Origin: Victivallales bacterium
GTDB lineage: Bacteria > Verrucomicrobiota > Lentisphaeria > Victivallales > UBA1829
Direction: 5' to 3'
DNA length: 62,469 nt
Assembly (NCBI GenBank): GCA_045639325.1
Contig: JAZUCU010000023.1
Span: 1-62,469 of the forward strand
In this document: positions 1-62,469 of the stretch, piece by piece
How positions within the stretch are numbered: the stretch's first letter is position 1
Layout: each line of letters begins with the position of its first letter
The notes under the pieces: generated by a model
Told to the model about the DNA's origin: nothing
Database searches by the model: none
What the model saw: only the letters and a program-made list of their open reading frames with translations
Made by a program: the position numbers and the translations under genes

Positions 1-290
1 AAAATTTGGGGTAAAGACTGGCATCGCCGTTTGGGGCGTTCCGCAAGGAATGGCACATACGGTGATGCCATGAGGTCTCGGATATGTCATTGCCACCACG
101 ATGCCGTCCATTTCTATCGAAAGGCCGTCAACGTGGCGGCTATCATTATGCGCGTTCATTGGGTTTTATCCCCAGGGTTGCGCTACGCTTACCCTGGGCT
201 GTTTGACTCTTTCCGCCCATTCAGGGCTGATTTTGCGATTTATCAATGTTGCTACGGACGGGAAGTTTTTAACTTGTATCATAAAATCTG
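1..290. repeat. Partial copy, truncated by the window edge, of the palindromic repeat element seen complete at 60083-60437
   Basis: Bases ~1-215 align to 60188-60410 (e.g. 'ggaatggcacatacggtgatgccatgag...cattgccaccacgatgccg', and the hairpin 'cccagggt..accctggg'). The track ORFs 31-291 and 101-334 fall inside it and are probably not genes. Confidence 0.6.
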
Positions 291-313
291 ACAAAATCAC
301 TTTTCAAAAATCT

Positions 314-376
314 GAAAATCTTCCGTTCAAATGACGGTTAAAAGCCCTTTTTATGAAAAATTATGGGACATCTGTG
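314..376. repeat. 63-bp repeat 'gaaaatcttccgttcaaatgacggttaaaagcc...atctgtg'; a second copy at 43626-43688 abuts the IS3 transposase remnant
   Basis: Near-identical strings read directly at both loci. A 14-mer core 'gaaaatcttccgtt' also recurs at 8397. Confidence 0.6.
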
Positions 377-481
377 ATAAATTTTTATCGATTGAGACAG
401 ATAGGCTGCCTTTTTATTTGTATTTTTCACTTTCCGATGGTATATTATACGAATCGTTCAATTAAACAGAAAGAATCGTTT

Positions 482-1801
482 ATGAATTCCTTTTTCCAGG
501 ATATTTGGGCCCGCAGAATCGCTCTGTGGGCTTTCGTCCCCATGATGTTCATTTATGCCGCATCCTATTTCCAAAGAACCGCTGTCCCCGGAACCGTATT
601 CAATGACCTGCAGGCGGATTACGGTTTGACCGGTACGCAAATCGCCGGCATGGGCTCCGCTTACATCTGCATCTATGCCATCTGTCAGTTACTCGTCGGA
701 ATCTGTGCCGATAAATACGGCGGAATGCGCGTGATTACTTACGCCGGAATTCTGTTCTGTATCGGCGCATTGGGCTTCCCTCTCGTCTGCGGTTCCAGTA
801 CCATCAACCTGATTCTCATGTATTTCATGCGCGTTTTGTGCGGACTCGGCTCCAGCGGGATGTTTTTGAGTTTGCTGCGGGAAAATGATCATCTGTTCGG
901 ACGCAAAAATTTTTCTGTCGTGTTAGGTATCGTATATTTTATCGGTTACGGCGGCGGATTGTTGGGCACAATGCCGTTCGCTATGCTCAAATCTCATTTC
1001 CATTGGAATATAATTCTTATCGCTGTCGGGATTCTTTCGTTCATCATATACCTCATTTTCCTGCTTGGAAAACGGGCTGTTCCTGTGGAACCGGTCAAAG
1101 CCGTCCCCATCTCATTCCGACCTCTCCTTTTTGTGCTGAAAAATCCTTATACCTGGTGTGTGGCATTCAACAGTGCAGTCTGCTTCTGCTGTTATTTCGT
1201 GATTCAAACCGTTTTCGGTATGAAATTCCTCCTCGATTACGCAAAATTATCGGAAAAAGCCGCTTCCGGTACCATCTTCTCCCTGACCCTCATCAGTATG
1301 TCAACTCTTCTCGCTGGCGGAATTCTTACCCGACTCATGAACAACCGCCGGAAACCCCTGATTATCTTTTCCTGCGGAACCACTCTCTTCTCCAGTATTC
1401 TGATGCTGGTTTCCATCCTTTTCCATCTGCCGCCCTTCTGTTTCGCCGCAGCCTATTGCCTCTTTGCATTCGCTTCCGGAATGTCGATTGCATTTTCCAT
1501 GCTCGTGCAGGAATTGAATTCCAAAGATATCCAAACCCAATCTGCTGCATTCCTCAATATGTCCGGATACCTGGCAGTTGCAATCTTTTCCGTCCTTATC
1601 GGGTTGCTGTTGGACAGCTTCGTGGATCCCTCTGAATTCACTGGCGGCAAAGCCGTGATTTACCCGACAAAAGCATACGCTACATTGTTCGGTCTGCTCC
1701 TGATTCCCACGATCACATCGTTCGTAATCTCCCTTTTCCTTCCCGAAACAAAAGGGCATTATGTCCGGGAAGATTACAGCAAACAAATCGGACGCAGTTA
1801 A
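482..1801 (+). CDS. MFS-type transporter (multi-pass membrane protein)
   Basis: ORF 353-1801. The first 43 codons overlap the repeat element, so the start is more likely the internal ATG at 482 (MNSFFQDIW...). About 12 hydrophobic segments and MFS-like glycine-rich loops. Confidence 0.6.
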   Translation: MNSFFQDIWARRIALWAFVPMMFIYAASYFQRTAVPGTVFNDLQADYGLTGTQIAGMGSAYICIYAICQLLVGICADKYGGMRVITYAGILFCIGALGFPLVCGSSTINLILMYFMRVLCGLGSSGMFLSLLRENDHLFGRKNFSVVLGIVYFIGYGGGLLGTMPFAMLKSHFHWNIILIAVGILSFIIYLIFLLGKRAVPVEPVKAVPISFRPLLFVLKNPYTWCVAFNSAVCFCCYFVIQTVFGMKFLLDYAKLSEKAASGTIFSLTLISMSTLLAGGILTRLMNNRRKPLIIFSCGTTLFSSILMLVSILFHLPPFCFAAAYCLFAFASGMSIAFSMLVQELNSKDIQTQSAAFLNMSGYLAVAIFSVLIGLLLDSFVDPSEFTGGKAVIYPTKAYATLFGLLLIPTITSFVISLFLPETKGHYVREDYSKQIGRS

Positions 1802-1985
1802 GCCCGCATCAGTTTTTCCACTAGTGCGGATAACTTCTCAAGATTTTCCAATGTCGTTGTTTCTGCCGGCGTATGATTGCTTTCCCCTTGACCGTGATCT
1901 CAAAACCGGCTTTCCCCACACCATTGGCATACAAGGTCCCGCTTCGGAAGAGAACCGGGACGTCTGATTGAGCTGTTTGTGCTGT

Positions 1986-4900
1986 TTATTTGACAGCCAT
2001 GATTTCGAACAATGCCAGCTCGGACGGAGCCAGTTTCGTCCGGAAAACGGTTCGTCCATTCCGCTTCATCACGGACAGAACTTGCGGACTGGCCAGACTG
2101 AGATCCGTTACTTTCACGGAACCCGGCACCGAAAATTCTCCTTCGCGGGTATGACCGATATTGTAATTCAGCACATAGAGATAACGGACTCCGTCCGCCT
2201 CAAGGTATGAGAACTGAAAATCGTTCTGCGAACAGGTCAGAGACGGTCGGATATGCCGTTTCAGGATCTTCCGGAATTCCGGAAGATTCGTATCCCACTG
2301 ATTTGGATTGTCGAAAACATACAGTGTTCCCAGACCCAGTTTTGCCTGTCGGCACAAAGCCGGTTTTCCATCGGCAAACCATCTGGAATACTTCCGATGC
2401 GTCCATTTTACCCCCGGAAAAGCTTTTGCCAGCAGACCATCTGTTTTCGGTTTGGCGTATTCATTGTAAACGCCCGGAGGAGCGAAGGCAATGACGGTCC
2501 CGCCGTTCCGCAGATAAGCCTCCAGTTTACTGTCCAGTTCTTTGGTCATAACAATTCCGTTCGGCACAAAGACGACCTGAATGCCGTCTAATTTCTGCCG
2601 TCCGTCCGCCACCAATTTTTCGAACCGGAAACAGTAGAGGATATTCTGCTGTTCCATAAATTCGGAGAATGCCTTGCACATGGTGTAAATGCTGCGTTCC
2701 GGCAAAGCATTCCGGCGGGCGGAATCCACTTCCAGAACGACGATATCGGGGGTGACCGATTTTGCGGTAATCGCCTTTTCCCCGAACCGGATGGCACGTT
2801 CCTTGGCAAGGCGCCAGAAGGAGGCGAAATAATTGAACGGCATATATCCGAGGCGGCTGTCCGTCAGCGGGAATCCGTACTGCCATTCATTGGGATATTG
2901 ATTCAAATCCTCATAAAACATATTCGGAGCGATGCTTCCGAACATGATCTGATGGCTGATTTCCCGCAAAGCGTGGAGTTTGGTTTCTGTCATATCGAAC
3001 ATGGTCTTATTGCCCTGCGTAGGTCCCCATTCGATGGAGCCCCAGGGAGTGCCGGATGCTTCCGACAGAGAACGCAGATATTTCGGATAAATCTTGCGGT
3101 CCCATATCTGATAGGAATGAAACAGTCCGATGGATACGTTGTCAAAAAAGGCGGGCATGTCAAACTCGGAAAAGGTATCCTGAAAATCGTGTCCGATCGC
3201 CAGCTTCCCGCCAAACCCTTTTTCCAGATTCTCTTTTGCCAGGTGGATGAATCGGTCAAAATACTCCCGGTGGACAAAGGTCTGGAATTCATACCGCAGA
3301 GCCGAAGGTTCGGCCGCAGGAGGAGGCGGCACGATTTTCTCGAAGGAAGCATAATCACTTTCCCATTTCCGGTTAAGCCCATCAATGGTGCCGTATTTCT
3401 TTTTCAGATATGCCTGAAATGCGGCACTGGCGCTTTTTCCATAGCCGGGCGCCATTCCGGACGGCAGTTCGATTTTGGATTCTCCGCCCAGATAAAACAT
3501 CACATTGCTGAAAAGATCAGGCCGCCTGCTCATGGCTTTCCCATACAGAAAGTAACGGTTGAAAATATAATCCTGTACCTTGCTGTTCCAGAAATTCAAA
3601 GAGAGGAACGGGTATTTCGGCCAGCCCCGGTAAACCGGCGTGATCTTATCGCCGGGGGTTCCGTCCGGTCTGCTGAAGAAAATGTCTTTATCCTTCCGGT
3701 TCCGTTCCAGCCACCAGAGGGGAACCGACATCCGGATATTTCCGGTTCCATGATTCATAAATGCCAGGCCATAGGGTGGCAGATGATGCTGTCTGACCAG
3801 CGTATCCGAGGTTTTCACACCATGGTTAAAAGCGTTCACACTAAAATATTCACCGTTTTTCGGGGCTCCGCCTCTGGTTCCCCCGACGGTTACGGCACTT
3901 GGCTGGATTCCAAGGGCACGCACTTTATCCAAAATGAATTCCGTTTGTTCGAAACCGGCTTTCGGCTCATTATGCAGCTGGGATATCGAACTGATGAAGA
4001 TTTCCGGTTTTCCGTTGCGGGTCCAGCAGCGCCGTGCCGGATCATACTGGAGCGACCAATTGTGATAGATCGGTTCCGACGGAATGAGCTTGTCTGCATG
4101 ATCCGCCGCATCCAGGTCTTTGCGGAGTTCAGCAAGTGTGCGTTCAAAATCAGCCAAAGCGGATTCTGCTCCGGTCTGGAGACGGTGTTCATCGGCGCCA
4201 TGCAGATAAGCATCGGCGAAAGCGAGCAGCGCCTGTTCCTGTTTCTGTTCGAGTTTCACGAATTTTCTGCGGAAATCCGGTGCGGCAGTATTCCGGTAGA
4301 ATGCGGATCGTTCCAGCAGTTCGATGCGTTCATTCTGGAATGCCGCAAGCATCATAGCCTCATTGTAACGGCGAGTCCATTTCTGGAATGATGCCTTGCC
4401 CAAACCGTTCCGGTAATCCGCGATGGAAGGAGTCATATAGAAATGACGGTAGTATTTTTTGGTAAAATTCCGCAGGGACTGCGATTTCAGATGAATCGGA
4501 TCGCGTCTCTGCCGGAAGTCCAGTTTCAGCAGAGTCCGGCCATCCAGAAGAATGCTTTTCCCGTTCACTGTCTTGTAACCCACCGGACCGAATTCCAGAA
4601 CGTTATCCAGCAGGAACGGATTCTTATCCGAACGGAACCGGATGGAAACCGGTTTTCCCGCAGAAGCTTTCAGCGGAATCCTGCCGCCAAGAGAAATATA
4701 ATCGCCCTGTTTGACCGGGACCTGTTTGCTGTATCCCCGCTGATTTTCCGTATACAGATTCAACATGGCAATATTGTCGATCCGTTTGTTGGACCAGTCA
4801 TATTTCAGACGGAAAGTATACCATTTTCCCCGTTCGATCCTGAAATCATCATACAGCAGACGGCGCCGGTATTCGATCTTATTGAGCAGCGCGACTTTTC

Positions 4901-6305
4901 CGTCCGCTCCGTCGGCATGGAAAAATCCGTCCCGGTCGATCAGGAATGCCGCAGAACAGTTTCCGGCAGCGTCTGAAAGTTCTGCGGACAGACTCTGACC
5001 ATTCTCAGGGCTGAACCAGTCGAATTCCACAATCCCGCTGTCCGTATCCGGCAGAGCAAACCTGATATCCGAAGATTTCAGACAGGGATCATCCACCGTG
5101 ATCTGTTCCCGGTTCTCCGTTTGGGCATAATCCCAGGTCGGGAAATTCACGATCCGGGCGTTTCCGCCGCCAGCATCCTCCGCTTTGGAAAAATCATGCA
5201 GTATCACCTTTTCCACAGGATATTCGGCTTTCCGTACAGTCCTCTCGGCGCTTTCCGGCAGCTGATATACTTTAACATCCTCGAATTCTCCCTGAAAGTA
5301 AGTAAACAAACCGAATGATTTTCCGGTAAACTCATCTGAAAACATATCTTCCGCAGCCAGTTCCAATTTGCCGTCACGGAATAATCTGAGCTTGCCGTCA
5401 CGGTTCTCCACCACAATCCGGTGTTTTTGTCCGGGATTCGCCCCGGAGGAAAAACCTTCCTGTATGGTCCGTGCCAGAATCTTAAAGGGGCCGGTTCTGC
5501 CAATGTAATTGTAGGAATTATAACCGGAGGCGAACCCGAAAATATAACCGGAAAGCCCCTTTTTCGCCGAATCGGAACAGATCATGGCGCTGAGATCCTG
5601 CGGGGAAGCGGAAGAACAGGTGTATTCCAAACGGATATTTTTCCCGATGGGGCGGGCAAACTTGATACGGCATTCATTCGTTCTGCCTCCGGATTTGACT
5701 TCCAGACGTCCGTTTTTGATTCGCCATTCCCCGGACTCCACGATCCAGTCCGGTCCCAGTTCTGTCCGGTTGAATTGGTCTTCAAAAACAAGTTTTCCTT
5801 CCGCTTCAACCAGCTTTTCCGCTTTCCGGATGCTGACATCATCAATCAGCATAAGCCCGCCATGGGTATTGAAAATCAGCCGGCAGACTCCCTTGTGTTC
5901 GGGCACATCGACGGAATATTCCACTGCCTGCCATTCCGGTACAGATTTATTCCTTCCAAAATAACGGGTCAGCTGCTTGCGGCCAATGATTTTATTGTTT
6001 TTATCACGGCAGATCAGACATACCTCTAACCATTTGGCATTGTCTTTTTTGTACTGAAAACGGAGAATATATTTTCCCGCCGGAAGATTCAGTCCGCCTT
6101 GTGACAGGGAACCTTTGACTTCAGCTGCGGCTTTTCCGTCGGCGGCATCCGGAGCAATCCGTCCGTCCACCGGAAGATTCCATCCGGCTGGCAGACCTTT
6201 CGGATTTTTTCTCTCAAAACTGCCATTGGACAGCAGATTGTCTGATGCTGCAGCAATACAAGCAACTGTCATGAGAGCCGACCATAAAATATTCTGGATC
6301 TTCAT
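1986..6305 (-). CDS. Very large secreted CAZyme-like protein: signal peptide, N-terminal CBM-like and LamG-like regions, C-terminal GH42-like trimerisation region
   Basis: 1439 aa. N-terminal signal peptide MKIQNILWSALMTVACIAAA. The C-terminus (ILYCFRFEK...DGIQVVFVPNG...GGTVIAF) resembles the GH42 beta-galactosidase middle domain. 17 bp downstream of a prepilin-like gene. Confidence 0.4.
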   Translation of the reverse strand: MKIQNILWSALMTVACIAAASDNLLSNGSFERKNPKGLPAGWNLPVDGRIAPDAADGKAAAEVKGSLSQGGLNLPAGKYILRFQYKKDNAKWLEVCLICRDKNNKIIGRKQLTRYFGRNKSVPEWQAVEYSVDVPEHKGVCRLIFNTHGGLMLIDDVSIRKAEKLVEAEGKLVFEDQFNRTELGPDWIVESGEWRIKNGRLEVKSGGRTNECRIKFARPIGKNIRLEYTCSSASPQDLSAMICSDSAKKGLSGYIFGFASGYNSYNYIGRTGPFKILARTIQEGFSSGANPGQKHRIVVENRDGKLRLFRDGKLELAAEDMFSDEFTGKSFGLFTYFQGEFEDVKVYQLPESAERTVRKAEYPVEKVILHDFSKAEDAGGGNARIVNFPTWDYAQTENREQITVDDPCLKSSDIRFALPDTDSGIVEFDWFSPENGQSLSAELSDAAGNCSAAFLIDRDGFFHADGADGKVALLNKIEYRRRLLYDDFRIERGKWYTFRLKYDWSNKRIDNIAMLNLYTENQRGYSKQVPVKQGDYISLGGRIPLKASAGKPVSIRFRSDKNPFLLDNVLEFGPVGYKTVNGKSILLDGRTLLKLDFRQRRDPIHLKSQSLRNFTKKYYRHFYMTPSIADYRNGLGKASFQKWTRRYNEAMMLAAFQNERIELLERSAFYRNTAAPDFRRKFVKLEQKQEQALLAFADAYLHGADEHRLQTGAESALADFERTLAELRKDLDAADHADKLIPSEPIYHNWSLQYDPARRCWTRNGKPEIFISSISQLHNEPKAGFEQTEFILDKVRALGIQPSAVTVGGTRGGAPKNGEYFSVNAFNHGVKTSDTLVRQHHLPPYGLAFMNHGTGNIRMSVPLWWLERNRKDKDIFFSRPDGTPGDKITPVYRGWPKYPFLSLNFWNSKVQDYIFNRYFLYGKAMSRRPDLFSNVMFYLGGESKIELPSGMAPGYGKSASAAFQAYLKKKYGTIDGLNRKWESDYASFEKIVPPPPAAEPSALRYEFQTFVHREYFDRFIHLAKENLEKGFGGKLAIGHDFQDTFSEFDMPAFFDNVSIGLFHSYQIWDRKIYPKYLRSLSEASGTPWGSIEWGPTQGNKTMFDMTETKLHALREISHQIMFGSIAPNMFYEDLNQYPNEWQYGFPLTDSRLGYMPFNYFASFWRLAKERAIRFGEKAITAKSVTPDIVVLEVDSARRNALPERSIYTMCKAFSEFMEQQNILYCFRFEKLVADGRQKLDGIQVVFVPNGIVMTKELDSKLEAYLRNGGTVIAFAPPGVYNEYAKPKTDGLLAKAFPGVKWTHRKYSRWFADGKPALCRQAKLGLGTLYVFDNPNQWDTNLPEFRKILKRHIRPSLTCSQNDFQFSYLEADGVRYLYVLNYNIGHTREGEFSVPGSVKVTDLSLASPQVLSVMKRNGRTVFRTKLAPSELALFEIMAVK

Positions 6306-6322
6306 TGTTCTTCAGCTTTCCG

Positions 6323-7096
6323 TTATTGGTTTTTCTGCTTATAGTCGAAAAAGATTTGTGATGCGTTCGTAATGTTATAGTACAGGTTCAAATACGATAT
6401 GGGCGCCACATGCATATCAAGATACAGAATATTCGAATAATTGTTGTGTTTGGAAATCATTCTTGCGTGTACATCATCACCGGACCCGACTCCAATGACA
6501 TACGAAACTGAGCGGTAAACGTTGTTTTCCGTTGCCGGCTTGCCGCTGAATATTTCGCCGTTTCCCCGGCCTTCCAGAACATGACAACGCTGCGACATCT
6601 TGGACAGTTTATCGATCCGCCTGCGGTCCATTCCGCTACGCTGTGTCGTTTTATCATGGGCATTGCCGTTCAAGGTGTAGCTGGGACAGTCGATTTTCCT
6701 CGGATCCGCCGGACAGATGAACGGAGCTATTTTTGCCGCTTTACTCTTTGCAGTGGACCAGTCACTGTAATTTTTGATACTTCCCATGTAAATGGCAATA
6801 TAGCGGTACCAAGTGTTGCTGTTTGCGAACATGGCAGCATCCCAAAGCCCGTTACTGTCATTGAAATACAGGGAAAAGCCTGTCCCGATCTGTTTTAAAT
6901 TACCGGAGCACACGAGTGATCTTGCTTTTTGCTTTGCCTTGTCCAATGCAGGCAGAAGCATTCCAGCCAGAATCGCAATGATCGCAATCACGACCAGAAG
7001 TTCTATCAGTGTAAAAAACTGCCGCACAACATTTGTCATACCCCGTCCCTGCGATTGAGATTTCATTTTCTTTCCTTCCATGTTTATAGATTTCAA
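6323..7096 (-). CDS. Prepilin-type N-terminal cleavage/methylation domain protein (DUF1559-like pseudopilin)
   Basis: N-terminal motif [25 protein letters not shown]-terminal motif LYLDMHVAP matches the DUF1559 'xDGHV' signature. Confidence 0.7.
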
Positions 7097-7110
7097 TTAC
7101 GAGTTCGTTT

Positions 7111-8382
7111 TTACCCTTGTACCATGCTGCCGGATTTATCTTCGTAAACGGTTGTGTCGGCTGGATGGATCACATCTTCGTCGAATTCCAAACGGATCAC
7201 CTGGATCTCATCGTTCATCCGGTCGGCGGGAAGATTCCGCAAAGTGATTGCGGGCGTTTCGATTTCCGGGCCCGGTGTAACAGTGAGCTTTTCCCCGCTG
7301 TTCAGCAGAATCGCTTTCTTCGGCATCCATTGCAGCTCACTGAGCTTGAGCGATTCTCCGGCGGGGGGATTCAGCAGAATCAGATTCAGTTCGCGTCCTT
7401 CGCCGGTGCAGAGAATGTCGGAGGATTTGATCAGTCCGTAACACGGTTTGGCTGTCAACGCCACAGAAACCGTTTTATGCCACTTGCCGATACGGCTAAG
7501 GATCGAACGGGCTTTTTCCGGGAAACATCCGGTTTCATCGGGTCCGGCATTGAGGAGAAAATTGCCTCCGAGTGCGGTATAAAGCGAAATCTGGCGTTCG
7601 AGTTTGCGGACTGAAAAATAATCCTCGTCGCGACGGTATCCCCAACTGTATTGTCCGACTGAATCGCAAGCTTCGGTCGGTTTGGCAAACGGGAAGGCGG
7701 CTTCCGCTTGGAAATTGCGTTCCGGAGTGGAAAAGTCGCCCGGCCCGTAGCCACGGTTGTTGATCACCGCCGCCGGTTGGAGCGAATTGATCAGTTCGGC
7801 TACGGAGGGATCCTGCCACCCGGGGACATTCATATCCCACCAGATGCCGTGGATCGTGCCGTAATTGGTGCAGAGTTCGCGGATCTGCCGTTTCAGAAAA
7901 GCCATATAGGCGTCCATGTCGTAGAACTGCGGATCGGTGATGATCTCGTGATGCCGTCCGATATTCGGATAGGCGGGATGGTGCCAGTCCACACAGGAAT
8001 AATAGATTTCGAGCGGAAAATTGCGTTTGTGACATTCATCCGCAAGCATCCGCAGGACATCTTTGCCATACGGTGTGTTCATGATGTTGTAATCGGTTTC
8101 CTTCGTGTCCCACATGCAGAAACCGTCGTGGTGCTTGGCTGTGAAGACCAGGTATTCCATGCCGGTTTCCTGCGCAAGATCCAGCCACTCGACGGGATCG
8201 AATTTCACGGGGTTGAACTGCGCGGCATATTTCTGATACTCTGCGGCGGGGACGTGCAACCGCATCTGATGCTGTTCGTGGATGCCGCCGACGGCATAAA
8301 TCCCCCAATGGACAAACATTCCGAAACGTTTTTCGTGAAACCAGTGTTTTGCTCCGCTCAATTCCTGCATGACAGCCTCCAA
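7111..8382 (-). CDS. Alpha-L-fucosidase, GH29
   Basis: Motifs FGMFVHWGIYAV and TAKHHDGFCMWDT. Length 423 aa with no signal peptide. Confidence 0.85.
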   Translation of the reverse strand: MEAVMQELSGAKHWFHEKRFGMFVHWGIYAVGGIHEQHQMRLHVPAAEYQKYAAQFNPVKFDPVEWLDLAQETGMEYLVFTAKHHDGFCMWDTKETDYNIMNTPYGKDVLRMLADECHKRNFPLEIYYSCVDWHHPAYPNIGRHHEIITDPQFYDMDAYMAFLKRQIRELCTNYGTIHGIWWDMNVPGWQDPSVAELINSLQPAAVINNRGYGPGDFSTPERNFQAEAAFPFAKPTEACDSVGQYSWGYRRDEDYFSVRKLERQISLYTALGGNFLLNAGPDETGCFPEKARSILSRIGKWHKTVSVALTAKPCYGLIKSSDILCTGEGRELNLILLNPPAGESLKLSELQWMPKKAILLNSGEKLTVTPGPEIETPAITLRNLPADRMNDEIQVIRLEFDEDVIHPADTTVYEDKSGSMVQG

Positions 8383-8481
8383 TCTTATCGGAATCGGAAA
8401 ATCTTCCGTTGAAATTTTTTTTCAATGTGATATATTATAATCCAAAATCCGGAATTTGAAATGTTAAGAAAGGGGATTTTT

Positions 8482-9276
8482 ATGTCAAAAACGTGGAAAG
8501 ATAAAGTCGAATGGTGTGATCTGGATGCTCTCGCCATCCGGATTCTGATGTTTGGATATTCCCAAAACATTCTGCCTGAAATCTGGTATCACCCGAACCG
8601 GATCAGTCCGTTCTGGCGTTTTTACTGGGGCGCCTCGGACGGGGCGAATCTGATATTCCGGGACAATGTCGTGAAACTGAACCGGGAGACGGTGGTGTTT
8701 GTGCCGCCGAACACCCCTTTCGAAACCCGGGCGGACAAACCGTTTTCCCAATTTTATATTCATTTCTCATGGTTCGGACCAGCATCGCCGTCCAAACCGG
8801 TCATACTGTCGGCAGATGAAGAAAAAGTTCTGCTTTCATCCGTCCGGGACTGGGATGAAACGTCCGAACAAATGGTTTCCCTGCATGCCCATGCGGTTCT
8901 GTTTCATTATCTGATCAAGCTTCAGCCGCATCTTCCGGAACCGGTGTCGGCAATCGACCTTCGGATTCAGAAAGCCGTTCTCATGATGGAAGACAAAGAC
9001 CGCAGACTTTCCCTGAAAGAGACGGCAAAGGCGGTTTCCATGTCCTACGATCATTTCCGGGATACCTTCAAAAAAGAGATCGGCCTTGGCCCCTGTGAGT
9101 ACAGGATGATGCGGCGGATGAGTTATGCGCGGGATCTGCTGCTGTCGAGCAGCCTTCCCATTGAGGAAATCGCGTATAAGACCGGATTTTCCAACCGTTT
9201 TCATTTTTCCAAGACCTTCAAAAAATTTTTCAAACTGCCGCCGGTGGTTTACCGTAAAACCCGCCTCAATGACTGA
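8482..9276 (+). CDS. AraC-family transcriptional regulator
   Basis: C-terminal HTH_AraC (IEEIAYKTGFSNRFHFSKTFKKFF). ATG at 8482 has an AAAGGGGA RBS. Divergent from the GH29 gene. Confidence 0.75.
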   Translation: MSKTWKDKVEWCDLDALAIRILMFGYSQNILPEIWYHPNRISPFWRFYWGASDGANLIFRDNVVKLNRETVVFVPPNTPFETRADKPFSQFYIHFSWFGPASPSKPVILSADEEKVLLSSVRDWDETSEQMVSLHAHAVLFHYLIKLQPHLPEPVSAIDLRIQKAVLMMEDKDRRLSLKETAKAVSMSYDHFRDTFKKEIGLGPCEYRMMRRMSYARDLLLSSSLPIEEIAYKTGFSNRFHFSKTFKKFFKLPPVVYRKTRLND

Positions 9277-9480
9277 TTGCGGTCTATGCGCTTCTCTTTC
9301 AGCAGAAAAACCAGCCGAATCAATCGTTGTAATTGTTTTTTACCTATTGGGCATTTTACCATCTTCCTCTCTGACAGTTTACCTTCTGTCAGCCATACGT
9401 TATAATACCCCCTTGGACATTTTAAGTCCAAGCAAACATTCAACCATTAAAAATTTGCAACTTTTTTTTGAAAGGTAATA

Positions 9481-9580
9481 AAAAAGCCGAACGCTCCCAT
9501 GTATTGCTCAATAGGTTCCGCCAAGCACCTGCACCTCAAAACAAACGAAAGCGTCCGGCAAGTTGTGAAAACACAATCTT
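9481..9580. repeat. Degenerate ~100-bp intergenic repeat; second copy at 42830-42935
   Basis: Shared blocks 'aaaaaa(g)ccgaacgct', 'gaaagcgtccggcaag' and 'cacaatct', roughly 75% identity. Confidence 0.4.
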
Positions 9581-9667
9581 TCCATCAAAGATATTGCCTT
9601 TATGTGCGGATACGAAAATCCCCTCTATTTCTCCAACGCTTTCCGCCATAAATTCGGGGTGTCTCCA

Positions 9668-9724
9668 CGCCGGTTCCGGAAATCCGATATGGGGTAATAC
9701 AATACAGATCACCTTATTTCTTCA
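9668..9724. repeat. Left copy of a ~55-bp direct repeat flanking the 9811-12612 gene; right copy at 12867-12918
   Basis: 'cgccggttccggaaatccgatatgg...agatcaccttatttcttca'. The right copy spans the stop codon of the phosphatase gene (..ELKK*); the left copy carries a remnant '..DTVLKK*' reading frame on the minus strand. Confidence 0.65.
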
Positions 9725-9742
9725 GTACGGTGTCGTCCATAC

Positions 9743-9790
9743 AAAAAACGGAATTTTGACTAAGGTTTTACCCTCAATCAAAATTCCGTT
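9743..9790 (-). terminator. Rho-independent terminator for the 9811-12612 gene
   Basis: Stem 'aacggaatttt'/'aaaattccgtt' with a 22-nt loop, followed on the minus strand by a T6 run. Confidence 0.45.
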
Positions 9791-9810
9791 TCTTTATAGT
9801 TTAGCTTTTA

Positions 9811-12612
9811 TCAGGCTATGGTTGTCTTCATACTCAACTGCATGGTCTGATTATCATTGAGTGTCAACATGTAATTGGTGCTGGCATAACCGGAAATCGC
9901 TTCCGAATATACCGCAGTTTCACCACCCAGTGTGACTTTCTTCATGGACTCGAATCCGGTAAAGGTTCCTGCAGCACAATCGAACAAGTTCGTTGCTGTC
10001 TGATCCCATCCGGTCAAATCGATATTCATAGTGTCACCACGGAAATCATTCAGGAAGGAACCGCTTAACTGGGTATCCCAATCCAGATTCCACTGTTCGA
10101 TGTCACGCAGGTGATTGCTTGCCAGAATTTCCAGCTTGCTGCCATTTTCTGCAGTGAAGATATTGAAGCCGCGGATTCCAGTATTGAATTCACCGGTGAA
10201 GTCATCAAAGCAGATCGTTCTGCTGCCACTGATGGTGGACTGGAATGTGCGGGTGTCGCCGTTGATCAGGTAGACGTCAGAACTGCAGCCGCCCCAGACC
10301 AGATTATCGGCATCCATCTTCAGGTTTTTGCCCAATCCGGTGAAGGTCACCTGAACGTTACCATCGATGGCTCCGCTCTGATAAGAACCGGCAACGATGT
10401 AAACGTTATCCTCAAAAATCAATTCGTTTTCAGAGGAATCGACAACAATGTTGATATTGCCTTCAATGGCAGTACGGGTACTGTAATTCGCTGTGGAAAT
10501 ACAGCCACCGTAAATACGGGACTTGAAGGTGCCGCCTGCCAGTGTCATATTGACATCACCAGTCAAAATAGCTTGTCCGTGGATGGATTGAGCGGTGTAT
10601 GCCATGCCACCGACAATCTGCGAATTAAAGGTGCCGCCTTCGATGGTCAGATGCAAATCACCAACATGTTCGCAGTTGCCGTAATTGACACGATCACCGC
10701 CCATTACGACTTTGTTAAACATACCGCTGGTAACGGTCAGATTCGTTTCGTTTTCCTGATCATCCCAGGTCTTATAATTGGTAGAGGATGTCAATGCGCC
10801 GCCGCTGACGGTACAGGAGAATGTTCCGCCTTCGATCCGGGCTTCCACGCCGTCATGACCGAAATTACTCTTGTATGTTCCGCCGGTGGTGACGATCAAG
10901 TCATAACCTGCTGCAACAGCTTCCGCATGGGTCATACCGGAACCGTCGAGTGTCGCACCCTTTTTGATGTTATCAACAACGTATTCCGTCACATCGGAAA
11001 TATTACCGGCTTCGTCCGCTGCACGGAAGTAAATGGTGGCGTTTTCAGTGACTGTAACTGCACCGGTGTAATCCTGCCATTCGCCATCGTTGATCTTATA
11101 TTGTTTGACGGCAGAATCTTTGCTGAATGTGGCAGTGATTAAGACTGCCCCGCTGGTCTTTTCAGTAATGTCTGCGATTGCTGTCGGTTTTTCCGGAGGA
11201 GTCGTATCATTACAAATAATGGAGAGCGTGAGATTACCATTGACCTGATCCAGAGAGTAGGTGACCCCATTATAAACAAAGTCCGCGCCGTTGACCGTGA
11301 TAGAACCATAAGTTGTATTTTCCGTACCGATCGAAATTGTTCCGGTAAAGTAGGATGCACCCTGAGCTAACTTATAAGTTCCGGCTTCCTGATTATCGGA
11401 AACGGTAATAGTATAAGTCGGTGCGCCCTGAATCAGAGAAAGGTTATTAATCAGATATCCATCTTCTTTTGTCCGGTCTGCAACCGTAAAGTCAATAATG
11501 GAATCTTTATACGCAGAAACAACTGCTCCGGATTCGATCTGCAATGTTCCGCGATGTGTTCCGCCGGAGGAGATGATTATGTAGCCGCCAGAATTAACAG
11601 TGGTGCTGTTGGCCGTCCCGCCAGCGTAAATACTCATGGCGCCGTAGAAATTAACGATTGTGTTGTTTGCTGTACCATCGGAAGAAATGTATATTTTACC
11701 CCAGGAATCAACGGTTGCGCTGTTCGCCGTCCCGCCGGCGTAAATACTCATGACTCCGTAGGAAGTAGCAGTGGTGTTGGTAGCCGTTCCTCCGGACATT
11801 ACATACATGCGACTATATGTAACAATCTTATCTGTCATTGCAAGACTGTTTGACAAAAGATTGTTGTCTGAAAAATATACTCCTCTATAATCACTGACAT
11901 AAGTTACATATGCACCCTCTGCGACTTCAACATGTCCTACGCCAGGAGTCCAGATAACATTTGTAGCTGTCCCACCGGAGGAGATGTTCATGTAGCCGCC
12001 AGAATTAACGGTGGTGCTATTGGCAATCCCGCCGGAATAAATACTCATACCTCCCGAATTAACAATTGTGCTGTTTGCTGTTCCGCCGGAAAAAATGTCC
12101 AGGTGCCCATTGTTGAGGATAGTGTTATTAACCATTCCACCGAAGACATTTATGCCACCATAAGAATTAATAGTTGTGTTGTTTGCCATCCCGCCTGAGG
12201 AGATCTCAATGCCCCCGCCATTGTTGATAGTTGTACTGTTAGCCGTTCCACCGGAGAAGATTTTCATGGAACCAATGGAATTAAGGATAGTACCATTAGC
12301 CATCCCTCCGGAGTAAATGTACATAGAGCACCAGGCATTAACTGTTGTGTCGTTAGCTGTTCCGCCGGAGGATATGTACACAGAGCCCCGCCCATTGATG
12401 GTAGTGTTGTTCGCTATTCCACCGTTGTAAATGTACGTGCCCCCACTGAAATTGATGGTGGTGTTGTTCGCGGTTCCGCCAGAGGATATGCGCATATATC
12501 CATTGAAATCTACAGTCGTACTATTCGCCACGCCACCGTTTCGAACATACAAAGTATTGCTTTTCACTTCAAGATTGCTGCTGACAATGTTATTTTCTAC
12601 ATAAATAGCCAT
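9811..12612 (-). CDS. Giant beta-helix repeat protein (autotransporter-associated / Pmp-like 'SGGTANxTTIN' repeats) with a C-terminal Ig-like region; no N-terminal signal peptide
   Basis: About 25 tandem ~19-aa repeats (ISSGGTANNTTINSYGG...). Good RBS (AAAGGA) before the ATG. The antisense ORFs inside it (10111-11142, 11554-11853, 11932-12198) are repeat artefacts. Confidence 0.6.
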   Translation of the reverse strand: MAIYVENNIVSSNLEVKSNTLYVRNGGVANSTTVDFNGYMRISSGGTANNTTINFSGGTYIYNGGIANNTTINGRGSVYISSGGTANDTTVNAWCSMYIYSGGMANGTILNSIGSMKIFSGGTANSTTINNGGGIEISSGGMANNTTINSYGGINVFGGMVNNTILNNGHLDIFSGGTANSTIVNSGGMSIYSGGIANSTTVNSGGYMNISSGGTATNVIWTPGVGHVEVAEGAYVTYVSDYRGVYFSDNNLLSNSLAMTDKIVTYSRMYVMSGGTATNTTATSYGVMSIYAGGTANSATVDSWGKIYISSDGTANNTIVNFYGAMSIYAGGTANSTTVNSGGYIIISSGGTHRGTLQIESGAVVSAYKDSIIDFTVADRTKEDGYLINNLSLIQGAPTYTITVSDNQEAGTYKLAQGASYFTGTISIGTENTTYGSITVNGADFVYNGVTYSLDQVNGNLTLSIICNDTTPPEKPTAIADITEKTSGAVLITATFSKDSAVKQYKINDGEWQDYTGAVTVTENATIYFRAADEAGNISDVTEYVVDNIKKGATLDGSGMTHAEAVAAGYDLIVTTGGTYKSNFGHDGVEARIEGGTFSCTVSGGALTSSTNYKTWDDQENETNLTVTSGMFNKVVMGGDRVNYGNCEHVGDLHLTIEGGTFNSQIVGGMAYTAQSIHGQAILTGDVNMTLAGGTFKSRIYGGCISTANYSTRTAIEGNINIVVDSSENELIFEDNVYIVAGSYQSGAIDGNVQVTFTGLGKNLKMDADNLVWGGCSSDVYLINGDTRTFQSTISGSRTICFDDFTGEFNTGIRGFNIFTAENGSKLEILASNHLRDIEQWNLDWDTQLSGSFLNDFRGDTMNIDLTGWDQTATNLFDCAAGTFTGFESMKKVTLGGETAVYSEAISGYASTNYMLTLNDNQTMQLSMKTTIA

Positions 12613-12866
12613 TTTTTATCCTTTCCCTGTTGAACATGAATAATGTCTCGTAACATGTAGTTTTATAATTATATTTTACAAAAACATGTAATATCTTACA
12701 GAAAAAATTTAAAAATTCCTAATTTTTCTTAAAATTATAAGATTCCACATATTCAGGCCCACAAAAATGGCAAAGAGCACAGAGTTTATCTACCATTTTT
12801 GTCGTAATATCTGAAACGTTATTTCTGCATGGTAATCCATGTCATCGGAATTCCTGACCGACACCC

Positions 12867-12918
12867 GCGCCGGTTCCGGAAATCCGATATGGTGTGATAC
12901 AGATCACCTTATTTCTTC
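12867..12918. repeat. Right copy of the ~55-bp direct repeat (left copy at 9668-9724)
   Basis: Read directly. Overlaps the 3' end of the phosphatase gene. Confidence 0.65.
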
Positions 12919-14606
12919 AACTCCAACGTATCGTGTACCGTGCCATCCATATTCAACGCACGCATCACGATCTTGCCCGGTTTCACATCAAAATGAAGTG
13001 CAATGCCCGGACGCCGTTCCGTTCTCGCCGCGCCGCCGCTGACAACCACCACCGGGAACTGCCATTGCGGATCTGATTCAACCCGTTTATAGACATGGGT
13101 ATGACCCGCAACCCAGAGATCAAGCGGATATTTCCCATTTTTGAAAACATCACGCACCATCTTCTGTGTCCGGGGCAGCATGTGATTGAATCCATCGCGT
13201 TGACCATGCGGTGCCACGTGGGCAAAGACAATACGGAAATCCGCCGTCTGGAATTCAGGCGTTTTGACCGCTTCTTTCAGCCAGGCAGTCTGTTCTTCCA
13301 GCAGAGTATCAAGCTCATTCAGATAGGTATAATCTTTATAACAATTGGGATCATTTTTGGAAAGATGATGTCCCGTATCAAACACAATGTAACACACTTT
13401 CCCCATACGGAGCATCCCGTAACTTTTCTTGTTCTTGTACGCAAAATGATCCAGCCATTGCTGAGCTTCCGCACCCTCAAATTCATGATTACCACGGGCA
13501 TAAACAATGTACATATTGCTGGGAATCGCTTTCAGAATGCTGTCAAAAATGTCACTGCGGAAATGATTGATCACCCCGTGCATGTCACCCACATGCGCAA
13601 AGAAACTGCATTTTGCCAACTCCGGAAATGCTTTCTGAATGTTCTGCGTGCGAGCAAGATTTTTCTGCTTCGTCGAATCCTGTGTGTCGCCCATCAGGAA
13701 AAAGCTGTAACTCTGACTCTTTCCTGACCAGGTCCGGAATGTATGGGTTTCTTCCACCGCAAATTCCTTGAAAAACGGCGGTAAACGGCGCAAAGCACGG
13801 TATTCATACTCCGTATCCGGCTTCAATCCGGTCAGATGAAAACGAAGGATCGGCGTTTCGTCACAAATCTGACCGCCGCGCAGAATCTGTACTTTTTTCC
13901 AGACTTTGGCTCCGACGGCACGATATTCCAATTCAAGCGGTTGTCTTCCGTTAAGCAGATAAGTGATTGTGACAGAATCCGGTGCCGGATTGGTCAGGTA
14001 AGGACCGAATGCGATCCCCGGCTCCGGCAGACGGCGCGGCGGAATATCCGGATCGCTGCATGCGGCATAAAAATCGATAGCTGCCTGCCAGGATCCTGCC
14101 CCAGGCTTGACATAGAAACTCAAGTCATTACGCCCCGCTCTCAACTTCACTGCAAAAGTCCGGTCTGTGGCGGACGGCGGCCAATTGTCATTACCGCCCA
14201 CATCGGTCCCGCCGAAATAAGTTCCATTACAGAAGCCATCGATCCACCAGTCTGCCGCTACACCGATATAAATCGTTTTCGGTTTTTCAGCGGTAATGAC
14301 ACCGGCAAGAATTGCCCGGTTATTACGATCGTATTTTTTTTCCAATGCAAGATTCAGAGACGGAGCCGTTTTCAAGGTAACGGCTTTCACTTTTGATTTG
14401 CCGTTGAATGGAATCAGGTAATCATCTTCATACCGTGCAGCGGCGGCATCTTCTGCTGTAAATTTATCGGAACGGAATAATTTCCATTCGACAGGCAGGA
14501 CGACCCCTTTAATCGGTTTCTGTTCATTTTTCATAGCAGCTCCATTGAGATTGGCAACGACACACCCTGCCGCAAGGGCAGCCGTCAAACATCTTTTCAT
14601 CTTCAT
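12909..14606 (-). CDS. Secreted purple-acid-phosphatase-like metallophosphoesterase
   Basis: Signal peptide. Motifs GDMHG, GNHEF and AGHTHVY (calcineurin-like), with an N-terminal PAP-type beta domain. Confidence 0.7.
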   Translation of the reverse strand: MKMKRCLTAALAAGCVVANLNGAAMKNEQKPIKGVVLPVEWKLFRSDKFTAEDAAAARYEDDYLIPFNGKSKVKAVTLKTAPSLNLALEKKYDRNNRAILAGVITAEKPKTIYIGVAADWWIDGFCNGTYFGGTDVGGNDNWPPSATDRTFAVKLRAGRNDLSFYVKPGAGSWQAAIDFYAACSDPDIPPRRLPEPGIAFGPYLTNPAPDSVTITYLLNGRQPLELEYRAVGAKVWKKVQILRGGQICDETPILRFHLTGLKPDTEYEYRALRRLPPFFKEFAVEETHTFRTWSGKSQSYSFFLMGDTQDSTKQKNLARTQNIQKAFPELAKCSFFAHVGDMHGVINHFRSDIFDSILKAIPSNMYIVYARGNHEFEGAEAQQWLDHFAYKNKKSYGMLRMGKVCYIVFDTGHHLSKNDPNCYKDYTYLNELDTLLEEQTAWLKEAVKTPEFQTADFRIVFAHVAPHGQRDGFNHMLPRTQKMVRDVFKNGKYPLDLWVAGHTHVYKRVESDPQWQFPVVVVSGGAARTERRPGIALHFDVKPGKIVMRALNMDGTVHDTLELKK

Positions 14607-14721
14607 ATTTTCTCTCGGCTTCTGTTTTTTAACCTATATGGAGATACTATAAAGCATAACTTGCTTTTTTCAAACAGAATTTTGAAAAAACAAGGATTTC
14701 CCCCTCCCGGATAATGATGGA

Positions 14722-17700
14722 TCACTTGATTGCGATCAACACAAATCCTTCGCCCGGAACTGTGAGTGTATTCCGATCCAATTCCTTGTCTGTCAACGGA
14801 TCATACCATTTTGCCTGCGGGCTGACCCCCAGCTTTTTCCAGTCGATCTGTAAATCAACCTTCGCCGCATTCTTATTCCAGTTGCCAACGGTCAGCAAGA
14901 CGGAATAAGGCATCGGCGTTTTCCAGGAATAACGGGAGGCATAGACTCCGCGCACCTTGGATTTCACCGCCTGATCCATCCAGTAACCGGTGAACTTTGC
15001 CTGATTGAAATGCAATTTCCGGCGGACATCCCAGAACGGGAAGAGTGTTGTTTTTTCATTGCCGGAATGATATCCCATCAGATTCAGGTCATGCAGATAA
15101 AGAACGGTTGCAAGACGCTCAAAATTCTTCTGACCGATGAAACGTTCTTTCTGCTTTTTGAGTTCCGGTGAACTGCCCATCACACGCGCATTCTGTGCAA
15201 TCATCATAATGCCCACCCCGCGGATTTCCGGATTCAGCGCAGACTGATATTCTTCCTTGGAAATTCCATGGAGATAATGCCCTTCCGGATTCCGCAGAAC
15301 CGGGAAATACTGTTCTTCCCCCGGAACCCACAAATCCGCAAAGTCATGTACAAAAGGATAATAGGCATTGTGCGCATGGAGCCACAACGCACGGTTGTAT
15401 TTTCTTGTCAACTTGTAAATGCGCAGGAAATATTCACGGAGCGCCAACGCCGTGGAAGAACGGAATTTTTTCCCGAATGCATCAAGTCCGCTGCAACCGT
15501 GAAGTTCATTGTTGCAACTCAATACATGGCAGATATCAAAATAAATCCCGCCGACTTCCGGATAATCCCGGAACAATTTATCTGCCCGGTATGCCTGCAA
15601 ATCTCCACCCTGCGTCTTTCCGCAACAGGGTTCCACATAATATCGTTCATTGGTGAATTCATCTTTCGCACCCCATTTCACACCCGGTGTAACTGCCCAT
15701 TCCGGATAGAAATAATCGTATTCCGGAGAAAGACGTCCGATATGTGCCGGCATGGAATAAACCAGGTCCATCACGCCTTTCTTCTTCCATCTCTGGAAAT
15801 GTTTACCGAAATCCGCCGGATGCGCCGGGAGCAATGTGGTATAATGCAGAATGTTGGAGGCATCTTTGATACCCGCCGATCCATTCCAGCCGCTGATACC
15901 GCAATCGACAGCCCCTGACCGCCAGGCATGATACTGCCATTCGCGGTAATTCATAGCCAATTTACGCGGCGGTGTTGCCTGGAATACCATGGTGTAAGAC
16001 GCAGGCTTCTTCAAGACCGCTTTATCCTGAATCATCTCAATCCGCACAAAAGCTTTGCCGCCTTCCTTACGCAGGTAAATCTGTGCCCGGTTCGGGTCGG
16101 TCACCCAGTTGGCATCGGATTGACACCACCATGCCAGACCGCGTTTCTGACCCGTCAGCCAAAGCAGGGATGCCCGTTCATCAACCGTCCACTTCAGAGA
16201 TGCACGCCCATTCTTCCACGGAACATAGTACGGATTCAGAATATAGTTGGATGCATCCGCAGGCATCGACCAGGTCAGATTCAAGGATTCGATATCAACT
16301 CCGGTTTTCGGCGGAGTCATTGTCAAATCCCAGCGGTACATACCATCAAACCACACTTCGCCGCGACAGGTGAAGTGAATGGCATCCCATTTGCCCGATG
16401 TGGTGAATTCTGCACGGTCACCATAATTTTTACCCGGCTTGACTGCATCCCAAATCACCGCTTTGCCATTGAGCAGAAGGGCAGGCGGAGCTGACAACAC
16501 CGTTTTGCCGTCAACCGTCATATTCACAGGCATCGGACCTTTATCGAAGGTATAAGTCCGGTTGCCGGCAATGTAACTCTTACCTTTCACAACTACTTTC
16601 TGCCAGGGAACGGGAACGGAATCATCAATGCCGACTCTTGTTTTGAATGGTGTCATATCCGGCATACGGAAATTCATTTTCCGGTTGAAATCACCCAGCG
16701 TACCTTCCAGTGAATACGTCGTATTTTCTTTCAATCCGACAGGCAGGGGGAAAGTGATCTGCTGTGTTTCACCGGTCATACGGAACGCTTTTTCTGCAAG
16801 AACTTTACCCTGCGGATCAAGCAGACGCACCTTGCCATCTTTCGCACCGGATGCTTTATTGACGGCGAAATCAACCAGCAGCAGATTTTTCGATGCCCGG
16901 GCGGAATAAGTCATGTTGAACGGTTCCTGCACCTGTACAAAATTCTCTGCACGATAGATTTCTCTGCCGACCGCATTACATACCGTATAACGGATGATAT
17001 TTCTGCAGGAAGGCAAGGTAACTTTCCATGTATTTTTCAGAAGGTCCCCACTGTTTTTTCCTGCCGCTCCGGTTTCCGCAAGCCATTCACCTTTGCCGCG
17101 CAAATTTTTACCACCCTGCAATTTGAGTTCCAGTGACGCCTGAGTCGGTGTTCCGTAACTGAGGAAACGCACCGCTTCGCTTGCACTGCCGAAAATCAAC
17201 TCGCCGAAAAATTCTTCGGAAATATATCCTTTGAGATAACCGTAAACATAATTCCAGGTGTTGTAATTGGTACGGTCTTTCCAGTTGGTGTAACCGAAAT
17301 TCCCTTTGATTGCCGTATCTTTTTCAATCTTGCCGCCCAATGCTGCCAGCGGAAGTGCCACTTCCACACACCAGCTGTCTTTGGTATAACTTCCCGATGC
17401 CGTCGCGCCGGAATCCCAGGCGGCTTTCCCTGCCAGTGAATCATAAACCGCACCATTGGCATTGAAAATAAACTGACGTTTCTTGCCATCCGTGCCGGTT
17501 ACATGAAATTCCACACTGTCATCATCCCACAATTCGCCGTCTTTTTTCGTGACTTTATGGCGATATGCCGGTGCATCCGCCTGGAATGCCAGATAAAGGT
17601 GGGTCTTGCTGTACTGAAGCATTGCCTTTGCCGTCGCAACGTGATGACACTGGGATGTATTCAGGTGATTCACAATGGGAAGAACAGTTGCCTTGCCCCA

Positions 17701-18534
17701 TTCCTCTTTATCCAGTTTGCCGTCAATCTTGACAGCCTTTGCAGAATAAGGAATCGTGGCTTTGCCCGGTTTGATGTTGATTTCAAAATTACGCGGGAAA
17801 TATTTATCATATTCCTTCCCGATTTCGTCTGCGGTAAGACAACGGTCATAAATTTTCAAATCATCATACGCCGTCACCCAGGCAGGATTGTGCCGCCAGC
17901 CAACTTGACTGTTCAAGGTGATCAATGTGCCCTTGACCGTCTTCGGCAGAACCATATCGGCAGGAAGTTTCTTGGTCTGATTGATGGACACCAGTTTCGC
18001 ATCCACATAAAGTTTCATTTCTTTTTCATTCCAGACAGCATCCACTTTGTGCCAGGTGTCTTTTTTCCAGTCAGCAGCGGCTACAACGGTACAGGAATGA
18101 CTGCCGGACTGCAGGTAGAAGACAATTGCATTTTTACGGTCGCGATACTTGTAAATGACCATCCGGTACTTGGAAGGCGCAGAACTCACTTCAAAAAAGG
18201 AATGGAAATATTTTGTATCGGAAAGATCCCAGTTCTGCAAGTTGATCCACAGAGAAACACTGCCCCGGTCCGGTCGGAAATTTTTCGCCAGAGAATACGT
18301 AACCCGTTCTTTGTTATTCATGCAGACAGAATTGCCGTCGCCCTTGATATTGGGGAACATACGGAGCTGAAGATCTTTTGCGATCCCGCCGACTCCGATC
18401 GTTTTCGAGGCATGAATATCCGGTGTGGTATTGTATTTATCAAAATTGCTGTACAGAAGCAAGCCCGGTTCTGCGGCAGAAAGAACACTTGTGATTCCCG
18501 CAGCACAAAGAATGGTAAGAGATTTATGGAACAT
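14722..18534 (-). CDS. Very large secreted protein with LamG/concanavalin-like and glycoside-hydrolase-like (DUF4091-like) regions
   Basis: 1270 aa with a signal peptide. 12 bp downstream of a prepilin-like gene. Domain assignment is from motif impression only. Confidence 0.35.
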   Translation of the reverse strand: MFHKSLTILCAAGITSVLSAAEPGLLLYSNFDKYNTTPDIHASKTIGVGGIAKDLQLRMFPNIKGDGNSVCMNNKERVTYSLAKNFRPDRGSVSLWINLQNWDLSDTKYFHSFFEVSSAPSKYRMVIYKYRDRKNAIVFYLQSGSHSCTVVAAADWKKDTWHKVDAVWNEKEMKLYVDAKLVSINQTKKLPADMVLPKTVKGTLITLNSQVGWRHNPAWVTAYDDLKIYDRCLTADEIGKEYDKYFPRNFEINIKPGKATIPYSAKAVKIDGKLDKEEWGKATVLPIVNHLNTSQCHHVATAKAMLQYSKTHLYLAFQADAPAYRHKVTKKDGELWDDDSVEFHVTGTDGKKRQFIFNANGAVYDSLAGKAAWDSGATASGSYTKDSWCVEVALPLAALGGKIEKDTAIKGNFGYTNWKDRTNYNTWNYVYGYLKGYISEEFFGELIFGSASEAVRFLSYGTPTQASLELKLQGGKNLRGKGEWLAETGAAGKNSGDLLKNTWKVTLPSCRNIIRYTVCNAVGREIYRAENFVQVQEPFNMTYSARASKNLLLVDFAVNKASGAKDGKVRLLDPQGKVLAEKAFRMTGETQQITFPLPVGLKENTTYSLEGTLGDFNRKMNFRMPDMTPFKTRVGIDDSVPVPWQKVVVKGKSYIAGNRTYTFDKGPMPVNMTVDGKTVLSAPPALLLNGKAVIWDAVKPGKNYGDRAEFTTSGKWDAIHFTCRGEVWFDGMYRWDLTMTPPKTGVDIESLNLTWSMPADASNYILNPYYVPWKNGRASLKWTVDERASLLWLTGQKRGLAWWCQSDANWVTDPNRAQIYLRKEGGKAFVRIEMIQDKAVLKKPASYTMVFQATPPRKLAMNYREWQYHAWRSGAVDCGISGWNGSAGIKDASNILHYTTLLPAHPADFGKHFQRWKKKGVMDLVYSMPAHIGRLSPEYDYFYPEWAVTPGVKWGAKDEFTNERYYVEPCCGKTQGGDLQAYRADKLFRDYPEVGGIYFDICHVLSCNNELHGCSGLDAFGKKFRSSTALALREYFLRIYKLTRKYNRALWLHAHNAYYPFVHDFADLWVPGEEQYFPVLRNPEGHYLHGISKEEYQSALNPEIRGVGIMMIAQNARVMGSSPELKKQKERFIGQKNFERLATVLYLHDLNLMGYHSGNEKTTLFPFWDVRRKLHFNQAKFTGYWMDQAVKSKVRGVYASRYSWKTPMPYSVLLTVGNWNKNAAKVDLQIDWKKLGVSPQAKWYDPLTDKELDRNTLTVPGEGFVLIAIK

Positions 18535-18546
18535 AAAATAAACTCC

Positions 18547-19317
18547 TTACTGTTTTAACGGTTCAAAGTCCGGACGTCCCAATGCCCATACATTGTTGCA
18601 GGGCGCGGCGTGTCCATCCACATAAAGCAAATTGGATTTACCCTTGAAGAATCGTTTGTCATTCACTGATGTACCATAATGATGTCCCGGCGCACTGTGC
18701 GGGTTGGCAAGAAAGTAGAAATTGCCCCAGGATTCCATGATAACATAATATCCGCTGGGCTGACCGGGTCTTGCACTTGCTGAATCCCCATTCATAACAA
18801 GGGCGGAAGGTCTTTTGATCTGAGATGTTTTGCGCCATTTTTCCATACTGGCTCCGTTATGAGATGCACCACCCAGTTCATTGCCGTTATAACCATAATT
18901 GTAATATACGGAAAAATCGTCCACGATCATGGTCTTTTCCGTATGTTTCTTCCCGGCGGCAGTGGAATTTTCCTGATCGTAAGGAAAGGTACAGAATTTA
19001 CGGGCAGTCGGGCACACAAAGGTTTCCGGTGAAATCTTATAATATTTGTACAGAATCTGAAGCCAGTTGTTTTTGAACGCTTTTATGGAATTGTAAGTCC
19101 CCAGATGAGATGTATCAGATGTAGGAATAAAGTACCCGCCGAAATCCATTGTATACGTTGTAATCCCCAAACCAATCTGTTTTTCATTGCTCAGACAGTT
19201 GTTGCTTCTGCCCGATTCCTGCGCTTTGCTCAATGCCGGAAGAAGCATTGCCGCCAGAATGGCGATGATTGAGATGACGACCAACAGTTCAATCAATGTG
19301 AATTTACTGTGTTTCAT
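18547..19317 (-). CDS. Prepilin-type N-terminal cleavage/methylation domain protein (DUF1559-like)
   Basis: [29 protein letters not shown] ... [10 protein letters not shown]. Confidence 0.7.
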
Positions 19318-19359
19318 GGGTGTACTCCTGTTTTAGTTTATTTGTTATATTTTATACTT

Positions 19360-20457
19360 TCAATCCAATTTACGACAGCTGCCGCGTTCGTTGATTTTCA
19401 AATCATACTGGTAAAATCCGGAACGGATCAAACCGCCCGTCAGTTCCGCATCATTGAACAAGGATAGCGCTTTCTGTACGAAACACTCCAGCGCCTGTTC
19501 CACCGTTGTCATACGCGGAAACAAATCCGGCGCACAGTCAATACTGATCAGCGATATATCTTCCGGTATCTTCAAGCCCGCTTCCAACGCCCCGAGCCAG
19601 GCTCCCGATGCAAAAGACATACCCGGCAGAATCACTGCGGTCGGGCGTTTTTCCAACGGCATCGCGGCGATCTGATGCATGCTTTGACGCGCCCAGTCAT
19701 GCCATACGATCTCTTTTCCGCCGATAAAACAAATCCCTTCCGGCAGATGACACGCAACAAAACCGCTGTTACGTTCTTTCAACCCGCAGTCATTCGCCAA
19801 CCCCGGATAATCCTGGCTGATATACGCGATCCGGCGGTGGCCAAGCTCAGTCAGATACGCAACCGCATTCTGAATCCCTTCCGGCTTGGACCCTACATAA
19901 CAACGGTTCTGGGTTTGAAGCTGATCACTCCACACGTTCAGACAACACACCGGAATATGTTTCAATTCCGCAGAGTTGAGTATCTCGATCACGTGACTGT
20001 CCATTGTCGTCGCAAGCAAAGCGGAACATTGATTCTGATGCAGTTTCTCCAGTACCTCATCCTTATCAAGCGCCGAAGACATCACCATCAGATTCCCTTT
20101 CCCCGCACTCAATTGACGGGTACATTCGGAAAAAATACGCAAGTCATAATAACTGGAAAATCCCCCGGTGGATCCGGCTAGATACCCCACTTTCAACACC
20201 GCATCATGGGAATAAGTTACATACGTCCCTCTGCCATGCTGCTGAACAATCAGATTCTGTTCCTTGAGGATCTGCAAACTTTTGCGCACGGTCAGATGAT
20301 TCACCCCGAATGAGGCAGCAAGTCGGGATTCTGCGGGCAGATTGGTGCCGCACGGAAATTCCTTATTCAGAATCCGTTCTTTCAAATTCTCTGCAATCTG
20401 CAGATACAAAGGCACACTCTGCCTTCTCCGGATATGGCGTTTCTCTGACGCTGTCAT
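19360..20457 (-). CDS. AraR-type regulator (GntR-family HTH plus LacI/PBP1-like sugar-binding domain)
   Basis: N-terminal GntR HTH (LPAESRLAASFGVNHLTVRKSLQIL) and a C-terminal periplasmic-binding-protein-like fold. Length 365 aa, close to B. subtilis AraR. Confidence 0.55.
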   Translation of the reverse strand: MTASEKRHIRRRQSVPLYLQIAENLKERILNKEFPCGTNLPAESRLAASFGVNHLTVRKSLQILKEQNLIVQQHGRGTYVTYSHDAVLKVGYLAGSTGGFSSYYDLRIFSECTRQLSAGKGNLMVMSSALDKDEVLEKLHQNQCSALLATTMDSHVIEILNSAELKHIPVCCLNVWSDQLQTQNRCYVGSKPEGIQNAVAYLTELGHRRIAYISQDYPGLANDCGLKERNSGFVACHLPEGICFIGGKEIVWHDWARQSMHQIAAMPLEKRPTAVILPGMSFASGAWLGALEAGLKIPEDISLISIDCAPDLFPRMTTVEQALECFVQKALSLFNDAELTGGLIRSGFYQYDLKINERGSCRKLD

Positions 20458-20586
20458 TCTGTTTGACTCCTATATTCTCCTATACTATATATCGCGAAAA
20501 TTAAAAAGTCAAACTGGACATATAGATTTTTTCATTTTTTTATGTTTTTACTCTTGACAATTCATTTTGCACATGTTATATTAGTT

Positions 20587-20602
20587 ATTAACGCGAGTTA
20601 AT
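20587..20602. promoter_or_regulatory. Candidate operator: 16-bp palindrome ATTAAC-gcga-GTTAAT between divergent regulators
   Basis: Perfect 6-bp inverted arms 24 bp upstream of the LacI-family start codon. Confidence 0.35.
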
Positions 20603-20625
20603 GATTACAGAAACAGGATCCGAAT

Positions 20626-21603
20626 ATGATAAGAATGAGTGATATAGCAGAAAAAGCGGGCGTCAGCAGAACAACAGTCTCTTTCGTGCTGAGCGGGCGT
20701 TATAAGCAGGATTTGAAAATATCAGAACCTATTGTCAAAAGAGTTCTGGAAACAGCCGAACAGATGGGCTATGTGAAAAACGAAATAGCCAATGCCGTCG
20801 TGACCGGGAAAAGCCGCGTGATCGCAATATTGTCTTATTTTGACGACTATATGATGCCGACGATTCGCGGCTGTATGGAGGAAGCACAGGAATACGGCTG
20901 TATCATCAAACTGATCTCTCTGAAGAACGGATTCAATGAAGCGATCCGCAAAGCACTGGAATTCCGTGTCGGCGGCATATTCGCTCTCAGTCAGCCGGAA
21001 TCGAAAAAAGAAATCGATCCGAAATATCTCCGTACTGGCATCCCATCCATCGGATTGAAAGAAAATACCGGTAGAATGGCTTTCGATCAAACGGCAAGTG
21101 CCATGCTCGGGACGGAACATCTGATAGAAAAAGGTCATAAAAAAATCCTCTTCCTCGGGTGCGAAAATGTGATCGCGCTCGAACGCGAAAACGGATACCG
21201 GAATGTAATGCAAAACCATGGTTTGCAAATGGATGTCATTCGCATGGCAGATAAAGATGCCCCTCTCGATCCTGCGGTTTTCGACCGGATACTGTGCGAA
21301 ATCAAGCCCGATGCCATTCAATGCTTCAGCGATTTGCTCGCATTCAAAATCATGCGGGAATGTTATAAACGCAGACTCTTTCTTCCGGAAACCTTTTCCC
21401 TGCTGGGATTCGGGCATACTCCCGCAAGCCGGGAAACCGCCCCACGCCTCACAACCATTGACGAACCGTATTTTGAAACAGGAAAAATCATGTTCCACCA
21501 GATTTATGATTTGATCGAACATGGTACGTATAAAGAACATATTCCGTTGACAGGATCTCTGATTCCCGGAGAAACTGTCGCAGATAAAAAAGAAAACAAT
21601 TAA
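20626..21603 (+). CDS. LacI-family transcriptional regulator
   Basis: N-terminal HTH (MSDIAEKAGVSRTTVSFVLSG) and a PBP1 sugar-binding domain. Confidence 0.75.
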   Translation: MIRMSDIAEKAGVSRTTVSFVLSGRYKQDLKISEPIVKRVLETAEQMGYVKNEIANAVVTGKSRVIAILSYFDDYMMPTIRGCMEEAQEYGCIIKLISLKNGFNEAIRKALEFRVGGIFALSQPESKKEIDPKYLRTGIPSIGLKENTGRMAFDQTASAMLGTEHLIEKGHKKILFLGCENVIALERENGYRNVMQNHGLQMDVIRMADKDAPLDPAVFDRILCEIKPDAIQCFSDLLAFKIMRECYKRRLFLPETFSLLGFGHTPASRETAPRLTTIDEPYFETGKIMFHQIYDLIEHGTYKEHIPLTGSLIPGETVADKKENN

Positions 21604-21618
21604 AATCAGGAGTCAGCA

Positions 21619-22293
21619 ATGAGTTACAGTACAAGAAAACAGCAGTTCACATTGATCGAGTTGTTGGTTGTGATCGCCATCATCGCCATCCTGGCAGCAA
21701 TGCTTCTGCCGGCACTCAACAGCGTGAAAGATCAGGGCAAATTGAGTTCCTGTCTCAGCAATAACAAGCAGTGTATCATGGCAAACATTTCCTATTCCCT
21801 CGACTGCAACGATTTTCTTGTGCCGAATACCCCCAGCGGATATTGGCAGTTTTTAGGACACCTGAAATTGTCTGGCGATGGTTATACATACAGTAACCTG
21901 GGACATCTTTATGAATCCGGTCATTTGAAAAACGGTAATGTCATGAAGTGCCCTGCCGCCACATACTCCGGCAGTGAATTGAATAAAAAAGATGTGGAAC
22001 CCCGAGAATACGGCTTTTGGTACTTCCTGGATGCCGGTTGGGGATCCGGAACAAGTGACAGAACACGGTTCTATAAAAGAGTGAAAGACTGCAAAATCAA
22101 AATCATTGCTTCAGACGTCCCGACATATGGTACCGGGGGAAATGACAAACGTTCCTCCCACAAAGAACGTTACAACGTCCAATTTGTCGATGGCTCTGTT
22201 CAAACCAAACGGGTACCGCGCTCCTTTATTGCGCAAACAAATCCGACTTCTCAAGCCAACGTCAAAAAGATTTACGAATATCTCGAAAAATAA
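21619..22293 (+). CDS. Prepilin-type N-terminal cleavage/methylation domain protein (DUF1559-like)
   Basis: [26 protein letters not shown] ... VQFVDGSV. Confidence 0.7.
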
Positions 22294-22313
22294 TTGAAAC
22301 CAGGGTTTTTAAC

Positions 22314-23252
22314 ATGAAATATCTCCATCCTATCCGGATATTTGCCGCAGCAGTATGCGTGTTTTCCTGTTCCGCATTTGCTCAGGGAGTCACAATTCCG
22401 GCAGAAGCCGTCAAACAATACGGTTTGAAACTTGAAAACATCGAGTTCAAAGTAAAAGGGTTGAAAAAAACGTATCATTTTGTCCATATCACGGACCTTC
22501 ATGTTATGCCCGATGATATGTCTGAAGTGCGTAAAGACCGTCAGAAAATTTTTGAACACCGCCGCGATATCCGGTTCGCCAACCCGAAAACCAAGTTGAA
22601 ACCAAGCATCCTTTGGAAAAAATTACCGGATTTGCTCAATCCATCCGGCGCAGATGCCATCTTCTTCGGCGCCGATCTCTGCGATTTCGGTTCAATAAAA
22701 ACCTATGATACTTTGATCCCCGTTTTCAAACAATTCAAAATCCCCTTCATCTACCTGCGTACAAGCCATGATATTTCCACCTGGATCCTTACCGTACGGA
22801 ATCAGAAAGAGGTTAATGAACGTTCCAAATTGATCGATGGACATCCCGATCTGCCGGTCATTGAATACGATGACCTTCTCATCATCGGTTGGGATAACAA
22901 TGAATACAACATCAAAAAAGGAACCCTTGAGAAATTCAAAAAATATTACGCAAAAGGAAAACCGATCCTGTTTGTGATCCACGTCCCCATCACCATCCCA
23001 GGTGACGGCAGTCAGGAATCCATGAATAAAATCGGAATCAAACACGTATGGAACAATAAAAATATCCGCCCGAACCAATACACTAAGGAATTGTTTGAAC
23101 TGGTAACACGGAAAGATTCTCCCGTAATCGGGATCGTCGGCGGTCATGTGCATCGTACCTGGGATGGTTTGGTGAACGGACAAATCCGTCAACACATTTT
23201 CAGCCCCGCATTTGAAGGCAATATCGGAATTATCACAATCAAACCGGAGTAA
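22314..23252 (+). CDS. Secreted calcineurin-like metallophosphoesterase
   Basis: Signal peptide. Motifs HITDLH, GADLCD and GGHVH. Confidence 0.55.
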   Translation: MKYLHPIRIFAAAVCVFSCSAFAQGVTIPAEAVKQYGLKLENIEFKVKGLKKTYHFVHITDLHVMPDDMSEVRKDRQKIFEHRRDIRFANPKTKLKPSILWKKLPDLLNPSGADAIFFGADLCDFGSIKTYDTLIPVFKQFKIPFIYLRTSHDISTWILTVRNQKEVNERSKLIDGHPDLPVIEYDDLLIIGWDNNEYNIKKGTLEKFKKYYAKGKPILFVIHVPITIPGDGSQESMNKIGIKHVWNNKNIRPNQYTKELFELVTRKDSPVIGIVGGHVHRTWDGLVNGQIRQHIFSPAFEGNIGIITIKPE

Positions 23253-23262
23253 TCATACGATC

Positions 23263-25077
23263 ATGAGCAAGACAACGATCAAATTGTGTGATACTTTTCT
23301 GTATCCACGTCAGGAACTGGGCAGAAGTTCCACCATTCCCGCATCCCTGGCTCGCTGCGAAGAAACCGGCAGACTGAAAGCCTTTACCCTGCAATGGAAA
23401 GAAGGTGATCCCGATCAACCGCACATCTATTGGGATTCCGATGTGGCTAAAGTATTGGAAGGTATGGCATACACCACCGCTCTGTTTCAGGATAAGGATT
23501 TGGAAAAACAACTTGATCATCTGGTGGAACTGGTGCTTTCCGCTCAACAGCCCGATGGCTATCTGAACACGCATTTTACCGTTGTCGAACCGGAAAACCG
23601 GTGGAAAAATCTCTTCGATTGGCATGAATTATATTGCGCCGGACATTTGATCGAAGCTGCGGTAGCAAGATACGAATCCCTCGGAAAACGGGATTTCCTC
23701 GATGCCATGTGCAAATATGCCGACCTGATCTGGAATGTATTCGGACCTGACGGCAAACAAGGATATCCCGGACACGAAGAACTGGAATTGGCATTGATCA
23801 AACTCTACCGTGTGACCGGAAATAAAAAGTATCTGGATCTTTCCAAACTCTTTATCGAACGGCGCGGTACAGAACCCAATTATTATCTTCAGGAAGATTC
23901 CCCGGATGTACCATACCGCGATCTGCGCAACCGACAGGCGCATACCCCTGTCCGTCAACAACATGAAGCCACCGGTCATGCCGTCCGTGCTGTCTATCTT
24001 TACGCCGGAATGGCAGATGCCGCTTTTGAAACCGGCGATACGGAATTGATGGATCTTTGCGATGAACTTTTTGATGATATTACCACAAAGAAAATGTATA
24101 TCACCGGAGGAATCGGTTGCCGGATCCCCGGCGAAGGATTGGGATCCGCTTACGAATTGCCGTTAAACCGGGCGTATGCAGAAAGTTGTGCTGCAATGGG
24201 CTTGGTACAGTTTGCCGCACGCATGTTGAAATATCGGGGCAATGTCAAATATGCCGATATCATCGAACGGTTGATTTGCAATGGTGCGATCAGCGGACTT
24301 TCTCTTTCCGGAGACCACTTTTTCTACGCAAATCCTCACGCCTGTGATAAAGAATTCCGTTCTCTTTTCCATTGGGCAAGAACCCGTCAACCATGGCATA
24401 ATACAAGCTGCTGTCCCACCAGTTACTGCCGTTTCCTGCCACAACTTGGTAATTTCTGTTATCGGGCAAAAGACAACGATTTATACATTGATATTGCCGC
24501 TTCCGCTGAAATCGAAACGGAGCAATATAAAGTCAAAATCACATCCGGTTGGCCCTGGAACGGCAATGTAACGGTTGAAGTCATCCGCGGTTCCGTCAAT
24601 CTCCATATCCGGATCCCCGATTGGTGCAATGGCAACTGTAAAATTTCCGGAACAGGTTCAGAACAGCAACGGTATTGGCACAGTAAAGATGCCCTTTCCG
24701 CTGGAGAAAAAATCAAAATCGATTTTGAACTGAAATCCGCACTCCTTTATCCCGATTGCCGGATCCCATCCTCCAGAGGAAAAGCTGCCATCCGACGCGG
24801 CCCCATGATCTATTGTGTGGAATCACCGGACTGTGAAGGTTTTGCCCCCGGCGAACTCTCCATCTCCCCAACCTCCACCTGGCTGGAATCCTCATGCGAT
24901 GCCTTACCGGCAGGAACAGTTGTTCTGACCGGAGAAGGGTATGCGGAATTGCCGGGCAAAGATTTGTATTCCACGGCCCCCCCCGCATTCCGTCCGGTAA
25001 CCTATCGCGCAGTCCCCTATGCTCTCTGGCAGAACCGGGGCAAAGCAGAAATGGAAATATTTCTTACACTGAAATAA
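23263..25077 (+). CDS. GH127 (DUF1680) beta-L-arabinofuranosidase-like
   Basis: Internal ATG of ORF 23212-25077. Motifs HELYCAGHLIEAA and HNTSCCPTSYCRF (GH127 Cys cluster). Confidence 0.8.
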   Translation: MSKTTIKLCDTFLYPRQELGRSSTIPASLARCEETGRLKAFTLQWKEGDPDQPHIYWDSDVAKVLEGMAYTTALFQDKDLEKQLDHLVELVLSAQQPDGYLNTHFTVVEPENRWKNLFDWHELYCAGHLIEAAVARYESLGKRDFLDAMCKYADLIWNVFGPDGKQGYPGHEELELALIKLYRVTGNKKYLDLSKLFIERRGTEPNYYLQEDSPDVPYRDLRNRQAHTPVRQQHEATGHAVRAVYLYAGMADAAFETGDTELMDLCDELFDDITTKKMYITGGIGCRIPGEGLGSAYELPLNRAYAESCAAMGLVQFAARMLKYRGNVKYADIIERLICNGAISGLSLSGDHFFYANPHACDKEFRSLFHWARTRQPWHNTSCCPTSYCRFLPQLGNFCYRAKDNDLYIDIAASAEIETEQYKVKITSGWPWNGNVTVEVIRGSVNLHIRIPDWCNGNCKISGTGSEQQRYWHSKDALSAGEKIKIDFELKSALLYPDCRIPSSRGKAAIRRGPMIYCVESPDCEGFAPGELSISPTSTWLESSCDALPAGTVVLTGEGYAELPGKDLYSTAPPAFRPVTYRAVPYALWQNRGKAEMEIFLTLK

Positions 25078-25092
25078 TATCAAAGGTGAATC

Positions 25093-28000
25093 ATGAAAAC
25101 GTTACTCTCCACATGTTTATTGCTTGCCGCTCTGCTTCCGTTATCCGCAAAGGAAACTCCGAATCTTCTTTCTCCGGAATGTGCCACGCTGGAAACCAAT
25201 GTGATTCCCAAAGAAATCATCTGTGCATGGAGTAAAAAAGCTGTACAGCTCACCGATCAGGAAAGTTACCGGGGCGAAAAATCCCTGGAATTGGAATACG
25301 GTCCGACAAAGCTCACTGGTATTTTTGTCCCTGTCCCCGGCGGTCCGTTCAAGAAAGGGGAAAAGTTCGCCTTTTCACTCTATATCAAAGCAGAAAAAAA
25401 ATGCACCCCGCGGATCAGCATGTTCCCCGTCTCTCAAGCCGGAACTATGAAAAAACTCCCCTGGGGGAAAATGACGATCCGGCAGATCCCCGGTGATAAA
25501 TGGATGCAGCTCAGCGTTTCTGACACGCTTCCCGCCGATGCCGCCGGTTTGTATCTCTGTATGAACCTTTATCATTATACCGGAAAAGTCTGGATCGATG
25601 AAATCAAAGTTCAGCACGGGTTGAAAGCCAATTCTGAACCGCCCGGAAGAATCACCACGGCAAAACGGATCGTTCCGGCGTTTACCGTACCGATCTCAAA
25701 AACATTGAAATCTCTGGATGACCCCGGATGGAAAACCGTTCCGGTCAGTAAATCTTATATTCCCCACACAAAAATTGATAAAAGTGAAAAATCACCCACT
25801 CATCTGCAAGTGGCATCGGACCGGGATTATCTTTATTTCCGTATACGCGCCATGGCAGAGAATCTGGCAAAAGCCGTCTGTAAATCCACCTGGCAGACAA
25901 CCGATTGGAACGACGAACGTATTGAAATCTTTTTCTCGCCCGGCTTGGGTAAAAATCTGAAATTCGGTTATATCACGACCAATCCCGATGGAATCTATCA
26001 TACCAGTTTCGGTAACCGTTTTACAAAGAAGGATATTCAGGTGAAGCGTTATGCGGACCGCTTTGAAGCCTATTTCCGCATAAAAAAAGAATGGTGCGGT
26101 ACCAATGGCGCAACCGGCCATTTCTGGCAAATGAATGCAGGAAGATTCCACCGCATCGGTAAACATTTTACCAGTTCTTTATACCCGTTCAAAAAGCACC
26201 CTATGGATGGTATGCGTCCTTTCCTTTTTGTCAACGGTAAAACGCTCCCCTCTGCCCGACTGCTGGATGTCGGCAATATGGATCCGGCGGTCAATGAATT
26301 CGGCGGCAATTGTTTGCTCTTTGAGTTTACAGAAAAAGTTCCGGCAGATTTATACTTGCTTACCGGGAAAGGAAAAAAAATCGAACCGCGGATAGAGAAA
26401 AATAACTTCCGTGTCAAATTCTATTACGAAATGGAAGATAAAAACTTTTCCTACCGTCTGTTTTCCGGAAAAACACTCCTTTCTCATGGAAACTTTTCTG
26501 CCGATTTATATAAACAAATCAGTTCCGATTACATCAAACCGGTGGAAAACCCCGTTTATTCTCCGCTCCCCGATAACAAGCAGACGTTTGAACGGAATAT
26601 GATGACTTGGGACTTCATGTTCAATCAGAAGGAATTCCGTTGCATTCTCCGTGCTGCAGCTCCTTATTCCCATGATTTTATCATGAAACAGCTGAAAGAT
26701 GCCAATATCAGCCTGCTCACTCATAACATCAGGGATCTGCTGCCGAAAATGAATTTGAAAAAAATCTATAATGGCAAATTCTGGATCCCCGGGGATGAAC
26801 CAACTCCGGAACAATTGGCAGATCTCGTTTCCAAAAAGAAACTGCCTCCCGTTGCTCATTACAGTTATTCCATTATCACCGGAAAAAATCCTGACGGCAC
26901 CCCCGGATACAGCCGGGATGCAAGCGGGCTGCGCGGTTTTCTGATCGACCCGGTCAATGCAGCGGCATACATGGAATACAGTGAAAAATATGCAGAATTA
27001 TGCGGCAAATACACAAGAATCTTTTTTCCGTCAGATGAATTGATTGCCTGTGAACTCGCATTTACAAACAGCAGTTACAATAAACCCCATAATCAGAAAA
27101 ACTCTTCCGCTATCACACAAAAACTGGAAAAAACAGTCAAAGAAAAATACGGAAAAGGCAAATACGGATTGTATTTCAATATCCGCCCGGCAGATAAAAA
27201 TTATCCATGGTGCAAACTTGCCACGGTCAAAGCATATAATGAAGAATTGACTCAAATGCTGATCAAAACACGTGATAAAGTAAAAAAACATGCCCCCAAT
27301 ATGTTTTTCCTTTCGGAAGACTCCTATAAACCTGCTGAACACATGATCTGTAACTGGAAACGGTATGCCGATTGCGGTACCATTCAAGTCGGGGAAGGTG
27401 ACCGCAACGTGGGAAATGATTACTTCCCATGGCAAATGTACCGCACAAAACTGGCAAAAGATTTGTGCCGCATGGATAAAATGATCGTCGTTCCCCATGC
27501 GCCTGTCGATGGTTTCCCCTCCGGTTCACTCTCCGCATCCGGCAGACTGGAATCGTATAATCAACTGATTCGCGGCGGTGCGACCGGTTTCCATTTCTGG
27601 CCGGCTTCCATGGGGGGCGGTTCCGGTGTCCCGCTCCAGAGTTATTCCATTTTTATCAGCGATCCGGAAGCCTGGCATGATATGATCGAAGTAACAAAAA
27701 TGTTCAATCATCTGCCGGATTTGAAATTCCCGCAAACAAAAGATGTGGGAATCCTGTATTCGGAAGCAACTGAAATCGTTTATGACAAATCAAAACGGAT
27801 GGAAGGGGCGTTCAATCTGTTCGGCGTTCAGAATCACGGATGGCCCGTCTTCTTCAGCGAAACGTTGGTGGAAAGAGGCGAAATAAAATTGAATGAGTTC
27901 AAAAAAATCGTCATCGCTCACGCCGCGGTCTCATCCGTTCAAACACTGAATGCCTTAAAGAATTTTCTGGAACAGGGTGGTACAGCGATCATTCTGGATC

Positions 28001-28926
28001 CGTTATTTGCGCAGAATGATCATTGGGGCGAATCTCTCAAAACAAAATGGGAAACGCTGTCCGGCATCCGTACCGGTGCCACGTATCAGGGGAATATTTC
28101 TTTCTACGGCAAAACATTCCCCGCTCCCAAAAATTCGTTCCTGCTGGCTTCCTATCCGGAAAATGCTCAAGTCATCGCGAAAACTTCTGACGGAAAAGCC
28201 ATTGCTGTCAAAGTCCGCAAAGGTAAAGGTTCGATCATTTTCACCGGATTCCCCGCTACCGATTATACCTTGACGAATCACCCGCAATATGCTGCCGCTT
28301 TCGCACATCTCCGTAAAGCTGAAGGCATTAAAGGCGGATATGATATCTGGCGTTTCTCCCTGCCGGAAATCCCGCAGAAACGCCATGTCCTCTCAGGAAA
28401 TGCCGTTTGCCTGACTGGAAATCATGCCGTGTGGAAAAAATGTTTCTTCTATGCCGCTGAAAAAAATAACGCAGAGGAAAATTATACCGTCACCCGGAAT
28501 GGTAAAGTCATTACCCGGCTCACAGACCGGCTGGATAATTTCCGCACGCCGGATGATTTCCGCAAAGGACCGGAAAACGATCTCAGAGTCGAAAATTTTG
28601 CACCCGGAAAATATAAACTGACCGTCAAATTTACCAAACCGGTAACAGCCGATACAATCGCGTTGTTTGTGAATGATTCCGTACCGGAAATCAAATATTC
28701 TGCCGATGGTAAATTCCTTGGCACAACAAAAGCATTCACCACAGGAAAAATGGATTTGATCAAGCAGGATTTCCGGTTCAAACGCGGCAAATATACCTCT
28801 TTCCAACTGGAATTTACCATCCCTGCCGGAAAGAATTTCCTTTGCGCAGAATTGGAAATATGGAAAAAAGACAAGGCAGATATCGAGCCGGAAAGTTTAC
28901 TCCATATCTGCCATTCTGTCCAATAA
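25093..28926 (+). CDS. Very large secreted CAZyme-like protein (CBM-like N-terminus, GH42-like middle domain)
   Basis: 1277 aa. Signal peptide MKTLLSTCLLLAALLPLSA. Segment KIVIAHAAVSSVQTLNALKNFLEQGGTAIIL resembles the GH42 trimerisation domain. Confidence 0.35.
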   Translation: MKTLLSTCLLLAALLPLSAKETPNLLSPECATLETNVIPKEIICAWSKKAVQLTDQESYRGEKSLELEYGPTKLTGIFVPVPGGPFKKGEKFAFSLYIKAEKKCTPRISMFPVSQAGTMKKLPWGKMTIRQIPGDKWMQLSVSDTLPADAAGLYLCMNLYHYTGKVWIDEIKVQHGLKANSEPPGRITTAKRIVPAFTVPISKTLKSLDDPGWKTVPVSKSYIPHTKIDKSEKSPTHLQVASDRDYLYFRIRAMAENLAKAVCKSTWQTTDWNDERIEIFFSPGLGKNLKFGYITTNPDGIYHTSFGNRFTKKDIQVKRYADRFEAYFRIKKEWCGTNGATGHFWQMNAGRFHRIGKHFTSSLYPFKKHPMDGMRPFLFVNGKTLPSARLLDVGNMDPAVNEFGGNCLLFEFTEKVPADLYLLTGKGKKIEPRIEKNNFRVKFYYEMEDKNFSYRLFSGKTLLSHGNFSADLYKQISSDYIKPVENPVYSPLPDNKQTFERNMMTWDFMFNQKEFRCILRAAAPYSHDFIMKQLKDANISLLTHNIRDLLPKMNLKKIYNGKFWIPGDEPTPEQLADLVSKKKLPPVAHYSYSIITGKNPDGTPGYSRDASGLRGFLIDPVNAAAYMEYSEKYAELCGKYTRIFFPSDELIACELAFTNSSYNKPHNQKNSSAITQKLEKTVKEKYGKGKYGLYFNIRPADKNYPWCKLATVKAYNEELTQMLIKTRDKVKKHAPNMFFLSEDSYKPAEHMICNWKRYADCGTIQVGEGDRNVGNDYFPWQMYRTKLAKDLCRMDKMIVVPHAPVDGFPSGSLSASGRLESYNQLIRGGATGFHFWPASMGGGSGVPLQSYSIFISDPEAWHDMIEVTKMFNHLPDLKFPQTKDVGILYSEATEIVYDKSKRMEGAFNLFGVQNHGWPVFFSETLVERGEIKLNEFKKIVIAHAAVSSVQTLNALKNFLEQGGTAIILDPLFAQNDHWGESLKTKWETLSGIRTGATYQGNISFYGKTFPAPKNSFLLASYPENAQVIAKTSDGKAIAVKVRKGKGSIIFTGFPATDYTLTNHPQYAAAFAHLRKAEGIKGGYDIWRFSLPEIPQKRHVLSGNAVCLTGNHAVWKKCFFYAAEKNNAEENYTVTRNGKVITRLTDRLDNFRTPDDFRKGPENDLRVENFAPGKYKLTVKFTKPVTADTIALFVNDSVPEIKYSADGKFLGTTKAFTTGKMDLIKQDFRFKRGKYTSFQLEFTIPAGKNFLCAELEIWKKDKADIEPESLLHICHSVQ

Positions 28927-28955
28927 ATTCAGGATGTATTCAAGCCTGCCGGTTA

Positions 28956-31391
28956 TTACAGAAATTCCGATTCCGGAAGATTTCTTCCATACAACCGGAT
29001 TTCACGGATGTCTCCGTAAAAATAATCGCAGGTTTTGAATAACGTCCGGAAGAGTGAACCGATCGACATGTGATTCATTGCCCCATGATAGGATATCGGT
29101 ACGGCGGATGCCTGTGCTTCCAATTTCCCGTTGAGATAAAGTTTGAGCTTCTTCAGATCATAAACCACGGCAATCTTATACCATTCTCCGGCTTGCAACT
29201 TTGTCTTGGAATATATGTTTGCTCCATTCCGGGATGCTTTCAATCTGCCATCCGGTTCAACCTGCACATTGATCTGTTTGTAAAATGTTCCCAGAACCCC
29301 CATTTTTGTCCCGATCCGGCTGGGGCGTATGCTGATTTCATAAGTGAATGCCCCGGGGAAGGCTGTACCCCCCATAACCAATATATATTCCTTGCCCTGA
29401 TACTTCAGATAGCCTTTCCCATCTTTGTCACGGGCAAAAACAGGATCCCGCATCGGCGCAACTGCGCCATTGTGATAATGATAATACCCCGTATAGCCAA
29501 GATGCCCGCCGCCGTATCCGGTTCCATTCAATCTGCCGTTGTGCATATATCCCGCACGATCGACCAGCAACGCACCGTCATCCCGATTACAGGGATAATA
29601 AAAATACGGAACTGCGGCTTTTTCCACTTCCACCTCTTTTATGACCTTGTTGGAAAGAATCGGCATCTTTACATACCCCTGCCGACGGTTGTTTGTCACC
29701 CAGATCGGAAGCGTCTGATAACGGTTGCCCGCACTGTTTTCCAATTCCATGTGATACCAGTTGAGCGCATCAGCAGGTGATGGAATCAGTATGGAACGGG
29801 TCAAATTCATATCGCCCTGCTTATTCTGATTCCTGTAATGTTCCAACCCGTTACGCATAATACGCACAGTTCCGCCGCCATGACGGGCTGTTTTCCCCCT
29901 GACCGGTTTGACAAATGCCGTAAATGTCGCAATGCCATCATCCTGCCAAAGCGCAGTCCCTCCCGCTTTTGTTTCATTGAGATACCATTCTTCTTTTGCA
30001 ACGTTACAGATCAACGCATTCTTTGTAGAACGCGCCCAGAACATCCAGTAAGAGCGGATGGAAGGACTGATCAACGTCATGGGATTATAATTCATTTTAT
30101 AATCCTTTCCGTTCCATTTATACCGGAGACGCGGCACGATACCCCGTTCCTTTGAAAAATCTTCGGAAGGTACGGAAAATTCTGCAACAGAAAGATTCGT
30201 CAGATCCATTTCCTTTTCCGGGAAAGTATGAAGAACTTTTCCGGCAGTATTGCAAATATCCAGTGTCAAAGTCACTTTTTTATGTTCAGACTCGATCGGA
30301 AAGCCGATTACCTCAAAATCCAGCTTCTGACGCCCGATCTGTATGGATGCGTAATTGGTAACGACCAATTCAGGCGTTTTCTCCTTCCGGAAAGGTTCCG
30401 AACGCCAGTCAGCAATCCGTTTTTCCGCATAGCGGAGCAGAAAATCCTCCCGTTCATAACAAGGCAGAATCAAGGAATTCTCATAATGATCAAAGAAATT
30501 TGTCATGACAATGGAATCCGGTTTTGCCGCCATGACACTGTCAAAAGATTTCCGCCATTTCAGCGAGAGTTTTGTCGGCGTCCCGCCAAAATGAAAATGA
30601 TTGCTGTAAGTATTCTGACAGCTCAATTCCAGGATTTTATGAGGATATTCTTTGTGCATCAGTTCAGAGAGCCATTTATCATGGATCTGCTGACTGGTGG
30701 AGGAATAATTCCCATACTGGCTGACACCGTCAAAGTAAGGAATATAACGTTTGACCCATGCAGCACCTTTGACAGGATCGGAATCTGCAAGTGGAGAACG
30801 GCAGGTATTCAGGAGCCAGATAAATTTTCCACATTTTTTTTCTACTGCCGGAATCACTTTCCCCCATTCTTCCGGTTTGAAATAGCCAGGAGTATAAACG
30901 GAAATAACAGGCACACCATTCACACGGAAAATCGAGGGACTGCTTTTGAATTCCTCTTTCAGCATGTCAAGCTGTCTGACCGTTGCATCAATTTCCTTTT
31001 GCAGATTCTTGGGCCCTTTTGCATAATATACCAGAAAAATGGAAAATTTTGTATCAACCTTCAGCTTTTGAGCCTGTTTCATCATTTCTTTCATGAGATT
31101 GGCAAAGCCGGGTGCAGGAACATGTAATTCCACCTGCCAGTTCAATCTGCCATACTTATAACTGTCAGCAGCAGCACTTCCCCACTGTTCTGCAGCATAA
31201 TGTTTTTTCCTGGCATAATTGGGACCGCCGGAATCATCAACCCGCTCTTTGGCTGGAAACCACCACGGATTGACCTGTGTCCAAACGGTTCCCTTATAAG
31301 GGCTTTTATCAAACTTCGGGCGATAATCAGGGGCTGCCGCAAATCCGGAACAGCAGACTGCAAACAAAATAAAAATCAATACGTTTTTCAT
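28956..31391 (-). CDS. Secreted glycoside-hydrolase-like protein with C-terminal LamG/concanavalin-like domain
   Basis: 811 aa with a signal peptide. C-terminal LamG pattern (LKLYLNGKLEAQ...). 24 bp downstream of a prepilin-like gene. Confidence 0.35.
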   Translation of the reverse strand: MKNVLIFILFAVCCSGFAAAPDYRPKFDKSPYKGTVWTQVNPWWFPAKERVDDSGGPNYARKKHYAAEQWGSAAADSYKYGRLNWQVELHVPAPGFANLMKEMMKQAQKLKVDTKFSIFLVYYAKGPKNLQKEIDATVRQLDMLKEEFKSSPSIFRVNGVPVISVYTPGYFKPEEWGKVIPAVEKKCGKFIWLLNTCRSPLADSDPVKGAAWVKRYIPYFDGVSQYGNYSSTSQQIHDKWLSELMHKEYPHKILELSCQNTYSNHFHFGGTPTKLSLKWRKSFDSVMAAKPDSIVMTNFFDHYENSLILPCYEREDFLLRYAEKRIADWRSEPFRKEKTPELVVTNYASIQIGRQKLDFEVIGFPIESEHKKVTLTLDICNTAGKVLHTFPEKEMDLTNLSVAEFSVPSEDFSKERGIVPRLRYKWNGKDYKMNYNPMTLISPSIRSYWMFWARSTKNALICNVAKEEWYLNETKAGGTALWQDDGIATFTAFVKPVRGKTARHGGGTVRIMRNGLEHYRNQNKQGDMNLTRSILIPSPADALNWYHMELENSAGNRYQTLPIWVTNNRRQGYVKMPILSNKVIKEVEVEKAAVPYFYYPCNRDDGALLVDRAGYMHNGRLNGTGYGGGHLGYTGYYHYHNGAVAPMRDPVFARDKDGKGYLKYQGKEYILVMGGTAFPGAFTYEISIRPSRIGTKMGVLGTFYKQINVQVEPDGRLKASRNGANIYSKTKLQAGEWYKIAVVYDLKKLKLYLNGKLEAQASAVPISYHGAMNHMSIGSLFRTLFKTCDYFYGDIREIRLYGRNLPESEFL

Positions 31392-31415
31392 GCCGATAAC
31401 ATCCTTTCCGTTTGA

Positions 31416-32144
31416 TTATCTTGCAACTTTCAACCATTCATCACGCCCAATCGGCAGAACAGCCGGTGTATGGGTCTTTGCCTGAATCGGGGCGGCAAGG
31501 CGATATTCCACATGACCATCCACCATCAACATCTGTGTATGAGTCCTGGAGTGATACAAACCGAAACTCCACATGGTATTCAATGCCGTATTAGCATAGC
31601 ATTGATGCGCTACAGGATAACGCCAGGTCGTGTTCTGCGCAACTCCGGCTATCGGATAATTGGCATATTCCGCTGCATAATAGATCTGACTGGCTTTCTT
31701 CAATCGGCTGATGTTAACGCCCACTCGTGAAACCGGTATGTTGTACAGTGCGCCATTGATTCCGTAACTGGTGGACTCCCACGAAGCATAAGCAGGCGAG
31801 CCATCCGTACCTGCCCTTTTTTTGTGAGACGGACAAAGAAATACTTTCATACCCTTTTTATATCCTTCGGTTCCCGAATCAACTCCTCCTGTATAAAGTG
31901 CCAGTTTTGCATTCCATGCGTGCTGCACCAACGCCGTCGATTGGGAAAACATCGGAGCATATCCACCGTTATCTCCCGTATACAGATTCATCGCCATGCC
32001 AACCTGTTTCAGATTGGATGTGCAACTCGCCTTGCGACCTGTTTCCCGGGTCTTGTTCAATGCCGGCATCAACATCGCTGCCAGAATGGCGATGATGGAG
32101 ATAACTACCAGCAATTCGATCAACGTAAAGCTTCTCTGTTTCAT
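31416..32144 (-). CDS. Prepilin-type N-terminal cleavage/methylation domain protein (DUF1559-like)
   Basis: [29 protein letters not shown] ... LMVDGHVEY. Confidence 0.7.
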
Positions 32145-32314
32145 GATTCTCTCCTGTTTGTTTATTAAAGTTGTGTTACAACTATTTTATTATCTAAATG
32201 TACTATATAATTGCAAATATGTTTTTTCAATTATTTTTATTGTTTTTTTAGAAAAATACTTGTAATACAAGTTTTGCACGGTATATTATTCCCGCTGACT
32301 TATGGAGATGAACA

Positions 32315-33349
32315 ATGAAAAAAACAAAAGAGATTCTGGCTGTTTTAAGAAATGAATTACGGTCCGGTCATTACAAACCCGGATCACGTTTCCCTTCCGA
32401 ATTCAGCTTGATGAGCCGGTTCGATGCCGCAAGAACGACCATCAATAAGATTACTGCACAACTGGAAGAAGACGGGTTCATCCTTCGTTCTCAGAAAGGT
32501 GCCGGAACGAAAGTCGCAGATTCCATGCCTTTCCCTATCGGGCACATTGCTTATCTGGGGCCGATCCATGGCCATACATATCACCGCCGGCTTCTGGAAG
32601 GACTACAGAAAAATGCGTTCCTGAAAAATTATGCCGTCAGCGTATTCTCTCCCGGTGCCGAACTCGTCGGTTTATGTCTCGAAAAAATCCGGAATTCAAA
32701 GTACCAGGGTTTGCTGGTCGCAAATGTGGGATATCTGCCCGAAGATTATCCCATCCCCATCGTTTGTCTGGATACACCCTGTTTTACCCCCGATCACGTC
32801 AAAACAACGGTCGGTTGCACCGATTACAAAGGCGCGGTCGAAATGGCGGAAACCGTCCTGGCTTACGGACACCGTGAAATCCTGATTTTTTCTCACCACA
32901 TGGAAATCGAATTATCACGCGTGCAACGATGCCGCGGATTTCTGGAGACCCTCGCAAAAAATGGAATCCCGAACGTGGCACGGCGTTTTATTCATGAACC
33001 GGCGATGATCGATACTTCCAGTACAAAACATTATCTGCAGAATGCACTGAAACGTTTCCCCGATACCACCGTGATCATGACCGATTCCGATACCGTTGCA
33101 ATACATCTTTTTCAGGCAATGCAGGGTCTCCAACTGAAGCATCCGATCACTCTGACCGGATTCGGAAATCAGACAACGAATGACTGTTTTGTCAAGTTCC
33201 CGGGGGTGGAAACACACCCCGAAGAAATTGGCACACAAGGCATCAACGAACTTCTGCGCATCATCAATGAACCGGATTATGCCCCACCGAAATCCATTGA
33301 GATCGAAACGGAACTCGTTTATCTGGATCGCTTGCCGCACATCCACTGA
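32315..33349 (+). CDS. AraR-type regulator (GntR HTH plus PBP1-like domain)
   Basis: N-terminal GntR-like HTH (PSEFSLMSRFDAARTTINKITAQL) and a C-terminal LacI-type ligand-binding fold. Confidence 0.5.
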   Translation: MKKTKEILAVLRNELRSGHYKPGSRFPSEFSLMSRFDAARTTINKITAQLEEDGFILRSQKGAGTKVADSMPFPIGHIAYLGPIHGHTYHRRLLEGLQKNAFLKNYAVSVFSPGAELVGLCLEKIRNSKYQGLLVANVGYLPEDYPIPIVCLDTPCFTPDHVKTTVGCTDYKGAVEMAETVLAYGHREILIFSHHMEIELSRVQRCRGFLETLAKNGIPNVARRFIHEPAMIDTSSTKHYLQNALKRFPDTTVIMTDSDTVAIHLFQAMQGLQLKHPITLTGFGNQTTNDCFVKFPGVETHPEEIGTQGINELLRIINEPDYAPPKSIEIETELVYLDRLPHIH

Positions 33350-33352
33350 AAA

Positions 33353-35728
33353 TCAGCTCAGTTTCATCCACTGAATATCAACATGGGTGGAATTCAGCTG
33401 GGGCGGGTCAAACCAGAGTTCGTTGATCATTCCGCACCATAACGGATTCGTGGTCAGATCCAGGGTGTATTCATGCCATTCCCCATCCAGAATAGCCGGC
33501 ACACTCACCGCGGCTTCCCGGCGGATGTGCAGATTTTCCTGAATCAGAGATTGTTCCGTTGTGCCAAAATAAAGCCGGACCAATTCCTGTTTATCCGGGG
33601 ATGGCGTCACATTCTTATTCAATGTCACTTTCATCCGGACTTTGAACTTCGTAAACTGATCCGCCGCAAACGGGGTCAGACGGGTACGGATCGCCGCACG
33701 GTCACCGCCGGAACGGAAGAAGTGCATGGCGCCGTCAATAATCTGCAAATACGCTGTCCCGAATGGATTGCGATACCATCCCTGTACATCTTTACTGAAG
33801 TCCCAGGATGTTTTGGCAGGCCGTTCCATCGGCGGGAAATCATAAGGTCCGCGCCCGGCATCGGCGGGAACCAGATTCGGCGGAAATCCTTCCGGAGGCG
33901 GCGTGCAGAAGGTGTCACGCAATGCATTGTACAACTGGAAGCCGAACTCTTCATTCGGTTCGATATAACTGCCTTCCTGCCACTCATTCAACGGGGAGAT
34001 GATGATCTTTCTGCGCTCATTTTTTTCGCAGAAATCTTTGCATAATTGGCACATCTTCCAATGTTTTTCCGGCGTTCTGCCGTAAATCTCCATTGCATAT
34101 TCAAACGAACGCGGCTGATCATTCCAGCCGGTCGGAAGAACAGGAATCAAAGAGGGCTCCATGCCTTTTGCGGCGGAAATCTGCCACCATTTGGGCAGGG
34201 CATCCATCACGCAATCAAAATTGTAATGCTGCTGGGTATCGCCGGGCTGCGCGGCTTCCGGTGACATCCGGTATCCCTGCGTTGCAAAATTGTAAATCAT
34301 CTGATCTTTGAATCCGGCATCATAAGCCGCCTGAAGGCGCGCCGCTTCGCAATCCAAACAGCCGGTGTACATGCTGATAAAGTAAATTTCCGGCAATCCG
34401 GCTTTCCGCATTTCTTCGTTGGAAATCGCCAATGCACGCTTGATTCCTTCGCCTTCTGCCAGCGTTTCGCCGCGCGCTTCCGCTTCCAGACGGAAATCGC
34501 GATCGATATTCGTATACGCCCAGATAACAACGACCGGATGCCCGTCGATGGTATAATATTCCGGCGTCCGGAAATAATTTTCGATCCAGAACCGGGTAAC
34601 ATTCACCTGGTCTTCCGCAGAATGTGCACCCACTTCGTTATGGTTCGCCCACATGATATACCACTTGAGATATTTCCGGAAACGGGCTTTGTAATACGCT
34701 TTGATCCAATGATCCAGACGCTGTGCCCCGCGATTCCAATACCAGTCCAGACAGAAGCTGGAAATACCGTTTTCAACCGCCCATTTGATCTGCCAGTCAA
34801 TCACTTCCGGATTACTTTCATCGTACCAGCCAAGTAATGGTTTGAGATGCGGCAAAGTCTGTTCAACCTGATCCCATTCCGCCATCTGTTCCGTCCCCGG
34901 ATAATAAAAGGCGGAAATCTCAATTTCGCTTTTCTGCGGCTGCGGTTCCGGGATATAATCCAATACTTTTGTGCGGACGAATTTCGCAATCGCATTTTCA
35001 ATATCCCCATAAAGACGGACGCTGTCCCCAACGAAAATACGGTGGGAAATCCGCTCCTCATCCTTTTTATAGAAATAACAATCGCAATCAACTCCCAACG
35101 CTTCCGCAGCGGCCGCCAGCGTGCGCGTACATGCACACGGCACAACCGGGTCTTCCGTATCATGTGTGCAGAAAATCGGCGGAGAATCCGGCTTCAGATA
35201 CTTCACCGGATCAATGGATGCCAAATCTTCGGCGGATGGCTCACGTCCGAAAAGTCCATTGTAACGGCCCGGCGCATAAGCATGATCTTCTTTCACCGAA
35301 TTGATACCGGAAATGGAAACGATCCCGCTCACCCGATCCGACGGCAGACGCAACCCCGTCATCAACGCATAATGTCCGCCCGATGAACCCCCGATGACCA
35401 TGATTTTATTCTGTTTGAGTGCTTTGATTTCAGGAATATCTCCATTAAGCAAAGCCCAGGCTGCGGCAAGACAGTCATCTCCACCTGCCGGCCACTTATG
35501 TTCCACGGAAAGACGGTAGTTGATGTTATAAACCGCCATACCCAGATCCCGACAGAGGAAGGTCGAAATCTCTGCCATGCGGCTCTTATCCAACGAGCTC
35601 CATGCGCCGCCGTGAATACACAACGCAACCGGGGTATTTTCCGTCGTATTCCCCGGCAGATAAAGATCGCCGATCCCATCCGGTCCGGCAATCTGCGAAT
35701 ATGTGATATTTTCCAGTATCCTCATCAT
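33353..35728 (-). CDS. Alpha/beta-hydrolase (esterase) fused to a TIM-barrel glycoside-hydrolase-like domain
   Basis: N-terminal motifs HGGAW and GGSSGGHYA (GxSxG). C-terminal ~450 aa is GH-like. No signal peptide. Confidence 0.45.
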   Translation of the reverse strand: MMRILENITYSQIAGPDGIGDLYLPGNTTENTPVALCIHGGAWSSLDKSRMAEISTFLCRDLGMAVYNINYRLSVEHKWPAGGDDCLAAAWALLNGDIPEIKALKQNKIMVIGGSSGGHYALMTGLRLPSDRVSGIVSISGINSVKEDHAYAPGRYNGLFGREPSAEDLASIDPVKYLKPDSPPIFCTHDTEDPVVPCACTRTLAAAAEALGVDCDCYFYKKDEERISHRIFVGDSVRLYGDIENAIAKFVRTKVLDYIPEPQPQKSEIEISAFYYPGTEQMAEWDQVEQTLPHLKPLLGWYDESNPEVIDWQIKWAVENGISSFCLDWYWNRGAQRLDHWIKAYYKARFRKYLKWYIMWANHNEVGAHSAEDQVNVTRFWIENYFRTPEYYTIDGHPVVVIWAYTNIDRDFRLEAEARGETLAEGEGIKRALAISNEEMRKAGLPEIYFISMYTGCLDCEAARLQAAYDAGFKDQMIYNFATQGYRMSPEAAQPGDTQQHYNFDCVMDALPKWWQISAAKGMEPSLIPVLPTGWNDQPRSFEYAMEIYGRTPEKHWKMCQLCKDFCEKNERRKIIISPLNEWQEGSYIEPNEEFGFQLYNALRDTFCTPPPEGFPPNLVPADAGRGPYDFPPMERPAKTSWDFSKDVQGWYRNPFGTAYLQIIDGAMHFFRSGGDRAAIRTRLTPFAADQFTKFKVRMKVTLNKNVTPSPDKQELVRLYFGTTEQSLIQENLHIRREAAVSVPAILDGEWHEYTLDLTTNPLWCGMINELWFDPPQLNSTHVDIQWMKLS

Positions 35729-35753
35729 AAAACAACTCCTGTATGCAATCTTA

Positions 35754-37211
35754 TTATTCCGTTACAATGACACATTCGATTCCGAAACTGTCCGCAATCT
35801 TCTTGATGCTGCCCGCATGATGCCCGATCCCCAACGCAAAGTGATGCGTCGGACCTTCCATAACCCATTTCTTCAGGAATGTACGCACATCCGGCAGAAA
35901 TTTTCCGTGCGTATTGGTGTTCCCCGTCGGCGGAATCGGCCCCGCCAATGATTCACCTTCTGCTACGATAAATTTGAAATTGCCATCCGCTTTCACCCCG
36001 ATGCTCAACATGGTGATCGGGCCCGTTTTAATATTGAATTCCACACCCGCACCCTTGCCCGGTTTGCCATGATATTTCTTCAGACTGCGCAATACCGGCT
36101 TGCTGTCCGCAATGTTCAAGTGATGCGGTCCGTCATGACCGACCAATACCGTATCGCGCTGGAAATCAATCGGGTGGAATTCTGCAAAACTGCCGCCGAT
36201 TTCCAGACGGTCGAATATCAGCATCGCTATACAGGTCTTGATGTCAAACTCGCCGCACATGGGGAAGCCGGCAGCCGTCAGCAACGAATTGCCGACGATA
36301 AAGTTGGTAACCAGTGCACGCATTTCCGACTCCGGTGCACTTTCGTAATAATACGCAAAACCATCGATTTTTTTCTTCGCAATGAATTTTTCAAGCGCAA
36401 CTGCCGCTTTGGATGCCATCAGCAAATCACCCGGGATCAGCTTGGTCGTGACCGGGTCATCCACCGGATCCGGCGTATCGAAAAATTCCAGGATCCGACG
36501 GCTCATTTCCTGCACTTCCGGAGAATCTTCCGTCAGATTTTCATATTCCGCAAAAATCTCTTCACATTCACACGGCACCGCATGGGCACCGAATGCCGCC
36601 GTCACCGCTGCCGGATCCGTCTGCATATCCAACATCGTATCAAGCACATGCCCCATATAACCGATGCGCGCTTTCCGCAAATCATGACGCACATGAGCGA
36701 TTCGACACCACTCTTCCAACGCCGCATCTGCCGCCGGATCATTGGTCAATGTACCGATAATCACATCCGCCACCGGCTTTTTCATGCGGATCGCCACACC
36801 CGTGAATTCGGGAATGGAGCAGAGGTCATCGTTGCACAATTGCATAAACGTTGTACCATGCGGATAATCCATACATTCCAGCGGCTGAAGCGCCACAAGT
36901 ACCACCGGACAAGTCATTTCCCGTACAATTGCCCCGAACGTTGCACTGGTCGCATACGTCACCATATCCACAAACAAGACATCCGGATCTGCTGCCTTGA
37001 TTTTCGGCAGAACTTCATACGCTTTCCGGTCATTATCCACCATGCCGAAATTGTGAACCATCAACTGCTGTGTTGCAAGTTTCTGCTCCAATACAGCACT
37101 TTTCCGTTCCATTTCTTCCAGTAATCCCGGAAATTGTTTCCAGTACGTATCCAGTCCGACGGAAATCAATGCGGCATTTCCGGCAAGGGGTTTTCTGCGG
37201 GGAATCTGCAT
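35754..37211 (-). CDS. L-arabinose isomerase family (AraA-like) sugar isomerase
   Basis: 485 aa. Pattern similarity to AraA along the whole length (..VGLDTYWKQ.., ..GEFDIKT.., C-terminal ..HHFALGIGHH..). Confidence 0.5.
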   Translation of the reverse strand: MQIPRRKPLAGNAALISVGLDTYWKQFPGLLEEMERKSAVLEQKLATQQLMVHNFGMVDNDRKAYEVLPKIKAADPDVLFVDMVTYATSATFGAIVREMTCPVVLVALQPLECMDYPHGTTFMQLCNDDLCSIPEFTGVAIRMKKPVADVIIGTLTNDPAADAALEEWCRIAHVRHDLRKARIGYMGHVLDTMLDMQTDPAAVTAAFGAHAVPCECEEIFAEYENLTEDSPEVQEMSRRILEFFDTPDPVDDPVTTKLIPGDLLMASKAAVALEKFIAKKKIDGFAYYYESAPESEMRALVTNFIVGNSLLTAAGFPMCGEFDIKTCIAMLIFDRLEIGGSFAEFHPIDFQRDTVLVGHDGPHHLNIADSKPVLRSLKKYHGKPGKGAGVEFNIKTGPITMLSIGVKADGNFKFIVAEGESLAGPIPPTGNTNTHGKFLPDVRTFLKKWVMEGPTHHFALGIGHHAGSIKKIADSFGIECVIVTE

Positions 37212-37383
37212 AATATCTCTTCTCCATGTTTGTTTTTATAACTTGATGCTGGATAATATAACTTGCAAAATCCCATCCGCAAGTGAAACTATGCCAATAC
37301 CGGAATAAATTTGCAGAAAATATTACTTTTTACACTGATCCAGCACTTGCTTTTCCTGCATTCCAGCATTATATTAACTTACC

Positions 37384-38259
37384 ATGCGATACAATAAATT
37401 TTCTACCGAATCTTATTTCCACAGCGGCGAAAACGTGGTCGTCTTCCTTACCGAAGATTCCCCCGAACTCTACCCGCAGCCATACAGCACCCTCAATCAG
37501 AGAGAGTTCTGGAAGATTACTTCTGTACTCAAAGGCCATGGATTTATGATCATCAACGGCAGACGTTACCCCGTCTCCCCCGGCTTTGTATGCCTGGTTC
37601 ATCCCCGCGACCTTACAACATGGGAATTGACCACGGAATCTTTGACTCTGTATAACGTCCTTTTCCGTCATTCTGCCGTTGCCGGCGAAATCGCACAATG
37701 GGCGGAACAGAATGATTTCTTTGCCATATTTCAGGCGGCGGATCAGGCGGATATCTCCATTCGACATGAACTTTTACACTTGCTGGATGCCAACCGGAAC
37801 ATCACCGCATTGATCAAAAAAATGTATCATGAATACAAACGGGAAGATATCCATTCTGCCGATCTCTTGAGAATATACTTGTTGGAATTACTATTGGAAC
37901 TTTCCCGTTCCAGCCTGAAGGGTTTTTCCAAAAACCGAAAAATGATCGTCTTGAATTTTATACGGAAAAAACTTCTTGCTCCAGGTGCAAAAATGCCGGA
38001 TCTCAGCAGTTTATGTGCGGAAAGCGGTTTTTCCCGGGGCTATCTGCTTGCCGCTTATAAATCGACCTTCAACGAAACCATGGGCAAAACACTTCTCAAA
38101 AGCCGGATCAGTCATGCAAAGGATTTGCTCCGCGATTCGGATTTACCGGTTTACCGAATCTGTCAAATTTGCGGATTTTCGGACTCTGCCAATTTCTACC
38201 GTGTTTTCCGCCGTGAAACCGGTTGCTCCCCCGCCGACCTCCGCTCGGTAAAAAAGTAA
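37384..38259 (+). CDS. AraC-family transcriptional regulator (cupin plus HTH_AraC)
   Basis: C-terminal RICQICGFSDSANFYRVFRRETGCSPADLR. Confidence 0.75.
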   Translation: MRYNKFSTESYFHSGENVVVFLTEDSPELYPQPYSTLNQREFWKITSVLKGHGFMIINGRRYPVSPGFVCLVHPRDLTTWELTTESLTLYNVLFRHSAVAGEIAQWAEQNDFFAIFQAADQADISIRHELLHLLDANRNITALIKKMYHEYKREDIHSADLLRIYLLELLLELSRSSLKGFSKNRKMIVLNFIRKKLLAPGAKMPDLSSLCAESGFSRGYLLAAYKSTFNETMGKTLLKSRISHAKDLLRDSDLPVYRICQICGFSDSANFYRVFRRETGCSPADLRSVKK

Positions 38260-38292
38260 AAAAAGATTGCCCCAACATGCTGGAGCAATCTT
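38251..38292 (-). terminator. Rho-independent terminator for the 38309-39238 gene (convergent with araC-like)
   Basis: Stem 'aagattgc'/'gcaatctt' with a 15-nt loop, and a T-run on the minus strand. Confidence 0.5.
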
Positions 38293-38308
38293 GAAATGTC
38301 AGAAAATA

Positions 38309-39238
38309 TCAGAACGGTGCAGCCGCTGACGGTGTGAAACTGTTCTGAACAGGTGCTGCAGCAGGTGCTGCCTGCAACTGTGACGGGCGGACAATATAGT
38401 CTGTCTTGATTGGATCATTGGTATGATTCTGGATAACCAAGCCGGTGCAATCATCTTCATTCTGTGCAGTAATTCTGATTGTTGCAACTTTAATTTCCTG
38501 AAATCTCACTTTACCAGTTCTGCGATTGCGTATTTTCTTACCTGTTTTAAAAATATCAAAAGTAGAACCAATTGCTGCAACACTGGGGGGTGTATCAATG
38601 GTGATCTGTTTACCGCTTACATCAATAACATAAAAATTTGCGTATTTCATCATTTCCATAACAGCTTTTTTACAGGCATCCTGACATGCTGCCTGCAGAA
38701 TCTGCTCTCTATCGTTACTGACACGTCTTGTTCCGGCTGCTGTGGATGCATTCAAAATTTTCCGGGAAGAGATATTGATGCTTTTCAAAGTCAATGCAGT
38801 TTTGCCGTCGACAATGGTCATAATAAATTCAACATCCGCAAATTCACTCCGTGAGCCGCTTCCATACATATTGCGTCCGATGGAACTTGAAATGCCGTAT
38901 TTTGCAACCGTCAGGCGGATCTGATAGGCAGGAGGCGCAATTTTGGTGCTTCCGGGGGCAGTATCGGCTCCGGCTGTCCATTTTTCCAGGTCTACCAAGG
39001 CAGCAGCAAAATCTTCCATTGTAACAACACGATAGATACCATTATTGGTAAATTCATGGGTCAAACGGTCAACCAACGCAGAAAAGTTTGCGCGGCGGTT
39101 ATCCGTTTTATTGACCAGTTTAGTAGTATCAATGCAGATAATCGGACGAGTATCTTTTCCATCTTCCTGTGCAGAAACAAGTGCTTGCGCAGAGAAAAGT
39201 GTGACCAGAGAGAAAATACAACAAATAATTTTTTTCAT
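38309..39238 (-). CDS. Secreted CsgG/LpoB-like fold protein of unknown function
   Basis: Signal peptide. The pattern RPIICIDTTKL...FSALVDRLTHEFTNNGIYRVV is reminiscent of CsgG/TolB-N-like domains. Last gene of a 4-gene operon. Confidence 0.3.
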   Translation of the reverse strand: MKKIICCIFSLVTLFSAQALVSAQEDGKDTRPIICIDTTKLVNKTDNRRANFSALVDRLTHEFTNNGIYRVVTMEDFAAALVDLEKWTAGADTAPGSTKIAPPAYQIRLTVAKYGISSSIGRNMYGSGSRSEFADVEFIMTIVDGKTALTLKSINISSRKILNASTAAGTRRVSNDREQILQAACQDACKKAVMEMMKYANFYVIDVSGKQITIDTPPSVAAIGSTFDIFKTGKKIRNRRTGKVRFQEIKVATIRITAQNEDDCTGLVIQNHTNDPIKTDYIVRPSQLQAAPAAAPVQNSFTPSAAAPF

Positions 39239-39244
39239 TTTTTA

Positions 39245-40243
39245 TTACCTCGCGATTTTTGCAGATGTCCAAAGGAATACTTTGCGTTTCTGGGGATCAT
39301 CGTTGCCGCTGACATAAACCCAGGCGTGATCTCTATCAACGGGAGCACCATGCCTACCGACAATACCAGTTGCAAGCTGCTGTTGAAGCACCTGTGTTTT
39401 CGGTGCCTGACCGGGAATGCTCGGGAGAGTCTGGACAAGGTTTCTGTAGAAAATAACTCTTTGTCCATTTCTGATACCATAGTTTGTACCTACAGACAAA
39501 CGAACAAACAGACCATTACCGATTGTTTGATCTACATACATCGGCGGTGCAAACTGGCTTACATAGTTGCCCATTGCCTGACCGATTGCATGACGAACTG
39601 CATCTTTCACAACGGAAATATCCGGAGTGGGTGTGGGGAAACCTTTGCTGTAAGTCACACTCTTTTCAAAATTAAATACCTGTTTTCCAGCAGGGTCAAG
39701 AAGTGTGACATTAACTGTAACGTCAACATAGAACCATCTGATCTTCTGAACATTTCGATTGCTGATAAATACTCTGGCTGTTGCAGTGGCATCTTTTACT
39801 TCAACATTGCTAATGTTATAAGTAAAAATGTATGTGGCATTATTTGCGTCAGCATCGCTAATCACCGGAACATCAGACATGGCTGCCGGATCACTGCTTA
39901 TCAGATTGAAATCACTTAAATGGCCAATTTCAGTTTCCAATGCCGCATGGGCTGTTGCCATCAAATCTTTTCGGAATTCACGAGTAAGCGTCATCTGTCT
40001 GGCGCCGGAAGGACGGACTCCCGCAGAAATAAAGCGATTTCCTTTTTCCGACATTTGAACTTTTACGTTACGCTTGAAGTCTGTGCGCGGAGCAATTGTT
40101 GCTATTTGCTGTGCAACGAATGCTTTATTTGCTGTATCTTCCAACAGGTCGGCTTCTGTTGTGCCGATTCCGGGATAAGTGACACAGCCGCTGAGAAAAA
40201 TGCCTGCGGAAAGCCCCAATAAAAATCTGAGTTTACTTTTCAT
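39245..40243 (-). CDS. Lipoprotein of unknown function
   Basis: Lipobox FLSGC. Its stop overlaps the start of the upstream gene by 4 bp. Confidence 0.5.
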   Translation of the reverse strand: MKSKLRFLLGLSAGIFLSGCVTYPGIGTTEADLLEDTANKAFVAQQIATIAPRTDFKRNVKVQMSEKGNRFISAGVRPSGARQMTLTREFRKDLMATAHAALETEIGHLSDFNLISSDPAAMSDVPVISDADANNATYIFTYNISNVEVKDATATARVFISNRNVQKIRWFYVDVTVNVTLLDPAGKQVFNFEKSVTYSKGFPTPTPDISVVKDAVRHAIGQAMGNYVSQFAPPMYVDQTIGNGLFVRLSVGTNYGIRNGQRVIFYRNLVQTLPSIPGQAPKTQVLQQQLATGIVGRHGAPVDRDHAWVYVSGNDDPQKRKVFLWTSAKIAR

Positions 40244-41352
40244 TTGTTTACCTCTTTATGTTTCGTTTGAATGGTAGGGAATGTTATGTTCTCCGACACA
40301 ATCAAATCATTTGTAATCTTTTTGAATTTGAGCTTGATAATTGTTTTGGAACGATTGTTACGGACCGTGATATTTTTGGTGACTGTTTTGTAACCAGCTG
40401 CTTCCGCAACAACAGTGTGTTTTCCGGCACAAATCTGATTGCCGTTTTCAAATTCTTTGCCATCGACTGTAAAAGTTACAGTGTCTGCATCGAATTCTTC
40501 ATCACCTTTAGGACCATCACATTTGAATTCCAACTTGGTCACAAAGTAGCTGGCAACTTTTTCTGCAATCTGCTTGAGAACATCTTCCATCAAATCAGAA
40601 GACGGATTAAAACCTTCGCTCTTGGATGCGCTGGTCTGGCGACGGTTTGTTTTTCCGACAACATGGAATGCTTTCAGAACATTACCATTAAAGTCACGGA
40701 TGTTAACAACTGCTTTCTGTGTGTAGATCGTTGTCTTGACGTGTACATGTCCTGCAGTAACTGTAGTGGATTCTTCTTTCAGATCATCGTGCAGGATAAT
40801 GGTCAGAAAAAAGCATACAGATGCAATATCCTGCTGTTCATTGCCACCAACAGCCCTTACAACTTCGGAAAAACTCGCATTGAAACGGTCAATAACCATG
40901 ATGTGTTCACTGTAGGGGTCCAGAAAAAGCTGGAGATAATTCTTTATAATAAATTCTTTTCTTCTTCCTCCGCCCTGATCCATAATCGCAGGACGGAGAT
41001 AATCAAGTACTTCAGTCAACTTACGGTTGTTGTAACGTATCTGTTCCGCTGCACTCCCGATATTTGAGTCGGACTTCATTGGAACTTGAAAGGACTTCTG
41101 ATATGGAGCCCCTGGGGTTAAACTCGCATCAGGCTGCAGTTCGGATAGAGTACCAATTTTTTCCACCACACAACAAATTTTGCCGGGTTTTACATGGACA
41201 GGAGCCTTGAATATCTTTGCTTCAGATACAGGTTGCGATACAGGAACTTTTGCCGGAATATCCTGTTTTACGGGCATACTGACACAACCGCTTAACAGAA
41301 CAACAGCCAAAAAAGCTCCTGAGAACTTAACCTTGTGCAACATGATATTCAT
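40240..41352 (-). CDS. Lipoprotein with C-terminal PEGA domain (paralog B)
   Basis: Lipobox LLSGC. C-terminus TVTFTVDGKEFENGNQICAGKHTVVAEAAGYKTVTKNITV is PEGA-like. Confidence 0.55.
   Translation of the reverse strand: MNIMLHKVKFSGAFLAVVLLSGCVSMPVKQDIPAKVPVSQPVSEAKIFKAPVHVKPGKICCVVEKIGTLSELQPDASLTPGAPYQKSFQVPMKSDSNIGSAAEQIRYNNRKLTEVLDYLRPAIMDQGGGRRKEFIIKNYLQLFLDPYSEHIMVIDRFNASFSEVVRAVGGNEQQDIASVCFFLTIILHDDLKEESTTVTAGHVHVKTTIYTQKAVVNIRDFNGNVLKAFHVVGKTNRRQTSASKSEGFNPSSDLMEDVLKQIAEKVASYFVTKLEFKCDGPKGDEEFDADTVTFTVDGKEFENGNQICAGKHTVVAEAAGYKTVTKNITVRNNRSKTIIKLKFKKITNDLIVSENITFPTIQTKHKEVNK
40333..40790. repeat. ~460-bp near-identical segment shared with 41452-41910 (3' halves of tandem paralogs)
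   Basis: About 95% nucleotide identity when read side by side. Confidence 0.8.
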
Positions 41353-41377
41353 GACTCCTTGAATAAGACATCAAGCC

Positions 41378-42472
41378 TTACTGATTAGCTGCCGGTGCAA
41401 CTGGTGCCGGTGCAGCAGCAGGAGCTTTTGCCTGCGGAACCTTGCGGAATTTGAGCTTGATAATTGTTTTGGAACGATTGTTACGGACCGTGATATTTTT
41501 GGTGACTGTTTTGTAACCTTCTGCTTCCGCAACAACGGTGTGTTTTCCGGCACAAATTTGATTGCCGTTTTCAAATTCATTGCCATCGACTGTGAAAGTT
41601 ACGGTGTCAGCATCGAATTCTTCATCACCTTTAGGACCATCACATTTGAATTCCAACTTGGTCACATAGTAGCTGGCAACTTTTTCTGCAATCTGCTTGA
41701 GAACATCTTCCATCAAATCAGAAGACGGATTGAAACCTTCGCTCTTGGATGCACTGGTCTGGCGACGGCTTGTTTTTCCGACAACATGGAATGCTTTCAG
41801 AACATTACCATTGAAGTCACGGATGTTACCAACAGCTTTCTGCGTGTAAGTTGTCTTTTTGATCAGAGTGTTTGAAACAGAAACAGTAGTAGATTCTGCC
41901 TTGAGGTCCTGCATGATAACAGTCAGGAAAACGCAAGCAGAAGCAATATCCTGCTGATCGTTGCCACTGATTGCTTTTTCAACTTCAGTAAGATTGGCGT
42001 TGGCGCGGTCAATAACCTTGATATATTCGCTATAGGGGTCGAGGAAGCTCTGGAGATAATTTTTGGCAACAACGATATCGCGTTTGTTTTTGTCACCGAT
42101 GATGGATGTACGCAAATTATCAAGAATATTTGCCATTTTTCTGTTTTGACGGGCAATTTCACGCTGCTCTTCGTTGTACTGTCTGATATTGTTGTTAAAG
42201 TTGAAGTTTGCAGATCTTCTTGCAAGTTCCGGATTGACTGCTCTGTCAGCTTCGCTTACTTTGGGGGTGGATGAAACGTTGAACTGTTTGATCTTTGCCA
42301 GAAATTCTTCTGTCTTTGCAATAGAATCAATGGTCCCTACGTCTGCAACCAACAAACAAACTTTGCCGGGATTTTTGTTGACAGGAATCTGGAATTTCTG
42401 TTCTTCTGCGTGCAAACCGGTAATGCCGACAAGCAACGCAAGAGCCGCTGTTTTGATGATTTGTTTTCTCAT
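41378..42472 (-). CDS. Secreted/lipoprotein with C-terminal PEGA domain (paralog A)
   Basis: ORF 41378-42565. The likely start is MRKQIIKTAALALLVGITGLHA (ATG at 42472, AAAGG RBS). The N-terminal half diverges from paralog B. Confidence 0.55.
   Translation of the reverse strand: MRKQIIKTAALALLVGITGLHAEEQKFQIPVNKNPGKVCLLVADVGTIDSIAKTEEFLAKIKQFNVSSTPKVSEADRAVNPELARRSANFNFNNNIRQYNEEQREIARQNRKMANILDNLRTSIIGDKNKRDIVVAKNYLQSFLDPYSEYIKVIDRANANLTEVEKAISGNDQQDIASACVFLTVIMQDLKAESTTVSVSNTLIKKTTYTQKAVGNIRDFNGNVLKAFHVVGKTSRRQTSASKSEGFNPSSDLMEDVLKQIAEKVASYYVTKLEFKCDGPKGDEEFDADTVTFTVDGNEFENGNQICAGKHTVVAEAEGYKTVTKNITVRNNRSKTIIKLKFRKVPQAKAPAAAPAPVAPAANQ
41452..41910. repeat. Second copy of the ~460-bp duplicated segment
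   Basis: See 40333-40790. Confidence 0.8.
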
Positions 42473-42829
42473 CTTTTTTACCTTTCTATTTGTTTTTTTT
42501 GTTAATGTCAGCTGTAACCTGACGTTGTAATGATTTTTAAACAAAAAAAAGCCGCAATAATCCACCTCTGGACTTCGCAGTTGTAAAATAGAACAGACAA
42601 ATCAGAATAAGAATAGAGTTCGTGGGCTGAATCAATTGTAATTCAGGATAGCTTGCGCTTACAAACTTTTCAGATGTTACATAACCGGAAATATGCAAAC
42701 AATACAACAAGATAAGTAGCTGTAACCGGAATGCTGTCGTTGCAACGGCTCCAAAATCCCTGATTTTTTGGTAAGCTTGATGAATCCCACAACTTTTTCT
42801 GTTGCGAAATCCAGCTTGTTTGGCATCAT

Positions 42830-42935
42830 TCGGTAAAAAACCGAACGCTTCCAAACACTCGCTCACAGGTCCGACCAAGAACCATCTGCATACATGCACG
42901 AAAGCGTCCGGCAAGATCTGTAGGCACAATCTCAC
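42830..42935. repeat. Degenerate repeat related to 9481-9580
   Basis: Shared blocks 'aaaaaaccgaacgct' and 'gaaagcgtccggcaag'. Confidence 0.4.
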
Positions 42936-43307
42936 CGGATACATTTCACCTGGGTATGCAGCAATATCATTTTTTAAACTTGGTCGGTTTGTGAGCGATT
43001 TGCTGAAATATAACGGTTATCAATTAGCACGCTTACTTTTTTATTGTCTATACAATAAAATAAGCGTATTATTAACATATCACATAAAAGATAGAAATGC
43101 AAGTTAAAAAAATACTATTTTAAAAAAAATACGGAATTTTTCCAAAAATATTATTGCAGTATCTGCTTATTTGACGTAATTTTGGCAATAACAAAATAAA
43201 ATAACACAGCTCCTTATTTTACGATATTGATTTATCGTAAAATACATAAGCTGCAAATCGATATTTACGAAAATAGTAATAGTGGATCCGGCAGAAATGC
43301 CATCCAC

Positions 43308-43439
43308 TGCGCCTAGCCCCTTAGGATGGACAACTTTTTCTAAAAGATTGGTGTAAACGTTCTAGTTTTAATATAACCTCTATTTGCAGAATTGCAAGTG
43401 CCGAAATAGACTTCATCCGGAGTTCTGTATCGCAGAGCA
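43308..43439. repeat. ~130-bp repeat 'tgcgcctagcccc..ggacaactttt..tatttgcag..tccggagttctgta'; second copy at 62131-62251
   Basis: About 85% identity between the two copies. It sits directly 3' of the IS3 transposase remnant. Confidence 0.7.
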
Positions 43440-43450
43440 GAGTGAAATCT

Positions 43451-43642
43451 TCAAGTATTGTAGAAATTCACATAGTGCTGCACGCCGAACCGCAGTTGCG
43501 GCAAGCTGACATAATCCTTGATTTTGATATCTTCGTATTTCAAAGCCCACCAGAAACGCTCCATCTTGGCGTTATCCCGGCAACGCCCGCGCCCATCCAT
43601 GCTAATTTGAATGTTGTGCTTTTGTGAAAATCTTCCGTTCAA
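43451..43642 (-). mobile_element. IS3-family transposase (DDE integrase C-terminus) remnant, truncated
   Basis: ISMDGRGRCRDNAKMERFWWALKYEDIKIKDYVSLPQLRFGVQHYVNFYN matches the OrfB C-terminal motif ..SMSRKGNCYDNAxxESFFxxLKxE...YIxxYN. Only ~60 codons remain, with an alternative start codon. Confidence 0.7.
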
Positions 43643-43688
43643 ATGACGGTTAAAAGCCTCTTTTTTGAAAAATTATGGGATATCTGTG
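43626..43688. repeat. Second copy of the 63-bp repeat at 314-376
   Basis: Read directly. Confidence 0.6.
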
Positions 43689-43788
43689 TTTTAAAAATTC
43701 AAATTTTTCTGTTTTGGCAGTTTGACATTTGAAAAATACTGTCTACAGTATCTCATACTGCGTAAATCAACTGGAAAGGACTGCATGC

Positions 43789-45378
43789 ATGAAAAATTTT
43801 TTTCTTTTGTTATTTTCCCTGATTCCATTTCTGGCTCTGACTGCCGGTGAACCCAATGAAAAAAACTGGTCCTGGGCGGTCAACGGGCAAACTCTCCGGA
43901 TTTCTTTCGATCTCCCTGCGGAATATTACGCTTATGCCGGTAATACAGGCCCGGTTCTCATCCCCAAAGCAAAAGCAGTCAAAACTCCGGCTGCCGTCAC
44001 AAAAAAAGACCTTGTGCTGGATGCGGAACAGGAAGTTTACCCAGGCGGCAAAGTCTATACTTGGGAATATGATTTGAAGTCCCTGACTTATCCCCTTTCC
44101 CTCTCTGTGGAATGGCAATTATGCAAAGAACCGGCAAAGAACGGCGGCGAAACAATCTGTCTCCTGCCCGGGAAAGCCGGACTTGCCGTTTTCGAATCCG
44201 CTGCCGATCTGCAGAAACAGAAAGCAGTTACAGAAAATGCAAAATTATCTGCCGTCAAAGAAGAACGTGCAGAAGAAGAAGTGGTGTTCCTGCGCCGATT
44301 CAAAGTCCTGCGCCGGGTCAGCGGATACCAGTCTCCAAAAGAATTGGTTGCTTTCATCCGGGGCGAAAATACAGCCAGCCATTTTTCCTTTGAAGATAAA
44401 GGCGTTCTGATGAGTCTGCTGCTGGCGCTGGTCGGCGGCTTTCTCCTGAATCTGACCCCGTGCGTTCTGCCGTTGATCCCCGTCAATCTCGCCGTCATCG
44501 GCGCCGGTGCGAATAGTCAGAACCAGAAAAAAGAACGGATCCTGCGCGGATGTCTTTACGGTGCGGGGATTGCATTGACTTACGGCATTCTCGGTGCGGT
44601 TGCGGTGTTGACAGGAACCACATTCGGACAACTGGATTCCAGCTGGATTTTTAACGGCATTGCAGGATTGATTTTTCTTCTGCTCGGCCTTGCCATGTTT
44701 GATTTGTTCCGGTTCGATCTTTCCGGCGCGGCGGGGAAATTCCGTATGCCATCCGCCGCCGGCCGCAGCGGTGTATTTCTGATGGGTGCATTGGCAGCAG
44801 TCCTGGCAGGAGCCTGTGTTGCCCCGGTGATTGCGGCAGCATTGGTTCAAGCAGCAAAACTTTCTGCACACGGTAATTATGCCGGATTATGCCTGCCATT
44901 CCTGGTGGGCCTCGGCATGGCATTGCCCTGGCCGTTTGCGGCGGCAGGAATTGCATTTTTCCCGAAACCCGGCGCATGGATGAATCACGTCAAACACGTA
45001 TTGGGAATTTTGATTTTGTGTCTGGCAGCCTATTACGGCTGGATTACCTACAGCCTGTTACGTCCCGCAGCCGACACCGGCGATTGGAAAGGCAGCGTCT
45101 CTTTCCAGCAGATCAACCACGCCCTGACCCGTTCCACTGCGGTAAAGAAACCGATTCTGCTCGATTTCGGTGCTTCCTGGTGCAAAGCCTGCACTTTGAT
45201 GGAAAAGAATTCCTTCCCGCATCCGGACGTACAAAAAGCATTGGAAAACGTGATTTTCCTGAAAGTTCCGGCGGAAAAACCATCCGATCCCGCTACAGCA
45301 GAAATGTTGAATGCGTTTGAAGTGAAAGGATTACCGGAATTGATTCTGATTGAGCCGGATATCCCGCGTAAAAAATAA
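43789..45378 (+). CDS. dsbD: Thiol:disulfide interchange protein DsbD-like (signal peptide, CcdA-type TM core with TM cysteines, C-terminal thioredoxin)
   Basis: TPCVLPLIP and LAGACVAPV membrane cysteines, and a C-terminal thioredoxin GASWCKAC motif. The internal ATG at 43789 has an AAAGGA RBS. Confidence 0.75.
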   Translation: MKNFFLLLFSLIPFLALTAGEPNEKNWSWAVNGQTLRISFDLPAEYYAYAGNTGPVLIPKAKAVKTPAAVTKKDLVLDAEQEVYPGGKVYTWEYDLKSLTYPLSLSVEWQLCKEPAKNGGETICLLPGKAGLAVFESAADLQKQKAVTENAKLSAVKEERAEEEVVFLRRFKVLRRVSGYQSPKELVAFIRGENTASHFSFEDKGVLMSLLLALVGGFLLNLTPCVLPLIPVNLAVIGAGANSQNQKKERILRGCLYGAGIALTYGILGAVAVLTGTTFGQLDSSWIFNGIAGLIFLLLGLAMFDLFRFDLSGAAGKFRMPSAAGRSGVFLMGALAAVLAGACVAPVIAAALVQAAKLSAHGNYAGLCLPFLVGLGMALPWPFAAAGIAFFPKPGAWMNHVKHVLGILILCLAAYYGWITYSLLRPAADTGDWKGSVSFQQINHALTRSTAVKKPILLDFGASWCKACTLMEKNSFPHPDVQKALENVIFLKVPAEKPSDPATAEMLNAFEVKGLPELILIEPDIPRKK

Positions 45379-45394
45379 GCTTTCTGAATTATAC

Positions 45395-45437
45395 GGGAGG
45401 ATTTGTTGCATCATGCATCAAATCCTCCCTTTTTTTT
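45395..45437 (+). terminator. Strong rho-independent terminator after dsbD
   Basis: 'gggaggatttg' / 13-nt loop / 'caaatcctccc', followed by T8. Confidence 0.8.
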
Positions 45438-45489
45438 AGCTATTTTCACATTTTTCTTTATTTTTCTTTATTTTTTATTATTTTTCGAT

Positions 45490-45518
45490 TTGACTTTTAT
45501 TTTTTTATACTGTATATT
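45490..45518 (+). promoter_or_regulatory. Near-consensus sigma70-type promoter TTGACT-N17-TATATT in an AT-rich leader of the 45570 operon
   Basis: -35 at 45490-45495 and -10 at 45513-45518. RBS GGAAAGGAG at 45556-45564. Confidence 0.5.
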
Positions 45519-45569
45519 ATTCGTGAAATAATATTAAGGATATAAAAAAATAATTGGAAAGGAGAAAAA

Positions 45570-45902
45570 ATGGATATAAAATTCTATTCTCTGGAAGAAG
45601 TGGCAGACCTTTTTGGCGTCAATTATCAATTGGTCTATAAATTGGTAAAATCAGGCGAATTGCCGTCTGTACGAATCGGCAAAGTATACCGAGTATCAGC
45701 GGCACAGCTGAAAGAATATATGGATCGGCAGAGCCAGGGCAGTCCTGCATCCGGCGTAACAGAATACATTTGCAGCAGCTGTGGGAAAAAATATTATAGT
45801 GCCTTATCGATATCCGGACAATGCAAAGATTGCAGTGCACCGCTGTGCAAAGTATGCGTGGAACACAAACACATCCAATATTGCGAAATTCATCAGAAAT
45901 GA
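45570..45902 (+). CDS. Excisionase/MerR-type HTH (HTH_17) DNA-binding protein with C-terminal Cys-rich zinc-binding tail
   Basis: LEEVADLFGVNYQLVYKLVKSGELPSVRIGKVYRV matches the excisionase-family HTH. C-terminal CxxC...CxxC...CxxC...CxxH. Confidence 0.6.
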   Translation: MDIKFYSLEEVADLFGVNYQLVYKLVKSGELPSVRIGKVYRVSAAQLKEYMDRQSQGSPASGVTEYICSSCGKKYYSALSISGQCKDCSAPLCKVCVEHKHIQYCEIHQK

Positions 45903-45924
45903 TATATGACAGGAGGAAATAAAA

Positions 45925-47802
45925 ATGATCGACAACTGGTTTACTAACAAATGTATGACGCTGGTCGGTGCGAATGGCAGAGCCCTTGCAGGAGAAGCAT
46001 TGGAATTGGCGGAACTGGCATTGCAGGAAGTCAAAGCTGCCAATCACAAAGTCTGGACAGACCGGAATGGTAATTTTTACCACAAAGAACGCAGTCTGTT
46101 CGCATCCGCTCACCCTGTCATGGATCAAAATGGGAATCAGGTCCGGATTTGCGGACGGCTTGTAAAATTCAAAGCAAAATTCTGCAGCAAATGCGGCGGC
46201 ACTGCTCCGGGCAGCTGGTGGAGATGCGGCGGATGCGGCAAAATGATCGGCAGCGAATCCCACACATGTCCTCATTGCGGCAGAGCACAAAATCTGATTG
46301 TCCGCCTGGATCTGACAAACGGCTGCTGGAGAAAAGATGAAGAAATATTTGCAGAACGCTTTGAACTGAACGATATTGCCTCTTTGATCCCCATCGGCCT
46401 GGACGTGCAGGAAAGCCAGAAAGCCATTATTCTCGAAGGTGGCGCTGTGGTCGATGTATTGGATGCCGGCCATTACCCGCTTCCGGATCTCACCAACAAG
46501 GAAGGCGGCGAAAAAAGCGTGGTCATGGTCGACAATGCGGAATTCATCATTCCTGTTAAAGTGGAACAGATTCTGACAAAAGACGACATTGAATCCGATC
46601 TCCATACCGTGATCGTTTTGCGTTTCGCCCCCGCAAAAGCAGAACAATTCATGTGCAATCTGATGGGCAGTGCACTGTACCTGAAAGATGATGCGCTGAC
46701 TGCATCTCTGGGATATGATGAAATTGCACACTGCATTCTTGCGGAAGTCGATGGCGCAGCAAGAGAATTTTGTAACAATACAACGGTTGCCGATCTTTTC
46801 CGTGATGCCGCCACCCGGATCAATCTGGAAAATCACATTGCAAACCGCTTGAAACGTAATATGGATGCCATGGGTATGAGCTTCGTACGACTGAAAGAAG
46901 TCGAATTTGAATCAGAAGTCTTCACCCGCCTCCGCAATATGTCCGGACAGATTGAAATCAAACGCAAAGAAATCGAATTCATGCAGCGTGCCGATGAGCT
47001 TGCCAACGATGCAACCCGTCGGGAAGCCATGAGTGAGCACGAAATGGAAGAATTCATGAAGCAGCTTGCTCAGGAAAAGACCATCAAGGATGATTTGCGT
47101 GCGCAGGAACTCGAACGCATGAGAGTACTCTGGCAGAGACAGAAAGATAAAGAAATCATTTCTCATGAACATGATTTGAATGATCTGACACAGGAAAGAC
47201 AGCACGAATATGATCGCACAGAAGCCAAATTCAAGCACGAAATGCTGGATTTGGATCACAGTAAAGCCATCGAACGCCGTATCAATGAACATAAAGGAAA
47301 TCTGGAATACGAACAGATTGAAAGTCAAATCCAGACCATCAGAATTGACGTTCAGAGAAAAAAAGTTGCCGCAGAACACGAAGCGGCTGCCGGTTGGCTG
47401 AAACTCAAACAGGATAAAAAAGCATTCGACCACAAATTGAAGTTGGAAATGCTCAAAGAAGCGGATAACGTCAACATTCAGGCCTTGCTGATGGCAGAAG
47501 AAGATTCCGATAAACGACGCGACCTGCTTGCTCTGTTTGAATTGCAGCAGCAGACCAAGATGACTCCGGAACTTCTCCTCGCGGCCGCCGCTGCACGGGG
47601 TAATGCCGCTGCCGCAGAAGCTCTGACACATATGGATCAATCCAAACTGGATGCTCTGGAACGGTTCAAGAATGAAAATAAAGCCGTTTATGAACAGATG
47701 CTTCAGATGAGCGAACGCATGTTCAATCAGGCTCTTGACAAAATGGCTCAGACCCGCGATAATTCCCAAAACAATAATTTAACTGCACAGATTATTAAGT
47801 GA
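45925..47802 (+). CDS. Double-zinc-ribbon plus SPFH/Band-7 (flotillin-like) domain protein with long EA-rich coiled coil
   Basis: CSKCGG..CGGCGK..CPHCGR ribbons. SPFH-like core (AIILEGGAVVDVLDAGHY ... MGMSFVRLKEVEFESEV). Flotillin-like coiled coil ending LLAAAAARGNAAAAEAL. Confidence 0.55.
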   Translation: MIDNWFTNKCMTLVGANGRALAGEALELAELALQEVKAANHKVWTDRNGNFYHKERSLFASAHPVMDQNGNQVRICGRLVKFKAKFCSKCGGTAPGSWWRCGGCGKMIGSESHTCPHCGRAQNLIVRLDLTNGCWRKDEEIFAERFELNDIASLIPIGLDVQESQKAIILEGGAVVDVLDAGHYPLPDLTNKEGGEKSVVMVDNAEFIIPVKVEQILTKDDIESDLHTVIVLRFAPAKAEQFMCNLMGSALYLKDDALTASLGYDEIAHCILAEVDGAAREFCNNTTVADLFRDAATRINLENHIANRLKRNMDAMGMSFVRLKEVEFESEVFTRLRNMSGQIEIKRKEIEFMQRADELANDATRREAMSEHEMEEFMKQLAQEKTIKDDLRAQELERMRVLWQRQKDKEIISHEHDLNDLTQERQHEYDRTEAKFKHEMLDLDHSKAIERRINEHKGNLEYEQIESQIQTIRIDVQRKKVAAEHEAAAGWLKLKQDKKAFDHKLKLEMLKEADNVNIQALLMAEEDSDKRRDLLALFELQQQTKMTPELLLAAAAARGNAAAAEALTHMDQSKLDALERFKNENKAVYEQMLQMSERMFNQALDKMAQTRDNSQNNNLTAQIIK

Positions 47803-47812
47803 GGCAGCTATA

Positions 47813-49342
47813 ATGATAATAAAATGTCCCAACTGCTCAAACGAAGTTGAATTTATTCCGGGTGAATGTGAATTCTGCCCGGAATGTGGCAGCGATCTGA
47901 CCGTGCAGGAACAACAGCAACAGGCAACCGATGTTCCACAACAGGAAACCGCCTGCGTGCAAAACAAAGAAGCGGAAGAAACATTTTCCGATCAGGATAC
48001 CATTGCAGCACTGATGGCGAAACTTGCCGAACTGAAGGCTGACAAATCCCGGCAGACCTCCCGCCCTGTTGAAAAAGAAGAAAACTGGGATTTATCTGCA
48101 AAATCAAAAATGATTGCGGATGATATTGATTCCTTTGATATTTTCAGCACTTCTTCCAGCACATGCAAGCAGCTGAAAGTGGAATACAACCACAATCTCC
48201 ATTTCTTAACTGGATCTCAGGCCGTTATCCAGCTCAGACTGACTCCCCTTGATGATCAGCTGAAAGATTTGATGATCTTTATGGAGACAGAACGGAATGG
48301 CGACCATACAAGACGTCAGATTCCGATCCGGGAAATATTGAGAAAAAACCGTTCCTTCTCGCTGCAGATCCCCTTCAATCCGGAAAATACATTCGGTAAA
48401 GCATTTTTTATATTTTACATCGGCTGCAAAATTGATAAAACATTCAAGTATTATCAGTTCTCCGTAAATCACACAGTATACGATTCCAAGCAGTCCGGAA
48501 ATGCTATTATCAAGGACATCACGATCAATCAGGAGTTCTCCGCCCAGCATGCCGCAGATATCAATTACCGCGATAACTTCGGCGAGGCAATGAAGAAATT
48601 GGCGGATAAAAACCTGACCGTCAACGAACTGATCGACCGCTTGAATGCCATGCCGCCCAATTTCTGCGAACAGGATCTCATTGAAACAACGTGGAGACCC
48701 GAGGATATACTTGTCAAAGGCAATTTATACCGCGCCGATAAACTCATTCTTGAGTACGAAGGCAAGTCATTAATCCTCATCAATAAACCGAAAGTGGTCT
48801 TCGGCAGAGACCGGAACCAGGCCGACCTGCTTGTCCGATGCGGACAGGGTAAACTCGGGCAGATGGAATACCCCAATTCCACCGTCAGCAGAAAACATGC
48901 AGAAATTCTTTATTGCGATGACACCGTAAAGCTCTTCGATCACAGTTCTTACGGAACCTATATCAACGGGAAAAAACCCGATGGCCCCGGTATTCCGTTA
49001 GCTCTGACTGCAAATGTTGAATTCGGCGACATCTGCTGGGAAATGAATATACAGCAATGTGCAGGCCGGGTGCCGCACAATATCTGCCAGACATGTACGG
49101 CAAATAAAGTCAAATCGGTCACCTTCAAAAGAAAAGATAAGGAACCGGAATATTATCTGCTGATCTGGCAATGCTGTGAGCTCGGCAGATTGATCGAAGA
49201 TTTGACCGACTGGACCATTTTTACCAGAGATGATTCATTCTTTATCCGGACGCCGGACCAGGATTTCCACTATTTGCGCCCCGGTCAACCCATTACTTAC
49301 AACAACAAAACTTTTAACGTAAAATATTTTTATCAAGCTTAA
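47813..49342 (+). CDS. Zinc-ribbon plus FHA domain protein
   Basis: N-terminal CPNCSNEV...CPECGS. C-terminal FHA pattern VVFGRDRNQADLLV...VSRKHAEILYCDDTVKLFDHSSYGTYINGKK. Confidence 0.65.
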   Translation: MIIKCPNCSNEVEFIPGECEFCPECGSDLTVQEQQQQATDVPQQETACVQNKEAEETFSDQDTIAALMAKLAELKADKSRQTSRPVEKEENWDLSAKSKMIADDIDSFDIFSTSSSTCKQLKVEYNHNLHFLTGSQAVIQLRLTPLDDQLKDLMIFMETERNGDHTRRQIPIREILRKNRSFSLQIPFNPENTFGKAFFIFYIGCKIDKTFKYYQFSVNHTVYDSKQSGNAIIKDITINQEFSAQHAADINYRDNFGEAMKKLADKNLTVNELIDRLNAMPPNFCEQDLIETTWRPEDILVKGNLYRADKLILEYEGKSLILINKPKVVFGRDRNQADLLVRCGQGKLGQMEYPNSTVSRKHAEILYCDDTVKLFDHSSYGTYINGKKPDGPGIPLALTANVEFGDICWEMNIQQCAGRVPHNICQTCTANKVKSVTFKRKDKEPEYYLLIWQCCELGRLIEDLTDWTIFTRDDSFFIRTPDQDFHYLRPGQPITYNNKTFNVKYFYQA

Positions 49343-49357
49343 GAAAGGAAGACAACA

Positions 49358-50095
49358 ATGAAAAAAAATCTGTTTCTCAGCACCATCTGCATGGCCGTTT
49401 TTATGCTCCTGCAGGGCTGCACTCTGGTAACACCTCAACCTCTTTCCAATGACAATGCCCGGGGAGTTCCGGTTCCCATGCATACGTATGGAAATATTAC
49501 TCTGTTCGAAGAATTGCGCGCACCTCTGCAAGTCTCCGTAACAACCGAAGATCCCGCCTTAATCAATACCATGCGGAAATATCTGCAACAGTCTGATATC
49601 AATTGCGCAGCACCCGGTGCTCCCTTTGACATCCGGGTCAATATCAATTCCATGTATCACGAATTGACTCCGGCTCCGAAATGCCGTCTTTCCAACACCA
49701 CAATCATTTCTGTGTCTGCCCCCGACGGCACAAAGATTTCAAAAGACTGGAAACAGAAAACGGTAAATCAGCAGGGATTCGCAACGGCTGAAATTGCAAA
49801 AGCAAAACTCAAACCCATGATTGCAAAAAATATCAAACTGTGGGAACAGAATTATTTCCGCAAAGAAGCCGGTGGCCGTTTGAATGTCGCAGTCCTGCGT
49901 TTCAAAATGTCAAAAGCCTGGATCGAACTCAACCCGATCCAGTTTGAAAAAGATATTATGAAAGTCAATAAACATCTGCGCAAAATCAAGAATGTCGCCG
50001 ATGTACGTATGATCGAAGTCGATAAAAAATCCAGAATTGTCTCATTCCGCATTCTCTGCATCGATCACGTCAATTTCAAAAACGCTCTCAAATAA
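49358..50095 (+). CDS. Lipoprotein of unknown function
   Basis: Lipobox LLQGC. No recognisable domain. Confidence 0.5.
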   Translation: MKKNLFLSTICMAVFMLLQGCTLVTPQPLSNDNARGVPVPMHTYGNITLFEELRAPLQVSVTTEDPALINTMRKYLQQSDINCAAPGAPFDIRVNINSMYHELTPAPKCRLSNTTIISVSAPDGTKISKDWKQKTVNQQGFATAEIAKAKLKPMIAKNIKLWEQNYFRKEAGGRLNVAVLRFKMSKAWIELNPIQFEKDIMKVNKHLRKIKNVADVRMIEVDKKSRIVSFRILCIDHVNFKNALK

Positions 50096-50125
50096 AATTA
50101 AGATAACAAAGAAGGAAACACGAAT

Positions 50126-50917
50126 ATGAAGAAAATCAATTTACTTTTTGCCGCTGCAGCTCTCACATTCTGCTTCGGATGTGGCGGAGATATCACCGTC
50201 GAGCCCCAGCCCACACTCCCACCGCTGCCGCCCGCTCCTGCACCCGTCACCATAACAACGCAGGCAGATGCTAATTTCACGGTTGCAAGTGAAACCAATA
50301 CAAAACTGCGTGCAGATTTCAAATGGAACAACTCCGAAGCGAATTTCAGCTGTAAACTGGCTGAACGTCTTGCGGATCAAATTGTGATTCAGAATGCAGA
50401 TCTCACCATGAATGGTAAATGCGATGTAACAATTATCATCATGCCCGAATTCGAATTGAAAGATAAAACCGGCAATTATTACCGCATTAACTGCAATCAG
50501 ATCAAGGTCTCTCTGGTCATGGCGCAGAAAACCGGTGCTATAAAAGTTATCGAACTCAAACCGATGCCCCGTAAACTGGGAATCGAACAGGCGAAAAATC
50601 AGTACCTCACCCCGGCTGTTAAAAAACTCGTCCCGTTCCTGCGCAAGGAATTGACAAGACTCAGCAATGAAGAGGTCGCCGTCGGCATCGTAAATTTTGC
50701 TCTGGCTAACATTCAGGAACAGCCCTCCTCTGAAAAAGTTGCCAAAGAAGTTGAAAGAATTGCCGATATTATGAAAAATATGAACGGAATCATCAACTAC
50801 ACTGTGATCCGGCAGGATGTGAACAAAGCACAATGCACATACCGGGTGGTTTACCTGAGAGAAAAATTCCCCCAGGGACTCAGAAACGCTCTCAACTTGA
50901 AACTTGCCAACAAATAA
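50126..50917 (+). CDS. Lipoprotein of unknown function
   Basis: Lipobox CFGCGG, followed by a Pro-rich linker. Confidence 0.5.
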   Translation: MKKINLLFAAAALTFCFGCGGDITVEPQPTLPPLPPAPAPVTITTQADANFTVASETNTKLRADFKWNNSEANFSCKLAERLADQIVIQNADLTMNGKCDVTIIIMPEFELKDKTGNYYRINCNQIKVSLVMAQKTGAIKVIELKPMPRKLGIEQAKNQYLTPAVKKLVPFLRKELTRLSNEEVAVGIVNFALANIQEQPSSEKVAKEVERIADIMKNMNGIINYTVIRQDVNKAQCTYRVVYLREKFPQGLRNALNLKLANK

Positions 50918-50932
50918 CATAAAACGGAGATT

Positions 50933-52093
50933 TTGAAAATGAAAAAGTTTTTTATTACTCTTGCAGCATTCATCTTGACGGCTGCCGCCGCATTCGCCAA
51001 TGATGAAAAGATTATTACGGATGAAGATATCAGACAGGCCATTTACGGTGCTTTGGATAAAGCCGCCGCTGAACTGAAAAACGCAAACCTGGGCAAAGCT
51101 CCCATTGCTGTTTACGCATCAAAACAATATCAGATGATCCTTTCCGGTCGTCTCAAAACCATGCTGAACAATGCCGGTTATACCTGCATCGAAGAAAAAG
51201 ATGATCCTTTCTGGAATGAATTGATCAACCGGATCGAATGGAATGAACGCAAAGAAGATATCCTTGATCCGACAACCATTATGAAATTCGGTAAATTGAA
51301 AGCCGCAAAAGTCCTCTTCCAGTGCTATATCCGCCACATCGATAAAAACTCCGATCGCGTATATGTGGAACTCGATTTGCGTGCAACTGAAATCAATACT
51401 GCTAAAAACCTCTGGAGCACAACAGTCTCTCACCGCCACTATATCGGCGAAAAAGTCCAGGGTATCGTTGCCATTGATAATAATCTGGCTGAACTCCTTA
51501 AAAAGAATTTCCAATTCGCTCATCAGTCTCTGATTTCCCAGTTCTACACCGAAAAACTCAAAAATGTCAGAAATATTGCCGTGATTCCTCTCAGCGGCGA
51601 TGTCGCTTCCTACCTCACGCAGTTGACGATCGAAATGATCTCACGCACAAAATATCTCCCGAAACATTCCCCCATCCCCTCTCTGGCAGAAGCACGTATT
51701 GCCGTACGTGACAAACAGCTGGGCAGCGATGCCATCTGCTTCGGTTCTGTCCGTTCCCTCCATACAACAAGACCCGTTGAAACAATCCAGTATGAGAAAA
51801 AAACAATGGTCTACTCATGGAATGTTGTTGCTGATATCCAGATTTTTATCGAAGACACCAAAGGAAACATTCTCTGGAGTGCTGCAATCCGCCTGAATGA
51901 ACCTGTTGTATCAGAAAGAGCAATGACCCCAGATGAAATTAAAAAATATGCTCCTTCCAGTATCATGGTATGGTTTTACAATAACTGGGGACTCTGTTTG
52001 CTGATCGCAGGCGGCTTTGTTGGCGCAATTGTCCTTATCATCTGCCTCACCATTGCATTCAAAGCGATTATCCTTTACAATCACGTAAGATAA
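50933..52093 (+). CDS. Secreted protein with two CsgG/LpoB-like repeats and a C-terminal TM anchor
   Basis: Signal peptide, then IAVYASKQYQ... and IAVIPLSGDVASYLTQL... repeats. C-terminal WGLCLLIAGGFVGAIVLIICLTIAF. Confidence 0.4.
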   Translation: MKMKKFFITLAAFILTAAAAFANDEKIITDEDIRQAIYGALDKAAAELKNANLGKAPIAVYASKQYQMILSGRLKTMLNNAGYTCIEEKDDPFWNELINRIEWNERKEDILDPTTIMKFGKLKAAKVLFQCYIRHIDKNSDRVYVELDLRATEINTAKNLWSTTVSHRHYIGEKVQGIVAIDNNLAELLKKNFQFAHQSLISQFYTEKLKNVRNIAVIPLSGDVASYLTQLTIEMISRTKYLPKHSPIPSLAEARIAVRDKQLGSDAICFGSVRSLHTTRPVETIQYEKKTMVYSWNVVADIQIFIEDTKGNILWSAAIRLNEPVVSERAMTPDEIKKYAPSSIMVWFYNNWGLCLLIAGGFVGAIVLIICLTIAFKAIILYNHVR

Positions 52094-52116
52094 CAACAAC
52101 TCCGGGGGCCCTGATA

Positions 52117-53244
52117 ATGAGTGATTATGATTGGAAGAAGGAACGGGAAAAATTCCGTACAAACTTGACATCTGCCGCTTCACAGAAAACAGAAAACGCC
52201 AATGGCAATTTTTCCACTGCAGATACCGCAGGTAAAAAGATTGCCGGAAAAGGTGGACTGCGGCTTGTCATAGCGGGTTTTCTTGTTCTTCTTGCCGTTG
52301 GAATCTGGATGTTTGTCTCGCACAATTCCAATAACAGCACTGCCGCATTTGTCAAGGTTGCGGAACAGAAAAAAAAGGCTCTCGGACTTGTTGTACTGGT
52401 TATCGAAACAAAGGATCATCAAAAAGTTTCTTTGCCTTGCGGTACGGCCTGGGCTTTTTCTGACAAGCAGTTCGCGACCAATGGACATGTTGCCGCAGGT
52501 ATACAAGAAACATTGGCTGATTTTATCGCAAACAATGCCAACGAACTGCTGGCACAGGAGGCAAAAAAAAACAACTGCCAATCCGTTGATGATTACCTGA
52601 AGAAACTCGGCGAACAGAAAGCCGGAGAAACGGTAAAAAGCGCAACGCAATTCGTTATCAGCAAAATCAGCAGCGTCCAGGCAGAAATCATCATTAACGG
52701 CACAAAAAAACAGAGCTATACCGTGACCCATGTCCAAATACACAAAGGATATGGCGCTGTCGATACAAAATTCGATCCCGATGTGGCTGTCCTGACAATC
52801 AAAGAAAAGCATGACTGTTATTTCTCTATCGCAGATCAGAAAACTTTGGGAAATCTCAAATCCGGTATCCCCGTTGCATTCCTCGGTTTCCCGACAGAAG
52901 GTTTGCGGCAGGATAATGTGAACATTGATAACCCCATCGCATCCATGCAAACCGGGATCATTGTCGCCGTCAGCGACTTTGAAATGAAAGACGCGGGGCA
53001 ATCCGGCAATTTCCTCATCCGTCACAGCCTGCCTGCAACCGGTGGCGCAAGCGGATCTCCCATTTTCAACCAGAAAGGGGAAGTCCTTGCCTTGCTTTAT
53101 GCGGGGAATGTAATCGGACAAATCAACGCTGACGGCAAAGTACAGCGTGCTCCCTCCGCCGCCATGATCAATTTCGGCGTCCGCGTGGATTTGATTTCAG
53201 GCATGGCAGCTCCCGTTGCCATAGAAAAATTCTTAAGTCTTTAA
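52117..53244 (+). CDS. Membrane-anchored (N-in) trypsin-like serine protease (S1/trypsin_2-like)
   Basis: Catalytic triad context TNGHVAAG (His), DVAVLTI (Asp), GASGSPIF (Ser). N-terminal cytoplasmic motif MSDYDWKKEREK, then a TM helix. Confidence 0.7.
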   Translation: MSDYDWKKEREKFRTNLTSAASQKTENANGNFSTADTAGKKIAGKGGLRLVIAGFLVLLAVGIWMFVSHNSNNSTAAFVKVAEQKKKALGLVVLVIETKDHQKVSLPCGTAWAFSDKQFATNGHVAAGIQETLADFIANNANELLAQEAKKNNCQSVDDYLKKLGEQKAGETVKSATQFVISKISSVQAEIIINGTKKQSYTVTHVQIHKGYGAVDTKFDPDVAVLTIKEKHDCYFSIADQKTLGNLKSGIPVAFLGFPTEGLRQDNVNIDNPIASMQTGIIVAVSDFEMKDAGQSGNFLIRHSLPATGGASGSPIFNQKGEVLALLYAGNVIGQINADGKVQRAPSAAMINFGVRVDLISGMAAPVAIEKFLSL

Positions 53245-53265
53245 CATTCTTTTAACGAGGCAAAA

Positions 53266-55170
53266 ATGAAAGAATATAACTGGCGTGAAGAACGCAAAAA
53301 CAGATACTCCAACACCCCACACGCAAATGGAAATAATGCAGGAGGATACTCCACTCCCCCCGCCTCAAGCGGCGGCGGCAATGCATTAAAAATCATTCTC
53401 TTCCTCATCATCCTTGCAGGTATTGGCGGCGCAGGATTTTATTATTTCAACAAAAAATCAACCGTTCTCCCGCTTGCTCCCGCACCCGCTGCATATTCTG
53501 TAAACACTCCTGTTGCATCGCAATCGCTTCCGACTCCCGTTGCAAGTGATTCTCCGGCAAAGGAATATGTTCTGCCGGAAATCACAGTACATTACCAGAG
53601 CGGCCCCACTGAAAATGATGAGTACGGTATTATGAATGTGTACGAATCCGGAAAAAGAAAGCAGCTCAAAGCTCCGGCTGTCACGGATGAAGAATTGAGC
53701 AATCATAAGCATAAAAATGCTCTTCTCCAACTGAAGAATAATGCCGTTAACACGCTCAAATTCTTCGCCGGCACATTCGATTATCGTTCTTATGATAACA
53801 AGAACGGTTCTTACAAAATGCATTACACCATTAAAGAATGCACCATTGATCAGAACGGGAAAAAAACTGTTGAAAGCGTAAATAACGCTTATGAACATGC
53901 TGACCCGCTTGGTAATGGCATATTTGATATACACTTTGCTTTTTCTCCCGAAAATATTCATCAGGATACTGTCACTCACGAATTTACCCATGCCGTCACA
54001 GATTACAGAATTAACGATGGCGATAGGAGCACTTTGATTTACGCAGGTCATTCCGGTGCACTCCATGAATCGTTTTCTGATATTTTTGCCTGTCTCCATC
54101 ATATCGAAACAAATCCGGGTTTAACCAGAGAACAGCGTTGGAGTTTTGCAAATGGATCCCGGGATCTTGCAAATCCGGGATCAAAAGTCTCATACGCCGG
54201 CGCCAGATATCCATCTTACTACAAGCAGAATGATGAAAACGGAAAATGGCTTGATCCTTCATCAAATCGTGACGGGGGATATGTACACCATAATATGTCC
54301 GTCCTCTGTAAATTTGCATATCTGATTTGCGAAGGTGATACATTCCGCGGTCAGACGATCAAACCTATGGGGCATATCAAAACCAGAAAACTCTTCTGGC
54401 AGCTTCAGGACAGCAATTATATTGACGTTGCACAGCATTTTGATAATCTCGCAGACAAGATCATTTTTGCCGCAAATGATGCAAAGTTCAGTGAAGATGA
54501 TCTGGTTAATATCAAAAATGCATGTCTGGCTGTCAATCTGCCGATCGATGACAAAATTCTGCAGCTTTTTGATTCCTATGAGAAACAGAATAATACAGGA
54601 AAATTCTCTGCTTCTCTTAAATATGCCTTTACGCCAAAAGCAGTAACAGAAAATGTCCGGATCAATTCAGAAGAGACATTCCGGAACCTGTTCAAAGGCG
54701 AAGAAATCGGAAAAATCTTTGTGAAGCAGAGCGGCGTAAGTGCAAATCCCGGTAGCGATGCCTATAAATATACTGCCCGGAATGTTTCATCCCTGCCGAA
54801 TGCGTTTGGCAGTGGCAGCAGCAAATATTATCAGACAACGCAATGTGTTTCCAATATCCCCGTCTTTGCATCTTCCGCAGTCGTCAGAGTCGATCAGAAA
54901 GGCGAAGTTACACGCTTCAGCAAAAACTTCTCCAGCCGCGCAAAAAACACAAGCATCACACTCAAGTCGTTCCCCGATTCTCTCAAAAAAGAGGTGTTGA
55001 AAAATCAGGAAGTCCGGAATGTCAGCAACTATATCTTTGACCCGGCTCTGCTCCGTATGAAAGGTGCTCCCACCGTCGTCTGGATGGTGGATACACCCGC
55101 CCATCGCTACCTGATCGATCAGAAAAGCGGTAAGGTCGTTTATGACTACCCGCTGATTATTAAAGACTAA
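53266..55170 (+). CDS. Membrane-anchored (N-in) thermolysin-like M4 zinc metalloprotease with an extra C-terminal domain
   Basis: VTHEFTHAVTDY...GALHESFSDIF matches thermolysin (HELTHAVTDY...GAINEAISDIF). N-terminal motif MKEYNWREERKN plus a TM helix. The last ~110 aa are paralogous to the 55180 lipoprotein. Confidence 0.75.
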   Translation: MKEYNWREERKNRYSNTPHANGNNAGGYSTPPASSGGGNALKIILFLIILAGIGGAGFYYFNKKSTVLPLAPAPAAYSVNTPVASQSLPTPVASDSPAKEYVLPEITVHYQSGPTENDEYGIMNVYESGKRKQLKAPAVTDEELSNHKHKNALLQLKNNAVNTLKFFAGTFDYRSYDNKNGSYKMHYTIKECTIDQNGKKTVESVNNAYEHADPLGNGIFDIHFAFSPENIHQDTVTHEFTHAVTDYRINDGDRSTLIYAGHSGALHESFSDIFACLHHIETNPGLTREQRWSFANGSRDLANPGSKVSYAGARYPSYYKQNDENGKWLDPSSNRDGGYVHHNMSVLCKFAYLICEGDTFRGQTIKPMGHIKTRKLFWQLQDSNYIDVAQHFDNLADKIIFAANDAKFSEDDLVNIKNACLAVNLPIDDKILQLFDSYEKQNNTGKFSASLKYAFTPKAVTENVRINSEETFRNLFKGEEIGKIFVKQSGVSANPGSDAYKYTARNVSSLPNAFGSGSSKYYQTTQCVSNIPVFASSAVVRVDQKGEVTRFSKNFSSRAKNTSITLKSFPDSLKKEVLKNQEVRNVSNYIFDPALLRMKGAPTVVWMVDTPAHRYLIDQKSGKVVYDYPLIIKD

Positions 55171-55179
55171 GGAGTTTTT

Positions 55180-55830
55180 ATGATACAATCAATTTTTTCA
55201 ATTGCCGCACTCGCCGTTATGATGCTGTTCATCGGTTGTGATAAGAAAACACCGATTGCTCCGGCAGAACCGGAAAAGAAAGCACCTGCAAAACAAATAC
55301 AGTTGAACGCACTGCTTCAATTCAAAGATCCGGAAATGAAAAAGCTGTTTGCAGAAAAGAAAATCGATCTGCAGAATCTCTCCGTTTCCGGCAAAAAAGA
55401 TTTGGAAAAACTCTTTGGAAATATCATAGAATGTAACGTCAGAGAAAAACCGGCAAGTATCGGTGCCAAAGATAAAACTTTCTTTATCGATCAGAATGTG
55501 AAAGGAATCCCCGTGTACGCTGCAACCGCTGTCCTGCGTTGCAGTGCGGATGGTAAAGTGAAATATTTCAGCTGTAATTTCTCTTCTGCTGCATTGAAAC
55601 TGCAGGCAAAGCCCCGCAAGCTCACGCCGGAACTTCAAACCAAACTTTTCGGAAAAACAAAAACAACCTGTAATGGTGATATGATTTTCGATCCCGTACT
55701 GGTCAATCTGAAAGGCAACACCGCTCTGACGTGGAAATTTACAAACGATATGGAAGTCGTACTGATTGATCAAACAACGGAAAAGAAAGTCTTTGTTCTG
55801 CCCCTTTCCACTTCCATGAAAGCGTTGTAA
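55180..55830 (+). CDS. Lipoprotein paralogous to the C-terminal domain of the M4 protease
   Basis: Lipobox FIGC. IPVYAATAVLRCSADGKVKYFSCNFSS / IFDPVLVNLKGNTALTWKF / VLIDQTTEKKVF align to VFASSAVVRVDQKGEVTRFSKNFSS / IFDPALLRMKGAPTVVWMV / YLIDQKSGKVVY of the protease. Confidence 0.55.
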   Translation: MIQSIFSIAALAVMMLFIGCDKKTPIAPAEPEKKAPAKQIQLNALLQFKDPEMKKLFAEKKIDLQNLSVSGKKDLEKLFGNIIECNVREKPASIGAKDKTFFIDQNVKGIPVYAATAVLRCSADGKVKYFSCNFSSAALKLQAKPRKLTPELQTKLFGKTKTTCNGDMIFDPVLVNLKGNTALTWKFTNDMEVVLIDQTTEKKVFVLPLSTSMKAL

Positions 55831-55923
55831 TACCGGACACAGCATTTTTTTTCTTGCAGAAATTTGAAATATATCACTTCAGGGAGTATATTACTGTATA
55901 TTGATAAACTCTTTTGAGGAGGT

Positions 55924-56469
55924 TTGATGATGGTGAAAAAATTCTTTTTATATGGTTCTCTCATGCTCTTGACTTTCCCCGCTCTGCAGGCGCAGTCCGG
56001 TAATAACCGCAATGTCCGTTATATCGAAAATCTGACCGCTCAGCTGACACAGGTCGTCCGCTCCGTTCAGGATGAAAATGCGCATTTGGAAATGAAAGTA
56101 TCGGAACTGCAGCGTCAAGTGAAGGAACTTGCCGCCAAGAATAAAGAAATGGAACAGGAAATGCAGCGTTTGAAACGTCAGAATGCTGCCGAAGCGGAAG
56201 CACGGGAAGCCCAATTGCGCGAAATCTCCAAGCAGATCAAGCGTCTGGCTTCTCTCCCGCCGCCTGCCGCTCCTGCCGCCACCACACCGGGGAAAAAATC
56301 CGATGCCGGATCCAATCAGAACTATGAGATTTTTGAAGTTCCCAAAGGCGCAACACTCAGTGCCATTGCAAAAGCGTATAACGTTTCCGTGCAATCCATC
56401 AAACGCGCCAATAATATGAAAGATAATAACTTACGGGTCGGTCAGAAACTTAAAATCCCCGTAAAATAA
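55924..56469 (+). CDS. Secreted coiled-coil protein with C-terminal LysM peptidoglycan-binding domain
   Basis: Signal peptide, heptad-rich segment, and LysM (YEIFEVPKGATLSAIAKAYNVSVQSIKRANNM...GQKLKIP). Confidence 0.7.
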   Translation: MMMVKKFFLYGSLMLLTFPALQAQSGNNRNVRYIENLTAQLTQVVRSVQDENAHLEMKVSELQRQVKELAAKNKEMEQEMQRLKRQNAAEAEAREAQLREISKQIKRLASLPPPAAPAATTPGKKSDAGSNQNYEIFEVPKGATLSAIAKAYNVSVQSIKRANNMKDNNLRVGQKLKIPVK

Positions 56470-56486
56470 TTCAGGAGAAAGTTCTT

Positions 56487-59400
56487 ATGACAGAATCCAC
56501 GCCGTTTTCCGAACGGTGTCTGCCGATTTCAGCATCCGTTTTCCTGGAAGTCTTTCTGGATGCGATGCTGTTGATCCTGGCGTGCCGTCAGGCGGGGGCA
56601 GACCTTATTTTCGAAGGAAATATCTTAAACTTTTGTACCTGCCTGGCTCTGCCGTTTTTTATCGTCCTTTTTCCCGCCGGATATCTTGCCGACCATCTGC
56701 CGAAAAGAACGGTGATTATCCTCAGCCGGATTTTTCAGTTCCTTATTCTGCTGATTGCTATCGCCCTGCTGCCGCTCACCGGCGGAAAATGGATGATTCC
56801 TGCCCTGTTGACTCTCTTCTCCATGAATGCAGCCTGTTATCTGCCTGCTTTTCATGGCTTGCTCCCCGAAACATTCCGCGAGAACGAACTTTCAAACGCA
56901 AACGGATGGTGCGGGTTTGCATTCTTCGCCGCAATTGCATGCTGCATCCCTGTTATTACATTCTTCCCATGGGTAGGTGACAGCGATATTCGCGATACTT
57001 TGTGGATTTTTACGGTCGTCTCCTTCATCGGAATCATTGTATCCTACCGCATCCGCCACTCCATCGCGGCTTTTCAGCGTCAAAAAGAACTGAGCTATTC
57101 CCCTGTAAAAGCTGTAAACGTCGGGATACGCGAAGTTTTCCGGCGTTCTTCCCTCTTCCTCACGGCGTTGGGGGATAATCTGTTTCTGACTCTCGGCGGC
57201 GGCATGCTGTATCTGATTGCCTCCATCATCATGGCGGAATGCAGTCAGCGCAGCAGTGTACAGATTGCATTATTCACACCCGCTCTCGGCTGTGCAATCG
57301 GCTGTCTCCTGGCTGGAAAATTATCCGGACGCAAAATCGAACTGGGCTTGATTCCTTTCGGCGCATTCGGTATCGCTGTGGCTTTGCCCTTTGCCGCATT
57401 TTTCCGCAGCGAACCCACAACTTTGACTCTGACAATTCCCCGGCTCTACAACGGAACTGTGGAACTTTATATCCCCGCCATTCTGCTGCTGCTGATTGCC
57501 GGAATCTGCGGCGGCTTGTTCCTCGTTCCCGTTCGTTCCTACTTCCAACAGCGTCTGATGCCTCATGTAACCGGTGCCGCAATTGCGGTCAATCATGCAT
57601 TCGGATTCATTATCATGCTGCTGGTCATGGGCTTTGTGATCCGTTCCGTTCCCATTCCATATGACAGGGCAACCTGCTCCTTTTCTCCCTTCGGAATCAT
57701 TGCATTGCTTGGTTTTATCACCTTCCTGGCAACTTTTGTCACCATGTGGATTCTCCCCGGATTTGCATTGCGTTTCCTCACAATCACCCTCGGCAATCTG
57801 GTATACCGGATCTCCATTCACGGGGAGGAAAATATCCCCGAACGCGGCGGCGCTCTCCTCCTTTCCAATCATGTGTCTTTTATCGACAGTATCCTCATCA
57901 GTGCAGGTTCATCCCGACGGATCCGTTTCCTGATGCAGGAAAATTATTTCCGTTATCCCTGGCTCAGCTTTATCGCCCGGCTGACCGGTTTTATCCGCGT
58001 CCCCAATGCCGGCAAGGATAAAATGAACAGAATGTTTGAAGAAGTTCGTAACGCCTTGCGCAATGGCGACATCATCTGCGCTTTCCCCGAAGGCAAAATG
58101 ACGCGTAACGGCGTCCTGGGCCAATTCCACTCCGGTTTCATGCGGATGCTCCCGCCGGAAATGGATGTCCCTGTCATTCCCGTTTGTATCGGCAGTATGT
58201 GGGGCAGTATTTTCTCTTATGCCAAAGGAAAAATCAAATTCCATATCCCACGGGAAATGCCATTCCATGTCTCCGTTTCATTCGGCAAACCGTTGAAAAA
58301 GAATTGCTCTGCCTTCCACGTCAGACAGGCAGTCACAGAACTTGCCGCAGAAAGCAATATGCCCCGCCAACCGAAAGAACGGACGCTCCATTATTCCGTT
58401 CTCCGCCAGACAAGTCAGCACCCGTTCAAAGTCCGCCTCCGGGATTATGACGGTACGTCTTACAGCATGCTTCAAATCGCGTCTTCCGCCATCCTCATCA
58501 GCCGCGAAATACGCAAGCATGTGGCATCCGACATCGAACATACCGGCATCCTGCTCCCCAATTCTGCGCTGCAGGGCGTTGCCATTCTTTCCGTTCTCTA
58601 TGCGGATAAAGTCCCGGCCATTCTGAACCCCACAACTGCCGCGTCTGTCTTTGAGGCATCCGTCAAAAAGGCAAATATCACTCATATCCTGACCACCCAC
58701 GCTTATGAAGCCCGCTGCCCCATGCGATCCGGAGTCACATTACTTTATCTGGATGATATTCTTGCGCAGATTCCCCGCTGGAAGAAATTCTTCCTTTCCG
58801 CAGCCATTCTGCTGCTGCCAGTGAAAGAATTGATTGCCCTGATTTCACCCCTCAGCGGCGACCATGTCTTCGGAACTGCTGCTCTCCTCTTCTCCAGCGG
58901 TTCAACGGGAAATCCAAAAGGCGTCATGCTCACGCATCACAACATGTACACCAACGTGCTGGCAACGGCAGAATTGTTGAATATCACTTCCGACCATGAT
59001 CACATCCTGGGCAATCTCCCGTTGTTCCACTCTTTCGGTTTGAATACCGGATTCTGGCTCCCCATGCTCAGACGGTGCAATGTGACTTATGTCGATAACC
59101 CCCTTGATGCCGCAAAAGTCAAAATGGCATTGAAAAATAACCGCATCACCATGCTCTTTGCCACACCGTCCTTCCTCCAGATTTATCTGAAAAAATGCCC
59201 GGCGGAATATTTCAGATCTTTACGCATCACCGTCACCGGTGCGGAAAAACTCCGATCCGGACTGCTCGAAAAATTCAAAGAAACCGTGGAAGGCAAAAAG
59301 CAAATCGTCGAAGCATACGGCTGTACCGAACTCTCTCCCATGGTGACTTTGAACCTGGCAGAACAGATTTCCAATCTCGGAACCGTAGTCGGTAAGGCAG

Positions 59401-59963
59401 ATTCCATCGGCGTTTCTCTCAACAACATCTCGGCAAAAGTCGTCGATCCTCTGACTTATGAGCCCGTCGAAGCCGATACAGAAGGAATCCTCGTCGTCAA
59501 AGGCCCAAGCGTCATGAAAGGTTATCTCAATGACCCCGAATTGACGGATAAAGTCCTGCATGACGGCTATTATGATACCGGCGACGTGGTGAAAATGGAT
59601 GAAAAAGGATATGTCACCATTTGCGGCCGTCTCTCCCGGTTCAGTAAAATCGCCGGGGAAATGGTTCCTCATGAAATGGTCGAACATATTATCAACGAAC
59701 TCGCCTGTCCCGAAGGGCGCGGCGTGGCAGTCTGCGGTGTGCCTGACCCGACAAAAGGCGAAGCTCTTCTCGTCCTCTACACTTCCGAAATGCGTCTGAC
59801 ACCGGAAAATGTCGTGGCAGAACTGCGGGAACGGAGTATTTCCAACCTCTGGATTCCCAAAGCCGCCAGTTTCCACCGGATCGACTCGCTCCCGCTTCTG
59901 GGCAGCGGCAAACTGGATCTGGTTGCCTTGCGCAAACTTGCCGATCAAATCGTCAAGGAATAA
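56487..59963 (+). CDS. aas: Tri-domain fusion: lysophospholipid transporter LplT (MFS), PlsC-type acyltransferase and acyl-ACP synthetase (Aas-like)
   Basis: N-terminal MFS-like TM region. Acyltransferase motifs LSNHVSFIDS and FPEGKMTRNG. AMP-binding motifs SSGSTGNPKGVMLTHHN, YGCTELSP and TGDVVKMDEKGYV. Confidence 0.75.
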   Translation: MTESTPFSERCLPISASVFLEVFLDAMLLILACRQAGADLIFEGNILNFCTCLALPFFIVLFPAGYLADHLPKRTVIILSRIFQFLILLIAIALLPLTGGKWMIPALLTLFSMNAACYLPAFHGLLPETFRENELSNANGWCGFAFFAAIACCIPVITFFPWVGDSDIRDTLWIFTVVSFIGIIVSYRIRHSIAAFQRQKELSYSPVKAVNVGIREVFRRSSLFLTALGDNLFLTLGGGMLYLIASIIMAECSQRSSVQIALFTPALGCAIGCLLAGKLSGRKIELGLIPFGAFGIAVALPFAAFFRSEPTTLTLTIPRLYNGTVELYIPAILLLLIAGICGGLFLVPVRSYFQQRLMPHVTGAAIAVNHAFGFIIMLLVMGFVIRSVPIPYDRATCSFSPFGIIALLGFITFLATFVTMWILPGFALRFLTITLGNLVYRISIHGEENIPERGGALLLSNHVSFIDSILISAGSSRRIRFLMQENYFRYPWLSFIARLTGFIRVPNAGKDKMNRMFEEVRNALRNGDIICAFPEGKMTRNGVLGQFHSGFMRMLPPEMDVPVIPVCIGSMWGSIFSYAKGKIKFHIPREMPFHVSVSFGKPLKKNCSAFHVRQAVTELAAESNMPRQPKERTLHYSVLRQTSQHPFKVRLRDYDGTSYSMLQIASSAILISREIRKHVASDIEHTGILLPNSALQGVAILSVLYADKVPAILNPTTAASVFEASVKKANITHILTTHAYEARCPMRSGVTLLYLDDILAQIPRWKKFFLSAAILLLPVKELIALISPLSGDHVFGTAALLFSSGSTGNPKGVMLTHHNMYTNVLATAELLNITSDHDHILGNLPLFHSFGLNTGFWLPMLRRCNVTYVDNPLDAAKVKMALKNNRITMLFATPSFLQIYLKKCPAEYFRSLRITVTGAEKLRSGLLEKFKETVEGKKQIVEAYGCTELSPMVTLNLAEQISNLGTVVGKADSIGVSLNNISAKVVDPLTYEPVEADTEGILVVKGPSVMKGYLNDPELTDKVLHDGYYDTGDVVKMDEKGYVTICGRLSRFSKIAGEMVPHEMVEHIINELACPEGRGVAVCGVPDPTKGEALLVLYTSEMRLTPENVVAELRERSISNLWIPKAASFHRIDSLPLLGSGKLDLVALRKLADQIVKE

Positions 59964-60082
59964 AAAATGCCTCTTCGACGTTTTGTTCCATAAAATCAAA
60001 TCTTATTTGAGTTTAATATTCTCTGAAATTTATGCCTTTTCGATTTTAAATACCCTCGGATTTATACAAGAAAAGAACTCAA

Positions 60083-60437
60083 CGTCCGAATAAGCTGAGA
60101 TGAATCTAGAACCAGTGCCAACGGCACGGCACAGTACAGCCCAGGGTGAAGCGTCAGCGAGAACCCTGGGTATAAGACATCGAACTACATTGATTAAGAC
60201 CGGCATTGACGGATATGGCGTTCCGGTACGGAATGGCATATTCGTCAATGCAATGAGTTTCGGGGTCCATCATTGCCACCACGATGCCGCCTGTTTCTTA
60301 CGAAACGCCGTCAACGCGGTGGCTGTCATTATGCAAATTCAAAGGACTTATACCCAGGGTTACGCTTCGCTCACCCTGGGCTTTACTGTGCCGTGCCGTT
60401 GGCACTGGTTTTAGATTTATCTCTGCATTTACGGACA
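60083..60437. repeat. ~350-bp imperfect palindromic element: ~100-bp inverted arms (including a perfect 26-bp core) around a ~165-bp centre; MITE-like or structured-RNA candidate
   Basis: 'aaccagtgccaacggcacggcacagt' (60109-60134) is the exact reverse complement of 60385-60410. Arm similarity extends out to ~60083 and ~60437. Internal hairpins 'cccagggt..accctggg'. A partial copy lies at 1-290. Confidence 0.65.
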
Positions 60438-60637
60438 GATTAGTTTTATGTGCGCCATCGGACTTTTTCAAATCCGTCTTTCAACTTATTGTACTTTTAT
60501 ACTCACTTATGGCATAAACCGTCGATGAACCCAAAATCCGCATAAAATCTCCACAAATTCTCCGCTATAAGAGGTCACCAGACCTCCGCCGGAGAAAGAA
60601 AAGCACTTGGAACACATTGTATTACAACAGTGGTGTA

Positions 60638-62110
60638 TCACTGCTCGTCACAGCAAATCGACTTTTTGTAAGTTTTTACACTGATTTTACCACATTTTAG
60701 ACATTGCCGTTTAACAAGCTCCAAAATATATTTTAAATTTTTCCCATGGAAAGTCGCTTGTAATTGTTTGCCATTTTCAGTGATCATGCCATTGCCGTCA
60801 GGGTAAATAAAAATATCTTTTGTAAATGGAACTTTGAATAATAATTTTCCCTGCGAATCCCATTCTTTATAAAAACCGTGCAGACGACCTCCTACAACGG
60901 TGTATTCTGCCTGTTTACGCCCGTTGGGAAAATTAACAACAAAAGTGCCATCTTTCTTCAATTTCTTACCGGGGACTTTCCTGAAAATATATCCAATAGA
61001 TTTTAACTTCCCGTCATAATGATGGCCATCACGATTGTCATAACAATACTCTCTATGCATAGTAAATCCATGGCAAATAACATATTCAGACTTGACTTTA
61101 CCGAATAAAGAATCAATATGATGCTCTATCAGCATATTGTTTTCAATTCTATAAGAAAAATTTTCCTTCATCCATGTCATATCAATACCAGCATCCATCC
61201 ATGAAAGTATTTTTGCAGCATCTTTCTCATTTAGTCGATTTTTTCCTTGCACAGGCGATTCCCAACGCATTGCAGATGCACCATAAGAAACATCCCAACA
61301 TTGAGCCATATCCAACAAAATCTTTTCATCACCTATTTTCAGGTCATAACGTTTGTTCATCCATAAATGCTGGGCAATTTTTTCTCTTGCAAATCGGTTT
61401 GCTTCGGTACAAGAAGCCCCTTCTTGCATTTTGGCTTCTATTATTTTATTCCAAGTCTTTGATTCATTTACAACTCTTGATACAGAAGGCTTATCAAAAT
61501 ATCCCAAGTTCTCATACTTGCGGGCAAGTTCTGTTGCGACTTCGGTCTGAGTGATCTTGCAATGTAATTCCCGCAATTTCACATCCTGTATCCGTGCTAG
61601 CCAAGTCGGATTTTTTTTAATCAATCTGATATTATGCCGACGATGTAACGCATGAGTCATCTCATGAACAATTACGCTGGCACAATAAATAAGGTTTAAT
61701 TTCCTTTCTTTCGGAGTTTTATATGTCAGAAATTTCGAATTAAGCGAAATATATCCACTTCCGTAGGTACCCCAGGTATATTCCCGCATATCCTTAAATG
61801 CAAATTTGAAATCAAATTTTCCATTCATTAATCGTATAATTTTTTTTCCAACTGCGGTATTTTTTATCTCTTTGATGGCATCTGCAAGAAAGGATTTTTC
61901 TTTTTCCGGCAATTGGGATTTTTCTAGACACTCTTCTAAAGAGTTACTATATTGGTTATTTTGCTGCTGTTTTTTCTTTGACTTCTGTTCCCGTTTCTGA
62001 CGTTCCCGGCGTTCTTTGCGAGTTTCTTTTTTCGGAGCAGCAGAAACTTCATACGGTACAGAAATAAAAAACAATAAGGTCAAACAAACAAATAAAAATC
62101 GTTTTAACAT
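60638..62110 (-). CDS. Secreted HExxH metallopeptidase-like protein with C-terminal MORN-variant (YwqK-type) repeats
   Basis: Signal peptide. VIVHEMTHALH zinc motif. C-terminal repeats (GTFVVNFPNGRKQAEYTVVGGRLHGFYKEWDSQGKLLFKVPF). Confidence 0.5.
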   Translation of the reverse strand: MLKRFLFVCLTLLFFISVPYEVSAAPKKETRKERRERQKREQKSKKKQQQNNQYSNSLEECLEKSQLPEKEKSFLADAIKEIKNTAVGKKIIRLMNGKFDFKFAFKDMREYTWGTYGSGYISLNSKFLTYKTPKERKLNLIYCASVIVHEMTHALHRRHNIRLIKKNPTWLARIQDVKLRELHCKITQTEVATELARKYENLGYFDKPSVSRVVNESKTWNKIIEAKMQEGASCTEANRFAREKIAQHLWMNKRYDLKIGDEKILLDMAQCWDVSYGASAMRWESPVQGKNRLNEKDAAKILSWMDAGIDMTWMKENFSYRIENNMLIEHHIDSLFGKVKSEYVICHGFTMHREYCYDNRDGHHYDGKLKSIGYIFRKVPGKKLKKDGTFVVNFPNGRKQAEYTVVGGRLHGFYKEWDSQGKLLFKVPFTKDIFIYPDGNGMITENGKQLQATFHGKNLKYILELVKRQCLKCGKISVKTYKKSICCDEQ

Positions 62111-62130
62111 AGAAACCCCCGTAATTGTGA

Positions 62131-62251
62131 TGCGCCTGCCCCCATGGGCTGGACAACTTTTATAAAAAATTGGTGTAAATGCTCTTGTTTTAATATAGCA
62201 TCTATTTGCAGGATTGCAAATACCAAAATAAACTTCGTCCGGAGTTTTGTA
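62131..62251. repeat. Second copy of the ~130-bp 'ggacaac' repeat (first copy at 43308-43439)
   Basis: Read directly. Lies in the upstream region of the 60638-62110 gene. Confidence 0.7.
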
Positions 62252-62290
62252 CGGAGATTAACGGAGAATAACGGAGATTAACGGAGGAGG
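62251..62290. repeat. Tandem 10-bp repeat (acggagaTTA x ~4) with two inverted 'tctccgt' units at 62364-62380
   Basis: 'acggagattaacggagaataacggagattaacggagg', then 'gattctccgtacttctccgt' 75 bp downstream. Confidence 0.5.
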
Positions 62291-62399
62291 GCTGGAAATA
62301 CCCACGTCTCTCATTTGAAATCATTGCAACGGCAATTCATGTGATATCGGGTGTATGGGTGATTCTCCGTACTTCTCCGTATAAAAACTACTTTTACTG

Positions 62400-62469
62400 A
62401 CTGGTGCTGACCGACCGGACTTCGCCTGAAGGCTTCCGCTTCGCTCACCCTGGCTTGTCACGGCGTAAT
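62400..62469. repeat. Possible diverged arm of the palindromic element, truncated by the window end
   Basis: 'ggcttccgcttcgctcaccctggc' resembles the arm motif 'cgcttcgctcaccctggg' of the 60083-60437 element. Confidence 0.3.

What the first reader, a model, noticed from the sequence alone, without database searches (positions are those of the whole stretch)
60083..60437. Large imperfect palindrome (MITE-like element or structured RNA) between convergent genes, with a second partial copy at the window start
A 26-bp perfect inverted repeat (60109-60134 / 60385-60410) is extended by weaker complementarity to ~100-bp arms. The arms enclose ~165 bp that contains nested hairpins (cccagggt-N12-accctggg). 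A diverged copy of the central part and right arm lies at 1-215. The arms look like terminal inverted repeats of a non-autonomous transposon (MITE). Alternatively the locus could encode a long hairpin RNA or a bidirectional terminator for the aas-like and metallopeptidase genes. I do not recognise it as a known RNA family.
Basis: seen in the sequence. Interest (0 to 1): 0.6.

Follow-up and report, generated by a model that had tools for sequence, protein, structure and literature searches.

The report
Mobile palindromic repeat of gut Lentisphaeria
The palindrome is one copy of a roughly 500-560-bp non-coding, hairpin-forming mobile repeat that is scattered through Lentisphaeria genomes, and its arms contain the motif that Rfam lists as the "Acido-Lenti-1 sRNA"; it is a new family of an ordinary kind of element (MITE/REP-like).

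Summary
The region folds far better than shuffled sequence (z about -19 on both strands), and a partial second copy lies at the window start.

The element is larger than reported: 59969-60531 (563 nt). Both ends are fixed by two independent lines, family alignments and breaks in homology with related strains.

- **Architecture:** a 132-nt asymmetric core of three hairpins (60198-60329) sits between long inverted arms. Each arm carries an outward-facing two-hairpin module.
- **Rfam match:** the module in this copy's arms matches RF01687 Acido-Lenti-1 (39.1 and 36.9 bits; gathering score 37).
- **Copy number:** one sheep-colon Lentisphaeria MAG holds at least 26 copies, mostly at contig ends. 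The window itself starts and ends inside family fragments.
- **Mobility:** seven contigs from 99.2-99.5 % identical strains lack copy A, and homology resumes exactly at its terminus (window 377). This is an insertion polymorphism.

There is no conserved reading frame, no G·U strand bias across the palindrome and no promoter in the core. I found no clear target-site duplication and no autonomous partner.

Best reading: a non-autonomous MITE/REP-like repeat, possibly also terminating transcription. It is unusual in that the core is better conserved than the mosaic arms.

The parts
59969..60531 (.). Complete element, copy B (563 nt), lying between the stop codon of the Aas-like gene (59963) and the 3' end of the 490-aa gene (60638).
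   Evidence: Left end: homology with the 88 % relative L167 stops at 59968. Right end: homology with the 92 % relatives L162-L166 stops at 60532. Both agree with the termini shared by family copies L008, L019, L021 and L023.
59969..60056 (.). Left outer module, starting with the terminal sequence GCCTCTTCGACGTTTTGTTCCATAA. It is only weakly complementary to the right outer module.
   Evidence: The first 48 nt are also present after the Aas-like gene in the 97.5 % strains L168-L170, which then diverge.
60057..60176 (.). Left inner arm of the palindrome.
   Evidence: Pairs with 60347-60476 at 101 matched positions. In L030 the element starts at the position equivalent to 60057.
60114..60170 (-). 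Acido-Lenti-1 module in the left arm, reading outward: hairpin P1 at 60140-60170 and hairpin P2 at 60115-60127.
   Evidence: RF01687, 39.1 bits (gathering score 37), E 2.5e-7, full model 1-46; coordinates.
60198..60329 (+). Asymmetric 132-nt core closed by GAC/GTC. It holds three hairpins: H1 60203-60251, Hm 60250-60276 and H2 60275-60323.
   Evidence: Consensus fold of 14 copies. Always 130-132 nt long and 87-95 % identical between copies, against 69-91 % for the arms. No Rfam match.
60347..60476 (.). Right inner arm of the palindrome.
60353..60406 (+). Acido-Lenti-1 module in the right arm, reading outward: hairpin P1 at 60353-60380, and hairpin P2 at 60393-60405 followed by TGGTTTTAG.
   Evidence: RF01687, 36.9 bits, just under the gathering score of 37, E 9.5e-7. 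The consensus scan flags the extended P2 stem, 60388-60405, as terminator-like.
60477..60531 (.). Right outer module, ending ...TTATGGCATAAACCGTCGATGAAC(C).
   Evidence: 92-93 % identical to L023 and L019 up to this point, with unrelated flanks beyond it.
1..376 (+). Copy A: core plus right arm, cut by the start of the contig. Its right terminus is ...TTATGGGACATCTGTG at 376. This copy is absent from near-identical strains.
   Evidence: Empty site in L171-L177; for L171-L174 homology (99.2-99.5 %) starts at window 377.
43625..43688 (-). Solo 64-nt terminal module of the family (CACAGATATCCCATAATTTTTC...).
   Evidence: 94 % identical to window 313-376; the terminus is shared with more than 20 ends in the MAG.
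62430..62469 (+). Arm fragment (...CACCCTGGCTTGTCACGGCGTAAT) at the end of the contig.
   Evidence: 92.7 % identical to the L009 right arm; sequence read.

Best explanation
The locus is one copy of a family of non-autonomous, interspersed palindromic repeats. The family is MITE-like and also has REP/BIME-like and BOX-like mosaic features. It occurs in gut and rumen Lentisphaeria.

Shown:
- The family is multi-copy.
- Its ends are sharply defined and shared between copies.
- It is non-coding.
- At least one copy in this genome (copy A) is a recent insertion that is missing from near-identical strains.
- Each arm carries an outward-facing module of two local hairpins (P1, a conserved linker, P2) followed by a T-rich tail. 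The hairpins are kept by compensatory changes. This is the Rfam Acido-Lenti-1 architecture.

Inferred:
- The element is moved in trans by an enzyme encoded elsewhere in the genome. That enzyme would recognise the conserved termini (CACAGATATCCCATAA in two arm types, GTTCATCGACGGTTTATGCCATAA in this copy's type), the subterminal hairpins, or both.
- It lands in AT-rich intergenic DNA, often just past a gene's terminator.
- No target duplication is visible in the one copy with two intact ends of the same type. I therefore lean slightly towards a hairpin-recognising or single-strand mechanism of the RAYT/HUH kind over classical DDE cut-and-paste. This preference is weak.
- When a neighbouring gene reads through the element, the far arm presents P2 plus a T-run, so the element probably also ends such transcripts. 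I regard this as a tolerated or useful by-product, not its origin.
- Recombination between copies explains the mosaic arms and the loss of synteny at both ends of copy B.
For: Copy number and dispersal.
- A genome-wide scan with a core 20-mer found 34 loci, 26 of them in a single MAG (Lentisphaeria bacterium RGIG5364). Most lie within 100 nt of a contig end, the signature of a repeat that breaks assemblies.
- The 8 loci from other phyla share only the 20-mer.
- The window starts and ends in family fragments and holds a solo end at 43625-43688.

Sharp termini.
- More than 20 ends begin CACAGATATCCCATAA with unrelated, AT-rich flanks.
- Five ends of this copy's type stop at ...CGTCGATGAAC.

Mobility.
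- In L171-L174 (99.2-99.5 % identical) homology starts exactly at window 377, one base after the terminus of copy A. There the fmt and MFS genes are only 210 nt apart.
- L175-L177 are also empty.

Boundaries of copy B. Independent relatives lose homology at 59968 and at 60532.

Not coding and not strand-specific.
- Variable columns in the core fall at codon positions 1, 2 and 3 in the ratio 9:22:14.
- G·U counts and fold energies of whole elements are equal on the two strands.

Arm modules.
- RF01687 hits in both arms, here and in L008 and L021.
- Compensatory changes: P2 pair 49:61 is C-G in 10 arms and U-A in 10; pair 50:60 is C-G in 12 and G-C in 8. Two P1 pairs also change on both sides.
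- The two arms of one copy can carry different P2 stems.

The Rfam seed behaves as a repeat. In Lentisphaera araneosa the seed sequences occur in same-strand arrays with periods of 74, about 110-115 and 192-200 nt, and in alternating -/+ pairs.
Against: - No target-site duplication. In L009 the flanks are ...CTTTTTTT[element]AAAATAAAA. Copy B has AAAAT on both sides, but relatives that lack the element also carry AAAAT at each of those two places.
- No full-length element with these ends and a transposase gene was found in the 170 kb of MAG loci or in the window.
- The centre is better conserved than the arms. This is the opposite of the usual MITE pattern and hints that the core has a function of its own.
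- The left junction of copy A could not be seen, because the contig starts inside the element.
- The metagenome and MAG assemblies could be chimeric at repeats.
Confidence: 0.75

Rival explanations
1. The element is a structured non-coding RNA gene. Either the whole roughly 350-nt hairpin or the 132-nt three-hairpin core is the functional product, and the family is a multi-copy RNA gene family rather than mobile DNA.
For: - The fold is extremely stable.
- The core is length-invariant and 87-95 % conserved between two genomes that otherwise share no alignable DNA.
- The core has three stacked hairpins, a few compensatory changes and conserved G·U pairs, and is on average 2.8 kcal/mol more stable on the + strand.
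- Rfam classes the arm motif as an sRNA.
Against: - No promoter-like site lies in or next to the core on either strand.
- Whole elements fold equally well on both strands and have equal numbers of G·U pairs.
- Copies are polymorphic between 99.5 % identical strains and have transposon-like sharp ends.
- Arms occur alone, in tandem, or with other partners.
- Covariation in the core is minimal because the copies are too similar, and they are not independent.
- No Rfam family matches the core.
Confidence: 0.12
2. Its primary, selected role is as a bidirectional transcription terminator or mRNA 3'-end stabiliser for the convergent Aas-like and 490-aa genes.
For: - Each arm ends with a G+C-rich hairpin P2 followed by CTTGTTTTAC or CTGGTTTTAG, pointing outward.
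- The right-arm P2 is flagged as terminator-like.
- P2 stems vary freely while keeping their pairing, as terminator stems do.
- Copies often sit at gene 3' ends, directly after terminator-like hairpins and T-runs (flanks).
Against: - Relatives manage without it. L167 has only about 139 nt after the Aas-like gene, and the 490-aa gene keeps its own hairpin plus T-rich stretch at 60571-60600, which is shared with relatives that lack the element.
- Copy A lies upstream of a gene, not between convergent genes.
- A 563-nt mosaic with a conserved core is far more than a terminator needs.
- The left-arm tail (TGGTTCTAGATTC) is a poor U-tract.
Confidence: 0.1
3. The 132-nt core is itself a small mobile unit, for example a remnant of an IS200/IS605-type element with hairpins near both ends. 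On this view it inserted into the centre of pre-existing palindromic (REPIN-like) Acido-Lenti-1 doublets.
For: - The same core is combined with at least four different arm types.
- The core is asymmetric, with imperfect hairpins at both ends.
- In Lentisphaera araneosa, inverted Acido-Lenti-1 pairs exist with only about 94 nt between them, and no core 12-mers occur in their flanks.
Against: - No palindrome without a core ('empty' doublet) was found in the window or the loci. Every P1 hairpin detected lies 64-102 nt from a core. The loci were, however, selected for having the core.
- Complementarity between the arms fades gradually into the core rather than stopping at a sharp core boundary.
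- H1 and H2 are not similar to each other, as the left-end and right-end hairpins of IS200/IS605 elements are.
Confidence: 0.08

Closest known systems
Rfam RF01687, Acido-Lenti-1 RNA motif (Weinberg et al. 2010, PMC2864571)
   Same: - Both arms of this copy match the full 46-position model: two hairpins and a conserved linker (GGCU..U.UGCCGU), at 39.1 and 36.9 bits.
- The phylum is the same (Lentisphaerae).
- The motif is multi-copy and not tied to particular genes.
   Different: - Rfam describes a free-standing 46-nt 'sRNA'. Here the motif is a module inside each arm of a 500-560-nt mobile palindrome with a conserved 132-nt core, which is absent from the published flanks.
- P1 has a 12-15-nt loop in place of about 4 nt.
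- The other arm types of the family have longer linkers and do not reach E 0.01.
Bacterial MITEs, for example the Correia elements (CREE/NEMIS) of Neisseria
   Same: - It is short, non-coding and multi-copy, with terminal inverted repeats.
- It is intergenic or lies at gene 3' ends, and it folds into a long hairpin if transcribed.
- Copies show presence/absence polymorphism between strains.
- The comparison with Correia elements rests on general knowledge.
   Different: - It is 3-5 times longer, with arms of 150-230 nt instead of about 26 nt.
- No TA or other target duplication is visible, and no parent IS is known.
- The interior is better conserved than the ends.
REP / BIME / REPIN elements with their RAYT transposases (Bertels & Rainey 2011, PMC3116915)
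   Same: - The basic unit is a local imperfect hairpin that occurs singly, in same-strand arrays and as inverted doublets able to form a larger hairpin.
- The architecture is mosaic, and no target duplication is made.
   Different: - There is no GTAG or CGTC tag next to the hairpin.
- The unit is much larger.
- No RAYT gene was seen.
- The doublet encloses a conserved structured core rather than a short spacer.
BOX elements of Streptococcus pneumoniae
   Same: The build is modular: different modules are combined, one of them can be repeated in tandem (arm units in L002 and L034), and the predicted secondary structure is stable. The comparison rests on general knowledge.
   Different: The sequence and host phylum are unrelated, and BOX elements are not long palindromes around a unique core.

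Membership tests
Rfam RF01687 Acido-Lenti-1 | Covariance-model score at or above the gathering score (37 bits) over the full model | tested here: met
   The left arm (60114-60170, - strand) scores 39.1 bits over model positions 1-46. The right arm scores 36.9 bits, just below the cut-off. L021 scores 41.1, L008 scores 37.3 and 34.3. The default-filter gathering run on the whole window missed these hits.
Rfam RF01687 Acido-Lenti-1 | Two hairpins (P1, P2) supported by compensatory changes, joined by a conserved linker | tested here: met
   In 20 arms, two P2 pairs switch between C-G and U-A (10/10) and between C-G and G-C (12/8). Two P1 pairs show changes on both sides.
Rfam RF01687 Acido-Lenti-1 | It acts as a trans-acting small RNA (Rfam type 'Gene; sRNA') | not testable with these tools
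   No expression data are available. No promoter was found. The seed itself occurs in arrays and inverted pairs, as a DNA repeat would.
MITE | Short (under about 800 bp) and without coding capacity | tested here: met
   Copies are 500-563 nt. Four of six core frames have stops in nearly all copies, and variation in the two open frames is not concentrated at third codon positions.
MITE | Terminal inverted repeats with ends conserved between copies | tested here: met
   In L009 the arms are 148 and 180 nt and 88 % complementary. More than 20 ends share the terminus CACAGATATCCCATAA. In copy B the outermost 55-88 nt pair only weakly.
MITE | Many dispersed copies in one genome | tested here: met
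   At least 26 core-bearing loci occur in MAG RGIG5364. The 62-kb window holds two core-bearing copies and two fragments.
MITE | Evidence of transposition: filled versus empty sites | tested here: met
   Copy A is absent from seven contigs of 99.2-99.5 % identical strains, and the breakpoint falls exactly at the element terminus. Only the right junction is visible.
MITE | Target-site duplication flanking the element | tested here: inconclusive
   L009 shows none. Copy B has AAAAT on both sides, but AAAAT is native to each flank in relatives that lack the element. The left junction of copy A is missing.
MITE | An autonomous IS with the same ends that encodes the transposase | tested here: not met
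   No inverted pair of these termini lies more than 600 nt apart. No multi-copy coding repeat occurs in the loci. The window ORFs scanned gave no transposase hit. The IS3-type remnant at 43308-43620 appears, by eye, to have different ends. Only about 230 kb of these genomes could be searched.
REPIN / RAYT system | An inverted doublet of REP hairpins, each tagged by a conserved GTAG or CGTC tetranucleotide | tested here: not met
   An inverted doublet of hairpin modules is present. By eye, no GTAG or CGTC tag adjoins P1 or P2 in the arm alignment. The tag definition is taken from the abstract of PMC3733652.
REPIN / RAYT system | A cognate RAYT (IS200-like Y1 transposase) gene in the genome, usually flanked by the repeats | not tested
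Intrinsic (Rho-independent) terminator | A G+C-rich hairpin directly followed by a U-tract, placed at a gene 3' end | tested here: inconclusive
   The extended right-arm P2 stem at 60388-60405 plus TGGTTTTAGA is flagged as terminator-like. The scan found 2 such sites in the region against 1.0 expected. The T-rich tail is conserved in most arms. The left-arm tail is poor.

The most novel reading that the evidence does not exclude
The 132-nt three-hairpin core is a functional structured nucleic acid in its own right. It has an invariant length, is better conserved than the arms, is shared at 87-95 % identity by genomes with no other alignable DNA, and is absent from Rfam. It could be the cis-acting recognition structure of a hairpin-binding (single-strand) transposase or recombinase, or a non-coding RNA cargo spread by the element. 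On this reading the Rfam 'Acido-Lenti-1 sRNA' would be the terminator-like arm module of a previously unrecognised class of hairpin-capped mobile elements in the PVC superphylum.
Probability: 0.2. Interest if true: 0.6.

Novelty: new member of a known kind. Interest (0 to 1): 0.33.

Why it matters
- **Reinterpreting an Rfam family.** The finding gives a concrete genomic explanation for an orphan Rfam family. At least in these Lentisphaeria, Acido-Lenti-1 is a module of a mobile palindromic repeat rather than a stand-alone sRNA. This is consistent with the arrays and inverted pairs already visible in the published seed alignment.
- **Assembly and genome variation.** These repeats break metagenome assemblies of gut Lentisphaeria; the window is bounded by them. 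They also mark sites of strain-level insertion polymorphism and loss of synteny. This matters for binning, for strain typing and for reading gene order in this poorly cultured group.
- **An unusual conservation pattern.** The centre is more conserved than the ends. That makes the family a reasonable place to look for a mobilising enzyme that recognises hairpins. By itself, though, this is an ordinary class of element.

Tried and rejected
1. **Metagenome scan wasted.** The pattern GCCACCACGATGCN{16,30}CCGTCANCG returned 120 loci, all of them chance matches in G+C-rich soil contigs.
2. **Viral contigs.** The core 20-mer gave one chance match inside a coding region, and the terminus pattern gave nothing.
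3. **Plasmid and phage collections.** No match in distant mode.
4. **Rfam at default filters.** The gathering-threshold run on the whole window found nothing. The arm hits appear only with the more permissive filters. Nothing matches the core.
5. **tRNA or tmRNA-like genes.** None in the window.
6. **Small-protein hypothesis for the 104-aa ORF 60100-60414.** Rejected. The frame is open in 13 of 14 copies, but variation is highest at second codon positions.
7. **Single-strand RNA hypothesis for the long hairpin.** Rejected. There is no G·U or energy asymmetry between the strands.
8. **Clean empty site for copy B.**
   - Orthologues of the 490-aa gene (L155-L160, L162-L166) and of the Aas-like gene (L167-L170) were fetched, but in no relative are the two genes neighbours. 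Only the breakpoints were obtained, not an empty site.
   - The homologue search with the Aas-like C-terminus returned nothing above 55 % identity. The exact-cluster look-up was what found the close strains.
10. **Core and terminus k-mers in the flanks published by Weinberg et al. 2010.** The core is absent, and the terminus hits are in alignments of other motifs and look like chance.
11. **The IS3-type remnant at 43308-43620 as the parent element.** Rejected. By eye its end (TGGACAACTTTT...) differs from the family termini.
12. **Literature.** No paper linking Lentisphaerae with MITEs or REPs was found.

Full report
**1.

- The repeat finder reports arms 60084-60149 / 60371-60436 (66 nt, 89 % complementary) and a perfect 15-nt pair 60162-60176 / 60347-60361.
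- Window 60070-60450 folds at -218.8 kcal/mol on the + strand, against -108 +/- 5.7 for shuffles (z -19.5). The - strand gives -215 (z -18.5).
- The nested hairpin CCCAGGGT-N-ACCCTGGG occurs three times in the window against none expected.
- The second copy at the window start is real: 82 % column identity, and it shares an exact 20-mer that is expected zero times by chance.

**2. It is a dispersed repeat family**

- A scan of one genome per species with the core 20-mer returned 34 loci.
  - 26 come from one sheep-colon MAG, Lentisphaeria bacterium RGIG5364. Most sit within about 100 nt of a contig end, which is how an assembly-breaking repeat looks.
  - The 8 loci from other phyla share nothing but the 20-mer.
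  - L030 is a 1.8-kb contig binned as Acutalibacteraceae. It carries an 89 % identical copy and is probably mis-binned.
- The window is not from that MAG. Outside the element the two share only a few roughly 70-nt stretches that lie in paralogous genes.
- The window contig starts inside copy A. It ends (62430-62469) inside an arm fragment. It also holds a solo 64-nt terminal module at 43625-43688.

**3. Anatomy**

- *Core.* Alignment of 24 copies shows a central asymmetric core, GACCGGCATTG...GGTGGCTGTCAT, at window 60198-60329.
  - It is always 130-132 nt long and 87-95 % identical in all pairs, while the flanking arms are 69-91 % identical.
  - Its consensus fold is three adjacent hairpins closed by GAC/GTC: H1 60203-60251, Hm 60250-60276 and H2 60275-60323. 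Only four pairs show compensatory changes, because the copies are too alike.
- *Arms.* They come in at least four types and can be duplicated in tandem (L002 1-340, L034).
  - Oriented outward, all arms share one plan: hairpin P1 (CCCAGGGT...ACCCTGGG), a conserved linker, a short G+C-rich hairpin P2 of variable sequence, then CTTGTTTTAC or CTGGTTTTAG.
  - P2 is kept by compensatory changes. One pair is C-G in 10 arms and U-A in 10. Another is C-G in 12 and G-C in 8. Two P1 pairs also change on both sides.
  - The two arms of one copy can carry different P2 stems, as in L009. The local hairpins are therefore maintained, not only the pairing between arms.

**4. The arm module is a known Rfam motif**

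- With permissive filters cmscan finds RF01687 Acido-Lenti-1 in both arms over the full model. The hit at 60114-60170 (- strand) scores 39.1 bits (gathering score 37). The hit at 60353-60406 (+ strand) scores 36.9 bits. The default-filter run had missed both.
- The same holds for copies of this arm type in the MAG: L021 scores 41.1, L008 scores 37.3 and 34.3. Arm types with longer linkers do not score.
- Weinberg et al. 2010 say only that the motif occurs in Acidobacteria and Lentisphaerae and sometimes lies near group II introns.
- Their seed coordinates show that in Lentisphaera araneosa the motif forms same-strand arrays with periods of 74, about 110-115 and 192-200 nt. It also forms alternating -/+ pairs. 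This is the behaviour of a genomic repeat.
- Their published flanks do not contain this core. Nothing in Rfam matches the core.

**5. Ends and mobility**

- More than 20 ends in the MAG and the window begin CACAGATATCCCATAA, with unrelated AT-rich flanks that are often a terminator-like hairpin plus a T-run.
- Ends of copy B's type stop at ...CCGTCGATGAAC in five copies.
- Exact-cluster look-ups found contigs of close relatives.
- *Copy A.* Four contigs, L171-L174, are 99.2-99.5 % identical to window 377-1818.
  - Homology starts exactly at 377, one base after ...TTATGGGACATCTGTG.
  - In those strains the fmt and MFS genes are only 210 nt apart, with the sequence ...CCCAGAAATATC^ATAAATTTTTATCG.
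  - Three further contigs, L175-L177, are also empty.
  - This is a filled/empty polymorphism with the breakpoint at the family-defined terminus. It argues for real insertion and against misassembly.
- *Copy B.* The 88 % relative L167 loses homology at 59968, and the 92 % relatives L162-L166 lose it at 60532.
  - The element is therefore 59969-60531, as the family alignment predicts.
  - In those relatives the Aas-like gene and the 490-aa gene are not neighbours, so the element sits at a synteny break.
  - The 97.5 % strains L168-L170 share the first 48 nt of the element after the Aas-like gene. They then carry a different arm type before their contigs end. Either recombination between copies or assembly ambiguity could explain this.

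**6. What it is not**

- *Coding.* Four of six core frames have stops in nearly all copies. In the two open frames, variation is not concentrated at third codon positions (9:22:14).
- *Strand-specific hairpin RNA.* Five whole elements have the same energy and the same number of G·U pairs on both strands. Only the core shows a small + strand advantage, a mean of 2.8 kcal/mol from non-independent copies.
- *Promoter.* No promoter-like site lies in the core. One weak site faces inward in the right outer module.
- *Other.* There is no tRNA-like gene and no similarity to plasmids, phages or viral contigs.
- *Transposase in the window.* The 15 of about 40 ORFs that were scanned gave no transposase hit. 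They encode carbohydrate-use enzymes, regulators and transporters. Translation of 43440-43600 on the - strand gives a C-terminal remnant that I recognise as an rve-type transposase, and by eye its IS end differs from the family termini.

**7. Open points**

- *Target-site duplication.*
  - L009, the one copy with two intact ends of the same type, has ...CTTTTTTT on one side and AAAATAAAA... on the other, with no direct repeat.
  - Copy B has AAAAT on both sides, but each flank already carries AAAAT in relatives that lack the element.
  - The left junction of copy A is outside the contig.
- *Autonomous partner.* None was found in about 230 kb.
- The mobilising enzyme is therefore unknown. Its mechanism, a DDE enzyme or a hairpin- or single-strand-recognising enzyme, remains an inference.

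**8. Interpretation**

- The best-supported reading is a non-autonomous mobile palindromic repeat. It is MITE-like, with the modular, array-forming habits of REP/BIME and BOX elements.
- Its arm module is the Rfam Acido-Lenti-1 motif.
- Because P2 plus its T-run faces outward in both arms, read-through from either neighbouring gene would meet a terminator-like signal in the far arm. Relatives without the element show that it is not required.
- The unusual feature is that the structured 132-nt core is conserved better than the ends. This leaves room, at about 20 % in my estimate, for the core to be a functional RNA or single-strand DNA structure.
- Overall this is a new family of a known kind of element. 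It is of modest interest, mainly as a reinterpretation of an orphan Rfam family and as a cause of assembly breaks and strain variation in gut Lentisphaeria.

Noticed in passing
window 43308-43620 (- strand) and 62131-62251: C-terminal remnant of an rve / IS3-type transposase (SMDGRGRCRDNAKMERFWWALKYE...). Its IS end at 43308-43429 is repeated at 62131-62251 (84 % identity). By eye its terminus (TGGACAACTTTT...) differs from the termini of the palindromic family.
   Followed up: partly
window 43625-43688 (- strand): A solo 64-nt terminal module of the repeat family, 94 % identical to window 313-376. It directly abuts the truncated transposase remnant, which suggests insertion into an IS copy, or deletion next to one.
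   Followed up: partly
window 1819-9742: A 7.9-kb segment (a 1439-aa GH42-like protein, an alpha-L-fucosidase, an AraC-type regulator and others) is missing from the 99.5 % identical strains L171 and L172. There the MFS gene is followed directly by sequence matching window 9743 onward. This is a strain-variable glycan-use island.
   Followed up: no
window 45379-55846: About 10.4 kb present here and in the 97.5 % strains L168/L169 (whose contigs reach back only to window 47150) is absent from the 88 % relative L167. In L167 the DsbD-like gene is followed almost directly by the LysM gene and the Aas-like gene.
   Followed up: no
L162-L166 (last about 100-200 nt) and L156 5560-5740: In relatives, the orthologue of the 490-aa gene is 754 aa long. 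It is followed by a different repeat rich in GCTTCA(T/C)A...GGAATGAAATGGAG units, and all five contigs end in it. Its first bases (GCGTTCTCGGGAG...CTCATAATATGAG) vaguely resemble the terminus of this copy's arm type.
   Followed up: no
window 6947-7015, 19234-19302, 21646-21721, 32054-32129: Repeats of about 70 nt (77-86 % identical) at the 5' ends of four paralogous genes of roughly 250 aa. They are probably the prepilin-type N-terminal methylation region that is common in PVC bacteria, and they also match L167 and several MAG loci.
   Followed up: no
window 40324-40944 and 41447-42064: The adjacent 370-aa and 395-aa genes share a 620-nt stretch at 87 % identity (a tandem paralogous pair). 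Their Pfam hits are weak (the 395-aa gene: PEGA 21.4 bits, just above its 20.8 cut-off; both genes: Phage_tube_C below its cut-off).
   Followed up: no
Homologues are confined to Lentisphaeria-type metagenome contigs.
   Followed up: partly
L002 1-340 and L034 120-340: In the RGIG5364 MAG the arm unit (P1, a 30-nt insert, the linker, P2 and the tail; about 122 nt) is duplicated in tandem next to a core. This echoes the 110-115-nt arrays of Acido-Lenti-1 in Lentisphaera araneosa.
   Followed up: partly
window 62240-62290: A short tandem run of AACGGAGA(T/A)T-like units (gtacggagattaacggagaataacggagattaacggagg) lies between the IS-end remnant and the arm fragment at the contig end.
   Followed up: no
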